Assembly: GCA_946611795.1 (NCBI GenBank)
Contig: CAMOEC010000043.1
Coordinates: 60-64,059, forward strand
Length of the DNA stretch: 64,000 nucleotides
Direction: 5' to 3'
Origin: an uncultured bacterium
GTDB lineage: Bacteria; Patescibacteriota; Gracilibacteria; Absconditabacterales; Absconditicoccaceae
Shown here: piece after piece, positions 1-64,000 of the stretch
Position numbering within the stretch: the first letter of the stretch is position 1
Layout of the letters: the number at the start of each line of letters is the position of its first letter
Notes under the pieces: model-generated
Seen by the model: only the letters and a program-made list of their open reading frames with translations
Databases searched by the model: none
What the model was told of the DNA's origin: nothing
Position numbers and translations under genes: made by a program

Positions 1-1
1 T

Positions 2-73
2 GTACAAGTTGAAATGTTAGGAAGATTGACTCCTGTAGCTGTTGCTATTGATCAAATAGAACTAGCAAATTAA
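2..73 (+). CDS. nusG: NusG transcription elongation/antitermination factor, C-terminal end only (5' part outside window)
   Basis: Frame 2 reads VQVEMLGRLTPVAVAIDQIELAN then TAA (71-73). This resembles the KOW-domain C-terminus of NusG (E. coli, from memory: ...[22 protein letters not shown]). It lies upstream of rplK-rplA as in the conserved nusG-rplKA cluster. Confidence 0.7.
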   Translation, partial: VQVEMLGRLTPVAVAIDQIELAN

Positions 74-88
74 TCTTTATATGAACCA

Positions 89-844
89 TTGCAAATGGAA
101 AGAGAAAAAAGGCTGGTTACTTTATCAATGGTTGTGCTCTTCTTTAGCTTGATAGTGGTGTATTCTATGTTTTATCAAGTTAAGGGGGCGGCGGTTTTTG
201 GAACTTTACGTTCTATCCCATCGTCTTCAAGTAGAACAACATTAGCAGAGAAACGCGCTCAGACAGAAAGTCAGAGTGTTGATACCTTTGCTGTTGAATC
301 AACTTGAGCTTCAACGGTGTTGGATAATTGAAAGGTGCAGTTCCATGAAAATCGTTTTGTAGAAGAATGAGATTCTTTCTCAGATATCTCAGCTTGGAAT
401 GATGCAAGTCAAGCTGTAGTTAATAATTGAAGTTTCCAGAATGCTTCAGCTGGAACTACTTCAAATTTGGGTGGTAATGGTCCTACAATTCTATCTGGTA
501 CAGATTTATATTTCTGAGCCGTTGATAGTATTGAGCTTCTTGGACTTGAACCGGAGTATATTTTGAAGGATTACAAAGGCTTTTATTATTCAAAATTTGC
601 TAAAGAACCATTTCTGAGAACTACTGTTCAAAAGTTATGAGGTAATATTTACGAAATAACTTCTGATGCGGAATTGGTTAAGAATGAGCTTTTTGGAGAT
701 AAGATTAGCTTTATTAATCTTCCAGATTACAAAAACAAATTGGTGATTATGTGATTAACTATTAATGGTCAATATTGGTTGATACAGATGGGTTATGATA
801 AATATCACCATGCAAAAGAGTATTTAAAAAATTTATTTATTTAG
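89..844 (+). CDS. hypothetical membrane-anchored protein inserted between nusG and rplK
   Basis: ATG at 89, TAG at 842-844, 252 codons with 8 in-frame TGA read as Gly. The N-terminus has one hydrophobic helix (LVTLSMVVLFFSLIVVYSMFY). I recognise no family. Confidence 0.5.
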
Positions 845-856
845 GTTATTGTTAAT

Positions 857-1297
857 ATGGCAAAAGTACAAAAAATCTTGAATATTGAAGTGCCTGCTGG
901 AAAAGCAACACCAACTCCACCTCTTGGACCTATGCTTTGAGCAAATGGAGTTAATATTGGACAATTTACAAAAGAGTTTAATGAAAAAACTGCTGATTTA
1001 ATGAGACAATTCGGTGGAATTGAAGTAAAAATTAAGGTTAAGTTAACTGTTTATGTAGATAGAACTTTTTCTATGGAAATTGGTACACCTATTACTTCAG
1101 GTCTTATTAAATGGAGAATTAATCAAAATCTTTGATCAGGAGAACCTAATAAAAAGAAGGTTGGTAAATTAACTAGAGCTGATTTAGAAGCTATTTATGA
1201 GTTGAAGAAATCAGATCTTAATGCTAATTCTCCTGAAGAAGGATATAGAATTATTGCAGGTACTGCAAGAAATATGGGAGTTGATGTAGAATTATAA
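857..1297 (+). CDS. rplK: 50S ribosomal protein L11
   Basis: [27 protein letters not shown][TGA]ANGVNIGQF... aligns to the conserved PPVGPALGQ.GVNI motif with TGA at the invariant Gly. A second TGA falls in the G-S-G-E-P-N-K motif. 147 codons, TAA at 1295-1297. Confidence 0.97.
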
Positions 1298-1357
1298 TAT
1301 CACTCGTGGGAGACTTATGTCGATAAAACCACTTTTATTCTTATTATTTGTATAACA

Positions 1358-2035
1358 ATGAAACACGGAAAGAAGTATGAAGAAGCTAAAAAGCTTGTTG
1401 ATAAATCAAAGGCTTATTCATTAGCTGAAGCTGTTGATCTATTAAAAAAGGTTAATTATGCTAAATTTGATGCAGGTATTGAAATTGCAATCAAAACTAA
1501 CGCTAATCCAAAGTATAATGATCAAATGTTAAGAGCTACAACTATTCTTCCTCATGGAACTTGAAAAACTAAGAAAGTAGCTGTATTCACAACAGATGAT
1601 AAAGTTGAAGAAGCTAAAAAGGCTGGTGCTGATGTTGCTGGTCACGATTCACTTCTTGCTAATATTAAAGAAGGTAAAATGGATTTTGATGTATTGATTA
1701 CATCTCCAGATTTAATTAGAGAATTAGCTCCTGTTGCTAAACAACTTGGACCTAAAGGATTAATGCCTTCTCCAAAAGCTGGTACTGTTGCAGTAAATAT
1801 TGCACAAGCAGTTGAAGAAACAAAGAAAGGTAAGATTGAGTTCAGACTTGATAAAACAGGTAATATTCATGCATTAGTTTGAAAATTATCTTTTGATAAT
1901 GCAAAGTTAGTTGAAAATGTTCAAGCTTTATTAAAGGCTATTGAAGATAACAAGCCAACTGGAGTTAAAGGTAAATTAGTTAAGAAGGTTGTTATTGCTT
2001 CAACTATGTCTCCTGGAATTCAAATTGAATACTAG
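1358..2035 (+). CDS. rplA: 50S ribosomal protein L1
   Basis: MKHGKKYEEAKKLVDKSKAYSLAEAV... LPHGT[TGA]K matches the conserved LPHGTG. IHALV[TGA]KLSFD matches IHTTIGKVDFD of E. coli L1. 226 codons, TAG at 2033-2035. Confidence 0.97.
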
Positions 2036-2062
2036 AATATTTGTTATCAAAATAAAGGAATG

Positions 2063-2087
2063 CCAAGATCTTGTTATCTTGGTTTTT
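2063..2087 (+). terminator. rho-independent terminator after rplA
   Basis: Stem ccaagat (2063-2069), loop cttgtt, stem atcttgg (2076-2082), followed by ttttt. Confidence 0.8.
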
Positions 2088-2124
2088 CTTTTTGTCGAAA
2101 TTTTTTGAAATTAAAGCCGATTTT

Positions 2125-2153
2125 TTGACATTTTTTGTTTTTTTTAGTATAAT
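2125..2153 (+). promoter_or_regulatory. sigma70-type promoter for the 2189-4807 gene
   Basis: Perfect TTGACA (2125-2130), 17-nt spacer, perfect TATAAT (2148-2153), about 35 nt upstream of the ATG at 2189. Confidence 0.65.
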
Positions 2154-2188
2154 TTTAAAAAGGATTTTTATATTTTGTTTCTGTTAAT

Positions 2189-4807
2189 ATGTCTGGTACT
2201 TTAGATGAAGAAAATAGGAGTGTTGATACACATGAGTCTGTTGGAAATTGAGAACAAAATGATGTTTTGTCTGAATCAACAAAAGAACAGCAAGGTTTAG
2301 AAACTGCTATTTTTAGTGAAAGATATAAAACTGAGAGGGGTATGCTTAAAGTGGAAGTTTCTTTAGAGCCAATGGAATCTGAAAAGTCGTCAGAAGAAGC
2401 AAAGAAAGCAGAAGAAGCAAAGAAAGCAGAAGAAGCAAAGAAAGCAGAAGAAGTAAAGAAAGCAGAAGAAGCTAAGAAAGCTGAAGAAGCAAAAAAGGCT
2501 GAGGAAGCAAAGAAGGCTGAGGAAGCAAAGAAAGCTGAGGAAGCAAAGAAGGCTGAGGAAGCAAAGAAAGCTGAGGAAGCAAAGAAGGCAGAAGAAGCAA
2601 AGAAAGCTGAAGAAGCAAAAAAGGCTGAGGAAGCTAAGAAAGCAGCAGAGACTCAATCAACTGCAACACAAGCAGCAGAGACTCAATCAACTGCAACACA
2701 AGCAGCAGAGACTCAATCAACTGCAACACAAGCAACAGAGGCTCAATCAACTACAACACAAGTAGCAGAGACTCAATCAACTGCAACACAAGCAACAGAG
2801 GCTCAATCAACTACAACACAAGAAGCAGAATCTGAAGCTCCATTACCAGAATCAAATGAGTGAAAATATAATGAGATGCTTTCTCTTATGCAATGATTAT
2901 CTGCAGAACTTCAATCTGTATGAACAGGTCCAGTTGCTTTGACATGAGAGCAGATGAAAAAATTAAATCGTATTACTTTGTTACGTGCTCCATTTTTTTG
3001 AGCTCCAATGTCAAATGATCAAGCAAGAGAGGCATGAAGGGAGGATATTCTTACTTGAGAAGATTTGAAGAATAAAAAAACTTTAAAAAAAGCGTGAAAA
3101 AGGTTTGATGATCTGGCGAAAGATGAGAAAAGCTATAGAAAACAATTAGATAAAACTATTGATAAGTATGCAAAGTATTTGAATGAAAAAAATGCAACTA
3201 ATCGTAGTTTGCATATTGCGCAATGATTAACTGTTTTAAATGAAAGATTGGAGGCTTGAGAATATATTGATCATACATATGCTTTATTACCAAATGTTTC
3301 ACCATTAGTTTTAAATCTTTGTAGTAAGAAAAATCAAAAAGCATTAGCTTGTTGAAATCGTATTCAAGTAATGCATAACTGAAGACAAATTGAAGTCTAC
3401 CCTCAATCAATGGTTACTTCAGCTTGAAGAGCTTGAGAATATTTTGCGTCTTGTTGAACATGATATTCAAATATTTTTGAAAAATTCTTAGTTGAAAATA
3501 CGAAAATGACTCAGTGACAAGCAAGTAGTATGATTAATATGTGACTTATTGCTTGAGCCCTCACTGCTTGATATTTCTTATTTACTAAAAAGGAATGATG
3601 AGAGAGAAAATTTGCTTTCCCTTCTTTATGAAAATTAGCTTGACTTATCTGAATTCCTATTCTTGCTAATTATGCATCTCAAATGACTACTTGAAATTCT
3701 TTATTAGATAATCTTAGTAGACTTTGGAGAACTTGAGAATTCCCTTGGAGTTCATCAGAGAGCTTACCTACTTCTGAACAGTTCGCTTCACAACAAGTGA
3801 TGTGACAATTTGTTCTTTTGTGAGTGCCTAAAAAAGCAATAAAACAGTATTGAACATTTACGAACGGAAAATTAACGAAGCTTAATCTTTGAAATTATAC
3901 AAATTATCTTTGATTATTAGAAAATGATCAGTCTATTTCTGCAGATCTTAGAACAAGATATTGAATGCAAAGACTTGCAGTTGAAAGAATTATGAAAGAC
4001 AATTGAGCATCTATTGCATTAAATAATTATATTGCATCATTGTGAATTACAAAAAGTGAGTTAGAGGCTGATGGTGATGGTGTTTTGGATGATCGTTTAT
4101 CAGAAACAAGAGCAAAATATCAAAAAATGCTAGATTATGTTTCTGCTAGATGACTTGAAATTGATGCTTCAAAGAAAGATAAAGTATTAGATGCATTAAA
4201 AGAAAAAGATGTTGATGATAAATTATTTGATAAATTGAAGGAAGAATGATGCTTTATCCCTAATCCTAATGATGAAAGGTATAAAGAAATCTCAAAGTTA
4301 AATATATCAAATGAGAAGAAAATAAAGATTTGTGAAGCTTTTAAGAAGTTAAGTGATGAATGAACAAAATTTGGTCAAATAAAATTAGAAGTAGTTAATA
4401 ACCAAATTCAATTAACATCTTGAGCAGAAGAGCATAAAATTCTATTGAATACTGATAACACTATTGATAATCTTGTCAATGCGTGAGGTACTAAATTAGA
4501 ATTTAAGTCTGAGGAGGAATTGTTGAGAATGTGATTATTTATCAATTATTTAAGATCAACATGGTGGAAAGAGACTCCTGATGCTCAACATAAAAAGAAT
4601 CCTTTTGTTTTGAGTGGTGGTATTAAGTTTTGGGAAGATCTTCAATTTATGAAACCTTGAGAAAATAAAGATACAGTTCTTTCAAGTATGGTTCCTTTCT
4701 TTAGTGAAATGGCAAGTAAGTTCCCTACGATAGAAGAAAAGGCAAATAGAGAGTTCTTGAAAGATTATTTGAATAAACTTTGGGAAAATGAACATCCTTG
4801 AATTTAA
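2189..4807 (+). CDS. large repeat-containing membrane-associated hypothetical protein (872 aa)
   Basis: ATG at 2189, same frame as track ORF 2267-2863, runs through about 60 in-frame TGA to TAA at 4805-4807. It has an acidic N-terminus, two tandem-repeat arrays, then hydrophobic segments (e.g. MINMGLIAGALTAGYFLF, LAGLIGIPILANYASQM) and a long K/E/D-rich tail. No family recognised. Confidence 0.7.
2392..2643 (+). repeat. in-frame 18-nt tandem repeat, about 14 copies (AEEAKK)
   Basis: gcagaagaagcaaagaaa-type units are directly visible. They translate to EEAKKAEEAKKAEEAKKAEEVKKA... in track ORF 2267-2863. Confidence 0.95.
2641..2820 (+). repeat. in-frame 30-nt tandem repeat, 6 copies (AAETQSTATQ and variants)
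   Basis: gcagcagagactcaatcaactgcaacacaa is repeated three times exactly. Three diverged copies follow (ATEAQSTTTQ / VAETQSTATQ). Confidence 0.95.
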
Positions 4808-4842
4808 GTAAAATTATTATTTTAATCTATAATATATTAAAG

Positions 4843-5304
4843 ATGAGAAAATCAATTGATTACAAAGAGACTGGTAGAAAATTTAAAATCGCTCTTTGAG
4901 CTTCGGCTGCAGCATTGTTACTTACTTTAACAAGTTGTAAGAATGCACAAAAAGATTATGAAGAGTGAGTAACTAGTGAAAAATTAGCTAAAAATGATGC
5001 AAAAATTAAGAGTTTAAAAGATTCTTATGAATTTTATTATCAAGAAATCCAACGTCGTCAAAAGAATCTTTTGGCACTAGAAGCTGCTTGAGATATTGCA
5101 TGAGCAAAAAAAGAAAGAGAAAGAATTAAGGAATTAATCGATGCTTTGAAAGATACAGAAGAAGCAATAGATGAAGCTTCTAATGATAAAGTAGATCTTG
5201 ATAAATATAATCAAGAAGGTAAGGTCGCTTCTGAAACAGAGGCTGCAGGTTGAGTTTGAGGTGTTATTATCCCTCCTCATAGAACATTTGGTGAAACAAA
5301 TTAG
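4843..5304 (+). CDS. lipoprotein, coiled-coil rich (153 aa)
   Basis: MRKSIDYKETGRKFKIALGASAAALLLTLTSCKN carries a lipobox L-T-S-C. The remainder is K/E-rich. 154 codons, TAG at 5302-5304. Confidence 0.65.
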
Positions 5305-6506
5305 TTTTTCTTTCATCTAATTCGCATTCAGTCTCAGAAACTATAGAAGTGATATCAATTTTTGATTGCTTTTTCATATGCATTTAGAAGATTTTCTCTT
5401 CACATAAAAGCTGAAATAAGCATCATTAAAGATGTTTTAGGAAGATGAAAATTTGTTATTAACTCATCTACAAGATAGAAAGGAATTCATGGTCTAATAA
5501 ATAGTCTTGTTTGGATGATAGATTCTCAGTTTCCGTTTTCTTGAATGGTTTGTTCTGGTACAAATTCATTAATCCTATTTTCATCGAGGTCCTTTGTAAG
5601 ATTATCCCATCGATTTATTGTTTTTGAATCAATATCTTTAATATAATTAGTATTCCTCAAGTATTTTCGGATATATGGTAATGATTCTAAATATCTTATC
5701 ATTGTTGTTCCGACAGGGAGGAATACTTTTTTTTCTTCTTTCTTTTCTTTTATAAATTTTCGTATCTCTTTAGAAATAATCATTGGTTCAAAGTGTAGTT
5801 TTTGGTTCTCTATATTCTCTTCATATACTGGTTTAAAAGTTCAGAGTCAAACGTGTAAACAAAGATATTTAAGCTCGACATCTTTTTCTTCAAGTTGTTT
5901 TATTAATTCAGGTGTAAAGTGGAGCGATGCTGTAGGAGCAGCGGCTGATCATATTTCTTCTGCAAAGAATGTTTGATATCGTTGTTCTTTTTCTTTTTCG
6001 TATTTTATGTATGGAGGTAGAGGCATTTCTCATATCTTTTCTAGAAAAGAAAATATTGTTTGATTTGTTATTTCAAAAAGTATTCAGTTTTCAGTGAATT
6101 CAATGCTTTCTAAAACAGTATTGTCTTTGAAGAAAATTTTACTTCATGGTTTGAAGTTCTTACTATCTGAAACTAAGCATTCAAATCTTTTTTCGGTAAT
6201 AATACGATAAACAAATATTTCTCAATGATCTATGATAACTTCTTTTCAGCTTTTTCTTATAATTTTTTCTCCTTCAAGAGGAATCCTTGCTTTAAAAACC
6301 TTTGTTCTATTTAAAAATATGAGGTAGTTGTTATTTAAGTATGTAGGTAGTTGTATAAAACTTGAATCTTCTATTGTGTAATTTCATTCTTTTGGATTTA
6401 AAACCATCATTTTAGCGTTGTGTGCTGGAATTGATGGCTTTTGTGCTATAAGATTTTCTGGAAGTTCATAGTTATATGAAGAGAGGAGTGTATCTGTATT
6501 TATCAT
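5301..6506 (-). CDS. queA: S-adenosylmethionine:tRNA ribosyltransferase-isomerase
   Basis: [24 protein letters not shown]..., [42 protein letters not shown] and YHFYSFGDGM are all QueA hallmark motifs. Track ORF 5526-5783 is one fragment in the same frame. Length 402 codons, TAA at 5301-5303. Confidence 0.9.
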
Positions 6507-6630
6507 ACTCGTTTTATGTTCTAAATTGTTGGGAAAATGATATGTTTTTCACTTTTAAAATCAATTATTGGCACAAAAAAAACTTGGTAATTATTTCCAA
6601 GTTCTGTGTTTATTTATGTTTTTGTTTAAG

Positions 6631-7092
6631 TTATTTTGTATTCTTTTTTTCTCTTTTCATAAGCATGTTATGAATATCCATTCTCGTTTTGCTTGCGTTA
6701 CAGAATTCGTCTATGCTAAGAATAAGTACTCATTTTATTCATTGGATTAGTGTTAGTAGTTCATAACCATTTTCAGAAAGTTTTTTGTTATATAGTTTTT
6801 CTTTTTCTTTGCTGAGTTTCTTTTCTGGAGCAAAGAAATAGTTTAATTCTTTTGGAGAAGATTCTTTCTTATCTCATTTCCCTGTGCATAAGTTATCTAT
6901 TTTTTCAGTATTTTGATTATTTAAAAATATTAAGTATTCACAAAAAGAATCCATATTTTTCTCAATATTTTTTAATTTATACCAATGAAGGTATCTTAAG
7001 GAAGCAATTACTTCTTCTTTAATATATCATGCAATATTTAAAGAATTAATTTGCTTACTTATTTTTTCTAAAAGTTCTTCAGTTTTCGTCAT
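6631..7092 (-). CDS. hypothetical protein (153 aa)
   Basis: ATG at 7092. The frame was scanned triplet by triplet and the first TAA/TAG is at 6631-6633. It contains 4 in-frame TGA. Sequence begins MTKTEELLEKISKQINSLNIAGYIKEEV... No family recognised. Confidence 0.5.
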
Positions 7093-7121
7093 TAATCTTC
7101 TTCAAATTTATAAAGATTCAT

Positions 7122-7856
7122 CTACTTTCCCAAAGTTATGGTTTTTATTTCTACATGTTGTTTTAGATAGCTTAGGAGCATTTCATCGTGAGTTACAAGA
7201 ACGATTGTGTTCCCGATTTGGTTTGCTTTAATAAGAATATCAGCAATTTGAAGAGTGTTTTCATGATCAAGATTTCCTGTTGGTTCATCTGCAATAATGA
7301 AATCAGGAGCATGAATAAGAGCTCTAGCCATTGCTACTTTTTGTTTTTCTCAACCACTTAGTTTTTTGATTTCTGTTGTTTCAATACTTGAAATATCAAG
7401 AAGTTTATTTACGGCATCGTATTTTTTCTTGATAGTTGGAAGTGGTGTTGAATCTAAAACTAGTGGATATATAATGTTTTGTTTTGGTGTTAAACTATTA
7501 ATTAATTGATAATCTTGAAAGATAATACCAATTTTTCTTCTATATCTTTGGATTTCATCATCTCAGAATTCTGACATATCTTCCATTTTGTAGTATAGAG
7601 TCTTTTTATATGGTTTGATTTGACCGATAAGAAATTTTACTAATGTTGATTTACCTGTTCATGATTTCCCTGTGATTACAGTAAAATCTCATTTCTTAAG
7701 GTTGAAATTGAATTTTTTAAATAGAATTTTTTTACTTTCATCGTATCCCCAAGTCATATCATGGATCCAAATTAGAGGAATGTTAGCAGCATCCTTAGGG
7801 TTATTAAATTTTACTTCTTCATTTTGTTTTTCATCAGTCATGATGTATGATATCAT
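7122..7856 (-). CDS. ABC transporter ATP-binding protein (FtsE/LolD-like)
   Basis: Walker A GKS[TGA]TGKST, signature LSG[TGA]EKQKV, Walker B FIIADEPTGNLD, H-loop VLVTHD. Extends track ORF 7122-7331 in the same frame. TAG stop at 7122-7124. An alternative ATG lies at 7841. Confidence 0.88.
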
Positions 7857-7999
7857 AAATTAAAAGTTTATATTTTTTACTTATTGTAAGTATATCCTTA
7901 TAAAAACTAATTTTCAAAATATAATAAGAGTTTAAATGTTTTGAGCTTGACAAATTTTTTGAGTGTATATTGTCACATATTATATCAATTTTTTAAGTA

Positions 8000-9715
8000 T
8001 TATTTATTTTTACTCAGTTCTCAGAATAATGATTCTCTGCTTTTTTCTTTTAATTCTTCTATCTGTTTTGTTTTATTTTTAAGGAACTTTTCTACATCTA
8101 ATCCGAATTCATCTAATATTATTTTTGTATGATTTGCTCAGATATAATGTGGCATAATTACATAGTCCATTCCTTTTTCATATAGTGTTATTGCTTCATT
8201 TAATTGTGTAGCAACACATATAATAATTAGATTTGGATCTTTTTCTTTTAAGACTCAAATTAATGCTTGATTAACATCAATACTTGTGATGGTAGAGATA
8301 ACCATTTTTGTTCAAGTTAGATTTATTTCTTGTAAGAATTCTAGATCTAAGGCATCTCAATATAAACAGTCTATTCCTTTTGTATTAAGTTGATTAATAA
8401 CTCATGGATGTTCATCAATTACTAGGATATTATATTTCTTTGTTTGAAAATGTTTGTATAATTCTGATCAAAGTCTTCAGTATCAGAACATTATAATATC
8501 GTTTGGAGTACCTAGTTTTTCTTGGTTCTTTTTTATATTATTTCCTGGTATGTATTTTTGTAATTTTCATAGTTTTTTAAAGATGTTTAGGTTGTAGGTT
8601 GTTGTATATCAAGAGATTAAGATACTTATGATTCAGATTATTGTTATCATTGTTAGTAGATTCGGGTCTTTGATTATTCAATTTGTTATACCCATTGTTA
8701 TAAGAATGAAAGAGAATTCACTCATTGGAATTTCTGCAATTCATGTAAGAAAGCTGTTCTTTTTTACATGTCATATTAGTTTTAATAGTCGCATTGTTAT
8801 ATATGGTTTTACAATTACAACTAAGAATAATCATGCAGCTATAAAGTATCGGTTAATATTTCAATTAAATGAAAGATTAGATCAAAGAAGTACAAAGTAG
8901 ATTACTATGAAGAAATCTTTTAGTACTTTCATTTTACTTGTTATTTCAAATCTATATGGAGAAGAAGCTAATGTAATTCATGCAAATAAAGCTCCTATTT
9001 CCATTCAGAATCCAAGTAATTCAAAGCAGGTTGAAACTATGAAACATCGACCAATTGAAAATAATAGTAAAAATTCTTGTGATTCAGCTATTATTTTTGT
9101 TATAGGAGGTAGTAAATATTTAGTAGATATTACTATTCCCAATAGGATTCAAATAATTTTAATAAGTAGAATTCATGCTGTATGGATGATGCTTTCTCAT
9201 CATAATGCTGAAAATGTTGCAACAATAGACATAAATAGCATTACAAAGATATCTTGAGAAACAGATATTCAAACCGATAATCTTCAATATGTTGAATCTA
9301 AGTCTTCTTTATCTCAGAGCAATTTTAGAATTACGATTGTTGAACTTAATGCTGTTGCTGTTCCAATATATAATGAGGTCATAAAATCAAATCAAAAGAG
9401 AAACCCAGTTATAAATCAAATACAACTACTTCCTATTACTTGAAGTATTCATACCATAACGGTTTTACTTCAGAGTCATTGGATTGTCGCTGGATTTAAT
9501 TCGGTTCATATAATAAAGAGAAGGAATACAATTCATACTTGTGAAAAGTTATTTAAGAATTCATATTTATTAAAGAAATTCGGAAAAATAAAAGCAATGA
9601 TTGTTCATGCTAAGATATAAGCAATAATCGTTGGCTGTTTCAATGCTTTCATAACTCATAGGGAAAGCAAAACAACTCATAAGATAACTGAGAATGATAA
9701 AAAGAATTGGTCCAT
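8000..9715 (-). CDS. CPA2-family cation:proton antiporter with C-terminal RCK/TrkA-N domain (Kef-like)
   Basis: 571 aa. The N-terminal two thirds are polytopic and hydrophobic (MDQFFLSFSVILGVVLLSLGVMKALKQPTIIAYILAGTII...). The C-terminus has the Rossmann motif IIMFGYGRLGSELY, with TGA-encoded Gly residues. TAA at 8000-8002. Confidence 0.8.
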
Positions 9716-9902
9716 TTATTTTTTTGTTATAAATAATTAATTAGAGTATAGTTAGAAAATGGCATTTTATCAAATTTTAACCTTATTATTTGATTTTATG
9801 GGTTGACTTTATCTTATATTTGTTTTTGATTTTTGTTTTAAATTTTATGGAAAATTGTCTCTATTTATATAGAGTAGATTTTGTTTATTTTAGTAGTTGT
9901 TG

Positions 9903-11276
9903 ATGGAATTAGATAAAGCGAATTCTGTTGAGTATGAATTATATATTAAAGGTTTAAGTGAGGATGCTGTAAGAGCTATTTCTCGTGATTTGAATGAACC
10001 TGAATGGATGTTAGAAAAGAGGTTAGAATCTCTTAAGATTTTTTATTCTCTTGAAATGCCTCATTATTGACCTCATATCTCAGATTTAGATTTTGATAAT
10101 ATTGTTTATTATGCAAAGCCTAAGATTGGTTCTAAGACTTATGCAAATGATTGGAATGATGTCCCTGAAGAAATAAAATCAACATTTTTAAAATTATGAA
10201 TTCCAGAATCTGAGGCAAAGTATTTGGCTTGAGCTTGATGACAATTTGATTCAACTGCAATTTATCATAAGATTAAAGAGGTTTGGAAAGAACAGTGAAT
10301 TATATTTGAAGATTTATCTCATGCATTAAATGAGTATCCGGATTTAGTTAAAGAGCATTTTATGCATATCGTTCCTCCTACTGATCATAAGTTCGCAGCT
10401 CTTCATTGAGCGGTTTGGAGTTGATGAAGTTTTGTCTATATCCCTAAATGAGTGAAGTTAACTCAACCATTGCAGGCATATTTTCGTATGAATACTTTTT
10501 TAGGAGGGCAATTCGAGCATACTATTATTATTCTTGAAGATGAATCAGAGGCTCAATATATTGAAGGATGTTCTGCTCCAAAATATAATCAGTTGTCTCT
10601 TCATGCATGATGTGTTGAAATCTATGTTTGAAAAAATGCTAAGATGAGATATTCATCAGTTGAGAATCGGTCAACGAACACCTATAATTTGAATACTAAA
10701 AGGGCAGTTGTTGATGATAATTGAATAATGGAATGGGTTTGATGAAATCTTGGTTCTTGAGCTACTATGTTATATCCATGTTCTATATTAAAATGAGATT
10801 GATCTAAATCAGATAATCTTTCTGTCGTTATGGCTTCTACCTGACAAGATCAGGATGTTTGAGCTAAAGTTATTCATTTATGAAAGAATACTTCTTCTAA
10901 TATTGTATCAAAATCAATTTCATTAAACTGAGGAATTAATACTTATAGATGAATTGTTAAGGTTTGAAAAAATGCTGAAAATGCTGTATGTGCAGTAAAT
11001 TGTGATGCTTTGATATTGGATGAAAAATCTGTTAGTAAAACGATTCCATTAATAGATTGTGAGAATGCTTCTGCTTTAATATCTCATGAGGCTTCTGCTG
11101 GTAAAGTGGATGAAAATCAAGTTTTTTATCTAATGAGTAAAGGAATTCCTCGTGAGAAGGCAATGTCTTTGTTGGTTAATTGATTTGTTTCTTCTGTTAT
11201 AAGACAGCTTCCGTTAGAATATGCTTGAGAATTAAATCGTTTAATAGAGTTAGAAATGGAGGGAAGTGTATGATAG
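9903..11276 (+). CDS. sufB: Fe-S cluster assembly protein SufB
   Basis: MELDKANSVEYELYIKGLSEDAVRAISRDLNEPEWMLEKRLESLKIF..., FVYIPKGVKL, GGQFEHTIIILEDESEAQYIEGCSAP, HEASAGKVDENQVFYLMSKGIPREKAMSLLVNGF. 458 codons, ends TGA-TAG with the real stop TAG at 11274-11276. Confidence 0.93.
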
Positions 11277-11357
11277 ATTTTTTTGAAAATTGCTTGCATT
11301 TATTGGCTTTTTATATAGCTTTTATTTGTTATTCTTATTTATATTTTTGATAGTTTG

Positions 11358-12800
11358 ATGAAAGACTTACAAATGTATATCAATGGTGAGTTTTGTGAAA
11401 GCTCAAATTGAAAATGGATTGAAGTTCTTAATCCTTCAACAGAAGAGGTTATTTCTCGTCAACCTGAGTGAACAATTGAGGATGTTAATCGTGCGTTAGA
11501 TGCTGCTCGTGCTGCTCAAAAACCTTGGGAGAGGATATCATCAATTGATCGTGCTTGATATTTATTAAAAATAGCTCAGTGAATTAAAAATCGTGAAAAA
11601 GATTTTGTTGAGATTCTTATGCGTGAACAATGAAAAAATCGTAAGTGGGCTGAAATTGAAGTAGGAGCTACAATTAGTTATTTTGAATATATGGCTTCTT
11701 TTGCTCGTCATATTGAGTGAGAAGTAATTCCCTCAGATCGTCCAAATGAAACAATTATTTTAAAGAGAAAAGCTATAGGAGTTGTAGCTTGAATTTTACC
11801 ATGGAATTTCCCATTCTTTCTTATTGCTCGTAAGGCTTGAGCTGCGTTAATTGCTTGATGTACTATTGTTATAAAACCAAGTCAATTAACTCCAGAAAAT
11901 TGTACTGAGTTTGCTAAGGTTATTCATGAAGCAGGACTTCCAAAGTGAGTTATTAATATTGTAACAGGTAAATGATCTGTTATTGGTAATGAGATGGCTT
12001 GAAGTCCAAAAATCGATATTGTTAGTGTTACTGGATCAGTTGAGGCAGGTGAGAGTATTATGGCTGCGGCTTCTAAAAATATTACTAAAGTATCATTGGA
12101 ACTTTGAGGTAAAGCTCCTGCTATTGTATTAAAAGATGCAGATTTAGAGCGTACTGCTCAATGGATAGTTGATAGTCGTATTGGTAATAATGGACAAATT
12201 TGTAATAATGCAGAGCGTGTTTATGTTCAAAAGGAGATAAAAGAAGAATTTACAAAAATTCTTGTTGAAAAAATGTCTGCTGTTAAAGTATGAGATCCAT
12301 GTAAAGATGATTCTGTTGATATGTGACCATTGGTTGAGAAACGTGCATTAGAAAGTGTTACTGAGAAGGTTGAACGTGCTATCAGTCAAGGTGCAAAACT
12401 TCTTTGTGGATGACATCGTGTGTGAGATAAATGATATTTCTATGCTGCAACAGTGTTAGATAATTGTACTCAAGATATGGATATTATTCATGAAGAGACT
12501 TTTGGTCCAATTATTCCATTAGTTGAATTTGATACTGTAGATCAAGCTATTGAATATGCTAATGATTGTGATTATGGTTTAGCTTCTTCTGTTTTTACTA
12601 AGGATTTGAATATGGCAACTAAAGTTTGTCGTGAATTAGAATTCTGAGAGACTTATATCAATCGTGAGCATTTTGAAGCTATTCAATGATTCCATGCTTG
12701 AGTTAAAAAATCTGGAATATGATGAGCTGATGGAAAACATGGAATAAGTGAATATCTTGTAACTCATGTAGTATATCTTGATACCTATGATGATATGTAG
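11358..12800 (+). CDS. aldA: NAD-dependent aldehyde dehydrogenase, lactaldehyde dehydrogenase (AldA)-like
   Basis: ILPWNFPFF, VTGSVEAGESIM, SLELGGKAP, EETFGPIIPL. The C-terminus NREHFEAIQGFHAGVKKSGIGGADGKHGISEYLVTHVVYL closely resembles E. coli AldA (from memory). 481 codons, TAG at 12798-12800. Confidence 0.88.
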
Positions 12801-12832
12801 GATTTTAAATAGGTTTATATTGGTTAAAAAAT

Positions 12833-13993
12833 ATGCAAATAGAACAACAACCAGAACTTCGTGTGTTCTTGGCGGATATTGTAGATAAACAAACTCCAAG
12901 AGAAATTCTTGAAGATAGAATGAGAGAATTAGAAAATTTGGTGAATACCTATTGAGGTGTTGTTGTTCTCCAAAAATATCAAAAGAAGGATTTCCCTGAT
13001 CATAACACTTATGTATGAAAAGGAAAATTGGATGAAATTGTTTCTGATATGCTTCGTTTAGGTGCTAATTTGTTGATTATAGGTAATGCTTTGAAACCAT
13101 CACAAATTTATCAAATTAATGAGAAGTTACGTGAAGTAAGTGAAGAAAATAATTTGAAAGATAAGATGGAAGCATGGGATAGAATAGATTTGATACTTAA
13201 AATATTTGAAAAGCATGCTACTTGATGAGAAGCAAGATTACAGATAGAACTTGCTGCTATTAAACATATGTGACCAAGAATCTATTGAATGTGAATGGAA
13301 CTTTCTAGGCAAGGATGAAGTTCTTGAAGTTCATGAGGAGCAACAAGAGGTATATGAGAAACAAATACTGAGAGGATGAAAAGACACTTGAAGGAAAAAG
13401 TTATGAAAATAGAAAAAAAGTTAGTTGAATATACTCAAATGAGAAAACTTCATCGTGATGCTAGGAAAAAGAAGGGGATGCCTACAGTGTGAATTGTTTG
13501 ATATACTAATGCTTGAAAGTCTTCTTTGCTTAATGCAATGACTAAGAAATGAGTGTTGGCAGAAGATAAATTGTTTGCTACATTATGAACTAATGTTTGA
13601 AAGTGTTATCTTATAACAGATCCAACAACTTGATTGTGAAAAGAAATTTTGTTGAATGATACTATTTGATTTATAAGAGATTTGCCTCCAAAATTAATTA
13701 AATCGTTTTCATCAACACTGGAGGATAGTATTGAGTCTGATTTATTATTACATGTTATTGATTCGAGTGATTCGTTTGTTCAAGAAAGAATTGAAGTTGT
13801 TCATCAGGTCTTAGAAGATATTTGAGCTAATCAGGATAAAATACTTGTGTTTAATAAGATTGATTTAGTTGATGAGGAAAGGATACAATCATTAAAGCAG
13901 GAGTATAAAGATTATAATTGTGTGTTTGTTTCCGTTAAAAAGTGAATTTGATTTGATGATTTAAAAATGCAATTAGTCAATAAATTAAAGTAA
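12833..13993 (+). CDS. hflX: GTPase HflX
   Basis: IGNALKPSQIYQINEKL, ELAAIKHMGPRI, GYTNAGKSSLLNAMT (P-loop), [38 protein letters not shown], NKIDL. 387 codons, TAA at 13991-13993. Confidence 0.9.
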
Positions 13994-14061
13994 TTTCAAT
14001 TTGATTTATTATTGCTTAATACTATAAGTTCTTTGAGTTTTATATAATATTCATTCTTACA

Positions 14062-15015
14062 ATGGATGTACATAACTTAATCATTATTGGTTCTTGACCA
14101 GCTTGATATACTGCAGCTATTTATGCTACTAGAGCTTTGTTAAATCCTTTGTTATTTGAAGGGTACATGGCTTGATGAATTCCTGCAGGATGACAGTTAA
14201 CAACAACTACAACTGTTTATAATTATCCTGGATTTCCAGATGGTATTGATGGTCCTGAATTGATGTTGAGAATTAAAAAACAATGTCAAAATCAGTGAGT
14301 AGAAATATTACCAAAAACAGTTGATCGTGTTGATTTTTCTGTTAAACCATTCAAGGTTTTCTCTTGAAATGAGGTTTATTATGCAAAGTCAGTTATCGTG
14401 GCAACTTGAGCAACTGCTTTAAGGTTAAGAATTCCAGGAGAAGATAAGTATTGGCAAAGAGGAATCTCAGCTTGTGCTATTTGTGATTGAGGGTTACCAA
14501 TTTATAGAAATGGTAGATTAATTGTTGTTTGATGATGAGATTCTGCTATGGAAGAAGCTACTTATTTAACAAAATTTGCTAGTGAAGTATATATTCTTGT
14601 AAGAAAATGATTCTTTAGAGCATCTCCTTCAATGCAACAAAAGGTAGCATTAAATGATAAGATTAAAGTTTTGTGGAATACTGAAGTTCTTGAAGCTAAT
14701 TGAGATGGACATCAATTAAGATCAGTAAAAGCATTTAATAATAAGACTAATGAAAAATTTGATATCGAATGTGCAGGTTTATTCTATGCTATTTGACATA
14801 AGCCTAATACTGATTTCTTGTGATGACAATTAGAATTAGATGAAGGTTGAAGTATAAAAACAGATATTTGATCAGCAATGACAAGTGTTAAATGAGTTTT
14901 TGCTGCATGAGATGTAAAGGATAAAAATACTCCTTTTAGACAAGCTGTTGTTGCTGCTTGATCTTGATGTAAGGCAGCTTTAGAGGCAGAACAATTTTTG
15001 AAGTCTTCTAATTAG
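14062..15015 (+). CDS. trxB: thioredoxin-disulfide reductase
   Basis: FAD motif IIGS[TGA]PA[TGA]YTAA (GxGxxG with both Gly as TGA), redox-active CAIC, NADPH motif VVGGGDSAMEEA (all three Gly = TGA), GVFAAGD. 23 in-frame TGA by my count. 318 codons, TAG at 15013-15015. Confidence 0.93.
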
Positions 15016-15024
15016 TATAAAAAA

Positions 15025-16434
15025 ATGAAAAAGCAAAATTATCTTGATTTTGTTCATGGCATTTTATCCTCTGAGGAGGATTTTTTGCTATTTAAAGAGT
15101 TTTATCAAAAGAGGCTTCCTAAAAGTATTAAGCTAATCCAATCAAGGATTTGTGGTAAGGAGATTGAGGCATTCTTAAAAGATAGATGATGGAAATTTTA
15201 TTTGCCTGATTTTTTGGCTAGTTCTTGAAATTCTTTTGATGATGTTAAGTGTGTAGAAAATATTGATGTAAAGTCTTTATGAAGTCATAGTTTTCATAAT
15301 GCTTGATTATTCTATATTCAAGAGATTTCTGCTGGATTATCTGCACAGGTGCTAGGTGTTGAGAAATGAGATGTTGTTTTAGATTTATGTGCAGCACCAG
15401 GATGAAAGACAGTACAACTAGCTGATAGGTTATTGAATTTATGAGGATGACATGTATTTGCTAATGAACTTTCATTTGCAAGGAGAAAAGCGTTGGTTTT
15501 TAATCTAAATCGTTGTTGATTATATAATACTTCTATTCTTTGATATGATTGAGTATCTGTTGGTGATTTAGCTCATGAAATGTTTGATAAGGTTCTTGTT
15601 GACGCTCCTTGTTCATGAGAGGGAATGCAGTATAAATATGATAAAAATGTTGTTTATTGGGATCAGGTTGGTGCAGAGAAGTTAGCAAAATTGCAGAAAG
15701 AATTATTATTATCCTGATTGAAAGCATTAAAAGTTTGAGGTGAATTAGTTTATTCAACCTGTACATTAAATCCTTATGAAAATGAGTGAGTTATTTCTTA
15801 TGTTTTAGAACAGTTGTGAGATAGAGTAGAACTTATTAATGTTGATATTAAGTGAAAAAGTTTTTGATTGGAGAAATATTTAGATAAGTGAAAAGCTCAA
15901 TTGGTAGCAAGATTTTGGCCTCATATTCAAAAAACTTGATGATTCTTTATTGCTAAATTTAGAAAGTTAAAATCACTTTCAAATACAGCTAAAGTTGATG
16001 AAAGATTTTTAAAAAAGTCTGAATATGATTATTCAGATTCATTGAGAAGTCGTGTGGTGGATTATCTAATGGAGGAGCGAGGAGTTATTTGTGATGAGAA
16101 ATATCAGTTTTTTGCTTCAAAGGATTTTGTCTATGTGAAAGATAATACAGAGATAAATAATAAATGATTGTTTATTGAAAAGCAATGAATACCTATAATT
16201 AAGCTTTGATTTAGATGAGATTTTATTCCGCAGCAGTGAATTGTTACTGTATTTTGAAATGCTATGAGTAAAAATATCGTAGAACTAGATTATGAATCAT
16301 TACAAAAAATATCAGATTGATCTGATATTCCTTGAAATTATTGATTAGAGGGGAAGTTTGTTTGTGTTAAGTGGAATTCTATTTGATTATTCCTTGCTAA
16401 ACAAGTTAAGAATTTATTAAAAATGAAGCTCTAA
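15025..16434 (+). CDS. NOL1/NOP2/Sun-family rRNA (cytosine-C5) methyltransferase, RsmB/RsmF-like
   Basis: FYIQEISAGL, LDLCAAPGGKT, VLVDAPCSGEGM, LVYSTCTLNPYENE. 470 codons, TAA at 16432-16434. Confidence 0.85.
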
Positions 16435-16646
16435 TTGTGTTTACAATGTCAGCAGCAATGGTCTCAATGACAATGATGATGTTCTTCTTCATCTTTTTCT
16501 GGTAATTCGATTGATTCAGTAATAGCTCTTATCATAAAGTCTAGTATTTCATCATCAGTGACTTGTTCTCATGAATTCTGTTCGATAAGTTTTTTCAGCA
16601 TCATGAAATCATTATAGGTTTCATCTTTTATTTTCAATTCTTTCAT
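16431..16646 (-). CDS. small protein with Cys/His-rich C-terminal tail (71 aa)
   Basis: MKELKIKDETYNDFMMLKKLIEQNSGEQVTDDEILDFMIRAITESIELPEKDEEEHHHCHGDHCCGHCKHN. ATG at 16646, TAG at 16431-16433, overlapping the stop of the convergent methyltransferase gene by 3 nt. Confidence 0.45.
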
Positions 16647-16656
16647 TGTGATAATC

Positions 16657-16839
16657 TTATTTTTTAAAAATAGCGTGGATTATAACAAAGGGGAATGCTA
16701 ATACTTTCCTTCGGTTTGGCTTTATTCGTAGAAATGCAGGATATTTTTTGAATACTACGTCTAAAAATATCGCAAATTTATTATTAGGGTCTTTGCTTTT
16801 GAAGGGGTAGAGGATAAAATCTATTATGAATTTTATCAT
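16657..16839 (-). CDS. questionable small ORF (60 aa)
   Basis: Track ORF with a genuine TAA stop, but with no recognisable features. It lies between the tig terminator and the Cys/His-tail gene, so it may simply be leader sequence. Confidence 0.2.
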   Translation of the reverse strand: MIKFIIDFILYPFKSKDPNNKFAIFLDVVFKKYPAFLRIKPNRRKVLAFPFVIIHAIFKK

Positions 16840-16855
16840 GTAGTAGATCTCTATT

Positions 16856-16880
16856 AAAAAACCCTGGTTTTACAGGGTTG
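16856..16880 (-). terminator. rho-independent terminator after tig
   Basis: The minus strand reads aaccctg-taaaac-cagggtt followed by tttttt, immediately downstream of the tig stop (16885-16887). Confidence 0.75.
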
Positions 16881-16884
16881 TTAA

Positions 16885-18156
16885 TTATTTGTCTTCTTTT
16901 TTAGTTGCTTTTTTAGTTGGCTTTTTTGCAGCCTTTGTTTCTTTTTCAGGTAACGCCCCTACAAGTTTTCCGTAAATTTGTTTTTCAACAAATAATGGTT
17001 CTTGATTTTGATCGTTCCAGTTTATATTAAGTCAAAGTAGTTCAGTAATTTTGTTTAGAATAAAGAACTTTTCTAGACTTTCTGCAGCAGCAGATTGAAC
17101 ACCGTCAACAAATTCTTTAGATTTTTCTTCTCCTAATTGAGTGAAATATTCTTTAACTTTATCTTCACTTCCAAATCTGTGTTTTAAGTTATCCATTCTA
17201 ACTTTGAATTCTTGATCAATCATTGTCTTAGGAATAACTACGTTAACTCCTGATTTTCTAACGTCATTAAGATAATTTTCTATAGTTTGAACAAGTTCGT
17301 TTTCTTCTTTTTGATTAACGATTTCTTTTTTGATATATGCTCTTAATTCAGCATTAGTTTTTACCTCAGCATCTTTTCCAAATAATTTTTCAATCATTTT
17401 ATCATTTAGTTCAGGAAGAACTACTTCTTTTACATCTTGAATTGTAATCTTAACTTTTTTAGCTTCACCTTTTTTAGCATGAAGAACTTGTGGTAATTTC
17501 TTTTCATCGTATGCTAATTCTATTACTTCCTTCTTCTTTTTTCCGTTGAATGTTTTTGCCCAAAATTTATCTTCATTAAATTCTGTTTCTCAAAGGTATG
17601 TTGTTCATTTATCAACAGTTTCTCAGTTTTTATCAATAAATTCTAATCCTAATTTTGAGATAGTATTTTTATCTGAAATAGTTTCTGCATCTTTATAGTC
17701 TGCATAATTCTTTTGAATATTCAATAATGAATCTTCAACTTCTTTATCTGTTGCTTCAACTTTTATTTCTTTCATTTTAATACCTTCCCATTTTTTACCA
17801 TCAACTTTTACTTCAGGGTAAACGTCTAAATGGAAAGTAACATTAGTTGTTCATTTGTCTTCTTTTGTTTCATATCCATAAGGTTCACCAATGAATTTAA
17901 TGTCTTTATTTTCTTTTAATATTTCTTGAATTGCATCGTTAATAAGATGTTCAGTAATTGTCATATCGATATATACTGGTTCAATATTCTTTTCAACAAT
18001 ATGCATAGGTACTTTACCAGCTCTGAATCAAGGAATTTTCATATCTTTTGCAAAATGTTCTAACACGTGTCATCTTACTTTTGATTTATCTTCATCTCAA
18101 AAGCTAACAGTGATGATGTAATCACAATTCTTTCCTTCTGTTAATTTTTTATTCAT
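16885..18156 (-). CDS. tig: trigger factor
   Basis: MNKKLTEGKNCDYIITVSFGDEDKSKVRGHVLEHFAKDMKIPGFRAGKVPMHIVEKNIEP... (conserved GFRxGKxP motif). Track ORF 17032-17397 is an in-frame fragment. 424 codons, TAA at 16885-16887. Confidence 0.9.
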
Positions 18157-18226
18157 ATTTTTGAAGTAATAATAAAATTGTATTATTTAGAGTGTAGTTA
18201 TTCTCTTATTCTTTTCAAGTTGATAT

Positions 18227-19243
18227 TTAGAATAGAGGTGTGATAATATTTTTTTCGATATTAGTTGTGTCTGATTTGAATAATAGAGCAGGAATATAGT
18301 ATCCATCTTTTTCAAGGTATATGTATTTTCACTTTATCATTGGTATTGATCATTCTTGTCCTTTTTTTGTTGTATCAATATTTCATTCATTTCATAGTGT
18401 TTCTAATATATCTTTTTTAGTTTTTTGTAGTTGGTATTCAGATAGTTGGTATGATTGAACATCATAGTTTAGAATATTTAATAATATTCATTGTTCTTTA
18501 TCAAATGTTGCGCTGAATCATTCTTGTTTTTTATTTGAGTTCCAAAGCTCTTTATCATCAATAATTCTAGGGTAGAAAAATGTTATTTCTGATGATGATT
18601 CTTCAGTTATTGTTGGATCTCAATAGTATTTTAAGCTGAGTCCTAATTTTGATAATTCTGATTTTATTATTTTCTTTATTTCTTTTTCACTGAATTCTTC
18701 TTCTTGTTCGATATATTCTTCTATTGCATTGAAGATTTCAATCTTTTTATGGTTTAGGTCTATGCTAACATAGTATTTTTGGTCTGCGGTTTCAAATAAG
18801 ATATTCTCAACTTTTCAGGCTTTAAATCATTTTGTTTTTGTATCTGGTAATCTTAAGTATTTTATAAGAGGATTAACTGAAACGTCTTTTGTTTCAAGAT
18901 TTTTCATGATATAGAAACTCTTTTTTAGACTTGGAATTTGGTTCTCTCAAATATGGTAGAGTATTGGATATGCAGAAATAATTGTGCTCTTTATTTTGTT
19001 TCATTTTTTTTCATTTTCTCAGCTTCAGATTTCTCAGAATGCATTATCTTCAAGGTAATTCAATGTCTTAGGGTTACTTAGTAGTTGAGGAGTACTATTA
19101 AAACTAATTATTCACAGTACGAATAGAATTATGAATAATCCTATAGCAAAGCAGAATCCTACAAAATAAAATTTGAAATTTTTTTTATAGTATTGATAGT
19201 ATTGTTTCATAGTTTCATTATTTGTTTTTACTTCTTTAGTCAT
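18227..19243 (-). CDS. hypothetical membrane-anchored protein (338 aa)
   Basis: MTKEVKTNNETMKQYYQYYKKNFKFYFVGFCFAIGLFIILFVLGIISFNS... has one N-terminal TM helix followed by a soluble K/E/Y-rich domain. TAA at 18227-18229. Confidence 0.5.
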
Positions 19244-19307
19244 TCGTTTATTTTTTAGTTAAAAACTATATAGAAACATAATGATGTTAATAGTTTTTTC
19301 AATTCAA

Positions 19308-20171
19308 ACTACTTTGTTCAAATTAGTTCGTCATATGAATCTTGTCTTATTAATATGCTTGATTTCTTGAAGTGCTTTTTTAAATCCTTTTCTATTTCGT
19401 TACTTATTTCATTTGCTTCTTTTAGAGATATATTTTTGTTTTTAAATACGATATGAAAACTGATAAATACTTTACCTCATGATTTATGAGTCTTTAGTTT
19501 ATGAAAACTTTCTATATTAGGATTCTTTAAGATTATTTTTCATATTACTTCATCTTTTTCTATACTTTTATCCATTAATACATCTATTCAATCTTTTATA
19601 ATTCTTATACTTGGGAACATAATGTATATTGCAATTCCTATAGCTATTATTTGGTCTATGGATTGATATCATGTGTATTTTACTAATATCAGTGCAAGTA
19701 TTATTCATGAGTTAGTTAGAAAATCCATAGTGTAGTGTATTAAGTCTGCTTTTATTATTAAGTTGTTTGTCTTTTCAGCTGTCTTTTTCATGAATAATAC
19801 GATGATTCATGTTATTAGGATTGATATTATCATTACAATAATGCTTTCATTTATTCAGTCTATACTATCTCAACGAAGCAATTTTTGTATTGATGAAAAT
19901 ATTATTAGTAATCAAGATACGATAATAATAAATCATTCTATTACGGCAGCTAATCATTCTACTTTTCAATGTCAGTAATTATGTTCTTTATCTGCTGGTT
20001 TTGCTGATTCTTTTAATGCAAAAAGGTTTAATAGAGAAACCATAAAATCTAAAAGTGAATCTGCTGCTGAAGCTAATAATGTCATACTTCAGCTAATGAT
20101 TCAGAATGTGAATTTTATTATTGCCAAAAGAAATGCTCAGATACTTGCTATTTTAACGGCTTTCTTTTCAC
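19308..20171 (-). CDS. cation diffusion facilitator (CDF) family metal efflux transporter
   Basis: GSMTLLASAADSLLDFMVSLLN, PADKEHNYGHGKVEGLAAVIEG, and a C-terminal cytoplasmic domain (GKVFISFHIVF). The nearby ATG at 20178 is out of frame (it hits TAA after 8 codons). The in-frame start is GTG at 20169-20171, preceded by in-frame TAA at 20196-20198. The frame was scanned and TAG lies at 19308-19310. Confidence 0.8.
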
Positions 20172-20203
20172 TATGCATGTGTTGTTTTTATTTTTTTAAA
20201 TTA

Positions 20204-20695
20204 TTATAAGAACATTGCTTCAAGTCCTTTCCATATAGCGAATGAAAAAACTATAACGATAATTCATATGATTGCGTTTTTTATAGCAGTTTTTCAATTA
20301 GATACGTTTCATCAGAAGATTGAGGTTGCGAATTGATATCCAGCGTAAAGTATCATTATACTTCAAATTAGAATTCATAATTGATTAATAAATCTTATTA
20401 CATATGCAACATAACTAAGTAATATATCCCAGTTCATTACACCTGTTTCAAAAGCAAGTCAGATATCTCAGTCATCTAGTATATCTTTTGCCTGTTCATT
20501 GTATCTATCATTTACTGATCTTCCATCGTCATCTCAAACTAATTTTACAATAGAAGCTGCTTTATCATCATAGTCGTTATCTGTTTCTGTTTCTGGAATA
20601 ATATGCAAATAGTTTGATGTATGTTGTGTTGCGTTTGTTGTCAAACTTAGTGAAGATAGTGTAAATACAATTGCTAATAATAAAAATTTTTTCAT
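20204..20695 (-). CDS. T4SS-pilin-like (TrbC/VirB2-like) small secreted membrane protein
   Basis: Signal peptide MKKFLLLAIVFTLSSLSLTTNA, then an acidic spacer. Two C-terminal hydrophobic helices follow: WDILLSYVAYVIRFINQLGILIGSIMILYAGYQFATS...GKTAIKNAIIGIIVIVFSFAIW. This layout is typical of the CPR T4SS_pilin family (Pfam PF18895, from memory). 164 codons. Confidence 0.5.
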
Positions 20696-20717
20696 TGTTG
20701 AGTATTAATAATTTAAA

Positions 20718-21701
20718 TTAGTTACATTTTAATGTTATTTGTTGTATTAATCTTAGTACTCAGAATAAGTAGTTATTTGCTCTTACAGCTGTATTATCTA
20801 CTGTTATACTTCTTGATGTAAGGTAGTTGTTGTAATTTCTTAAATTATTTCGCATAAGAAGATTTGTCTCTGTTGTTATGAATTTAGAATACAATTCTGC
20901 TTTATCTTGTAGAATTTTTTTTATTTTATTAAGACAGTTTTTTTGTATTGTAATTGTGTCTTGATCTGTATCATCAAATCTTCATTGTTTTATTGCTTGA
21001 TATATTCATATCTGGCAAAGATTTTCATATTTTGTTGTTAAATCCCAATCGTTTATTTTTTTGAATTTTTCTACATCATTTATTGTTGTTCATCAATTTT
21101 CTGTTTTTTCAATTTTCCCTGCATATGTTCAAGGACTTGTTCAATCGTAATATGATATCAAATATTTAGGTACTTGTGTTTTTACTTTTCATCTAGTTGA
21201 AAATTCCCAGCATTTATCATTAAGCCAATATTCTTTATATTTACTCTCTAATTTTTGTGGTAAGGCTCAATTTGTATCAGTAGCAAATTCTTCTACTATT
21301 TTTTCCCATTCTGCAGCTTTTTCATCTAGTTCAAGGCCTTCATATGTTTTTGGTCAAAGTCTTCTTAGCATAATATTTATTATATGATCAAGAAAATATT
21401 GAGATTTTGGATAATCTTTTCAAATATCATCAAAGTCTGATTTTTTACATGTTTTATCATTTTTAAGCTCTTCTGTATCAAAACAACAGTATTTTTTTAG
21501 ATTTCTATATGCTCTTACTAGTCCTTTTTCTGTTATTAGTTCATTTCAGTAACTTCATTTAAAGCTTAATTTCATACCTTCTGTAAGTCAATTTTTTAAG
21601 TCTACTCAAGAAACAGCTGCACAATCACTTTTGTATGCAAAACTTATGTTTCAAATGAATAAGAGACTAATGATACTAATTGCAAGGATACTTTTTTTCA
21701 T
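20718..21701 (-). CDS. secreted Cys-containing hypothetical protein (327 aa)
   Basis: MKKSILAISIISLLFIGNISFAYKSDCAAV... has a signal peptide, several Cys (KKYCCFD, DKTCKK, DKCWEF, ENLCQ, KNCLNK, ends LKCN) and no family recognised. It lies 48 nt downstream of the giant ORF and 22 nt upstream of the pilin-like gene. Confidence 0.55.
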
Positions 21702-21749
21702 CTTCTTAATACCGTTAAATGTTATAGAGTTTATATGATAAAACTTGTT

Positions 21750-24700
21750 TTATTCAAGAGGTTTTGCTTTGAAGGTGATACTTGCGATATCATCTCCAAA
21801 GGCTTCATATATTTTGTATGTTATGGTCTCATCAGCTTTATTAAATACGTAATCTCATTGGAGATTTTCTGTTGTATATAGAACTCATGTTGGACCAATA
21901 TACAGTATAACTTTATCATTGTTAAGAATAGCGATACCTCATTCGAATGCTCAATAATTTCATCACTCAAGCTCTATGATCTTTCATTTATAAACTTCTG
22001 TTTTTATTAATTCTTCTGGCTCTATAATGATTTCAAATAGAGGAGTATCTCAATCCATTAGTTTAACAGTAGGATATCATTGTGATAAGTCTACACGAGG
22101 TTTTATGTTTTGAGCATATTCACCTTTTATTTCAATTTCACCGTTTTCTCAATTTACGTTTGCAAATTGTTTATTATCTTTAGTATATAATCAGATATTG
22201 TCTCAGTAATCATAATATTGACCTGTTACTCTAGTTTGATTTGTTGTTACAGGATATGTTTGATTTTCTGTTCATCATTCAGTAGCAGTTATTGGAGTTG
22301 TTTGATTGTTCCTAAATCTTTCAAAACTAACATCTCATTTATCTATATCTGTTTCTAGTTCAGATATTATTGATACTGGACCTTTAATTCATTCTTTATA
22401 TCAATCATTACGAACAATATCTTCTATTGATATTCAAGGAATTTCGATATTTAAATTTATTGTTTCTTCGATGTCATTTCCTTGTGAATCTACAGCATTA
22501 ATTTTATATATTTTAGTTTCTTTTTTCTTGAAGAACAAATCTGGTATAAGTATTATTCCTGTAAATGCATCGAAATCTCTTTCATTTAATACTTTACCTG
22601 TGTTGTTTTCAGAATCTCGTTCTATCAATTTTGTTTCACGTACTTTTGTTTCATCATATCGAGTTATTCTTAGGTTATAATATGTACCAACGTATCATTC
22701 TAAGTCAAATCAATTATCTATAACTTCATTTCCTTTCTTAACTCTTTCTAGTTCAACTGTTGCTTTAGGTGGTTCACCATCACCAACAGCTTGTCTTCAT
22801 CAAACAAGTTGATTAGACCATGGTGCGTTTTGTTGATAGAATTTTCAGTTTAACTTAACGGTTGTTACTTGGATGTATTGCCATTTTCTTGGAACTTCTG
22901 GAAGACTGAATCTTAGTGTTTCATCTGAAGGATTGTAGTATCTTACTTCATAAATCTTGTCTCAGATTAGTTTCTTGATATATTGAGTTCTTCATTGTAA
23001 TTCAATTCATAGGTTTTCAACTTCTTCTTCTGATCCTCTAGGTAAGAATAATATGTATTTAGTATCTTTTTCAGAATTTTTCTCTCGGAATCAGTCAACA
23101 CGTTCTGTCATACGTAGTAAGTATCAACTTGTAGATGCATATTTATCATTATCAAATGATACACTTATTGCATCGTAGTTTTGTCAATGAAGTTCAAAAT
23201 TCTTAATTTCTGCATTTTCGTCATATACTTTTATTTGATTAGAGAATAATCATCCTGCAGCAATATATTGTTTTTGAGAACCTTCTTTTAATGTTGGTTT
23301 AATAACAATTGCGCTTCTACCTTTTGTATTTCATTTCTCAAAGTATTTAACAAATACATTGTTATTATCCCACATTATTAGTTCATTCTTTCAATCTTTA
23401 TCAAGGTCTTTCTCGTAGTATCAAATGAATTTATTGTAGTTGTATTCTGAATTAACAGCACTAATTGTCTTATCTCAATCTTTGATATATATTCATTTTA
23501 CATATTGGCTGTAGTCATTTGTTGAAGCTTCATTCAATGATGGAGTAGTGTTTGTTGCAGCTAATAATGGTTTTTCTACTATTTCTCAATTATTGTCTTG
23601 GAGTATAGTAGTTCATTCGTATTGATTTTTCTTAATACTATATCGTTGGTTAATCTTATCTTTGATTGATGCCATGTATTTCATTGAGTTTTGATATGTC
23701 TCATCACTCATATTTAGCTCACTTGCTGTGTGATTTTTTAGTGCAGAGTAGTATCAATCAACTTTTTTATTTTCTGTTTCAATTAACATTTCTGTTGCGT
23801 TGAATTTTGAAATAGCATTTTCAGCATTTTCGTTTTTATTTAGTAGATTTGTTGATAATGTTAATTGATATGGTTCATCTGATTTCCTATCTTTTATAGA
23901 GTTAAGGAATCAATCATAATCATTCATTGCTAATTCAGCTAATTGATTTACACTATCTTTTTCTTGGCTTATTAGTTTATCAAGATCATTCTTTATTTTA
24001 TTAATTCCTTTTTCATTTTTCTCTACTTTTGTATTTGTTGAAGCAAATGCTAGAACCTCATCAACTCTTTCTTTATCTTTTATATTTAGAAGAGAATCAC
24101 GTAGTTCATAAAGCTGTTCTTTCATTTTTTCAGGTGAGTTTGCTTTTGTTATTTCGGCTTTTAATATAACACTTCTATTAGTTACATTATCAAGATCTTG
24201 GCTGAATTGTGATGTTTCACTATTAAGATAGTCAACTCAATTTTCAGCTTGTTTTAGAAGACTATAAGTTTTTTGATTGATTGGATCAACAATACTCTTT
24301 AATAGACTGTAGAAAGCATCAAAATTATATTGTAAGTTGACATAGCTGTCTACTTCTATGTCTATTCCTTGTAGAGGAGCTTGTTTGAAAAAGAAGGTTA
24401 GGTCTAGGTTATCTACCCGTGGTACTTCATATGATCTTTGAGTCATTTGTTCGATTCTTGCTTTTACAGCACTTTCTCAAACTAATCAAATTCATGATTT
24501 GATAATACAGAATATTTTTGATAGTGTTTTTGCTACACTAAGTAGTCAAGTAATTTGATTTGGTATTTCTGGAATTGTTGGAGCTGGTGGTAAAATAGGA
24601 AGTTCCATTTTTACTTGTGGTATGAATGATGGAAGTTCTGGAAGCTCAGGAGGTTGTGGTAGTTGTGGAATATCTGGAATATCAAAGTCTATATTAAAAT

Positions 24701-27700
24701 CTATACCTAAATCAGGAGGTTGAGGTAGATTAGGTAATCTAGGAAGTTCTATTCATTCTGGTTTGAATGTAAAACGAGGTAATAGAATATCCATTTGTAA
24801 ATTAAAGTTTGATAGGTCAATGTATAGACTCGGTATCTTTACACTTGGTATTGCAATTGTTGGTATTTCAAAAGCACTACAAAGGAAACTTAATTTACAT
24901 GAGTATTGGTCATAAGTATCTTGTGTACATTTTCAGCATTTTGCTCACCAGTCAGCGAACAAATCAATCATTATTTGATATGTTTTTACAATGGTTACAA
25001 TTGTTATAATTGCATCACAATATTGTGAAAATCTATTTGCATTAACTTCCATCCAGTAGTTTATATATCAGAAGAAGTTTCAAATTAATGCTGATATATC
25101 TCACAAATATTTATCTGTTACATGCAGCCATTCATATATTTGTAGTGGGAATCTTTTATATGCTTCAAGTGTTTGTACATTTTGGAATATTTGTGGTCAT
25201 ATCTTTTCAAATTTATTTGAAAGCCTTAGAAGTTTTGATTGAGCTGATTCAACTAGTTGACAATGCTTTGCTTTTTCTGGATTTGTTTTATCTGCTTTTT
25301 TACAGTTTGCTACTGCTGATTCAGCTGTTGCAATCCATCAATTTAGTGTTGTAGAGTTATCTTCATACCATGTTAATAGGTAATTTTTATATGCTTCAAT
25401 ATCTTCGCTATATATCCATGGAACTTTTATTTGAATCCTTTGTGTCCTAATATTTACAAGTTCTGTATTATTGAATAATTCTTGTAAATCTTTGAAAGGG
25501 TTTGCTCCTTCTGCAAGATTTAGTTGTTTTATTTGTTCTTTTGAAATGGTTAAGTCTTTTACAGTTTTCATTGTTTTTTCAATAATTTCTTGTGCCTGTT
25601 TATTTCATTTTGCTGCATTTTTTGCTTGTTCTATTTCTTCTTCGTTGTTTTTCTTACTTTCATTTGTTTGATTCTCTATATTTCTTCATCCTATTTTATT
25701 TATTTCTGTTGATATATATGAAAGATCAGGGAATGTAAACTCGATTTCAAATCTTAGTAAATTGTTTATTCGGTATTGTACTTGTCTATCTATCCAATCA
25801 ACTAGCATTTTTTGAATTCACTGTTGGAGACCTCATAATAGTTTGTTTTTTATATCTTTTGCTCATTGTATTTTTACTCAATTGATTTCAATACCAGTAT
25901 CACCATCACCAAAATTATCAGCATATGATGTTATAGGATCGTAGTTGATGTTAACTAGTCCTCATAAATATGGTCATTCTGCTGGGCTTGTAGGATAGCT
26001 ATTTGAATTTAAGGTATTTGTTGCTACCATTTTAAATGGAGATTCTTTTTCTTGTGGAGTACAGAGATTTGTATCTCAATATTCTCATACCCAATCTTCA
26101 TATGTTTCTCCGTTATCTCAATTTCAATCGTCATCATCTGATAATCCTCATCCTCAAGATGGACAAGGTAATCCAACAGCTGTAACTATACAGTTACCTC
26201 ATATATCAGCTATTGGTGATGGTAGATTTAATCATGCTTGTTGTGGTCATACACATATTGCTATTCAAAGTTGTGCTGTAAGTGTTGGAGCTGCATATAT
26301 TCTAATCATTGAAGGATATGTTCCTCATGGAGCCCGTAAAAAGTCGTCGGCTCCTGATTTCAATCACCATGGAATTGGTATTGGTCAGAATGGTGTTATC
26401 AATGTTCAAGGGAAATGGAACATTGGAAGTCATCTTCATATTGTACGAGTTAATGGTGGTAGAGGAATACATCACATTATGTGATAGTCTCATGGTGCTA
26501 GGAATGCTTGGTTAAATGGTACAGGTAATCATTCACAAGTTTGACTTCATCATTCTGTTCAGAATGTGAATCCATGACATAGACTATTTGCAAATTTTTG
26601 TAGATTTGTTTCAATTTTTTTTAAGTCTACTCACATGATATTTGTTATATCAACATCAATTGTTCATAGATTTATTCAGTTGTTGCTTAGTATTTTTCAC
26701 CGAGCATCTTTTAATATGTCGTTTACAGTAAATTTTTCGTTTACGGATTTAAGGATAGTTGATCATTCAGTTCAATTTTTTTCAGCATTTGCTATATCAT
26801 TATTTATATTATTATTTGCTTCATCATTTTTTGCTTGTGCTCATTGTGCGTATTTGTTTGCTAATTCTTGAAGATCTACTATTTTTGAATTATAAGCTCT
26901 GTTTTTATTAATCTTTGCATTTTCTAAGACTTCTTCTTTTTTAATACATCAATCAACTGGTTGTACAATAATACTTGGAAGATTATCTGTTGTTGGATTT
27001 CAGTTTAAGTCTTTGTATGTTAGATTGTATTTATATTCAAAAACATATTCATCACCTTCTTTTTTTGGTTCAATTTCTGTGATGTTAAAGTCATATCATT
27101 TAATTCAGCTTTTTAATTTTCAGCTTCATTTTGTAATACTAAAATTACTTGGAGTTCATGATTCACGCCATGGTCATTTAATATCTTCTAGAATAGCATT
27201 AAGATGTACATGACTTTTTGGTAGAGGAATTCTTACAGTAACTTCAACTGTATCTCAGTTATCAAGGCTTCATCAATTCAAATCTTTATAATTTTTCTCC
27301 ATAGCGTATACTTCTTTTGAGCTTGTACGGTCTATATATTCTCAAATGTCATTTAAATTGATATATGCTTGTTCTGCATTATTTAATCAGTCATTTATTT
27401 TGAATCGTGTTCCGAATGGATTCTTAATTAAAATGTCTTTATTTTTTTCTTCGTATTTTAATCCATTCCAATTTATTATTGTTATATCTTCTTCTTCCGC
27501 ATTTTTCACTGTTATAGCTGTTTGTGGTTTTTCTCTAACAATTTTTACTCTATAAACAGGATCTTCTAAACGGTATTTCAATGTGTATTTGAATTGTAAT
27601 GCACCTCATCCTACTATTCAAGAACTTCATTTTCAATTAATAATTCCAAAATCATATCATGCTGTTCATTGTATGATTTCTCAAGTTCAAATTGTGAATT

Positions 27701-30700
27701 TTAAGTCTTTTGGTGCTCATGTTGCTGGATTACGATCTATTATCCATGGTCATGAGATTTTATCAAAATATTCTGATAGGTGTACTCAGTTCGTTGTTAT
27801 TGTAACTGTTACTTCTACTTCATCTCAATCTTCAAGGTCTCATCAATTCTTGTCTCTGAATGTTTTTGATGGTTTATTGATCTTTTTTGTATTAGTTAAT
27901 CCATTATATTTTTCAACATTGTAAGCACTTATAAATGCTATATTTTCATCATTAAGTTTATCAAGGTATTTTCATACAAAAGGATTTTTAACGTATACGC
28001 TTGCAGCTTCAGATGCTTTTTGTGCTTGTTCTGTTGTGTTGATCTCGCTTGAAAGTGCTATAATTTTTTCTATTTCACTTTTATCTATATTTCAACTTTT
28101 TAATTTTTCTAGGTATGCAGGATCAATATATATTCATTGTTTTTCAAGATCAGTTTGTTGTTTATTAGGGTCTAGTTTTCAATTAATTACTTCATTATTT
28201 AATTCATTGTTTCAAGGATAATTTAGTCAATCCCATCTTAGAATACTGTCGTCTGCTATTCATGCTGTATCAAGCTTTATTCAGAATTTTTTTACAATTT
28301 TAGTAGATCATTCTTGTCTTTGGTATCGATTTTTATCACAGTCGTAAACATCTTTACTTAGGTAGCTATGTGTTGACTTTGTTCCGTTTCAGTAAACTAT
28401 TTTAAGATATCATTGTTTATCAAGAGTTATTAAGTCAGATCTTCAGTCATTATCCATGTCTTCAACAAAGAGTTGTATTACTCATGATAAGTCTTCTGGA
28501 TTAGAACTAGTTTCTCATGATTTTGAATTTGTATTCAAACATACAATATTTCAGTCAACATCGAATACTCAATCTGAATTAGTATATGCTCTTATCTGAT
28601 TCTTTCAGTTTTTTATAATTATGTCTTCAAAAGTATTTCAGTCTACATCTCAAACAAATATTTCATTGATTTGTTCTGCTGTTAGCATAAGTGTTCATAA
28701 GTCTTCGTATTTGCTGTTGTTGTATTGTTTTAGTAAATTTATACTTCAGTCTCTGTATACTACTAATAAGTCTCTTAGTCCGTCTCAATTGTAGTCAATA
28801 TCAGTTACTTTAAATATTGATTTTGATGGTTCTGAGTATTTAACTTGTCATAATCATCTTTTTGATGCAACTTCATCTCTATTCTTTAATAATGGATCTC
28901 ATATATTAATTAAGAATTCTGAACCAAATGGAATAGTTGATTCTCATACGCTTTCTCATTCAGCGAATAATGTGATATTTTTGAAGTCAGCTCTAAATCA
29001 TATGTATTTGTTTAATTCATCACTGTTTTGAATTGAGTCATATCATTGATAACTGTTTTCTAGAGTGTTAATTGTTGATTGAAGAGCCTTAACTTTTGAT
29101 GATGTTGTTCATCTATCAAAAATTTCTCATAGTTCATATCATATTCCTTCTATTTTTCAATTAATTTTAGAATAATCAATGTTAGCTATTATTGCGCTTG
29201 CTAGTATTTGTCATTTATAAGTTACATCCCAAATAGGATTTAATCATAATTTATATTTTGATAGTTCAAATGTTACTCAATTTCTTACATCAGCATATTT
29301 TTCTCATCATTCTGTTTTGAATATTCATCATTCGTATGTGTAAGAATCGTTTATATCAAAAAGATATATAACATTTGAAGTATCATTTTTAATTGAGTTT
29401 TCTAATCGCTCATTAGATACATCACTTTTTATAGCTGTAATTTTATTTATATTATCGGTTACTGTAAAATCTCAAACATCACCAACATTAATTTTTAGTT
29501 GACTATTTCATAGAGTTGCTGTTATGTTTAATCCTCATAAATTTTGTATATTTCATTTTTTTCCAAATATTATTGCTGATTCTCTTATTTTAGAAGGGGA
29601 GATTAATTGTGTTGTAACAGCAAGTGTTTTAGATGATTTTTGAATAATATTTTCTGCAAACTTTTTGTTATCGGAATAGTATCACCATTGATTTCATCGG
29701 TCATTTCAGAAAATGTTAAGATACATTATATTTAGTCATGATTCAATGGCTCAATTTAAGAAGAAGTTCTTTACTGTAAATCTTTTTGATCCAATGATTT
29801 TTCAATCACTTGAGCTGACTGTTATTTTATGAAGTCATGCATCTTCTTCTGTTGTTGGTATTGTGAATTTTCGACTTCCTTTACTTATTGTTGGGTTTTC
29901 TGATGGTTGAACTTTATTTTTTGTAGTGGTTTTAGCTATTACTGTTGCTGATTTTTCTACTTTATTTCACCATTCATCAGTTAATTCAACTTCTCATTTA
30001 ATTGTGTCTTTAGGATATATTGTATCATTTTCAAGGTTGATACCAATCTTTTTCATTTCTCCTGGTTCTATTTTTAGTTTTACTTTTTTATCATCTAATC
30101 ATGGTACTGTTACTGTAATCTCATCTTCTCAAGCTTTGTATCATGGAACAACATAAACTGTTTTTTCTCAGTTTTCAATCATTAGAGAATTGGTCTCTCT
30201 TAATTTTATCTTTTTATTGTTTTGTGCGTCTCTTGTTTCTTCGGCAACCATTATTTTTGCTAGTTTATTTTTTGATCCGAAAGAAGCGTTTGATGTGATT
30301 CTTACTATTTGTCATCAATATTTAAGAGATATCTTTAATGGAATAGCTTTTTTTGTGTTTATGCTTCAATCAGCATTGTAATATTTTTCGTTTGATATTT
30401 GGTATTTTATGTCTTCTTGATCTTTGTCGTTTAGTTTTATTTCTCAAGGGAAGATGTTAATAGTGTTTTTTCACATAACATTTCATTTTGAATCTTCAAC
30501 AGTTATAGTTACGGTTCCTTTAGATCATTTTTCTGCTCTATATAACATTGTTAAATTTTGGAAATCATTTACTTCTTGTGTTGTATTTGATGTTCCATTT
30601 ATATAGAGTGTTCATTTGTTAACTTTTACATAGTATTTTTCTAGAGTCCTTAATATTTCATTTTGTTTACTATCAAGTGCTTTTATTTTTAGTAGAGTAT

Positions 30701-33700
30701 ACGCTCAAGCGAGAACTTTATTTTCTGTAGCAGTTTCTATGTTAAATGATTTAACAGGTCAAGGCACTACTGATAAAGCCATATTCCTTACTCAACAGTT
30801 ATCTGCTGTAGAACATAATGATATATTTGCCATTACATTTCATATTGTTGTTTTTCCAAGAGTATAGTTAACAGAGAATCATTTCTTGTAAGGATTATTG
30901 TTTATCACTGCTGGTCAAGAACATGTATTTGTTCAATTAATTATAAGACAGTTATCTCATGTTGATTGAATCTTTACGATAATGTTTCATAAATCTTCAA
31001 ATGATAGAAAATTAAGACTTCAAGTCCTTCATGATACATTTACTTTTATATCATTCCAAGTAATTTGAGTGTTTGTTAAAATTGCTTGAGTTCTTTGGCT
31101 TAAGTTTTCACTGCTTTGTGGTGTGTCTTCAAATCATTCAATCGTTGTTGAAAAACTCTTTTTATAATCATCCCAACTTTGTTCAAGAGGTTCTGTTATA
31201 CTTGAAATTGTTGGACTTGTTTGGAAATATACTTTTACAGTTACTGGTTTTTTTGCGACAGCTTTAAGCCAGCAGGCGAGTCATTGAAACCATGATCCAT
31301 CGAATAGTGATAGTGATTCATTTGGGTCATATCAACAATCTTTTTTAATATCTTGAGATGCCTCATCGTCTGATGGGCTATCTTCATATCATATTTCTGA
31401 TATATCTTCTGTTGCTGTGGCACTTCTTGTTGCAGCTATTCATCCTTTTAATACGGTGTCTATATCATCGTTTTCTGCTGATATATTATCTGCTCAATTT
31501 GAATTGATGTATCATACTTCATATCATCAAGTATTATATGAAGGAATAACTAATCAGGCAAAACTCTTTCTTTCTCATTTTATGTTCTTTCATTCTATCT
31601 TTTCTCATCTAAGTATTTTATCATTATCTTCTTTTAGATATTCGGTCATGATATATCCAATCTTTTTGTTGATGTCGAATGATTGTCTAGTTTCGTCTAT
31701 ATCTTTTCATATGTTATCGTGGTATTCTCTTGAGTTAATAGCAACACTTTGATAGTAGAGTATTTCTGCTATTGTATATAGCATTTCTTCTCATCATATT
31801 GCTTTAATAATTTCATCGTAAGTAAAGTATTTGTATGGACGAATATTTTTATCTGGTGTTGCTAATTTATCTACTCTTCGAATGTATTTGTAGTATTGGT
31901 TGTCCATTGATTTAGCACTATTGTATTCATTTCTTAATATCGTGTTGTATTCGTCAACTTTGCTCTCGAAATATTTTTGTAGGGCTTTGTAAATTTCATT
32001 TTTACTGTTTTCAGGATCTGTCTTTTTAAGTTTAATATTATTTCATTCTGATTTATAAACTTCTACTTTAAATATATCTGGGTAGATAAGTTTTATAGTA
32101 TGTTCTCATATTCATTGGAAACTTATGTATCTTGGTGAGTCTATTGGTCTATCTTGTGTTAATAGATTCATTCATGGTTTCTTTTCTTTAGGATTGTTTG
32201 GATCTGCATTGAAATATTTTTGGAATACTGTTTTTGATGTTTGTAGTTCTTTAACTAAGTTAGTGATTACATCATCAGCAGATCATTCTCATCAGTTATT
32301 TCATTCATTTTCTTCGCAAGAATCTGTTTCTTCTCAGTAATGTATAGTATCATGATCTGCTTCTATGATGTTTCCAAGTACACTGTGATTTGCTGTACAT
32401 TTTTCAATAATGTTTAATCAGTTTTCTACTCTTGATTCTATTTGTGGCAGTTGTGTTTTTAGTGATTCCCATGCTGATTTTGTAGCTTTTGCTTCTTGTA
32501 TTATTTTCTTATTTTCATCAATTTTTTCATTGTTTTCTTTGATTTTTTCATCGTTTTCTTTGATTGTATCGTTATTTGCTCTGATTTGATCACTATCTTC
32601 TACAGGATCTAAACCTGCATTTTCTATTCTTAATGACATGTTCTCTGATCATAAGTTGCTATTTTCTGTTTCTAAATTTGTATTTTCATTGGTTTTGTCA
32701 TCTATTATTTTTTGTACTTCATTAATTTTTTCTTCAATTTTATTTTTTACTCTTTCTATGGCACTGAAGATATTGTTATAGCTTTGGAATATCCCTTTTG
32801 CGACTGGTCTTTTATTTTCAAGGTCTCTAGCGACTGAATCTATTTTTGAAATTATTTCTATGTACCATTTGCTTCGTATATCTATTGGTTCATCAAGGTT
32901 AATTTGATGTTGATGGAATCCTTCAGCATAGTTTTCAACCATTGCTCCGTAATTATTTCAGAAAATTGCATTGAATTTGTTCCAATTATCTTTTTGTCAG
33001 TTGGTTTTTTCTGTTATTGTGTTTAATGCAGTTGATAATATTGTATCTAATCATTTTATTCAACTTAAAATTGTTCATATATTCGCTCATATTGAATAAT
33101 TCGTCGTATTATTAACTTGTTGTCAGAAATTGTAAATTGTATTTTGAACTTCTATCATACTTGAATTTACTTTTTCTGAATATGAATCGTCTGTTGATGC
33201 ATCAAGTGCTTTCATAATACTTTTATAGTAGCTGTATGTCTCTGATGTCTCGTCATATCTATATCAAGAATGCCCATTTATTTGAAGCTCTGTTGTTGCA
33301 TCATGTTTTATGATAGATGGTATTATTCTATAGATGTATGTTAATTCTTCATCTGTACTACTTCTTTTTTCTTTTTTAATTGTGAATTGTGAATCACTAT
33401 TTTTTTTGAAATTTTGATCGTTTATTAATGATGTTGGAAGTCTAAAATATCGGGCGTTAGTATATGCTGTATGATAATCAGTTCTTATTAAATTACCTCA
33501 TTTATCTGCCATGAGAATTGGTGATATGTATTCTGTTTGTGCTTCGTAACTTGTTGCTTTTGGCTGTGCACTTTTTAGCTTTACAGATCATGCTATATCG
33601 AAAATTGGTTTTATTGCATTTTTGTAATTGTATTCTCATGCAAATTGATAAATTTGGTCTTGGTATTTTTTCATGTCTAAGTTTAGAGGAGTACCTCCTC

Positions 33701-35375
33701 CCCAAACTCTGTTTCCAAAGTCTATAAATGTTTCACAATCTGCTATTTGGCTTGGTTCTTCTGATCATGTTATACATGTTCAGTCTGGTTCCCATACTCT
33801 TTCCCTACATCAAAATATTGATATTCAGAACCAATATCTTCAACATTCTTCATTAAGTCTTGCATGTCTTTTTTCATTATTATATGTTTGATATTCAGTT
33901 TCCATGTTAAGAATATTGAATCATCTGTTTGCTTCTACTTGTGTTGAAAATAAATCATATGATGATCATATTCATTTTTTAGTAAGGTCAGTACTTTCAT
34001 ATTTTGTTTTTGCTGGGTTTATACTATCATTTATAATTGTTGAATAATTTACAAAATTATTAAGGTTTCTGTATGTTCCTCTATAAATACTGAAATCTTG
34101 AGGATCTGATATCGTGCTCGCATTTTTTCAGAAATAATAGAATTCATATGTGTCTTTGTATTCTGGAACATAACGTTTTATAAAAAAGAACCTTTTTCTT
34201 TTATCTCTCCATCTTTGATAGTAGATAGGGATAGTTAGCTTCATATCATATTTTTCAGTATATACTTTATTGTCGACATATTGTTCTAATTTATCATTTA
34301 TACTTTTGAAAATTCAGTTTGCATCTTCATTTCATAGCAATAATTGATCTTTTAGTTGTATTTTTTGATAATGACTGTCGTTTACTGTCCACCTGTCTGA
34401 AGCTTTTATGTTATCATCAACTGTTTTGAGAAGCGTTGTACTTATTGCTTCATGATAGTCTTTTAGGAATGATGATAATTTATTCTCAAGTAAAAGGGTA
34501 GGAGTAAATTCTGTTTTATTTTTTAATAGATTTTCTTTTGCCGTTTCAACAACGGGAATATGAACATTAACTGCTGCTAGTGTATCTTGTAATTCTCATA
34601 GTAAGTCAGCGTTTTCATCTTGTTGATTTAATTGAAGCATGTCGACAAGAAAATTTGTGTAGCGATGATATATTAGGTCTTCTGCAAATATCATCTTGTT
34701 CTTGTATAGTTGGTATGTCTCTCATAGAAAATTCTTTCCTAGTGCAATAAAGTCATCATACCATATTTTTTTCTCAACAAATTTTTTAGGATTATTATTG
34801 TATTTTTTTAATTTTTCGAAAAAATCATTATATTTTCCTGCATCATCAAGACTTATTATTCAGTGCCAAATTTCTGATTCTCCATTTGATTTGTTTTGAA
34901 TGAAATATCATTCTGATTCATTCCATATATATTTTTGATCAATGAAGTCTGTATAAGGATAAATTGATGGAAAAATATAGTTTTTGTATTTTACTACTGG
35001 AAGTGGTATATCTCACATTACTATTGTTCATATTAGGCGAGATGCACTTCATTTAAGTCAATCAAAGTATACGTTTTCAAGTAATTTTACTATTTCTGGT
35101 GCGTTGTATTCATTTGTGTTTAATGAAAATATAACTGCATTACTTCCTGGATATTTTTCTGGAATGTATTCGTCTGTGTATCGTTTGAAATTAGAATTTC
35201 AGCTTATTGAGTTATAGGTATTATTATCTATTAGTATTGCTACTAATGGATTTGTTGAATTTCATGATGTGGCTGCTTCAGCAACATTCCGGTTAACATA
35301 TCCTAGGTGTGATAATATATCCGCTCCAAGATACACTCCGAGAATTATCGATCATAAAATTTTTTTTATTTTCAT
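21750..35375 (-). CDS. giant secreted/surface protein, 4541 aa, single ORF under code 25
   Basis: ATG at 35373-35375, preceded by in-frame TAA at 35376-35378. My triplet-by-triplet scan of this minus-strand frame down to TAA at 21750-21752 found only TGA, with no TAA/TAG. Seven track fragments share this frame and each ends at TGA: 22434-22628, 23910-24125, 24237-24446, 25338-25571, 27387-27581, 32418-32639, 32649-32942. The N-terminus MKIKKILGSIILGVYLGADILSHLGYV resembles a signal anchor. Internal features are coiled-coil stretches, a Pro-rich (L/I)P segment and hydrophobic/Cys-containing segments. No family recognised. Confidence 0.75.
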
Positions 35376-35560
35376 TTATTTTAGAAATAGTAAAAAATTA
35401 TGCCTTTGCAATTTCTTGGGTTTATGTTATGTTATTTGTTCTAAAAATAAAGAAAAACTTTGCATATTTATGCTGTTTAATCTGTATTTTTATTAATATT
35501 TTATAATGTTGTTGACATTGTTTTATTAACTTATATTTTTTCGCTTTTATAGTACTTTTT

Positions 35561-36292
35561 TTATAAATCTTCTGAGTTGATTATGTTAATTTTTGCGGAA
35601 TAGTTTTCAGCTATTTTTTCTAACACATTTCATACTTTATATCTTGGATCTTGTTGTGAGGCGTAGTATCGTTTTTGAGGTTCTATAAGATATATTTCTT
35701 TTAAGTTGTTAAAGTCTTGGAAAATTTCTGAGCTTGTTGCATATATTAATGATTCATTTCATGTCTTTATTTTTCGTCGATTTGTGTTTTTAATATTTTG
35801 TGTGTCTAGTGAGTAGAGGAATATTCACTGTTTTTTTTCTTCTCAGACAATATTATTATAGCTTCGTATATCTGGAAATACAATTAATGTTTGGCTTTTT
35901 CAATCTCATTTTATTTGTATTTTACCTATTTTTATATCAAAACTTTTAGCTTTTTTATTTTGTTTTATTTCTTTTGTAAGAAGTTTTTCTATTTCTGAAT
36001 CGATAAAAAATTTCATAACATTTTTGTAGCTTGAATATCGTTCATAAACCATTCGATGTATTAGGTTCATTGTTCCTTTTGATATGAGTGCTTTTTTGAT
36101 TATTGTAAAGTCTTTATCAGAAGAGTAGAGTGTGTTATAAACTTCAGGAAAACTAATATTTTCTCAAAGTACTAAGAAAAAGAATCATTCTTTATTTTGA
36201 ATGATGTCTCCTTCGGTGAACTTTGAATTCTTTTCATTCAATATGAATACTTTGTCGAATCCTGCATACATATTAAATGCATAAAGATACAT
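35561..36292 (-). CDS. PriA-related protein with degenerate helicase motifs (243 aa)
   Basis: KGDGKSQTLIVFPDI resembles the PriA Walker A region (GVTGSGKTE...LVPEI) but is degenerate. IYLIEPQKRYYASQQDPRYKVGNVLEKIA resembles LIIVDEEHDSSYKQ...PRYHARDVA with the DEEH box lost. There is no C-terminal helicase lobe. The assignment rests on motif memory only. Confidence 0.35.
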
Positions 36293-36314
36293 TGTTATAT
36301 ATTTTTCTTATAAA

Positions 36315-38900
36315 TTATTTAAGTAGTGAATTGATGATTTTTGGTTCAACTTCATCGTTGATATATCTTTCTATTGGTCTTGCTCCGAATGCAGGATCAT
36401 AGATTTTATCTATAATTTTTGTTACTTCAGCTTTAGTAAATTTAGGCAATTGTACTTGATTGTTTTCTTTTCGGGCTTCTAAGAATTTCTTAATTTGGTT
36501 GTTAAATATTTCTGTTAAGTTTTCTTTGCTTAATGGTCTGAATACAATTTTGTGATCAATTCTGTTTGATAATTCTGGTGTTATGTGGTTTTTTAATTCT
36601 TCAAGAACTCTTGTTTTGATGTCGTTAAATTGTTTTGAATCAACATCTTCTTTTGTTCATGTATCAAATCAAATTGTTGTTTTCTTTTTACTAAATTCTT
36701 CTGTTCAGATGTTTGATGTCATAACAATTATTGTATTTTTGAAGTCGATTCGTCTTCATTTAGAATCCTTTAATTGTCCTTCATCTAGAATTTGAAGAAG
36801 AATATTTAATACATCTGGAGCAGCTTTTTCTATTTCATCTAAAAGAATAACAGAGTATGGTTTTCTTTTTACAGCTTCTGTTAATCATCCTCATTCATCA
36901 TATCCAACATATCCTGCAGGAGATCAAATTAGTTTTGAAACAGAGAATTTTTCCATGTATTCAGACATGTCAAATCTTATCATTGCTGTTTCATCTCAGA
37001 AATAGTTTTTAGCAATTAGTTTTGCTAAATAAGTTTTTCAAACTCATGATGGTCCTAAGAATAGGAATGATCATATTGGTTTGTCTTTTTTTATTACTGA
37101 TAATCTGCTTCTGATAAGTGTTTTCACTATTGTGTCTACAGCATCGTTTTGTCAGATGATTTCTTTTTTTAATTCGCTATCTAATCTTTTTAGTTTTGTT
37201 ATTTCATCTTCATTAACTATATTTGTTGGAATTCATGTTTTATCTGCTAGTACGTTTCCAATATCTTCTGGTTCGATAACACTTCTAAGGTGTTGTGGAA
37301 TATTCTTATTTGATCTAATTTTTTGTAGTTCTTTTTTTAATGCTTGTTCTTCTTCTTTTAGTTCAGCAGCTGAGAAATAATCTTGATTTTCAATAGCTTT
37401 TTCTATCTCTTTATTAATTTCTTCAATTCTTGCCTCTTGTTTTTTATATGTGTCATCATTGTCTAGTTTGTGTTGAACAGTTGATTTTCTTGCGCTTGCT
37501 TCATCAAGAATATCTAGAGCTTTATCAGGTAGTTGTTTGTTAAGAATATATCTTTTTGATAGGGTAATAGCTTTATCTATAGCTTCATCAGAAATAACAA
37601 CTCAGTGATAATCTTCGTAAGTTGCTTTTAATCACATAATAATTTTTTTTGTCATTTCTACTGTTGGTTCGTTTACAACAACTTCTTGAAATCTTCTTTT
37701 TAGGGCTGCATCCTTTTCGATGTATTTTTGATATTCATCAAAAGTTGTAGCTCATATTAATTTAATCTTTCATCTTGAAAGCAGTGGTTTTAGCATTTGA
37801 GCTGCATCGTTTTGGTCTTGTCATCAAGCTCATATTATTGTATGTAGCTCGTCGATAAAGAGGATAATGTTATTTGTTGGGTCCATTGCTTCTTCAAGAA
37901 TTGATTTCATTCTTGATTCAAATTCACCTCTATATTTAGTTCAAGCTACTAGTGTTCCCATATCTAGTAAAAATACTTTTTTGTTTTGTAGTTTTTCTGG
38001 TACTTCTTTTGCATTAATTCTTTGTACTAATCATTCTACTATTGCAGTTTTTCAAACTCAAGCTTCTCATATGAGTAGAGGATTGTTTTTTGTTTTTCTG
38101 AGTAATGTATATATCACTTGGTCGATTTCTTTTTCTCTTCAAATAACTGGATCAAGGTATCCATCACGTGCTTCTTTTGTTAAATCTGTTCAGAAGTATT
38201 CTATTGTTAGTTTCTTTTCGTCTTTTTTCTTTGGTTTACTAGAATCTGTTTCTAAAGAAATATTATCGTTATCTTCTTTTTCAACGATTTCGCTTTCTAA
38301 GTTATCAAGTAAGTTGTTTATTGATCAATTTTTGTTTGTAATGTGCATCTTTTTTATATCTCTATAATCTAAATTGAGTTCGTTGATAAGAGTATCTATA
38401 ATTTCTAAAAATGCAAGGAAACCAACCTCTTTAAGCATTGGTGAATTTGACAATTCGTGAATTGAGTCTCTGACTGATTTACAATTTATATTATCGAGTT
38501 TAAATAGTTGTTTTAATTCTTTTGACATATCACTGAATCATGCTTCTAGAATTTTAATAATATCTCGTTTTTCTCCTTTTTTAATGTCGTATTTATTTAG
38601 TACTTTTTCAAATTTTTCGTCGAACTGTATTTTTCATTTTCAGATTCCTAGTTGGTCATAATCTATTTCTATGACTTGTTGATTGATATAATTAATGTAG
38701 CTAGATATTTTGCTTCTATTGTTGATTCATAATACTGCAAAAAAGGCATCTGAATGCTCAAAGCTTTCAGCATTATAGAATGTTGCTAGGATAATATCAT
38801 CTCATTTTACTCCATTTAAATCTTCAAGTACTGAGTATTTCTCAGCATCTCTTAGGATTTTTTGGACGTCTGTTGTACAATTTTTTATCTGTGGTTTCAT
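36315..38900 (-). CDS. clpC: ATP-dependent Clp chaperone ClpC/ClpB-type, two AAA+ modules
   Basis: NBD1 has NNPLLIGEAGVGKTAIVEGL and [15 protein letters not shown] short middle region carries a UVR-like [23 protein letters not shown]2 has [30 protein letters not shown] and GARPIERYI. Track ORF 38325-38528 is an in-frame fragment. 862 codons, TAA at 36315-36317. Confidence 0.9.
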
Positions 38901-38978
38901 CTAATCTGTCTGCTTTTATTCTTTAAATTCTAATTTGTTGCTGTTTTTCAAAATATGATTTTTATCTCTTATTTCAAG

Positions 38979-39365
38979 TTAATATTTAACTCTCATGACT
39001 TCATATTTTACTGGGTAGTGCTGAAGGTAGTCTTTAATCATCATTTCATTTCTGTTTAGAATTGATCATCAACTTTTTACTTCTAAGAATATAATTTCTT
39101 TTAGTTTTCATTTTGATAATCAATTGAATACTACATAGTCTACACCTTTTCATAAAAATACGAGGTCTTTAGTTTGGTATGGAAAATCTGGAAGTAATGG
39201 AAGTACTTTTTCGCTTACCTCTCAGAGTATCGTGTTACGTGATTGATTTACTGATTTCTTTTTTTCGTTTGAAAGTTTATTATTAAAGTGGAGTAGGAGT
39301 AGAAGATATGATAATATGCATCAAATGATGAATCATATACCTAATTGAATGTATTGTGCTTCCAT
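38979..39365 (-). CDS. membrane-anchored endonuclease related to archaeal Holliday junction resolvase (COG4741-like)
   Basis: MEAQYIQLGIGFIIGCILSYLLLLLHF (TM), then ...DLVFLGKGVDYVVFNGLSKGKLKEIIFLEVKSGGSILNRNEMMIKDYL. The D...E.K core layout is typical of this family. 129 codons. Confidence 0.45.
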
Positions 39366-39473
39366 GTTTTGTGTTTATTAAATGAATTGTAATTTATGGT
39401 ATTTTTTGCTTTTAAAAAATCAATATTTTGTCTTTGGGTGACATTTTTTCTAAATAAAATGTTTTACGTATTA

Positions 39474-40106
39474 TTATTGATATTTTATTTGCTTGTCTAT
39501 TAGTTCTTTGATAAAACTGTCGTAGAAAGCTACATTTACTGCTATTGTTTGTTGTATGTTTGTATCATAATTTTCAGAATTTATTTTGGTTGAATATTTT
39601 GAATACAGATATTGTACTGTTGAAACATCGTCATAGTTATAGTTAAGACTTATTTCTTTTGTTATTTCATTTTGTATGAGTGGCGCTTTTTCTAAGGCTT
39701 GTTTTATGCTTTCCGTATATGCCTGTATTAATCATCATACTCATAATAATGTTCATCAAAAATATCTTGTGACAACTGCTAATACGTTAAAAATAGGTTT
39801 TCAAGTTAGGACAGTTAGTATTGGTTTTCATGCTGTGTTACTAGGTTCTCAATCATCATTTGCTCTGTCTTGATGTGATGTTATATTCCAATTCATAAAA
39901 AGATCTTGATTAGCATCAACTCATAATCTTCGGGCATAACAGTTGTGTGTAGCGTCAAAATATTTTTTCTTTATTTTGGTTAATTCTTCATCTATTTCTT
40001 CTTTGGAGTTAACAGGAATTAATGTTGCAATAAATCTTGATCCTTTAATTTTAGGAATTTCATATTGGAAACTGTTTGAAAGGGTAGTGTATGTTAATTT
40101 TTCCAT
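39474..40106 (-). CDS. yigZ: IMPACT/YigZ family protein (UPF0029)
   Basis: IKGSRFIATLIPVNSKEE, ATHNCYA, DDGEPSNTAGKPIL, VVTRYFGGTLLGVGGLIQAY. Extends track ORF 39921-40106 through TGA codons. TAA at 39474-39476 confirmed by frame scan. Confidence 0.85.
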
Positions 40107-40125
40107 TGTGTTTGTTTAGTATTAA

Positions 40126-40728
40126 TTACCATCTTTTTCGTGATGGACATGCTTGTTGGATATTTATATGAGAAAATCATTGATGTTGAAGTGCATCTTT
40201 TATCGTATCTTTCATTAATTTAAGGTCATTTCATTGAACTGATTTTACAAATGAGCATCATGCAGTTTCAACTAGATTGATTGGATGTAGTGGTGGTAGT
40301 GAATTTCATTCTGGTGTTGATTTTGTTTTTACTCCCAGTGGTGTAGTTGCTGATGCTTGTCATGTAGTTAGAGCATAGTTTTCATTATCACACGTTATGT
40401 GTAGTATTTGGATATTTCTTCTGGCTGCATGTATGAGGTGTCCTATTCAGATTCAATAGGTGTCTCAGTCTCATGAAAGAGATATAACTGTTAATTTTGG
40501 ATTTGCTAGTTTAACTCAAATTGCAAATGGAATTCCTCTTCAATGAAGTGTTTCTGCTCAATATCATTCAAGATATTGGCTCATTTTACTATTACATCAA
40601 ATTCCAGTTACAATAACAGTGTCTTTTAGTGGTATTTCTAGTTCAGTTAGTGCTTGTTTGATTGCTATGTGTACTAAGTAGTTTCAACATCAAGGACATC
40701 GTTGAATTTTATTGGTATTATGTCTCAT
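40126..40728 (-). CDS. 2-oxoacid:ferredoxin oxidoreductase, beta (TPP-binding) subunit
   Basis: MRHNTNKIQRCPGCGNYLV..., LSGDGDTYGIGIGHLIHAARRN (GDGD TPP motif), ILHITCDNENYALTTGQ. 201 codons, TAA at 40126-40128. Confidence 0.85.
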
Positions 40729-40743
40729 TGGCTTTTTTTAGAA

Positions 40744-42378
40744 CTAAATTATATCTTCATCAAAGATTGGATAGAGGTTGTATTTCCTTTGATGGTTTAT
40801 TTTAGTATTCCAGTCGTTATATAATTCACATTCTTTTCTTACTAGATCTTCTAATATTCAGCTTTGATTCATTTCTACAAATATTAGTTTTTCTATATTT
40901 TCATTGTTGTTATTTAGGAAATCTTTTAGTCTTTTATCAAATGGATAGAAACATTTTATTATGATAAGTCATAGTTCTTTTTTGTCCCTTATGAAATTTT
41001 CTATTGGATAACGGTTGATTCCCATTGTGATGTAAAATGTTTTTGCACTTGGATTTATTATTTCGTATCAGTAGAAATTGTCATTGAATTCTTTTCCTAT
41101 GAATGTGTTTATTTTCCTTAATCTTTTGTCCATCATCTCTTTTTTCGTATTTGGTTCTTCGTTTGTGAATCAGTATTCATCATGTTCGTATGAAGTTGTG
41201 ATGAATGATGTGTTTTCTGTTCAAGGTATGCTATATGGAGAAATTCAGTTTTCAGTTATTTGATATCTTTTAAAGGTATCTTCTTTTTGATTATTAATGA
41301 GGTCTCATCTTTTTATTTCTTCTGATTTAAGTGTTTTTTGATTAATTGATAAATAGCTTTCAGAAAGTTGTTTATCAACTAGCATTATTACAGGATGCTG
41401 ATATTGATCAGATCGGTTGAGTGCAAGTCCTGTGAAGTTATATGCTTCTTCAAATGTTGATGGGGCAAATACGATTGGTTTTGTATCTCAAAAACTTGCA
41501 TTTAATGCATAGTTTAGATCTCATTGAGCTGTAAATGTTGGTGTCCCTGTACTTGGTCAATCTCTTTGTGAGAGGATGTATACTCCTCATATTTCTGCTT
41601 GATTAGAAAATCAAATTGATTCTGTCATAAGAGCAAATCATCATCAACTTGTTCAACACATAGCTCTTTTTCAAGCAAATTTTGCTCATAGCATTGCCAT
41701 ACTGACTGCTATTTCATCTTCTCATTGATAAAAAGTTACTTTGTCTTCTTTTATTACTTCGTCTATTATTGATGATGCTGGAGTCATTGGATATGCAGCA
41801 TAGAAATCTAGTCATGCTGCAATTCATCATTTTGCAATGAGTTCATTACCGAACATGAAATGTCTTTTTTCTCAGATGGTTTTGTTGAAATGTATAATCT
41901 TACAAGCTTCTCATCAACATTGCATAATATAATCGTATCAATTTTCGAGGTCAGTAAAATTGATATCCATTTTTTCTTTAGTTAGATTTTTCTTTTTGAA
42001 TTGTTCTTCTAGTACTTGTTTTCATTCCTCTAGTGATATTCAAAAAACTCTTATTGCAGCTCAGAATGCAAAAGTATTTTTGTATGTGCATTTTTCATTT
42101 TTAAACATGAATGAGTTTTCTATATCATAGATTTTTTGATTTTTTTCTATTGCGTATTCATCATAAGCAAGGAAGTAATCTATTTTTTTACTAATGAAAA
42201 TCTCATCTTTATCTGATATATATAGAAAAAAACAGTTATTCTCTCATTTAATTACAGATGCGTATTCTTTGTCCCCGTAAACAGTATATCATTTGTTAGC
42301 TAAGACTTCTGCTAGTAAAAGTCATGATGTATTTACTCATGATCATGCTGGTCCTGAAAATCAAATACTTACTTGCAT
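40744..42378 (-). CDS. 2-oxoacid:ferredoxin oxidoreductase, alpha subunit with N-terminal gamma-like domain
   Basis: The N-terminus ISGPAGSGVNTSGLLLAEVLA is gamma-domain-like. It is followed by FMFGNELIAKGGIAAGLDFYAAYPMTPASSI and GKRAMCGTSGGGFALMTE. 545 codons, TAG at 40744-40746, 15 nt upstream of the beta subunit gene. Confidence 0.85.
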
Positions 42379-42424
42379 TTTTTAAGTTATGATAAAATAT
42401 TGTTTAAAGTATAGTAAAATGTTT

Positions 42425-42470
42425 TTTAAAAAAAAGAGAAAGGCTAGAGAAATTCTCATAGCCTTATTTT
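42425..42470 (-). terminator. rho-independent terminator directly after the TGA that ends ORF 42472-42789
   Basis: The minus strand reads aaggcta-tgagaatttctc-tagcctt, with extended pairing, followed by tctctttttttt. Confidence 0.7.
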
Positions 42471-42471
42471 C

Positions 42472-42789
42472 TCATTTATTAATGAGATATTTTTCCAAAA
42501 TACTTGTGGTATCGGTATCAAGCGGTTTTACCCAGCACTTGTCAAGTGTATCGTAGAGATAGTGATATCCGAGACCGACCCTAATGATGATTTTCCCATA
42601 GTTCTTAGGATCTTCGGCAATGGCTTTAGGGATGTGATTTTGTCTTTGTTGCGGCTTCCAGTTGCCTTTTGTGCTAACATTGTTGATGATGATAATGTTG
42701 ATGTCTTTTTCTTCTGTGTCCAAACTCATTGCTTCTTTTAGTGAATCAACTTCTACAATGTTCTCGTCATAAATTCTTTTTTCTTGCAT
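42472..42789 (-). CDS. island ORF C, hypothetical 105 aa, ends at TGA (under strict code 25 it would extend to TAA at 42382-42384)
   Basis: Complete standard-code ORF in the track, MQEKRIYDENIVEVDSLKEAM...ILEKYLINK. There is no internal TGA and all 4 Gly are GGN. The terminal TGA is followed immediately by a strong terminator hairpin. Confidence 0.6.
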   Translation of the reverse strand: MQEKRIYDENIVEVDSLKEAMSLDTEEKDINIIIINNVSTKGNWKPQQRQNHIPKAIAEDPKNYGKIIIRVGLGYHYLYDTLDKCWVKPLDTDTTSILEKYLINK

Positions 42790-42856
42790 AGTATTTTGTT
42801 TTTTGTTTCGGTATTAGCTACCGTAGCTATCATTATGTTGTATGAATGACATCTAT

Positions 42857-42885
42857 CTTATATTCAAACTTATTCTTAAATTCAA
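42857..42885 (-). promoter_or_regulatory. candidate promoter for island ORF C
   Basis: Minus strand TTGAAT, 17-nt spacer, TATAAG. A perfect palindrome agctac-c-gtagct (about 42816-42828) lies in the leader downstream of it. Confidence 0.3.
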
Positions 42886-42900
42886 GTTAAGGTTTTGTAA

Positions 42901-42938
42901 TTTTTAAAAAAGCTGAGATTGGAAATCCTATCTCAGCT
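42901..42938 (-). terminator. rho-independent terminator after island ORF B
   Basis: The minus strand reads agctgagat-aggatttcca-atctcagct followed by tttttt. Confidence 0.75.
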
Positions 42939-42950
42939 TGATCTGGGGTA

Positions 42951-43250
42951 TTACTTGAAAGCTTCTTTCAGAAGTTCATTAATGCTCCTTTTCTTCCTTG
43001 GAATGTCCAATTTTATGGCCTTACCATTTTTTTGTACCTTGATGGTCAGCCAGGTCGGAGTTGTTTCGAGAAGGATGACATCTTGAGTCCCTTCTGGTTG
43101 GCAGACTTTCCATTGGATTGAGTCTGTTCTTTCACGGGTCGCCGGAACTGGAGCAGTTTCTTCTGTGATTCTTAATTTGTAATACTCGCTTTTTGAATGA
43201 TTTGGGTAGCTATAATTTATAGCTTCTTCCCAATTTTTTAATTCTTTCAT
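42951..43250 (-). CDS. island ORF B, hypothetical 99 aa
   Basis: Complete standard-code ORF, MKELKNWEEAINYSYPNHSKSEYYKLRITEETAPVPATRERTDSIQWKV... TAA stop, no internal TGA, both Gly are GGN, codon endings richer in G/C than neighbouring genes. Confidence 0.6.
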   Translation of the reverse strand: MKELKNWEEAINYSYPNHSKSEYYKLRITEETAPVPATRERTDSIQWKVCQPEGTQDVILLETTPTWLTIKVQKNGKAIKLDIPRKKRSINELLKEAFK

Positions 43251-43287
43251 GTGTTGTATTTGTTTTTTTGTTTATTTATACATGTCT

Positions 43288-43315
43288 AATATATCTAAAT
43301 AACTATTAATGTCAA
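43288..43315 (-). promoter_or_regulatory. candidate promoter for island ORF B
   Basis: Minus strand TTGACA, 16-nt spacer, TATATT, about 35 nt upstream of the ATG at 43250. Confidence 0.35.
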
Positions 43316-43390
43316 TATTATTTTATAGTATAAATTTTTGTTTTGTGTATTGATTGTTTTTTGTCTAAATATTTTTTAAATTATAGTTTA

Positions 43391-43414
43391 AGCCCAGATG
43401 AATGCATCTGGGCT
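43391..43414 (-). terminator. GC-rich hairpin after island ORF A
   Basis: A 10-bp stem, agcccagatg / catctgggct, with a 4-nt loop lies 15 nt downstream of the TAA at 43429-43431. The trailing sequence is A/T-rich but is not a clean T-run. Confidence 0.5.
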
Positions 43415-43428
43415 CTGTCTTTCTGTTT

Positions 43429-43839
43429 TTAAGCAGCGATTTGTCGGATAATCATCTTCGAAAATTCTGAGAACTTGCGGTGAAACGTGTTGTCAATTGG
43501 AATGCTAAGTGTGCATTCTTTCTCAAAGTCGAATACTTTGATTTTGTTGTTTCGGAGTTTGATAACAATCGCATGTTCTTCTTTTGCCTCTTGTTTTAGG
43601 TCAAAGGGGAGTGAAGATCCATCACAACCTGGTTTCAAAATACTACCAGCCATCTTTTTGCTGATTTCTGCAAGATTAATCTGGCTCTTGTTTAACAGTT
43701 TCAGTAGCACTTCATTTACTTTGTTGAAGGCGACTTTTAGACCACGAAGGTCTTCCCAATCAATACTTGTCCACTGTGGGTGGCTCTCGGCTGTTGCTTC
43801 GATCGTTTCTTTTGGACGATCATTTGTCTTTTGATCCAT
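43429..43839 (-). CDS. island ORF A, hypothetical 136 aa
   Basis: The track ORF 43429-43890 begins at a GTG inside a hairpin. The first ATG is at 43839 (MDQKTNDRPKETIEATAESHPQWTSIDWEDL...). TAA stop, no internal TGA, 4 Gly all GGN. Many G/C-ending codons are present (gcc gag agc cac cag gac ctg ctc ccc). Confidence 0.6.
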   Translation of the reverse strand: MDQKTNDRPKETIEATAESHPQWTSIDWEDLRGLKVAFNKVNEVLLKLLNKSQINLAEISKKMAGSILKPGCDGSSLPFDLKQEAKEEHAIVIKLRNNKIKVFDFEKECTLSIPIDNTFHRKFSEFSKMIIRQIAA

Positions 43840-43908
43840 CAATTTTATAGCTTTTTTGGTTATCAGTATTGTATTACTGAGCCTTCTCACTATGAGAAGG
43901 CGAGATTT

Positions 43909-43936
43909 TTTATACTAATGTTAATTGCGATTTCAA
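43909..43936 (-). promoter_or_regulatory. candidate promoter for island ORF A
   Basis: Minus strand TTGAAA, 16-nt spacer, TATAAA. The predicted transcript would begin with the 9-bp hairpin gccttctca/tgagaaggc (43881-43901). Confidence 0.3.
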
Positions 43937-44005
43937 ATATAAATTAAAAAATCTGGAAATTCTTTTATATATCATTATTAGTTTATAGTGTTTTTATGAG
44001 TTTAA

Positions 44006-44857
44006 GTGTTATTTATTGTGAGCTATCTCTGAATTGTTATTACATTAATTTTGCTTGTTTGGGTTTGGATTTGGTTCTTTAATCGTGCTTTTTCTCATAT
44101 TGAAAAATCAATTAAGTGGAAGTTTTTATTGTGGTGAGTATTGTTAGTTTTTGTTCTTTTCTTGTACGATTTTTCTTTTGATTATATTTGATTGGATAGA
44201 AGTAATTTTTATATTCGTGATGTTTTTAATATTCAGTCGGTATCACTTTTTATCGCATATTGAATTGCTGTTCTTATCTTAATCACCTTGTTGTTTAAAA
44301 ATATTAAGAATAAAAATCTTATTTTAGAAATTTGAGTTGCTTTATTATCATTAGTTATTCTTTCATTATTCTGATGGGGATTCTGATTTACAGTTCTTAT
44401 TCTTTATTATATTCTTGCAGCTTTTACTGAAGAAATTTTTAAATTTACTGTATCTAATAATCAGGTTGAGAGTTCATGATTACATAAAATTTCTTTTTTG
44501 CTTTTTTTATCTGTTTTGATGTGATTATCTTTTAGTATTGCTGAGAATGTATTTTCTTTTATAATTCAATTTGTTCATTGAGATATTACTGTTTGATTTA
44601 TTTTGGGTAGGTGAGTAATCGCTTCTTTAATTCATTGTGTTTCAACTTGATTAATTGCTTTGATGTTATTAACTATAAAAAAGTGATGATTAATATTTAA
44701 GTATTTTGTGGCTCTTTTATTGTGAGCTTTTGTTCATATTGTGTATAATATTGCTATAGTTAATAATATTACTTGGATTGTTTTTGTATTGGTTATTTTT
44801 TCACTTGTAGCATTAAGTTATCTGTTTTTTAATATGGATGAGATTTATGATAATTAA
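44006..44857 (+). CDS. PrsW-family intramembrane metalloprotease-like membrane protein
   Basis: Polytopic membrane protein with AAFTEEIFKF (EExxK) and later IHCVSTGLIA / FVHIVYNIA His motifs. There is no in-frame ATG near the 5' end. The frame opens after TAA at 44003-44005, so a GTG start at 44006 (or 44018) is inferred. TAA at 44855-44857. Confidence 0.55.
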
Positions 44858-44868
44858 TTTTGTATGTA

Positions 44869-45180
44869 ATGAAGTCTTTTAAGGAGTTGGCACGTAAAAA
44901 TTTTTCTGAGAAATTTCAATGAAATCGTATGCTTTGAACTATAGCTTTAAATGTAGTTAAAGAATTATTTAGTATTGAAACCCCAGATGAGAATATCGTG
45001 AGAGAGACTGATGTAATTTCTTGATTTTTGAAATATAATGTTCTTTTTTTAAGAACTAATGATCAAGCATTGAAAATTGCTATTTTTAGAGATAAAAAGA
45101 AAGTGATTACCGAAATTAATAATCACTTTCATAATTTATGATATGAACAAGAAGTTTCTGAAATTCGTTTTACTTCTTAG
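44869..45180 (+). CDS. DUF721/DciA-like small protein (103 aa)
   Basis: MKSFKELARKNFSEKFQGNRMLGTIALNVVKELFSIETPDENIVRETDVISGFLKYNVLFLRTNDQALKIAIFRDKKKVITEINNHF... The general pattern of DUF721 is present. TAG at 45178-45180 overlaps the stop of the convergent giant ORF. Confidence 0.45.
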
Positions 45181-48100
45181 TTAATATAATTTGATATATT
45201 AACCATTTGAGAGTAATTATAATGGACCATAAATGATTTATCCCAAAGTCTAGCTCTTACTTGATCATCTTTTTGTAGTGTGTTATTATAGTCTGCGTAT
45301 TGACAAGGACATTGGTTACAAATTGGATTTATAAACGGACAATCTCAGTTAAGACAAAGAACATCAGGTGGAATAATAGGGCAACATGCGTATTCTCAAT
45401 TTGGGTCTCATGCAATATCAGGGCATGGATCTGTATTGTCGAAACATCAGTCACAGTCTCTATCTATTGATTTATTACAAATAGTATCGCATTCTCAATT
45501 GAGACATTCTGGTTTTTCTATTTTACAATCTTTACAAGTAATGTTTTCTGCATTGTTTGCATTAGGGTCACATTCTTCATAAGGTTCAGTAACTATTCCA
45601 TCTCAACATCTTGCTTTATTACAAACTTCTGGCATATCTTTTGCGCAGTTTTCACAATCTTCTCATTCATCAATTTCCCCATTTCAGCAGTTTGGATTCT
45701 TTGGATCAAATCTTTTACAATCAATTGTACAACTATTTTGGAAATCATTATTTATAAGTTTTCAGTTGTTTTCTCATAAATCACATACTTCTCCTAGTGA
45801 AGTTTCAATTTCACGATTTCAACAGTAATGATCTGGGTCAACATTTTTACAATCAGGAGAACATAAAATACCTGTTCAATTATCTGTTCAATTATCATCT
45901 CAATTATCGCAGTCTTCTCAAGGTTCAATTATTCTATTTCAACAAGAACCTGAACATTTCTTTGTATCATTAGGACATGTTAAACAATTTTCGTTGCTAT
46001 CAATTTCCCCATTATTACATGTATCTCAATGGTCAACACATTCATCTAATACGTCTTCAGGACATGATAAACAGTCTTCATCATCTTCTTCTACTCCATT
46101 TCAACATCATTTTACGTCCTTACATTCATAAGTACATATTCAGTCAGTACCATTTGCCCCTGTTCAGTTATCACATTGTTCTCAATCTTCAATTGTTTTG
46201 TTTCCACAATGTCACATACATTTAACTCATAAATCTTCAGGGCAGTTATTACAATTTTCATCATTTTCTATTTTACCATTTCAACAGTTTGGTCTTGTTA
46301 CTTTTTTACAATTTAAACTACATTGTTCGTTTATTCCATTTTGTTCTCAATCATCACATTCTTCTCATTCATCCTCATTTATATATCCGTTTCAACAGAG
46401 TTTGTTCGGATCTATATTTCTACAATCTTTATCACATAAATTATCTGTTCCGTTTTTATCTGATCAATGGTCGCATTCTTCTGCTATTTCAAGTATACCA
46501 TTTCAGCATGATCACCAGCACATACCTACATCAACGGAGCAGTTTCAACAATTTTCATCATTATTAACTACTCAGTCTCAACAGTTTGGAAGCTCTGGTT
46601 TATATAATGTACATAATTTTGTACATTTTTTATCTGTTCAATTATCTTTACCATGATCACATTCTTCTCATTCTTCTTGAGTTCAGTTTCAACAGATATT
46701 TGTTACTTTATTTTTACATTCTGTAGTACATTTTCAGTCTCTTCAATTTTTTGTTCAATTATCACATTGTTCTCGCGGTGTATCTATCTCTCAATTTCAA
46801 CATTTTGTTTGGCATTTATTACCAAGATCAAGAGCACAGTTCATACATGTTTCTCATAAATCAATTACACCATTACCACATGAAGTAGGCCGAAAGATTT
46901 TTGTACATATGTATGAACAAGAGCTTTTTCAGTTATTTTCTCAAGCATCACATTTTTCTCGTTCGGTATTTACTTCTCAATCTCAACAGTATGGTTGATT
47001 TTTATTTACTATTATTTCACATTTTTTAGAACATTTTTTATCTTTACCGTTATGATATCAGTGGTCACATTGTTCTCATTCTTCTAGAATTCCATTTCAG
47101 CAAGATGAGGTACATTTTCCTACATCCTCAGGACAATTTGAACAAGTTTCTGCTTTTTCAATTATTCAATTTCAACATATTGCTTCACATGGTCAATAAT
47201 CTAGAGGACATGTTTTACAGTTTTCTCATTTGTCTTTCTTTCAATTTCAACATTTATCAATTTTTTTACATTCTGAATCACAGTTCTTGTTTCTACCATT
47301 CTGTCTTCAATCATCACATTCTTCATTTCATTCTAATTTTCAGTTTCAACATACATTATCAGTGATACATTTTTCTCATAAATCTTCAGGACATGTTTGG
47401 CAAGTTTCATTTTTTTGAATCTCTCAATCTACACAAGTTCTAACTTTATTACAATCTTTTCAACAGATACTTGTTTTTAATCCATTTCTATTTCATAAAT
47501 CGCATTCTTCTCAGAATTCTTTTTTACCATTTCAACAAACAGGATTAGTGATTTTTCTACAATATTCATCACATGTATCTCAAGTTCAATTATTTGTTCC
47601 TTCATCGCATTGTTCTCATTTTTCCCTAATTTTATTTCAACAAATTGCTGTTGTTTTCTTACAATCAAATCAGCATTTACCATCGAATCAGTTTCTTGTT
47701 CAGTTATCACATTCTTCTCGTGGAGTATTTATTTTTCAGTCTCAGCAAGTATGTAGACATTTTGTTCATAAATCAGCAGGGCAGCTATTACATGTTTCTC
47801 ATAGATCCATAACACCATTTCAACAGTTTGGTTTTAAAGGATCTTTTTTTGTACATGTTAATGTACATATACTTGCAATTGTTCAATTGTTTTCTCAATC
47901 ATCACATTCTTCAGTCCCTTCTGGTGTGTGGTTTCAACATGTTTGGTTTGGATTTACTGTTTTACAATCTGTTCAACATAATCAATCATATCCATTGTTG
48001 TTTGAACCATTATCACATTCTTCTCAAGGTTCTTTAATTCCATTTCAGCATGATCAAGTACATTTTCCTACATCTCTTGTACAAGATTTACAATCTTCAG

Positions 48101-51100
48101 CAGCTTCAATTTTATTATTTCCGCAGTATGCATTACATTTTCAGACGTCTTTTTCGCATGATTTACAATCTTCATCTTCGTCGGCTATTTTATTTCAACA
48201 TCATGTTTCGTCTCAATCATCAATACATCTTTCTTTTAAATCTGCCTCACATGTTTCACAGGTTTCTCATATATCAATTTTCCCATTTGGACACTTATGT
48301 CTTTCAACACAACTTGTTGTACAATTATAATTACTTTTTCAATTTTTATTTTTTCAAAGGTCACATTCTTCATTTCATTCTTTTACTCCATTTCAACATA
48401 CAGGTGTTGGAGAGAGGTTGGTTGTACACCTGATTGAACAATTGTTTTTACTGTTTGTAGTTCAATTATCTCATCAGTCATCACAGTCTTCTCAACTTTC
48501 AATTGTGCCATTTCAACATATAGATTTTGTTGTTTTACATTCAAAAGAACATTTTCAATCATATCAATTATTTGTTCAATTATCACATTGTTCTCATATT
48601 TCTTTAATTCAGTTTCAACATTTTACTATACATTTATCTGCTAAGTCTACAGGGCAGGTTATGCATGTTTCTCAAATATCAACAATTCAATTACCACAAC
48701 TTGGTTTTGAGGCAATGTATTTAGTACACATTAACGTACATTGACTTCAAGGTTTTCAGTTATTTTCTCATTCATCACATTCTTCATAACCTTCATCTTT
48801 TACTCAATCTCAACATTTGTGTTCTGAATCAACTAGTTTACAATCTTCTGAACATATACCATCTAATCAATTTCTTTTTCAGTGATCACATTCTTCTCAA
48901 GGTTCTTTTGCGGCGTTTCAGCATGATCATTTACATTTTTTAACATCTTTAGTACAATTTGTACAATTTTCTGCTGGATCTACAACTCAATCTCAACAGA
49001 AACTTGTACATTTTTTCAAATCTTTTTCACAATTTTTACAAGTTTCTCAGTCTTCAACAATTCAGTTTCAGCATTCTCATGGTTTTTTTCAGTCGGTTAT
49101 ACAAATTTCTCACAAGTCTGCAGGACAGTTATCACATGTTTCTTTACTATCAATTTTATTATTTGGACAAGAATTTTTTTCTTTACAACTGCTTGTACAA
49201 TTGTATTTGTTTTTTCAGTTTCTGTTTTTTCATAAATCACATTGTTCTTCTCCTTCTATTATACCATTTCAGCATATTGGAGTAGGTGAAACAACCTTTG
49301 TACATTTATCGCTACATTTGTTTGGACTTTCTGTAGTTCAATTTAGTGCTCAATCATCACATTTTTCCTTTCATTCTTTTATTCAATTTCAACATATTGC
49401 TGTAGTTTTAGTACATTCGAAAGAACATTTTCAATCATATCAATTGTATGCTCAGTTATCACATTGTTCTCACACTCAAACTTTTCAGTCTCAACATTTA
49501 ATAGAACATTTTTCTCCTAAATCAACAGGGCAGGTTATGCATGTTTCTCATGGATCAGCAACGCCATTTCAACAGTTAGGGATTATTGGATTATATGTTG
49601 TACACATTTTTGTACAGGCACTTCCTTTTATTCAGTTCTTTATTCATAAATCACATTCTTCGTATTCTTTTACTCGGTTTCAATCTCAACAATAATTATT
49701 TGAATCGACAAGTTTACAATCATCAGAACATATACCATCTCATCAATTTAATGCACCATTATCACATTCTTCTCAAGGTTCTTTAATTCAGTTACCACAT
49801 GAACTAGTACAAATTCAGACATCCTTTGGACAGCTACTGCAGTCTTCAGCTTCTTCTACAATTCAGTTTCAGCAAAATCAAGAACATTTTCAGACGTCAT
49901 CTGAACAGTTGCTACAATTTTCTCATGGTTCAATAATTCTATTTCAACATTCTCATGGTTTTTCTCAATCGTTTATACAAATCTCTTTTAAGTCTTCAGA
50001 ACAATTATTACATTTTTCTTTATCATCTATTCCGCGGTTTGGACATGTATTTTTTTCTTTACAATCTGTTGTACAATTGTAGTTGTTTTTTCAGTTTTTG
50101 TTTGTTCATAGATCGCATTGTTCTTCTCATTCAATAGTACCATTTCAACATGTTGTTTTTGTAGAAATTTTAGTTGTACATCGTTTTGTACAATTACTAT
50201 TTGTACTTCAGTTTGCATTTCATTCATCACATTCTTCTCATGGTTCTTTTGTATTATTTCAGCATTTTGATGTTGTTATTTTACATTCGAAAGAACATTT
50301 TCAATCATATCAATTATTGGTTCAATTATCACATTGTTCTCATGTTTCTTTTATTCAGTTTCAACAAGATGCAGAGCATCTTTCTCATAAATCAATAGGA
50401 CATGTAGCACAAGTTTCTCATGAATCTATTACTCAGTTTCAACAATTTGGATTTCATGAATCATATGTTGTACATTTTAATGTACATAAGCTTGAAAGTT
50501 TTCAGTTATTGGCTCATTTATCACATTGTTCATATTCATCTTGTTTTCAGTCTCAACATTTGTGGTTCTTATCAACTATTTTACAATATTTAGAACATTT
50601 ACCATCTTGTCAGTTTAATTTTCAATTATCACATTCTTCTCAAGGTTCCTTAGTTCAATTACCACATGAACTAGTACAACTTCCTATATCAGTAGGACAG
50701 TTGCTACAGTTTTCACCTGGATCAACTTTCTTATTTCAACAATTTTTTGTTGCATTTTTACATTCTATAGTACAATTATTATTTTCTCAGTTTTGTTCTC
50801 AATTGTCACAGTCTTCTCAAACTTCTTTAATTCAGTTTCAACAACTAGTAGTACATTTTTCTCCTAAATCAACAGGACATGTTATACATGTTTCACCTGG
50901 ATCAATAACTCAGTTTCAGCAATTAGGTTTTATTGGATTGTATCTTGTACACATTTTTGTACATTGGCTACTAATTTTTCCATTATTGCTTCATTTATCA
51001 CATTGTTCAAATTCATCTTGTTTTCAGTCTCAACATTTATGATTTTTATCAACTATTTCACAGTATTTAGAACATTTACCATCTTGTCAGTTTAATTTTC

Positions 51101-54100
51101 AACTATCACATTGTTCTCAAGGTTCTTTAGTTCAGTTACCACATGAACTGGTACAGATTCAAATATCTTTTGGACAATTACTACAATTTTCTGCTTCTTC
51201 AACAATTCCATTTCAGCAAAAACTTGTACAATCTCAAACATCTTGAGGACAGTTAATACAGTTTTCTCATTTTTCTATTTTATCATTTCAACAAGATGTA
51301 AGTCAGTCGTCTAAACAAATGTCGTTTAAATCAACAGGGCAGGTAAGACAGGTTTCTCATTCATCATATTCTCCATTTCAACAATTAGGATTTTTGTAAT
51401 CGAATATTTTACATGCAATTGTACATTCTTTATCTTTTCAGTTATTATTTCAGTGATCACATTGTTCTCAAGCATCTATACTTCAGTTTCAACACAAACT
51501 AGGACATGTTTTCATATCTTGAGGACAGTTTTTGCAGGTTTCTGCAGGTTCTTGTATTCAGTTTCAACAAAAAGCAGTACATGTTCCAACATCTTCTTTA
51601 CATGTTTTACAATTTTCTCATAGGTCAATTATATTATTTCAACATTCTCAGTTTCATTCACATATGTCTCATATTCCGTTTAAGTTAAGATCAGCTTGAT
51701 CTGAATTAGGGCGGAAAGGACAATTATCAATACTACATATTCAGAAGTGTTTATCATATATTTTTTGGTCTACATTTTCTCAAACAACTAGTTTACAATC
51801 TGCTCTTTCTTTTGTAACGAGTCACAATAAATTAGGTATTCAGTCTCAGTCAATGTCGCTATCATATATATCAGGAATTCAATCTTTATCTAAATCGCAT
51901 TTTAATCATGAAAATAAAGCATCAACATTTTTAATATTTAATTGTGTTTGGTCTTTTAATCAGAAAGTTATTATTCCATTGTTTTCGAGTGTTAGGCTTC
52001 AATGTCTTAGTTTTACACTAACTTTTACAACTCATTGTTTGTTCGCTAATTCTAAAAATGAACTATTTTCTTTAGGTTTATCTAATGTTAATTGTTGTTG
52101 TGAATTAATTGTAGCACTTAGTATATCTCAATCTTTGATTGATAATCATTTGTTGTTAAATAGTAATCTAACTGAATTTTTTGTGAACGCAGGAATAACA
52201 TTATAGGTTTGATTTCAAATTATATTTGGATCTTGAATATTTAGAGTTGAGGTTGCAAACAGATATTCTCAATTACTTAAGTCTAATCTAATTGTAACAA
52301 TTTTTCTTCATTCTGTTTGAAAGGTATGTTTATTCGATAGTTTTGGGTCCATAAAACTTGTTCAATCTCAGAAATTCCATGAAATATTTTCGATTGTTGG
52401 TAGCGCTATATTTAAAGGAACTATTGAAGTTGTGACGCTTGAGTTAATTTGTTTTAAGAGAGGAGTGAACACGTTTGTAAATGTATAAAATTTTCAGTTT
52501 TCTTCACGAACATCTGTTGATGCTGTTGCAACAAGCATATCGTTTGCATATCCTTTTAGTGTTATATTATTTCTTACTCATGCTTTTAATGTCGTTGTGA
52601 ATTTTACTCAAGATTTTAAATGCTTTTTTTCTCAGGTTGCTTTATTTTCTCGTTCTAAATAGTCGTAATTTCATTGTGTTGCTGCTTCAAATGTAGCAGT
52701 ATCTTTATTAATTGTAGCTCTTTCTATGCTTAAGTTATAGGTTCTATCTGCTGTTTGACCAATATATATTTGGGCAGTTAATATGTGTTTTCTGTTTTGT
52801 TTTGTTGTAATTTTTGCTGTAATTGTATATAGACCCTGTCAATTGAAATTGTGAGATATTGTTTTTCAATTTCATTTTCCTAAGTCTCCAAAATCCCATT
52901 CGACATTTGTTGGTTCTTCTGGTCATGATATGCTAAATTGTACATTTGATGATGCTGTTTGACTAATTGCATCTACTTTAATAAAATATGCAGTATCTTC
53001 TGTTTGATTTCAAAATGGCGTTTTATCAGTTGAACGATATTTTTTTAGTAATCAATAATTTATTGTTCAGTTATCATCAACAAATCATATTGGGTTTTTA
53101 TCTCAATCTCAATCGATATCATCATCACAAACATCTCAAATATCATCACCATCAAAATCGTTTTGTGATGGATTATATGTTTGAGGACAGTTATCGTTAT
53201 GGTTTAATATTCAGTCACAGTCATAATCATTATCGAATTCACATCTAATATGGTTGTCATATGTGATTCGCATTTTTTCAACAGCATCGGCTGGCGTAAT
53301 TGCACTATTAAGAGCATATACATCTTCAGTTGTTATTATTCATGCTCTGATTAGGATATTTGTTTCTGCTATTGGCCAATTACCAGCTGACAGTTCGTTA
53401 AATGTTTGAAATCAACATTCTCATGGATTGAAGGTACAGTAAGCAAGGTATGTTGTGAATTCCAGTCTAGATGTTATTTGCTCAGCATTATCTTTTTCCT
53501 CTTTTGTTTTTATTAATGCTATTTGTGCAGTGTTTAAATATTTGTATCATGGATCTGTTGTTTTTAGTTTTCTATACCATTTTTTTATTTCTCATCGTTG
53601 AGCAGAGTAGTTAAACATATTCCTGTCAATGAGAAAGTTACTTAATGTTTGAAAAAATTCAGCTTTTGTTACATTCCGTTGTCAACAAAACTTTCATCAA
53701 CAGATTGATGTTCCTCTTGGGTATCAGTTCATTATATCGTTGCTTCATATATTCGCAACACAGTAGTAGTAATTTGTTCAATTATAATTTCATCATAAGT
53801 AATCTATATCTTCAAAATATTTTCATGGTAATTGTTGGAATACACTCCAAGATTCTTCATTATATCTTGAAGTCATTGTTTCATCAGGCATGATACAGTC
53901 CTGACATTCAATAGCGTTTAAAAGTCTAGTAAAATCATAACGGGTAAGTGTATTTCCTAATAATATATTTGAAATTGGTATATCTAATTGAATAATTTTT
54001 TGATAGAAACTTGAATTTTTGAAATCGTCGCTGGTTTGGGCCGTTGAAATGGCTCACAGAAGGAGAATTCAGAGCACGGGTATTAATAATAAAATTTTGT

Positions 54101-54113
54101 TTCGTTTTTTCAT
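45177..54113 (-). CDS. giant secreted cysteine-rich repeat protein, 2978 aa (SLH-like N-terminal segments, TSP3-like, PKD-like, then many CGNG...GE.CD repeats)
   Basis: ATG at 54111-54113, with upstream in-frame TAA at 54117-54119. My frame scan down to TAA at 45177-45179 found no TAA/TAG. N-terminus: MKKRNKILLLIPVLGILLLGAISTAQT. Calcium-binding-like DNCPQTYNPSQNDFDGDDIGDVCDDDIDGDGDKN and DKDGIPDIYDSDIDGDGIPN. PKD-like VEWDFGDLGKGNGKTISHNFNGQGLYTITAKI. Recurring units then follow, e.g. CGNGIQEPAETCKNCPQD, CGNGSIDAGEQCDHG, CGNGEYDEGETCLTCP, CGDGIVTEPYEECDP (myxococcal cysteine-rich repeat / DUF4215-like). Confidence 0.8.
48537..51170 (-). repeat. long-period, in-frame, near-identical internal duplications within the Cys-rich giant ORF
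   Basis: acattc[a/g]aaagaacattttcaatcatatcaatt recurs at 48537, 49413 and 50283, about 870 nt apart. A segment of about 170 nt starting ttatcacattgttca[t/a]attcatcttgttttcagtctcaacattt recurs at 50518 and 50995, offset 477 nt (159 codons), with only a few mismatches. Confidence 0.85.
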
Positions 54114-54232
54114 ATTTTAGAAGGTCTTTAAATAAACTTTCTTCATATTGTTTTCTAATGGTTTTTTATAGTGAAATGCTTTAATTTTAAAAACAATTTT
54201 ATTAATTTTCCCCTTGCTTTTTTTCGAAAATA

Positions 54233-54640
54233 TTATTGAGTATTTTTTCATCGCTTATCTGTGAAATATTCTTTCCATTCATCTCGTGGTGTAATATCTT
54301 TTTTCTCTTCATCTTGATTTATTTCTACTTCTTGTTTTATTCATCTGAAATCAATTACAGTTTCTCAGTCTTTTAGAATGTTATTTTCATGCGATAAGAA
54401 ATTTTTTGCATGACTTGAGTCAAGATATTTAAGTTGATAATTATTAATATAGTCTATTTCTTCTTGAACTTTTCAGTTTTGTTTTTTTATGGTTTCTGTA
54501 TTTTCTATTATTGTAACATAGTTCATATAGATTTGAATTGCCATTAGCATGAATATAATCATGGCTATGAATAATCATCGTTTTAAGATACTATCATGTT
54601 CTTTTAAAAATGTTTTTATTTCATCTTTTATGTTGTTCAT
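54233..54640 (-). CDS. FtsB/DivIC-like septum formation initiator (135 aa)
   Basis: MNNIKDEIKTFLKEHDSILKRGLFIAMIIFMLMAIQIYMNYV (single TM), followed by a coiled-coil-like ENTETIKKQNGKVQEEIDYINNYQLKYL. The assignment rests on architecture only. Confidence 0.4.
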
Positions 54641-54748
54641 ATGTTTTTAATAAATTGCTTGATAAAATTTTCAAACTAATTATAACGTTCATACTATGAT
54701 TTTTTGCTAATAAAAAGCAAGTGAGTTTTTAATTCATTTTATTTTTAG

Positions 54749-56596
54749 ATGGGTATCCATAAGTTACCAGATTTTGTTATCAATAGGTTGAAGGCATGAG
54801 AGATTGTTCAAAGGCCATCTTCTTTATTGAAAGAATTAGTAGAAAATTCGTTGGATGCTTGATCTACTAAAATAGAGGTTGATATTGTAGATTGATGAAA
54901 AACAATGCTCTCTGTTCAGGATAACTGATCGGGTATTGAATTGTCAGATATGGATTTATTGCTTGAAAGGTATGCTACTTCAAAAATAGATTCTGAAAAG
55001 GATCTTTATTCTTTAGAATCTTATTGATTTCGTTGAGAAGCATTAGCAAGTATCGCAGAAGTTAGTAAAATTACCGTGTTAACAAAAACAAAATATGCAG
55101 AAATTTGAACAAAATTAGTTAGAAGATGAAATGAAAATGTTATAAGGCATACTTGAGTTCCTTTTGATCATTGAACTTTAATTACAGTAGAAGAATTATT
55201 TTATAATGTTCCTGCAAGATTAAAATTTTTAAAATCATCTCAAACAGAATTCTATTATTGTTATAATTATTTTGTAGATGTTGCATTATATCATTTTGAT
55301 AAAGCTTTTGTTTTAAAGAAGAATAATAAGGTTGTATTTGATTTAAAACCTGTGCATGATCTTCATCAGAGAATATTAGATATCTACAAGAAAGATTGGT
55401 GAAATAAGATTATTCCATTTGTAAATAAGTGAGAAAATTTTTCTATTTCTTGAGTTCTTTCTGATGCTTCTTTACGTTTTTGATCTGCTGAAAATATAAA
55501 AATTTTCGTTAATTGACGTCCAGTGCAAGATAGAATAATTAGAAGGGCTTTATTGGATTCATATACAAGACAGTTGGCTCCTGGTGAATATCCAATGGCT
55601 ATTATAATGTTTGAGGTTAATCCTTCTTTTGTTGATGTTAATGTCCATCCTTGAAAATTAGAAGTAAAGTTTTCTGATTCTCAGCAAGTTTATCAATTTG
55701 TTCATGATAGTATTTATTCTACGTTATCTGAACATAAAATTTGAGCTGTAGGTTCAGAGTTCTTTAATAATCAGCAAAATACTTCAATTAATAGAAATTG
55801 ATATACTTTTTGAAAAGTTCCTAATTATAATCCATCAAGTAATTTACCTTCAACTAGTTCTTCTAAGCTTGATTTTTCTAATGTAGTTGATTCTGTCTCT
55901 TTGTGATGATTATCAAATGATTATCCTTGAAAAGTTGCTCAGCAATGATTAATAGGACTTGATTCAGTTTGATGACAGGTGAGTCATTTTTGATCTTTTG
56001 ATCAAGTTGATAAGAGTTGAGAATTCCTTTTCCATCCTGATTTATGAGAGTATCAAATCTTATGACAAGCATGGAATAGTTATATTGTTTTACAATCAGA
56101 TACTGCACTTTATTGGATAGACCAGCATGCATTAGCAGAGAGGATTGCTTTTGAAAAAATGAAATTATCTCAAGATCATTCTCCAGAAGCTTTGTTGCAA
56201 CCGTTGAAGTTTGAAATTACACAAGTTCCTAATTTGGAAGAAAAAATAGAGGAGTTGAATTGACTTTGATTTGAAATATCAATGTTATCTGATTCTGTTG
56301 TAGTTATTTATTCTATCCCAAAAGTATTTGTTCAATATCCTATTGATATGCAGTCTTTATTGAACCATGTCCTTTATTTGGAGAAAATTACTTTTGATCA
56401 TCTTTTGGATTGAATTTATGCTACAAAGGCTTGTAAGTCTTCAATTAAGGCGTGATATAAGTTATCTTATTCTCAGATGCAACAATTAATTCAAGATTGA
56501 TTTGAACATATTCCATGAATGTTCGTTTGTCAACATTGAAGACCTTTCTTTGTTAAGATGAATAAAGATGATGTTGATAAATTATTTGATAGATAG
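54749..56596 (+). CDS. mutL: DNA mismatch repair protein MutL
   Basis: [70 protein letters not shown], and a C-terminal dimerisation region. 616 codons, TAG at 56594-56596. Confidence 0.92.
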
Positions 56597-56617
56597 TTTT
56601 TAGAATATATAAATATT

Positions 56618-57007
56618 ATGTTAATTAGTTCTCCTGAGCAAATGCATGAGTTTTGAAAGTCTTTAGCTTTAAAGAATAAAGTTTTGTTATTAAAATGAGA
56701 CTTGTGAGCAGGAAAGACAACTTTGATTAAATGATTCGCTGAATGACTTTGAATTGACCCTGAAAAGGTGCAAAGTCCTACGTATGCATATGTGAATATC
56801 TATGATGATAAATTATTACATATAGACATGTATAGACTCACAACTTTTGATGAATTGATAGAAAAAGGAATCCTGAACCAGATTTCCGATTTTGACAATG
56901 TTGTCATTGAGTGGCCAAAATGGGAAGATAAACTTGATTTAGAGACTCCTTTGGTTGTTAGAATTGATAAAGTATCTGCGTCAGAAAGAGATGTTGTTAT
57001 TTGATAG
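56618..57007 (+). CDS. tsaE: tRNA threonylcarbamoyladenosine biosynthesis protein TsaE
   Basis: LLLKGDLGAGKTTLIKGF (P-loop with TGA-encoded Gly), VQSPTYAYVNIY, LLHIDMYRL. Track ORF 56768-57004 is in the same frame. Real stop TAG at 57005-57007. Confidence 0.88.
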
Positions 57008-57293
57008 ATCCTTTTTTATCCTTAGTTTCTCTTTTTGAATAAACTTTTATAAGTATTATCATTGTTATAGAACATATTAATGAAATACTATTGAAAAGTT
57101 GCATTTGTCGTGAGTTTAAGTAGGTTCAATAAATAATCCAACAAACTCATCATATTCCTAATATTCGGAACATTCATGTAGATAATCATTTAACATTTTT
57201 TGTTTTTATTGTTTGTATAATTTGCGGAATTGATGGAATTGCTGCAGACATTCATGCAATTACTCAAATTATTTCGTAAATAATATCAGGCAT
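56997..57293 (-). CDS. SemiSWEET / PQ-loop sugar transporter (98 aa)
   Basis: MPDIIYEIIGVIAGMSAAIPSIPQIIQTIKTKNVKGLSTGMFRILGIGGVCWIIYG... has three TM helices and the PQ motif. TAA at 56997-56999 overlaps the 3' end of tsaE by 11 nt. Confidence 0.7.
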
Positions 57294-57323
57294 CTTTCAT
57301 AAATATTAATTATAAAATAGTGA

Positions 57324-57800
57324 TTAGTATTCAATTTTATCGTTTTTTTCTTTCCATTCATTGAATACTTTTATTGCTTCTTTTTTATCAATTGTATAGA
57401 TCGGAAGACTTCTTTCTTCAAGTTCTTTTTTTAATTCTTGGTAAATATAGTCATCATCGAATCATATATCTGCTGCATCTTTTCTTGTATTAGCAAAGTA
57501 TATTGCTTTAGGTCTTGCTCGATATATTGCTCATAAACACATTGGGCAAGGTTCACATGAAGTGTAGATAATACAATCGTCTAATTGGAATGTTCATAAA
57601 TTTTTACATGCATCTCTAATTGCAACAATTTCAGCATGTGCTGTTGGATCATTGTCAGATGTAACGTGATTTGCTCATCTTCAAATAATTTCTCAGTCTT
57701 TAACAATTACAGCTCAAAATGGTCATCCTTTTCAAGCTCTCATGTTTTCAAGAGATAGCTTAACTGCTTCTTTCATGAAGTATTCGTGATTTTTTTTCAT
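57324..57800 (-). CDS. CMP/dCMP-type zinc deaminase, guanine deaminase (GuaD)-like
   Basis: SDNDPTAHAEIVAIRDACKNLGTFQLDDCIIYTSCEPCPMCLGAIYRARPKAIYFA...GFDDDYIYQEL closely resembles B. subtilis GuaD (from memory). HAE and PCxxC zinc ligands are present. 159 codons. Confidence 0.8.
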
Positions 57801-57849
57801 AGTTTTTATTTATATGTAAAAGTTTTATTTATTATAATAATATTTTTTT

Positions 57850-57883
57850 AAAAAACAAAAAAACAGCTAACCAAGTTAGCTGT
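57850..57883 (-). terminator. rho-independent terminator after groEL
   Basis: The minus strand reads acagctaac-ttg-gttagctgt followed by ttttttgtttttt. Confidence 0.8.
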
Positions 57884-57900
57884 TTAAGTATATCCTTTTT

Positions 57901-59562
57901 TTAGTACATTCCTCACATTCATCCCATACCTCACATTCCTCACATTCATGCATCTGCTGCATGATCATGATGATGTTCTTTTTCTGGTGCATCAACTACA
58001 ACTGTTTCTGTAGTTAAGAACATTGCAGCTGTAGAAACAGCATTTTCTAATGCAACTCTTAATACTTTTGCAGGGTCAATAATTCAAGCTTCAAAAAGGT
58101 CTTTAAATGTTCCTTCTCTTGCATCGAATCCGTAGTTTATATCTTCTGATTCTTTAACCTTTTCAACAACCCAATCTCATTTAAATCATGCATTATTTGC
58201 AATTTGTTTTACAGGGTATTGGATAGCATCTCTAACGATGTTTACTGCAACTTGTTCATCAGCATCTTCAAGTTTGAAGTCTTCAAGAACTTTTGATAGT
58301 TGTAATAGAACACTTCCTCCTCATGCAACAATTCCTTCTTCAATAGCAGCTCTAGTAGCATTAAGAGCATCTTCAATCTTGTATTTCTTATTTTTCATTT
58401 CCATTTCTGTTGCAGCTCATACTTGAATAACAGCAACTCATCCAACTAATTTTGCTAATCTTTCAACTAGTTTTTCTTTATCATAATCTGATGTTGTCAT
58501 TCAAATTTGTGCTTTAATTTGATCAGCTCTTTCGTTTATTTTTGCTTGATCTCATTTACCGTCAACGATAACAGTATTATCTTTTGTAGAAATAACTTTG
58601 TCAGCTTTTCCTAACATATCAATTGTTGCGTCTTCGAGTTTAATTCATAATTCTTCTGTAATAAGTGTGGCTCATGTCACAGTTGCAATATCACGTAACA
58701 TTTCCTTCTTTCTGTCACCGAATCCTGGTGCTTTTACAGTAAGTACATTTAGCATTCATCTAATTCTATTGAGTACAAGTGATGCTAATGCTTCTCAATC
58801 AACATCATCTGCAATAATTACGATGTCTTTTTTACCAGTGCTTGCAATTGCTTCAAGTACTTGAAGTATTTCTTTAATTGAAGATATTTTTTTATCTGTA
58901 ACAAGGATATATGGTTTTTCTATTACAGCTTCCATTCTTTGTGTATCAGTAACAAAGTATGGACTTGAGTATCATTGATCAAATTGCATACCTGTTTTGA
59001 TTTCTTTTGTTAATCATAGAGATTTACCTTCTTCTACAGTGATTGTTCAATCTTTACCAATTTCTTCAAAAACATCAGCAATAAGATTTCAAACTTCTTC
59101 ATCTTGTGCTGAAATAGTAGCAACTTGTCTAATTTTTTCTTTACTATCTCATATTTTTCTTGCTTTCTTTTCTATTTCTTCAACGAGTCTATCAACTGCT
59201 TTATGAAGTCATTTTCATAGAGAGAATGGATTTACTCATGATCTGATATATCTTAATCATTCTTTTGACATTGCTTCTGCAAGAACAACAGTTGTTGTAG
59301 TTCAATCTCAAGCTTCTTTATTAGTTTTTTCAGCAGCTTCTTTAATCATGCTTGCTCAAATATTTTCAGTTTTTCATTCAAGATCAATTTCTTTTGCTAC
59401 TGTAACTCCATCATTTGTTACAATTGGTCATGAGAAACCTCTTTCAAGAATAACATTTCTTCATTTTGGTCACATTGTTACTTTTACAGCATCTGCCACC
59501 ATTTCCATTCAAGAGAATATCTCTTTTCTTGCTTCGTCTCAGTATTTAATTTGTTTTGCCAT
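57901..59562 (-). CDS. groL: chaperonin GroEL
   Basis: [59 protein letters not shown]... is canonical. The C-terminal tail GMGGMGGMGGMGGMY is encoded as tga atg tga gga atg tga ggt atg gga tga atg tga gga atg tac. 554 codons, TAA at 57901-57903. Confidence 0.97.
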
Positions 59563-59594
59563 TTTTTTAAATTATTTAGTAAGTAAAAGTTTTT

Positions 59595-60260
59595 TTATCT
59601 TTCGTCTAGTATTTCAGATAATCTAAGAAGTGCATCATTTGAACTTTTGAAATTTCATAATGAGTTGTATTGTACTGTTCTTGTATCTTTAGTGATTGTT
59701 TCAAATGGGTGTTTTGTACTATAAAGAAAGCTTATGAATTCTTCAATTGTGATATATGGTTTTGCATCATCAGTTATATTAGGTACACCATAATATCATA
59801 ATTCTCTTGCTTGAGTATAGTAGTTATATGCCCAATGTCATTCCTTTTTTTCTTTTTGCTCTCAGTCAATAATTCTCATTACAATAGCTACTGCTTCTTG
59901 TTTAGTTAATGTTCTTTTAGGAGCAATTTTTTTGTTAGATCAGCGTATGATTCAAAAGTTACATAATGCTTTTAAGTCATCTCTGTAATATAAATCTGCT
60001 GTATCGACATCTTTTGCTTCACATAGGTCTCATCTATATTCTTTTCTAGCTACATTATTGATGTAGTTTATTAATAGAGGAGCCACTGTTTCTCTTGTAA
60101 GATAATCGTTTTTTGTCTCTTTAATTCTGAGTGTGGTAATAACCCCTTCATCAAAAGCTCGGTTAAATGCTTCAGAACTTGGAGTACTTGCTAGGCTAAA
60201 ACATGGTAAAGTGAAGGTGAGTAGTAATGATAGGTTTAGAATTACTTTTTTCATCTTCAT
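59595..60260 (-). CDS. secreted protein with SLH-like segments, located between groES and groEL (221 aa)
   Basis: MKMKKVILNLSLLLTFTLPCFSLAS (signal peptide). LTRETVAPLLINYINNV and LTKQEAVAIVMRII resemble S-layer-homology-type helices. Frame verified. Start chosen as the first ATG after the groES stop. TAA at 59595-59597. Confidence 0.55.
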
Positions 60261-60277
60261 AAGTCTAGTGAGATAAA

Positions 60278-60577
60278 TTAGCCTTCTTTGGCCATAATAT
60301 AGCTTTGTTTCATTACGAGATATGTTTCTTTCTTTCAATCTTCTTCAACTTCTAGTTCATCGATTGAATATTTTGCAAAGTAAACAATATCTCCTACTTT
60401 AACATCAATTGGTGCTCTTGTTCCGTTTTCTAATATTTTTCAAGCACCGACTGCAACAACTTCTCATTTACTTGGTTTTTCTTTACTCTCAGGAAGAATT
60501 ATTCCAGATTTTGTTGTTGTCTCTTGATTGAGTGGTTTCACAACAATGTGGTCTTCCAATGGAATTAATTTTTTCAT
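60278..60577 (-). CDS. groS: co-chaperonin GroES
   Basis: MKKLIPLEDHIVVKPLNQETTTKSGIILPESKEKPSKGEVVAVGAGKILENGTRAPIDVKVGDIVYFAKYS... 100 codons, TAA at 60278-60280. Confidence 0.95.
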
Positions 60578-60695
60578 GTTTGTTTTTATGTATTAGGATA
60601 TAAAGCTGCATCTTGTGAAATGTATCACATAATTGATTTGGGTGCTATATTGTTATATTCAACTTGTTTAAAAATGCAAGTATTTGTTTATTTAA

Positions 60696-61280
60696 TTAAT
60701 CATCGCTGTCATCATAGTCATCAATACTTGGCATTTCCTCTAATCATGCTAGCTTTTTTTCATCTGCTTGGAATCCTCGGATTATTAATAACATTCCTAA
60801 GAATAGTAATCCAAGTCAAAGTAGAACATTAATAACTAGTAAAGTTAGGAATGCATTTGTTGCAAGGAACAATCAAAAGATAATTGATAATACTCCAAAT
60901 GCTAATAGCATCCATCGATTACTTATTCAATATTCTTTTGCATGAATTCAATCAATGATCATAAAGACTCATTTAACCATTCATCATATTCAAAGAAGTA
61001 CAATTGTTATTGATGCTATAATTTCTCATATTTCAGGAATACATAATAGTATGAATCATAAAAGAACTGCTAAGATTGAAATTATAAACAATGTTGTTCT
61101 ATGGTTATATTCTGGAGTTCTTCGTGTAACAAATAATCCAATTAGTCATGAGATAAGAATTTCAATACTTGATAGAATTATGATGATTCTAAGTGATAAG
61201 TTTGGTTGGAAAAATAATAGTAATCAGAATAGTATGAAAATAATTCAATTTATTCGGAAAAATGATTTTATCTTTAACAT
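60696..61280 (-). CDS. HdeD/DUF308-family membrane protein (194 aa)
   Basis: Six hydrophobic helices with repeated G-rich spacing (INGIIFILFGLLLFF, ILISGLIGLF, LAVLLGFILLCIP, VLLGIGGMVKGVFMII, LLAFGVLSIIFGLFL, LLGLGLLFLGMLLII) and an acidic tail DDYDDSDD. Confidence 0.6.
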
Positions 61281-61397
61281 TTTTGATTATATATAAAATA
61301 AATAATATTTAATAATGTAAACATTACCTGTTCTATTTCAATTGATTTCTTTAAAAAAAGAATAGTTATTTTTTATAACTATTCTTATAATGAGTTT

Positions 61398-62381
<984 letters not shown>

Positions 62382-62408
62382 TTTTTAAGAGCTATATTTT
62401 AAATTATT

Positions 62409-62819
62409 TTATTCTTCTGGAGTTTCTTTTCAGAATGTTTCAAGATTTATTTTTTCTCATTCGATTTCTAGTTGATCGAATTTTTTTTCAATTGCTTCTC
62501 AAAGGTATAGCCAAGTATCCATTCAATCAACTTCTTGAAGTTCTAATACATCTGGTGATTGAATAATTCAGATTTTTTTATTTCATTTTTGAATGAGATA
62601 ATTTAATTTTCAATTCATTCAACGTAATACTTTAATTGACCATCCTCTTACATCATATTCTCAAGGATAATCGATTACTGTTGCTTCTCATTCATTATAT
62701 CTCATATCTTCACCAATTTCTGATGATAGATTTATGAGAGAATTATGTGCATAAGTATATCAGAAGAAAAGTTCATTTTCGATTTGAAATCATCAATCTT
62801 GTTTAATTTGTACTGTCAT
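62409..62819 (-). CDS. hypothetical protein (136 aa)
   Basis: MTVQIKQDGGFQIENELFFGYTYAHNSLINLSSEIGEDMRYNEGEATVIDYPGEYDVRGWSIKVL... ATG at 62819, TAA at 62409-62411. No family recognised. Confidence 0.45.
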
Positions 62820-62856
62820 TTTTAGTGTTTTGAGATAAAATTAAATTGTATGCTTT

Positions 62857-63357
62857 TTATATGAAGAAGTTTGGATTAATAACTTTAAGTATTACTCATG
62901 AAGCTCATAGTAGAGCCATTCATGTTGCAACTCTTTTTAAAAGGTTGATTCATTTTGTGTATTTACTTGTGTCTGCTCAACTCATTGTCATTAGTACTCA
63001 TGACCAAATAATCATTATAAATGACATGAGAAGGATGATTGTCATTAATAAACTCATTAAAGCTCCGATGAGTTTTGGAAAAGCATTAATAGGCGTTGTA
63101 GCATTTTCATCTTTTTCAGTTGGTGAAGCTTTATATGTTTTAATACAGTTCCCAATGAATGGTATATTTGTATTAAGCTTTATTCACATACATGCTGGGG
63201 CTGTTACAACAGTTTCTTTTACTGGAGATGCTACACCATCATAGCAGTACCGTCATTCTTGTAATTCTTGTCCTCAACAAGTTTCAGCATTTGTGGAGTG
63301 CCCAGTGAACAGTAATAGTGAGATTATAAGGAACAGTAATATTCTTATTTTCTTCAT
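62857..63357 (-). CDS. T4SS-pilin-like (TrbC/VirB2-like) small secreted membrane protein, second copy
   Basis: Signal peptide MKKIRILLFLIISLLLFTGHSTNA, then a Cys-containing spacer. The C-terminal part reads FPKLIGALMSLLMTIILLMSFIMIIWSGVLMTMSGADTSKYTKGINLLKRVATGMALLGASGVILKVINPNFF, the typical two-helix T4SS_pilin layout. The plus-strand track ORF 62846-63244 is its antisense shadow. Confidence 0.55.
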
Positions 63358-63372
63358 TCCCAAAATTATTAA

Positions 63373-63813
63373 TTAAAGCATACTATTAATAATATCATTT
63401 ACTAGACTTCAATCTAGTTCACTTCTATGTCAAGCCATAAGTTCTTTCATAAGAAGTCATCTTCCTGTTTTTAAATCAGTGATTCCTTGTTTTTCTATAA
63501 TTTCTTTAATTAATTTTTCTGTTTGTTCACGATTAAGCATTTGTGGAAGATAGCTTTCAATAATGCTTTTCTTTTCCTGTTCTTCAGCTAATTCTTCTGG
63601 TTTATTTGCTTTTTCTAGGAATCCAAGACTTTCATTAAGAGCTTTAACTTCTTTTTTTAATATAGCAATAATTTCATCATCGTTAGGATCTCTTTGAAGT
63701 TCAATTTTCTTATTTTTGATTTGAGCAAGTACATAATTTAAAGCAGTCTTTTTTACTTCTTGCTTTTCTTTCATAGCTACTTTATAGTCTTCTAATATTT
63801 TTTCATAGAGCAT
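63373..63813 (-). CDS. GatB/YqeY domain protein
   Basis: MLYEKILEDYKVAMKEKQEVKKTALNYVLAQIKNKKIELQRDPNDDEIIAILKKEVKALNES... continues past the TGA at 63457 (…KTGRGLLMKELMAGHRSELDGSLVNDIINSML) to TAA at 63373-63375. Confidence 0.8.
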
Positions 63814-63894
63814 GATATTTATTTTATTGATAAAGTATGTTCTTAATTTATTTTTTATATGAAATCTTGCAAAAAATACAAATGGAAATTGTTG

Positions 63895-64000
63895 TTATTT
63901 TTTATTTTTTCATCAGTAGAGTATTTCCATAGTATTTTGTTTTAATTCTTCGTATCCTATTGCTTGATATTTAGGTATTCGTGTCTGTGCTATTAGGATA
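63895..64000 (-). CDS. 3' end of an unidentified gene (5' part outside window)
   Basis: The minus-strand frame reads ...ILIAQTRIPKYQAIGYEELKQNTMEILYGGKNKK then TAA at 63895-63897. It is too short to assign. Confidence 0.3.

Follow-up and report, generated by a model that had tools for sequence, protein, structure and literature searches.

A conserved giant adhesin-like protein encoded by a recoded gene in an SR1/Absconditabacteria bacterium

The closest described counterparts of the gene analysed here are the giant proteins of predatory Absconditabacteria. Vampirococcus lugosii has ten of them, of 1,392–4,163 aa, the longest of which (VAMP_16_20) is a 'hypothetical protein' (PMC8080830), and Strigamonas methylophilicida has proteins of over 1,500 aa (PMC13059738). 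In both organisms, giant membrane proteins that carry integrin, DUF11 and fibronectin domains have been proposed to mediate attachment to the host (PMC8080830, PMC13059738). Our protein resembles these giants in lineage, genetic code, size class, membrane or signal targeting, integrin/FG-GAP and putative DUF11-type adhesion modules, and a proposed role in host recognition and attachment. While giant surface proteins of Absconditabacteria are already known in general terms (PMC8080830, PMC13059738), those papers list them without defining the present family, its four conserved modules, its breadth or its gene cassette; VAMP_16_20 was compared by its description.

Invasin/intimin-type and FG-GAP/VCBS adhesins, such as FdeC, are likewise long, modular and extracellular, with Ig-like arrays and FG-GAP/VCBS repeats, and distant members of our family match Invasin_D3 and Big_1. 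The giant adhesins of other bacteria that combine Ig-like arrays with Ca-binding repeats include the RTX adhesins LapA and SiiE. Unlike the invasin/intimin-type and RTX adhesins, the giant protein has no β-barrel anchor, RTX/T1SS signal or LPxTG motif, and its N-domain, Pro/Cys block and helical proline-ladder core have no counterpart in the invasin/intimin-type and FG-GAP/VCBS adhesins. Gli349 and Gli521 of Mycoplasma mobile, giant surface 'leg' and 'gear' proteins for gliding, provide an analogy only: they are also 3–4.7 kaa long, anchored at the N terminus, mostly devoid of known domains and encoded in a reduced genome with reassigned UGA, but their UGA encodes Trp and their function is gliding. 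The giant genes of predatory Omnitrophota (bioRxiv 10.1101/2023.11.21.568195) are similar in being very large genes of ultra-small, putatively predatory bacteria that are obscured by assembly or annotation. However, they belong to another phylum, encode far larger proteins and have a proposed cell-wall-degrading role.

The giant gene lies on the minus strand of the 64,000-nucleotide stretch of DNA that was analysed (the window). The reverse complement of its span is 13,626 nt long and consists of 4,541 sense codons and a terminal TAA, with 252 in-frame TGA codons, no internal TAA or TAG, and an in-frame TAA directly 5′ of the ATG at 35375. This bears out the preliminary description, which had reported a single 13.6-kb ORF of 4541 aa free of TAA and TAG, with a TAA upstream. 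Each of the remaining five reading frames across the span contains 81–363 TAA/TAG codons (~5% per codon), so that the probability of an open run of this length arising by chance is ~1e-102. In 20 shuffles of the whole window, the longest TAA/TAG-free run was 253 codons. The standard code splits the ORF into 253 pieces with a median length of 10 aa, consistent with the more than 100 fragments claimed earlier. Ten minus-strand ORFs of at least 60 aa fall within the span; seven are in the frame of the giant gene and all seven end at TGA, as had been noted for the sizeable fragments, while the remaining three are out of frame and end in TAA or TAG. The gene occupies 21.3% of the window, close to the 21 percent first estimated, and its product is rich in I, K, N and E with 5.2% Tyr, in line with the Asn/Lys/Glu/Tyr-rich character first noted.

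TGA encodes glycine in this genome. The Walker-A glycines of ClpC (LIgEAgVgKT and GPSgVgKT) are encoded by TGA, and TGA columns of the giant gene correspond to GGN codons in the orthologs 1,210 times and to TGG twice. TGA and GGA are also swapped, in both directions, between the giant gene and a 97%-identical strain. The match of TGA columns to Gly agrees with the earlier view that the span makes sense as one gene only with TGA recoded. CGA and CGG behave as Trp codons. In 38 conserved-Trp columns from 18 genomes, non-TGG codons were almost exclusively CGA/CGG, other Arg codons being isolated cases. Of the cells aligned with CGA/CGG codons of the giant gene, 42% hold TGG or CGA/CGG and 3.8% hold other Arg codons. 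Elsewhere, CGA falls opposite the W of WCPGCG in three OFOR-beta structures and opposite a W of SufB. This reassignment is known for Absconditabacterales (PMC13092985). No tRNA genes were found in the window. Translation table 25, as originally suggested, is therefore right for TGA but not for CGA/CGG, whose reading as Trp changes 18 residues of the giant protein.

The best orthologs of the giant protein are from SR1/Absconditabacteria, for example the human oral taxon HOT-345, as expected for the code-25 CPR bacterium that had been proposed as the source. Complete, colinear and uninterrupted orthologs of 3,649–4,871 aa are present in 17 other SR1 species. Their full-length identity to the giant protein is 29.5–46.3%, with 281 invariant columns and 17 invariant Cys residues. 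Integrity of the frame is supported by the end-to-end alignment with these orthologs and by a 97.3%-identical strain, where the sole frame-breaking differences (an N-gap and a 13-nt deletion) are both in the other sequence. Comparison with the 97%-identical strain gave 81 synonymous and 26 non-synonymous differences, and the giant gene is therefore under purifying selection.

Could the span nevertheless not be one functional gene, but an assembly artefact, a pseudogene, or adjacent genes that share a frame by chance? Some relatives are indeed disrupted: L001 is broken and spread over three frames, L022 is split into 1,118 and 3,082 aa, and the near-identical L023 has a 13-nt deletion. Against this stand the improbability of the open frame, the uninterrupted colinear ORFs in 17 species, the hundreds of full-length representatives of the family, the evident purifying selection, the conserved start with its signal sequence, and an invariant motif that is kept in the window gene and missing from L023. 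This explanation is almost certainly wrong, and the span is one real, unbroken gene of an SR1/Absconditabacteria bacterium.

An exhaustive profile search with the core profile returned 599 clusters, mostly giants of 3,500–6,066 aa, with Gracilibacteria included. Four colinear modules (an N-terminal α/β domain, an FG-GAP region, a Pro/Cys block and a helical proline-ladder core) are present in the same order in 62–66 of 66 correctly translated members, and the window giant has all four in this order. Relatives are named 'VCBS repeat-containing protein' and 'TIGR01451 family' (NCBI and JGI), and many public entries of the family are mistranslated, with Trp for Gly. The gene had been called hidden; this holds for code-11 gene calls, including L024, but not for public protein collections, where full-length relatives number in the hundreds. 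A tblastn search with aa 2935–3704 found no match in 50,697 phage records or in 72,556 plasmid records, and the chromosomal context is conserved; a phage or plasmid tail-fibre or adhesin gene was rejected. The giant protein belongs to a large, conserved, uncharacterised family of giant adhesin-like proteins.

Table 1. Features of the giant gene, its predicted product and the two downstream genes (positions in the window)
Feature	Residues (aa)	Position	Strand	Basis or remark
Giant CDS		21750..35375	-	252 TGA as Gly, 18 CGA/CGG as Trp; 17 complete orthologs
Predicted signal sequence or signal anchor (MKIKK, hydrophobic segment, VAEA|A)	1-35	35271..35375	-	conserved in orthologs
Conserved α/β N-domain	44-250	34626..35246	-	conservation peak; without known family
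β-rich array of putative Ig-like (Big/invasin-type) modules	1440-1900	29676..31058	-	weak profile signals
FG-GAP/VCBS-type repeats, integrin-α-like, Asp-rich Ca-binding-type loops	2105-2345	28341..29063	-	Pfam FG-GAP_3
Two DUF11-like β-sandwich modules	2496-2602 and 2686-2790	27006..27890	-	self-similarity, relatives
Pro/Gly/Cys-rich hydrophobic block, PVPFNQAFLAP...YPSMIRIYAAPTLTAQ...AIC...GNC	2935-3075	26151..26573	-	most conserved block; without known family
Family-defining core: long helices, Cys cluster, proline ladder	3290-3710	24246..25508	-	66/66 members
Conserved β-rich C-terminal region	3950-4541	21753..23528	-	no SLH, LPxTG or RTX motif
Putative downstream partner 1, 327-aa secreted Cys-rich protein		20718..21701	-	48 nt past the giant's stop; without known family
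Putative downstream partner 2, 163 aa, possibly VirB2/T4SS_pilin-like, with a signal peptide and two hydrophobic helices near the C terminus		20204..20695	-	sub-threshold PF18895

The predicted order of modules (signal sequence, α/β N-domain, helical region, Ig-like array, FG-GAP, DUF11-like modules, Pro/Cys block, long-helix and proline-ladder core, β-rich C terminus; Table 1) suggests an exported envelope protein. The N-terminal segment is the only strongly hydrophobic segment conserved across orthologs, in agreement with the signal-anchor-like N terminus seen initially. The N-domain, which 62 of the 66 family members with correct translations possess, has the signature S137, P-Y-x-D-F (140–144), E-x-W-H-G (168–172), K188 and R238. 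Its model was Rossmann-like but of low confidence (pLDDT 37.7), and had no significant match in the PDB.

In the putative Ig-like region of the window giant, Pfam gave a weak Big_1 match at aa 1789–1863 (E = 0.14; 12.7 bits, cut-off 34.9). Among PDB entries, the ortholog profile of this region matched an Ig module from an S-layer protein (4uid, E = 0.011) as well as FdeC (E = 0.14), and the equivalent region of the distant member P0161 matched Invasin_D3 (41.7 bits, cut-off 33) and, three times, Glyco_hydro2_C5 (83.8 bits, cut-off 32). FG-GAP_3 was matched in two stretches of the giant protein (E = 4.6e-12; 46.8 bits, cut-off 26.9), with the best at aa 2194–2253 (window 28617–28796). It was also found in seven of eight other members scanned, the exception being P0242, and the module is present in 64 of 66 family members. 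The two DUF11-like copies had a pairwise local score of 158, compared to 30 ± 5 for shuffles (z ~24). Pfam found no DUF11 in the window giant, and P0161 scored 21.2 bits at the equivalent position (cut-off 24.6). Ortholog occupancy is 0.06–0.3 over aa 2620–2790, and the second copy is an insertion or duplication specific to the window genome.

The Pro/Cys block gave no confident structure model. The core, which would be rich in disulfides as well as prolines, contains the Cys cluster CGKC...DTYDQYSC and the invariant proline ladder LPxLPxPP...LPELPSFIP...LPILPPAP. An AlphaFold model of a homologous fragment (P0001) was confident only in the core, where one helix spans ~95 residues, and the core had no match in the PDB by fold or by sequence profile. 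Overall, ~90% of the giant protein, including the N-domain, Pro/Cys block and core, matched no Pfam, NCBIfam or PDB family. The earlier statement that no motif was recognised in its long regions needs some correction: FG-GAP_3 is significant, and the Ig-like and DUF11-like modules can be seen via relatives.

The N-domain might be catalytic (S137, D143, E168, H171, K188, R238), or the hydrophobic Pro/Gly block and very long helices might act on the host envelope while the cell feeds, by inserting into it or remodelling it. Either would make the protein an exported enzyme, toxin or host-envelope-penetrating device. The polar and aromatic N-domain residues are conserved, the core is made of very long helices, and the giant genes of predatory Omnitrophota are tied to degradation of the prey cell wall (bioRxiv 10.1101/2023.11.21.568195). 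Gingipain R was among the weak fold matches of the N-domain (probability 0.77, E = 0.3), and sub-threshold profile matches to long-helix fusion proteins such as HA2 were obtained (E 0.3–0.9). However, none of these matches is significant, those of the HA2 type being typical coiled-coil noise, the N-domain model is of low confidence, and there were no Pfam peptidase, hydrolase or toxin matches. A Peptidase C25 (gingipain)-like N-domain was rejected: Foldseek matched 1cvr only at E = 0.3 on the low-confidence model, Pfam and NCBIfam gave no match, and H171-G172 is conserved but no Cys is. We consider an enzyme or penetrating device highly improbable.

How might the protein be held at the surface? 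Distant members have the four modules in the same colinear order. They also bear Invasin_D3, Ig-like domains, a DUF11 signal, TSP3 and a strong SLH at the C terminus. This wall-binding domain was confirmed by Pfam in all five members tested (up to 71.5 bits), and a family-specific profile located it in 47 distant members at ~91% of protein length. These 47 are like the SLH-anchored S-layer-associated proteins of monoderms. In contrast, the same profile detected no SLH in the window giant, its 17 orthologs or any code-25-lineage member, even at E ≤ 10, nor did Pfam in the window giant; an SLH-anchored wall protein was rejected for the latter. LPxTG and GGxGxD nonapeptide (RTX) repeats are absent throughout the window giant, as is a C-terminal hydrophobic segment, and a sortase-anchored (LPxTG) or RTX/T1SS giant adhesin was rejected. 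A cell-surface product, as first suggested, is nevertheless indicated by the N-terminal signal sequence, the invariant Cys residues, the above-threshold FG-GAP match, and the SLH and Invasin_D3 domains of distant members.

Alternatively, the protein could be a structural, S-layer-associated scaffold that organises the wall or S-layer, spaces the envelope or stacks cells, with its Ig-like and FG-GAP modules acting as spacers rather than host ligands. The SLH domains of the 47 distant members, an SLH-protein gene adjoining the ortholog in L022, and the S-layer protein as best weak PDB sequence match of the Ig region are consistent with this, and the Vampirococcus authors tie giant proteins to the fibrous cell surface. 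Retention of the four modules in nearly all members also suits a housekeeping structure better than a fast-evolving adhesin. However, the window branch lacks SLH, a 4.5-kaa protein present in one copy would be unlikely to build a lattice, and adhesins are where modules of the FG-GAP, invasin and DUF11 types typically occur. Furthermore, the variable inter-module regions and the lineage-specific duplication suggest adaptation of a binding surface. A purely structural role is thus unlikely in our judgement.

The two genes downstream form a cassette with the giant gene, with no terminator-like site between them. The Cys-rich protein, which had no match in Pfam, is encoded by the next gene downstream, on the strand of the giant gene, in 11 loci; inspection adds L012 to these. 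The 163-aa gene is kept downstream in 10 loci. Its product matched PF18895 (E = 8.9e-5, 22.9 bits) below the gathering cut-off of 26.6; four of its five orthologs matched in the same region (17.8, 24.9, 23.4 and 26.5 bits) and the fifth did not. By inspection, its topology of a signal peptide and two TM helices agrees with T4SS_pilin. In a deeper SR1 branch (L015, L020, L021) the cassette is missing and dnaB follows the giant gene. A second pilin-like ORF is present in the window.

A PF18895-like gene kept two genes downstream of the giant gene is reminiscent of T4SS adhesin and pilin components (PrgB; VirB2/T4SS_pilin PF18895). A study of CPR T4SS reportedly found VirB2-like pilins to be widespread and recognised no PrgB-like adhesin. 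The giant protein could fill this PrgB-type role as the contact or adhesin part of a CPR type IV secretion-like (monoderm conjugation-type) apparatus or pilus, together with the VirB2-like pilin and the Cys-rich protein. The gene order, conserved in 10–11 genomes, the consistency of the PF18895 matches (17.8–26.5 bits) in the window protein and its orthologs, and the second pilin-like ORF all point this way. However, every one of these scores is under the gathering cut-off and, unlike at T4SS loci, ATPase and channel genes are absent nearby (neither the window nor the flanks examined contained a VirB4, VirB6 or VirD4). In addition, the deeper SR1 branch has no such cassette, and conservation of the giant family extends far beyond that of the cassette. 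We regard a secretion-apparatus role as improbable.

We think it reasonably probable that the giant protein is an envelope-attached, adhesin-like protein of a mammal-associated SR1/Absconditabacteria bacterium, one that probably contacts the host. This very long protein of many modules would be exported by the Sec pathway via its N-terminal signal sequence and would then stay on the cell envelope, where either an N-terminal anchor that is not cleaved or partner proteins may hold it. Invasin/intimin-type and FG-GAP/VCBS adhesins offer a parallel, as do the giant proteins in the membranes of predatory Absconditabacteria, and by this analogy it would most likely form a fibre or scaffold on the surface with which the envelope of the host or prey is recognised and held. 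The two small exported proteins encoded beside it (Cys-rich and VirB2-like) are probably its working partners. As in the preliminary description, host interaction is something that we infer, together with export, surface location in the window branch and partnership with the neighbours; the results above show the gene to be real and establish its genetic code, its conservation and purifying selection, and the modular build and envelope-type domains of its product. A VCBS repeat protein has been detected in Gracilibacteria metaproteomes.

Some observations sit less easily with an adhesin. The four modules are deeply conserved over hundreds of clusters, whereas host-specific adhesins usually diverge fast; the best-conserved modules match no family, and their conserved function may not be adhesion; and the code-25 branch lacks SLH, the domain that proves distant members to be attached to the wall. 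Counting against the partnership are the sub-threshold pilin-like assignment of the neighbour and the lack of the cassette in the deeper SR1 branch.

Although we would give it only a small chance of being correct, a broader possibility is that the deeply conserved but unannotated N-domain, Pro/Cys block and core together make up a new envelope machine shared by Gracilibacteria, Absconditabacteria and their relatives. With such a machine these episymbionts and predators would physically contact their hosts or feed on them. It might be the missing adhesin or contact element of the CPR T4SS-like system or a host-envelope penetrator, in which the Ig, FG-GAP and DUF11 modules would be only the variable part that reaches and binds.

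The giant gene is a single open frame. Read as the reverse complement of its span, it comprises 13,626 nt, begins with an ATG that has an in-frame TAA directly upstream, and ends at a TAA after 4,541 sense codons, with 252 internal TGA codons and no internal TAA or TAG. TAA and TAG occurred 81 to 363 times per frame in the remaining five frames of the span, or ~5% per codon, and the probability of an open run this long is therefore ~1e-102; when the whole window was shuffled 20 times, no run free of TAA and TAG was longer than 253 codons. The standard code splits the frame into 253 pieces (median 10 aa, longest 108 aa), and seven of the ten standard-code minus-strand ORFs of ≥60 aa in the span lie in the giant frame, all seven ending at TGA. 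The gene takes up 21.3% of the window. The preliminary description, which had reported one TGA-rich ORF free of TAA and TAG, seven same-frame fragments ending at TGA and a share of about 21 percent, is thus confirmed in all checkable details.

Positions of the giant gene, its protein modules and other ORFs discussed in the text
Feature	Window position	Strand	Length or residues	Character
Giant gene	21750-35375	minus	4,541 aa	
Weak Ig-like signals			aa 1440-1900	
FG-GAP_3			aa 2194-2253	
DUF11-like module, first copy	27570-27890		aa 2496-2602	tandem duplication
DUF11-like module, second copy	27006-27320		aa 2686-2790	tandem duplication
Pro/Cys-rich hydrophobic block			aa 2935-3075	
Core			aa 3290-3710	long helices, Cys cluster, invariant proline ladder
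First downstream gene			327 aa	predicted secreted, Cys-rich
Second downstream gene			163 aa	signal peptide, two C-terminal hydrophobic helices
ClpC	36315-38900			
OFOR-beta	40126-40728			
SufB	9897-11276			
Second pilin-like ORF	62857-63363	minus		signal peptide, two hydrophobic helices
Second giant ORF	45177-54113	minus	2,978 aa	273 TGA, signal peptide
Repeat-containing ORF	2189-4807	plus	872 aa	AEEAKK and TQSTATQA tandem repeats

The window has a G+C content of 29%, and in-frame TGA is found in essentially all of its long ORFs. TGA encodes the invariant Walker-A glycines in each of the two ATPase modules of the neighbouring ClpC gene (E=1e-162 to a solved ClpC). The giant gene has 80 GGN glycine codons and 252 TGA codons, and reading the latter as Trp would give a protein with 6.3% Trp and 1.8% Gly. 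When the gene was aligned at full length with 17 orthologs, the columns holding its TGA codons contained GGN 1,210 times, TGA 706 times and TGG twice. Judged from these codon comparisons, TGA is read as glycine in the source genome. ARAGORN found no tRNA or tmRNA genes in the 64-kb window, which therefore provides no tRNA evidence for the code.

A second reassignment affects the same protein. Decoding of CGA and CGG as Trp by Absconditabacterales has been published (PMC13092985), and at the 38 conserved-Trp columns across 18 genomes the codons were TGG or CGA/CGG, and almost never other Arg codons. Opposite the 18 CGA/CGG codons of the giant gene, 42% of aligned cells were TGG or CGA/CGG and 3.8% were other Arg codons; CGT, CGC and AGR codons aligned with Arg or Lys, with TGG in <1% of cells. 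In OFOR-beta, one CGA falls where three solved structures have the Trp of WCPGCG, while a second CGA aligns with Tyr or Phe, and in SufB a CGA lies opposite a Trp of E. coli SufB. CGA sites in, for example, QueA and ClpC fall at variable positions and were uninformative for the code. Translation with table 25, as proposed in the preliminary description, does give a frame without internal TAA or TAG, but it misses CGA/CGG as Trp and is therefore wrong at 18 residues.

Species-representative genomes were scanned with two peptide patterns that lie in the conserved core and contain no Gly; the scan yielded 20 loci, almost all labelled SR1, Absconditabacteria or Patescibacteria; the best was from the human oral taxon HOT-345. 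All 17 loci with a complete gene have a single TAA/TAG-free ORF (3,649-4,871 aa, with 38-263 in-frame TGA), and these orthologs align end to end with the window protein at 29.5-46.3% identity. Across the alignment 281 columns are invariant, with P, G, Y, D and C over-represented among them. That the frame is an artefact, or a set of split genes, is scarcely credible beside 17 uninterrupted orthologs; the comparisons argue that this is a real, conserved gene. One locus, L019, comes from a metagenome-assembled genome labelled 'Candidatus Peribacteria'; its ortholog contains 213 in-frame TGA codons and has CGA at columns where Trp is conserved, and the genome therefore shares the altered code. 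For the 'Candidatus Peribacteria' records (L019 and the database proteins P0004/P0027), either the label or the code assumed may need checking.

A close relative was a 'WOLF17' metagenome scaffold (L023), positions 1-5033 of which are 97.3% identical to window positions 21750-26793, the last 5 kb of the gene, and which has the same downstream gene order. The two differ by 81 synonymous and 26 non-synonymous changes, with TGA and GGA exchanged in both directions, and we take the giant gene to be under purifying selection. Two apparent indels were found in the scaffold. One is a run of N and the other a loss of 13 nt, with a short ATAC repeat flanking it, that would break the frame inside an invariant CT-DTYDQYSC motif. 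Since the motif is partly removed there and kept by the window and all other orthologs, the window copy would be the intact one; either the scaffold is misassembled at the deletion or the strain carries a pseudogene.

A protein search based on a word index yielded nothing but fragments (170-640 aa), even from long contigs, and every one was named 'hypothetical protein'. The possibility that the family exists only as fragments was rejected when an exhaustive HMMER search found full-length members. With the core profile, this search matched 599 representative clusters at E<=1e-3, of which 335 remained at E<=1e-30, and we state the family size as at least 599 clusters at 50% identity. The best matches were mostly full-length (3,500-6,066 aa), and the relative position of the core in them is constant. 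Many members have been mistranslated with code 4, which leaves them with 4-8% Trp and 1-3% Gly, while ~50 have a normal composition, and source names include 'hypothetical protein', 'VCBS repeat-containing protein [Candidatus Gracilibacteria bacterium]' and 'uncharacterized repeat protein (TIGR01451 family)'. The earlier claim that the gene is hidden therefore holds for standard-code annotation, as in a JGI contig (L024, JGI 3300008634) where the ortholog is broken up into ~20 small ORFs, but the family is present in public collections, unrecognised and often mistranslated. Public gene calls were of two kinds, dozens of tiny code-11 ORFs and full-length code-4 proteins (L024, the locus L001, proteins P0002/P0003 and many of P0104-P0244). 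Code-11 fragments and code-4 translations with Trp for Gly degrade both homology searches and structure prediction based on multiple sequence alignments.

The ~50 correctly translated, GC-richer members have the same four modules (N-terminal alpha/beta domain, FG-GAP region, Pro/Cys block and core) in the same order, with variable stretches between them. Pfam searches of the distant members scanned gave Invasin_D3, Ig-like Glyco_hydro2_C5/Big_1, FG-GAP and bacterial TSP3 domains, with DUF11 below threshold; one Gracilibacteria member (P0155) gave FG-GAP_3 only. A C-terminal SLH domain was found in all five distant GC-richer members scanned (P0161, P0182, P0211, P0228 and P0242; up to 71.5 bits), and a family-specific SLH profile located the domain in 47 members, at ~91% of their length. 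The same profile found none in the window protein, in the 17 SR1 orthologs or in any of the Trp-mistranslated members, which belong to the code-25 lineage. Thus, the envelope-type domains and SLH of the distant relatives identify the family, at the level of sequence, as envelope-attached giant proteins of adhesin/invasin type. One branch is anchored to the wall by SLH, and the code-25 branch must be anchored differently.

Within the window protein, no strongly hydrophobic segment other than the N-terminal one is conserved across orthologs, and this segment is a candidate signal sequence or anchor. Conservation peaks at aa 100-250, 2100-2350, 2950-3050 and 3400-3700. Pfam recognised FG-GAP_3 alone (E=4.6e-12), in the window protein and two orthologs; an NCBIfam FusH stretch over this region was rejected as spurious, and NCBIfam added nothing else. 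Weak Ig-like signals precede it (Big_1, E=0.14; a match of the ortholog profile to the Ig module of an S-layer protein, E=0.011). The two DUF11-like modules are clear duplicates by a direct pairwise test (z ~24); BLAST found no internal repeats in the protein at E<1e-3. The second copy is an insertion seen in the window genome alone (ortholog occupancy 6-30%), and the duplication may reflect recent remodelling of a binding part.

The Pro/Cys-rich block and the core were without relatives in Pfam, PDB sequences or PDB folds, and neither the alpha/beta domain at the N-terminus nor the last 590 aa had a significant match to anything searched. Profiles of the N-domain, middle region, C-terminus and core gave nothing significant against PDB sequences. 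A structure model of a database core fragment (P0001) had a pLDDT of 59.7 and no PDB match, and that of an N-terminal fragment (P0098), built from only 6 sequences, had a pLDDT of 37.7 and gave generic flavodoxin-like matches only. An enzyme or penetration device would be a very unlikely reading of the protein. A gingipain/C25-like N-domain, suggested by a sequence pattern, was not supported. A structural or S-layer-associated scaffold, with which the S-layer-type Ig signal and the SLH domains of distant members are consistent, is also rather unlikely. No LPxTG, RTX or SLH motifs were found in the window protein.

Two small genes lie downstream of the giant gene; the intervals before them measure 48 and 22 nt, and neither contains a terminator-like site. 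This three-gene order on one strand is kept in 10-11 other SR1 genomes; the deepest SR1 branch is without the cassette and has dnaB next after the giant gene. Pfam T4SS_pilin (PF18895) matches one and the same region in the 163-aa protein and in four of the five orthologs scanned, with scores of 17.8-26.5 bits that fall just short of the 26.6-bit cut-off. The second pilin-like ORF scores 25.1 bits against the same cut-off, and the genome would therefore have several VirB2-like genes. These matches could point to a contact component associated with a type IV secretion system (T4SS) or pilus, which we consider quite improbable: none of the T4SS core genes VirB4, VirB6 and VirD4 was seen among the ORFs scanned near the giant gene. 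A study of CPR type IV secretion systems reported VirB2-like pilins to be widespread and found no PrgB-like adhesin. A phage or plasmid origin was rejected, as no relatives of the core were found in such records.

Other features of these neighbourhoods were also recorded. The minus strand carries all presumed genes from ~16885 to 42789, as a single co-directional block. In the second giant ORF, PKD domains (PKD_4, E=3e-14) occur together with TSP3-like stretches rich in Asp and a Cys-rich motif, 'CGNG..E.GE.CD.G.NG', repeated in tandem ~60 times (9.6% Cys, 11.7% Gly); the ORF is predicted to be another surface protein, unrelated to the first, and accounts for the strongly negative GC skew at 46-52 kb. 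In the plus-strand repeat ORF, the long repeats are followed by hydrophobic segments, and no meaningful Pfam match was found. On an 862-kb contig (L022, ERZ25039527; 10001-22553), the gene calls divide a distant ortholog into two parts of 1,118 and 3,082 aa that overlap by ~50 nt, with a PilB-type ATPase gene before and an SLH-domain protein after; the call may reflect a frameshift or a real split.

The best-supported explanation, and one we think probable, is that the giant protein is a Sec-exported, envelope-attached modular protein mediating contact with host or prey. Its Ig-like, FG-GAP and DUF11 modules would serve as binding and reach elements, and the disulfide- and proline-rich helical core may form a stiff stalk or serve in assembly. 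What speaks most strongly against a simple adhesin is that precisely the conserved parts are without known function. The literature on cultivated Absconditabacteria takes the same general view of their giant membrane proteins. Vampirococcus has ten of them (1,392-4,163 aa, the longest of 4,163 aa being unannotated), Strigamonas has proteins of >1,500 aa with adhesion domains, and a VCBS repeat protein has been detected in Gracilibacteria metaproteomes. Each of these is at most a candidate member of the family described here.

Giant surface proteins in this lineage and both codon reassignments are already published. New, as far as the searchable literature shows, are a large colinear family defined by four unannotated conserved modules, its SLH-bearing and SLH-less branches, and the SR1-specific three-gene cassette. 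The lesson for annotation is that such a family is fragmented by code-11 calling or stored with Trp for Gly. Papers on cultivated SR1/Absconditabacteria and Gracilibacteria point to giant surface proteins without defining them, and the gene described here is a clean, complete example of a large family colinear across deep lineages. With this colinearity, purifying selection and four modules without known relatives, the family is thus a concrete candidate for host-contact experiments.

What the first reader, a model, noticed from the sequence alone, without database searches (positions are those of the whole stretch)
42425..43940. Three-gene island that behaves like standard-code DNA inside a TGA=Gly genome
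Three small minus-strand ORFs of 105, 99 and 136 aa are the only multi-gene stretch in the window that reads as intact ORFs under the standard code.
- None contains an in-frame TGA. All 10 Gly codons are GGN, whereas neighbouring korA/korB, prsW and trxB use TGA heavily for Gly.
- Their codons are visibly richer in G/C endings (gcc, gag, agc, cac, cag, ctg, ctc, ccc, gac) than the A/T-ending host style.
- Each is monocistronic, with its own TTGACA/TATAAT-like boxes and its own GC-rich hairpin terminator.
- ORF C (42472-42789) ends at TGA, and its terminator hairpin with T-run begins almost immediately afterwards. If TGA is read as Gly, translation runs about 30 codons further (GENKAMRISLAFLFFLKN...) through the terminator to a TAA abutting the korA start. 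The transcript would then probably be non-stop.

The pattern fits a recent acquisition from a standard-code donor such as a phage, a plasmid or the host of an episymbiont. It could also be a cassette whose expression depends on code context. I recognise none of the three proteins. The leaders lack Shine-Dalgarno sequences, as host genes do, so a native origin with odd composition cannot be excluded.
Basis: partly seen in the sequence, partly recalled or inferred. Interest (0 to 1): 0.85.

Follow-up and report, generated by a model that had tools for sequence, protein, structure and literature searches.

The report
Standard-code genes inside a recoded genome
Three small genes in a bacterium that reads TGA as glycine and CGA/CGG as tryptophan have been inherited for a long time yet evolve as if read by the ordinary genetic code, so something other than the cell's normal decoding seems to read them.

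Summary
ORFs A (43429-43839), B (42951-43250) and C (42472-42789) have GC3 of 0.38-0.42, against a host mean of 0.18 and maximum of 0.27. They contain no in-frame TGA; 73% of host Gly codons are TGA.

They are real protein genes (dN/dS 0.05-0.45). They sit at the same locus in at least 7 related lineages, and the C tree matches the flanking korA tree. Synonymous sites are saturated, yet GC3 stays high and TGA stays absent. This is not a recent transfer.

The key result concerns CGA/CGG. In the neighbouring host genes these codons share alignment columns with TGG, so they mean Trp, as predicted for Absconditabacteria. In the island they interchange with AGA/AGG/CGT/CGC, so they mean Arg. Island Trp is always TGG. 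TGA occurs only as a terminal codon: gene D in relatives, and C here.

The island is therefore constrained by the standard code at all three reassigned codons. Other scattered genes in related genomes show the same dialect.

The proteins are orphans with no sequence or fold match. The decoder is unknown. My best guess is translation by a standard-code partner cell, and this is inference only.

The parts
43429..43839 (-). ORF A, 136 aa, orphan protein ending in an invariant Q-x-A-A-A; stop TAA
   Evidence: ORF and translation. Orthologues are 60-74% identical, with dN/dS 0.08-0.18. GC3 is 0.40, with 0 TGA and 4 GGN. CGA at codons 96 and 132 (43552-43554, 43444-43446) interchanges with CGG, or with CAA/GAA, in other lineages. 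AF2 pLDDT is 72 and no fold match was found.
42951..43250 (-). ORF B, 99 aa, basic orphan protein; the fastest-evolving member; stop TAA
   Evidence: Identity between lineages is 37-85%, with dN/dS 0.10-0.47. B differs sharply between L042 and L045, although their korA and C are about 99% identical.
42472..42789 (-). ORF C, 105 aa, acidic orphan protein; terminal codon TGA (42472-42474)
   Evidence: AF2 pLDDT is 90, with no Foldseek match in PDB or BFVD. The invariant Arg of the IIIRVGLGYH motif is coded by AGG, CGA, CGG, CGT or CGC in different lineages. Orthologues, and one allele of this same species (L005), end with TAA at the same position.
42382..42471 (-). Sequence that would be translated after ORF C if TGA is read as Gly: 30 codons (GENKAMRISLAFLFFLKN...) up to the TAA at 42382-42384
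   Evidence: Some alleles cut the tail to 24 codons, and it overlaps the conserved terminator. It evolves as non-coding sequence.
43909..43936 (-). Promoter of A: TTGAAA (43931-43936), 16 nt spacer, TATAAA (43909-43914)
   Evidence: Read. It is conserved as TTGACA...TATAAA in L020, L025 and L029.
43881..43901 (-). Stem-loop at the predicted 5' end of the A transcript
   Evidence: dG -14.2 kcal/mol, z -4.7. It is present in 5 lineages, with compensatory pair changes in L025 and L029 (read). The '+ strand terminator' reported is this same hairpin followed by the complement of the -10 box.
43390..43415 (-). Hairpin after A (no T-run here; relatives have one)
   Evidence: dG -18.6 kcal/mol, z -5.1; comparison with relatives.
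43288..43315 (-). Promoter of B: TTGACA-16-TATATT (11 of 12 consensus positions)
42904..42939 (-). Intrinsic terminator after B (stem 42910-42939, then a T-run)
   Evidence: dG -16.7 kcal/mol, z -5.1; conserved in relatives.
42857..42885 (-). Promoter of C: TTGAAT (42880-42885), 17 nt spacer, TATAAG (42857-42862)
   Evidence: Read. The block CTTGA(A/T)TTTAA...TATAAG is conserved in 5 lineages.
42428..42465 (-). Intrinsic terminator after C (stem 42440-42465, T-rich tract 42428-42439)
   Evidence: dG -12.4 kcal/mol, z -3.2. AAGGCT..AGCCTTTCTCTTTTTTTT is conserved in all lineages, with compensatory stem changes.
40744..42378 (-). Flanking host gene korA (POR_N), written in the reassigned code: 35 TGA for Gly, and CGA at a Trp column
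44018..44857 (+). Flanking, divergently transcribed membrane protein (279 aa) written in the host dialect
   Evidence: It has no Pfam hit.

Best explanation
A, B and C are real, vertically inherited protein genes. Related lineages carry two further genes, D and E, at the same locus.

These genes evolve under the standard genetic code:
- TGA is never a sense codon and is used as a stop.
- CGA and CGG mean Arg.
- Trp is coded only by TGG.

The genes on either side use TGA for Gly and CGA/CGG for Trp.

Each island gene is its own transcription unit. It has a near-consensus sigma-70-type promoter, an A-rich leader without a Shine-Dalgarno sequence, and a hairpin terminator. A also has a stem-loop at its predicted 5' end.

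The island is one example of a small class of such genes scattered through related genomes.

Purifying selection acts on the standard-code reading. The functional products must therefore be made by a decoder that reads the standard code.

Shown: the standard-code constraint, its persistence through speciation, and its restriction to in-frame codons.

Inferred: the decoder is not the cell's usual tRNA set. Most likely it is the translation machinery of the standard-code partner cell on which such episymbionts live. The transcripts, or the DNA, would reach that cell. The genes would then be effectors built to be expressed in the other cell.

The biochemical function of the proteins is unknown.
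For: **1. They are protein genes.** dN/dS is 0.05-0.45 in five families. No Rfam or tRNA hit was found.

**2. They are old and vertically inherited.**
- The locus is the same in W, L024/L042/L045, L020, L025/L032/L034, L029, L039 and L044.
- The korA and C neighbour-joining trees are identical in topology over 10 sequences.
- More than 40 assemblies show the same junctions.

**3. The composition is at equilibrium, not drifting towards the host's.**
- At identical residues, same-codon counts equal the shuffle expectation (for C, 29 observed against 30.0 expected).
- GC3 nevertheless stays at 0.36-0.45 in most lineages.
- The island's intergenic DNA is 20-29% GC, like the host's.

**4. TGA is absent as a sense codon.**
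- 0 of 71 Gly codons in five lineages, and 0 of 308 in all distinct CDSs.
- No TGA lies between the ATG and the natural end in 92 distinct reading frames.
- Invariant Gly columns switch among GGA, GGT, GGC and GGG but never to TGA.
- The avoidance exceeds that of ribosomal proteins L11 and L1 (4 of 31; Fisher p = 0.007).
- It applies only in frame: TGA counts by frame are 0/37/85, against 0/27.5/79 in codon shuffles.

**5. CGA and CGG carry different meanings in host and island genes.**
- In host korA, korB, Impact and ClpB, 15 of 17 columns holding CGA/CGG also hold TGG. None holds another Arg codon. An example is the W of WCPGCG in korB: CGA 44, TGG 6, CGG 2.
- In the island, 0 of 12 such columns hold TGG and 8 of 12 hold AGA, AGG, CGT or CGC.
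- Fisher p = 1.8e-6 and 1.2e-4.
- All 12 conserved island Trp columns are TGG only. In 12 host genes of the window, 13 of 35 Trp codons are CGA or CGG.
- The CGA/CGG-to-Trp reassignment was predicted for Absconditabacteria by Shulgina and Eddy 2021 (PMC8629427).

**6. TGA sits exactly where homology ends.**
- D ends R-D-TGA in 7 distinct variants. The tails that follow are 2-24 codons long, not conserved, and frameshifted between lineages.
- C in this species has TGA where orthologues have TAA.

**7. Other genes in related loci share the dialect and the architecture**.
- A PIN-PhoH gene has 30 GGN and 0 TGA.
- A membrane-protein family is TGA-free in 3 diverged lineages.
- In these genes CGA/CGG fall inside basic clusters, as expected for Arg.
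Against: - No decoder was identified. Nothing here shows transfer of RNA or DNA to another cell.
- The leaders lack a Shine-Dalgarno sequence, like the host's own genes. The promoters are of the type the host itself would use. The expression signals therefore do not point to a foreign cell.
- The class includes membrane proteins and a PIN-PhoH ATPase, which are not obviously effectors.
- This window holds only 2 CGA codons in the island. The CGA/CGG argument rests on comparison across lineages.
- The L029 lineage has lower GC3 (0.24-0.31), so the GC3 shift is not uniform.
- Whether these genomes also encode RF2 or an Arg-type tRNA for CGA/CGG could not be checked. No relevant tRNA lies in the 60 loci scanned.
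- The partner organism, and even the episymbiotic lifestyle of this lineage, are assumed from what is known of the phylum. They were not shown here.
Confidence: 0.45

Rival explanations
1. Own-machinery model. The genes are native and are translated by the cell's usual tRNAs. TGA is avoided because it is a poor or starvation-sensitive codon. GC-ending codons are favoured for mRNA stability or for codon-biased regulation. CGA/CGG positions simply tolerate Trp.
For: - Ribosomal protein genes L11 and L1 also avoid TGA (4 of 31), and an HU-like gene in L052 has 0 of 8.
- The expression signals look native.
- The island proteins are poor in Gly: 3.3% against 7.9% in host genes.
Against: - Highly expressed host genes move GC3 down (0.12-0.15), not up. 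They never use the rare codons that the island uses.
- Avoidance of TGA is absolute and stronger than in ribosomal proteins.
- An invariant Arg inside a conserved motif would alternate between Arg and Trp across lineages (C column 71).
- No island CGA/CGG column ever shows TGG, and no island Trp column ever shows CGA/CGG.
- A conserved terminal TGA in D is odd if TGA is so strongly disfavoured.
Confidence: 0.12
2. Decoding switch inside the symbiont. In some state (a life-cycle stage, stress or phage infection) the cell reads TGA as stop and CGA/CGG as Arg. This would need RF2 and an Arg-tRNA, or loss of the reassigned tRNAs. Only these genes would then be translated correctly.
For: - It has the same code evidence as the main explanation.
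- Every host gene in the window carries at least 2 TGA, so such a state would spare only this class.
- Phages are known to switch codes during infection (discussed in PMC10746230).
Against: - No RF2, no Arg-type tRNA(UCG/CCG) and no switch machinery was seen in any sequence held here.
- tRNAs are long-lived, so a clean switch is hard to achieve.
- No cellular precedent is known to me.
Confidence: 0.12
3. External reservoir. The cassette is kept in the standard dialect because it is repeatedly replaced by copies from a phage, plasmid or other element that replicates in standard-code hosts.
For: - Some predicted phages of this phylum lack in-frame TGA, and follow TGA stops with backup stops (PMC10746230).
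- B shows allelic replacement between near-identical backgrounds.
- Gene content at the locus varies: A-B-C, A-D-E-B-C or B-C.
Against: - The C tree equals the korA tree.
- There is no homologue in IMG/VR, INPHARED or 1.84 billion representative proteins outside this clade.
- There are no integrase, att or phage genes nearby.
- The published survey found all prophages of this phylum to be dense in in-frame TGA.
Confidence: 0.08
4. Recent horizontal acquisition from a standard-code donor, not yet adapted to the host's composition.
For: Atypical GC3 and the absence of TGA are the classical signs of foreign DNA.
Against: - Present at the same locus in all close lineages, and co-diverging with korA.
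- Synonymous sites are saturated while composition is unchanged.
- No donor homologue was found.
- The amino-acid composition is host-like: rich in Lys, Ile and Asn.
Confidence: 0.03
5. Artefact: a chimeric assembly, or non-coding RNA genes that happen to look like ORFs.
For: In AT-rich genomes, structured RNAs are richer in GC and can carry chance ORFs.
Against: - The junctions are identical in more than 40 independent assemblies.
- dN/dS is well below 1, with randomised synonymous sites.
- There is no Rfam match.
Confidence: 0.01

Closest known systems
'Code-11-compatible' phages predicted to infect Absconditabacteria and Gracilibacteria (Liu et al. 2023, mBio, PMC10746230)
   Same: - Genes without in-frame TGA, associated with a host that reads TGA as Gly.
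- Where TGA is used as a stop, another stop follows soon after. Island gene D shows this, with a backup stop 2-24 codons on.
   Different: - The island is chromosomal, tiny and not viral. It has no phage genes and no homologue in viral collections.
- It is inherited vertically.
- That study found every integrated prophage in these phyla to be dense in in-frame TGA.
- It did not consider CGA/CGG.
Recoded prophages residing in standard-code bacteria, which carry suppressor tRNAs and release factors and switch code during infection (Borges et al. 2022, as summarised in PMC10746230)
   Same: One stretch of a bacterial chromosome is written in a different genetic code from the rest.
   Different: - The direction is reversed: standard code inside a recoded genome.
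- No code-switch machinery is encoded nearby.
- The genes are dispersed cellular genes kept through speciation, not a mobile virus.
Genes carried by one cell but built for expression in another: Agrobacterium T-DNA genes, and the leading-region genes of conjugative plasmids (from my own knowledge)
   Same: The 'language' of the gene matches the recipient cell's expression system, not the carrier's. This is what the code evidence suggests here.
   Different: - No transfer apparatus, border or oriT sequence, or recipient was identified.
- This is an analogy for the proposed mechanism, not a tested relationship.
Phage 'morons': single genes flanked by their own promoter and terminator, with a composition unlike their neighbours (from my own knowledge)
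   Same: Each island gene has its own promoter and hairpin terminator and an atypical composition.
   Different: They are not in a prophage. They are conserved at one chromosomal locus across lineages.

Membership tests
Recently acquired genomic island (horizontal transfer, not yet adapted to host composition) | Composition and codon usage unlike the host's | tested here: met
   GC3 is 0.38-0.42 against a host mean of 0.18, and there is no TGA.
Recently acquired genomic island (horizontal transfer, not yet adapted to host composition) | Patchy presence among close relatives, or a gene tree that disagrees with the host tree | tested here: not met
   Families A-E were found only in loci with korA segment identity of 83% or more. 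One locus at 83% (L049) lacks them. The C tree has the same topology as the korA tree.
Recently acquired genomic island (horizontal transfer, not yet adapted to host composition) | Composition still drifting towards the host's (not at equilibrium) | tested here: not met
   Synonymous sites are randomised between lineages while GC3 and TGA-freedom are kept.
Recently acquired genomic island (horizontal transfer, not yet adapted to host composition) | Identifiable donor homologues, or mobility genes, att sites or a tRNA flank | tested here: not met
   No homologue exists outside the clade. There is no integrase or tRNA nearby.
Code-11-compatible phage of Absconditabacteria/Gracilibacteria (Liu et al. 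2023) | No in-frame TGA; TGA stops backed up by nearby TAA or TAG | tested here: met
   The backup stop lies 2-24 codons after TGA in D, and 24-30 codons after it in C.
Code-11-compatible phage of Absconditabacteria/Gracilibacteria (Liu et al. 2023) | Phage hallmark genes, or relatives in viral sequence collections | tested here: not met
   There is no significant PHROG hit (all E above 0.01). There is no relative in IMG/VR or INPHARED.
Code-11-compatible phage of Absconditabacteria/Gracilibacteria (Liu et al. 2023) | Targeted by CRISPR spacers of the host | not tested
   No spacer set was available.
Highly expressed native genes with translationally optimal codons | Codon usage shifted in the same direction as ribosomal protein and chaperone genes | tested here: not met
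   L11, L1, trigger factor and GroEL have GC3 of 0.12-0.15. They do not use CCC, CCG, CTG, AGG or CGG at all, and rarely GCG or CTC, whereas the island uses them all.
Structured non-coding RNA genes | A match to an RNA family, or conservation of structure rather than of a reading frame | tested here: not met
   There is no Rfam hit. The reading frames are under purifying selection.
Anti-phage defence, toxin-antitoxin or immunity gene arrays | Recognisable defence, toxin or immunity domains | tested here: inconclusive
   There is no significant hit in PADLOC, Pfam or NCBIfam. Small size, fast evolution of B and variable gene content are compatible with such arrays but are not diagnostic.
Genes decoded by the standard genetic code | TGA is not a sense codon but can be a stop; CGA/CGG are synonymous with other Arg codons; Trp is coded only by TGG | tested here: met

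The most novel reading that the evidence does not exclude
The symbiont keeps a set of genes written in its partner's genetic code because their transcripts, or their DNA, are passed into the standard-code host or prey cell. That cell's ribosomes translate them. These would be nucleic-acid effectors between bacteria. The hairpin-capped monocistronic mRNAs, the standard-code constraint and the less AT-biased codon usage would all be adaptations to expression in the other cell.
Probability: 0.25. Interest if true: 0.97.

Novelty: new variant of a known kind. Interest (0 to 1): 0.88.

Why it matters
A difference in genetic code is usually seen as a firewall. It applies to a whole genome and isolates it from gene exchange.

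Here a recoded bacterium has kept a few cellular genes in the standard code through the divergence of several lineages. Those genes sit next to genes in which the same codons mean something else.

If this holds, one of two things is true:
- one cytoplasm decodes the same codons in two ways at different times; or
- some genes of an episymbiont are read by another cell's ribosomes.

Both are unreported, as far as two full-text searches and my own knowledge go.

The finding also gives practical handles.
- These genes are natural markers for asking how recoded Patescibacteria interact with their hosts.
- Their codon usage might help to identify the host.
- Gene callers that apply code 25 uniformly mistranslate them. 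They would read Trp for Arg if CGA/CGG are set to Trp, and they add false C-terminal tails after TGA.
- The result is directly testable with existing metaproteomes.

Tried and rejected
**Searches that found nothing.**
- Rfam at gathering and at permissive thresholds, and a tRNA scan of the window.
- Pfam, PHROGs, NCBIfam and PADLOC on A-E: no significant hit. The best was PSY3 at 20.9 bits, below its 25-bit cut-off.
- Profile searches of A and C against PDB sequences.
- Foldseek of both AlphaFold models against PDB, and of C against BFVD: all TM-scores below 0.35.
- A profile of A against 1.84 billion representative proteins. The only hits outside the clade were repeat-rich long proteins, which I regard as compositional artefacts.
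- IMG/VR and INPHARED: no relatives.

**Ideas tested and dropped.**
- A and C as distant paralogues, suggested by a shared strand-turn-strand motif. hhalign gave a probability of only 1.5%.
- Nei-Gojobori pS values of 0.8-0.9 hinted at selection for synonymous divergence. A shuffle test showed same-codon counts at chance, so this was dropped.
- The leader motif AAAAACAAATACA is not significantly enriched in the window: 37 matches against 26 +/- 5 expected.
- An antisense ORF spans A in all lineages. It is explained by A's lack of Tyr codons, and there is no such pattern in B-E.
- TGA as an avoided DNA or RNA motif: it is not depleted out of frame.
- A tRNA scan of 60 related loci for tRNA(UCA), tRNA(UCG) or tRNA(CCG) found none.
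- A guess that a GC-rich stretch in L052 is an SRP RNA got no Rfam support.


Full report
**1. What is there**

The window belongs to a recoded, AT-rich genome (29% GC).
- Reading TGA as sense raises ORFs of at least 100 aa from 12 to 61.
- Hallmark glycines are TGA: the GGM tail of GroEL, GSGPAG of TrxB and GFSGPAGSG of korA.
- In 40 host genes, 73% of Gly codons are TGA and mean GC3 is 0.177, with a maximum of 0.27.

Three minus-strand ORFs lie between korA (40744-42378) and a divergently transcribed membrane-protein gene (44018-44857). They are A (43429-43839, 136 aa), B (42951-43250, 99 aa) and C (42472-42789, 105 aa).
- Their GC3 is 0.40, 0.38 and 0.42.
- They hold no TGA in 340 codons, and all 10 Gly codons are GGN.
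- No host chunk of the same size reaches GC3 0.30.
- They are the only complete genes in the window that remain intact under the standard code.

Each ORF has its own promoter: TTGAAA-16-TATAAA, TTGACA-16-TATATT and TTGAAT-17-TATAAG. Each has an A-rich leader without a Shine-Dalgarno sequence and a stable hairpin after the stop. A also has a stem-loop at its predicted transcript start.

**2. They are genes, and they are not an artefact**

The same cassette, with the same junctions, is found in more than 40 independent assemblies. One of them is an NCBI metagenome-assembled genome that is 98% identical to the window over 20 kb.

Orthologues at 37-85% amino-acid identity occupy the same locus in other lineages. 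Some lineages carry two more families, D (106 aa) and E (123 aa), between A and B. One lineage has only B and C.

Nei-Gojobori dN/dS is 0.05-0.45 for all five families. Rfam and tRNA searches are empty.

**3. It is old and vertically inherited**

I fetched 80 loci through a Gly-free korA peptide.
- Families A-E were found only where the korA segment is at least 83% identical; one locus at 83% (L049) lacks them.
- Loci at 71-73%, and at 54% or below, lack them.

Neighbour-joining trees of korA and of C over 10 sequences have the same topology.

Synonymous sites are saturated. At identical residues, the number of identical codons equals the expectation from shuffling codons within amino acids. 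For C, W against L025 gives 29 observed and 30.0 expected.

GC3 nevertheless remains 0.36-0.45 in most lineages, and 0.24-0.31 in L029. The flanking korA and korB there have GC3 of 0.14-0.17 and 14-39 TGA each. The island's intergenic DNA is 20-29% GC.

Randomised synonymous sites with unchanged composition mean the composition is at equilibrium. This is not foreign DNA on its way to resembling the host. Recent acquisition is therefore rejected.

No donor was found either. A profile of A against 1.84 billion representative proteins found only its own clade plus repeat artefacts. IMG/VR and INPHARED hold no relatives.

**4. TGA is excluded as a sense codon by selection**
- Over five lineages, 0 of 71 Gly codons are TGA.
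- Over all distinct CDSs, 0 of 308 are TGA.
- In 92 distinct TAA/TAG-bounded frames, the only in-frame TGAs lie upstream of the start codon or at the natural end.
- Invariant Gly columns switch freely among GGA, GGT, GGC and GGG.
- The avoidance exceeds that of ribosomal proteins L11 and L1 (4 of 31; p = 0.007).
- It is restricted to the reading frame. Out-of-frame TGA is as frequent as in codon shuffles.

The cause therefore lies in decoding, not in a DNA or RNA motif or in mutation bias.

Highly expressed host genes shift GC3 downward and avoid or shun the rare codons that the island uses. Ordinary translational optimisation does not explain the pattern.

**5. The decisive test: CGA and CGG**

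Shulgina and Eddy (2021, PMC8629427) predicted that Absconditabacteria read CGA and CGG as Trp, in addition to TGA as Gly. I tabulated the codons in each alignment column for host and island genes from all loci.

In host genes (korA 56 CDSs, korB 52, Impact 23, ClpB 12):
- 15 of 17 columns containing CGA/CGG also contain TGG.
- None contains AGA, AGG, CGT or CGC.
- The W of the WCPGCG motif of korB is CGA 44, TGG 6, CGG 2. In the window this codon is 40699-40701.

In the island:
- None of the 12 columns with CGA/CGG contains TGG.
- 8 of the 12 contain other Arg codons.
- The invariant Arg of GKIIIRVGLGY in C is AGG in W, CGA in L042, L045, L032 and L025, CGG in L020, CGT in L039 and L029, and CGC in L044.
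- D column 59 is AGA in L025 and CGA in L032, whose korA proteins are 97% identical.

The two contrasts give Fisher p = 1.8e-6 and 1.2e-4.

All 12 conserved Trp columns of the island are TGG only. In 12 host genes of the window, 13 of 35 Trp codons are CGA or CGG.

The island thus evolves under the standard meaning of all three reassigned codons. Its immediate neighbours evolve under the reassigned meanings.

**6. TGA as a terminal codon**
- D ends ...R-D-TGA in seven distinct variants. What follows is 2-24 codons long and is frameshifted between lineages, so it evolves as non-coding sequence.
- C ends with TAA in six other lineages, and in one allele of this very species (L005).
- In the window and in 10 further distinct alleles, that codon is TGA.

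Under the host's decoding, C would gain a 24-30 residue hydrophobic tail. That tail is read through the conserved terminator. If transcription stops at the T-run (42428-42439), the mRNA would have no stop codon. Under the standard code, the TAA-to-TGA change is silent.

Among the TGA alleles I counted 11 synonymous and 10 non-synonymous changes. This is compatible with continued constraint, but the sample is small.

**7. A wider class**

I examined 384 code-25 ORFs from the window and the more distant loci.
- TGA makes up 58-69% of Gly codons in genes with GC3 below 0.30.
- It makes up 14-17% in genes with GC3 of 0.30 or more.

Conserved TGA-free examples include:
- a PIN-PhoH ATPase (L052 10531-11868; 30 GGN, 0 TGA; Pfam);
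- an adjacent membrane protein;
- a membrane-protein family that is TGA-free in three diverged lineages at one syntenic site.

These genes also have consensus-like promoters, A-rich leaders and hairpin terminators. Their CGA/CGG codons fall in basic clusters typical of Arg.

The island is one instance of a minority 'standard-dialect' gene class. I could not measure how large the class is in a whole genome.

**8. What the proteins are**

All five families are orphans.
- They are soluble and have no signal peptide or hydrophobic segment.
- A, B, D and E are basic, and C is acidic.
- A ends in an invariant Q-x-A-A-A. This resembles a C-terminal degradation tag; that comparison comes from my own knowledge and was not tested.
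- AlphaFold gives a confident model for C (pLDDT 90) and a fair one for A (72). Neither has a structural neighbour.

Their function is unknown.

**9. How it most likely works**

Shown:
- Selection sees the standard-code reading of these genes.
- This has held through the divergence of the lineages.
- It acts on in-frame codons only.

One cytoplasm with one tRNA set cannot read CGA as Trp in korB and as Arg in gene C. The functional products must therefore be made by a decoder with standard rules.

My ranking of the possibilities is inference.
- (a) The ribosomes and tRNAs of a standard-code partner cell, reached by the transcripts or the DNA. I consider this the most economical option. Such a decoder is always near an episymbiont. 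It would also explain the codon usage of a moderate-GC organism and the hairpin-capped monocistronic transcripts. My probability is about 0.25-0.3.
- (b) A temporary change of decoding inside the symbiont (about 0.12).
- (c) Own decoding, with tolerated Arg/Trp flips and special codon selection (about 0.12).
- (d) Constant replacement from an outside reservoir (about 0.08).
- (e) Recent transfer (0.03).
- (f) Artefact (0.01).

The remaining probability belongs to mechanisms I have not thought of.

Caveats:
- The organism's assignment to Absconditabacteria rests on its code features only.
- Its lifestyle is assumed from the literature on the phylum.

**10. Comparison with what is known**

The closest described case is the set of 'code-11-compatible' phages predicted for these phyla. 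Their genes lack in-frame TGA, and their TGA stops are followed by backup stops (PMC10746230).

The island shares those two properties but fails every phage criterion. The same study found all integrated prophages of these phyla to be dense in in-frame TGA.

Recoded prophages in standard-code hosts are the mirror image, and they carry their own switch machinery.

In two full-text searches I found no report of cellular, vertically inherited genes kept in a code different from that of their own chromosome. I rate the finding as a new variant of a known kind, namely intragenomic code mismatch. If explanation (a) or (b) is right, it would be categorically new.

Noticed in passing
window 40699-40701 (korB codon 10), 10668-10670 (SufB codon 256), 39930-39932 (Impact codon 59) and 10 further CGA codons listed: In host genes, CGA/CGG codons sit at conserved Trp positions (WCPGCG, VENWS). 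This gives independent support from the window for the predicted CGA/CGG-to-Trp reassignment. Translation under table 25 therefore mislabels these residues as Arg.
   Followed up: yes
L052 9873-11868; L092 7173-7634; L080 13097-13549; L067 8060-8560; L082 12064-12441; L050 3635-4105: These are other TGA-free genes with raised GC3 in related genomes: a PIN-PhoH ATPase and several small membrane proteins. Each has its own promoter-like boxes and hairpin terminator. Their CGA/CGG codons lie in Arg-like contexts.
   Followed up: partly
L042 1107-1403 versus L045 6025-6312: Gene B differs strongly between two genomes: 85% against 66% identity to the window's B. Their korA and C are about 99% identical. 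This suggests allelic replacement or diversifying selection on B.
   Followed up: partly
L005 3627-3997: This allele of the window's own species encodes an identical C protein. It ends in TAA and is followed by a different terminator hairpin (GGGAAATGACATAATAATGTCATTTCC). It is a structural variant at the 3' end of the island.
   Followed up: no
window 43502-43918 (+): The antisense frame of A that shares its third codon positions is open over almost the whole gene in all five lineages examined. It can be explained by the scarcity of Tyr codons in A. B-E show nothing similar.
   Followed up: partly
window 43429-43443: Protein A ends in Q-x-A-A-A in all 16 sequences aligned. This is reminiscent of C-terminal Ala-Ala degradation tags.
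   Followed up: no
window 21750-35375 and 45177-54113 (both minus strand): These are two giant genes of 4541 and 2978 codons, each with about 250-270 in-frame TGA. The second contains internal repeats that are 72-80% identical (self-matches).
   Followed up: no
window 2189-4807 (+): This 872-aa protein has long tandem peptide repeats (EEAKKA and AETQSTATQ units).
   Followed up: no
L052 about 11870-12245: An unusually GC-rich stretch of about 120 nt lies between the enolase gene and the PIN-PhoH gene. I guessed it might be a small RNA, but Rfam gave no match.
   Followed up: partly
L025 3545-3595; L020 7259-7311: The short D-E spacer keeps a conserved nucleotide block (TTCAGTCTCT) just after D's terminal TGA. 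The reading frame across it is not kept. It may be a regulatory or translation-coupling element.
   Followed up: no
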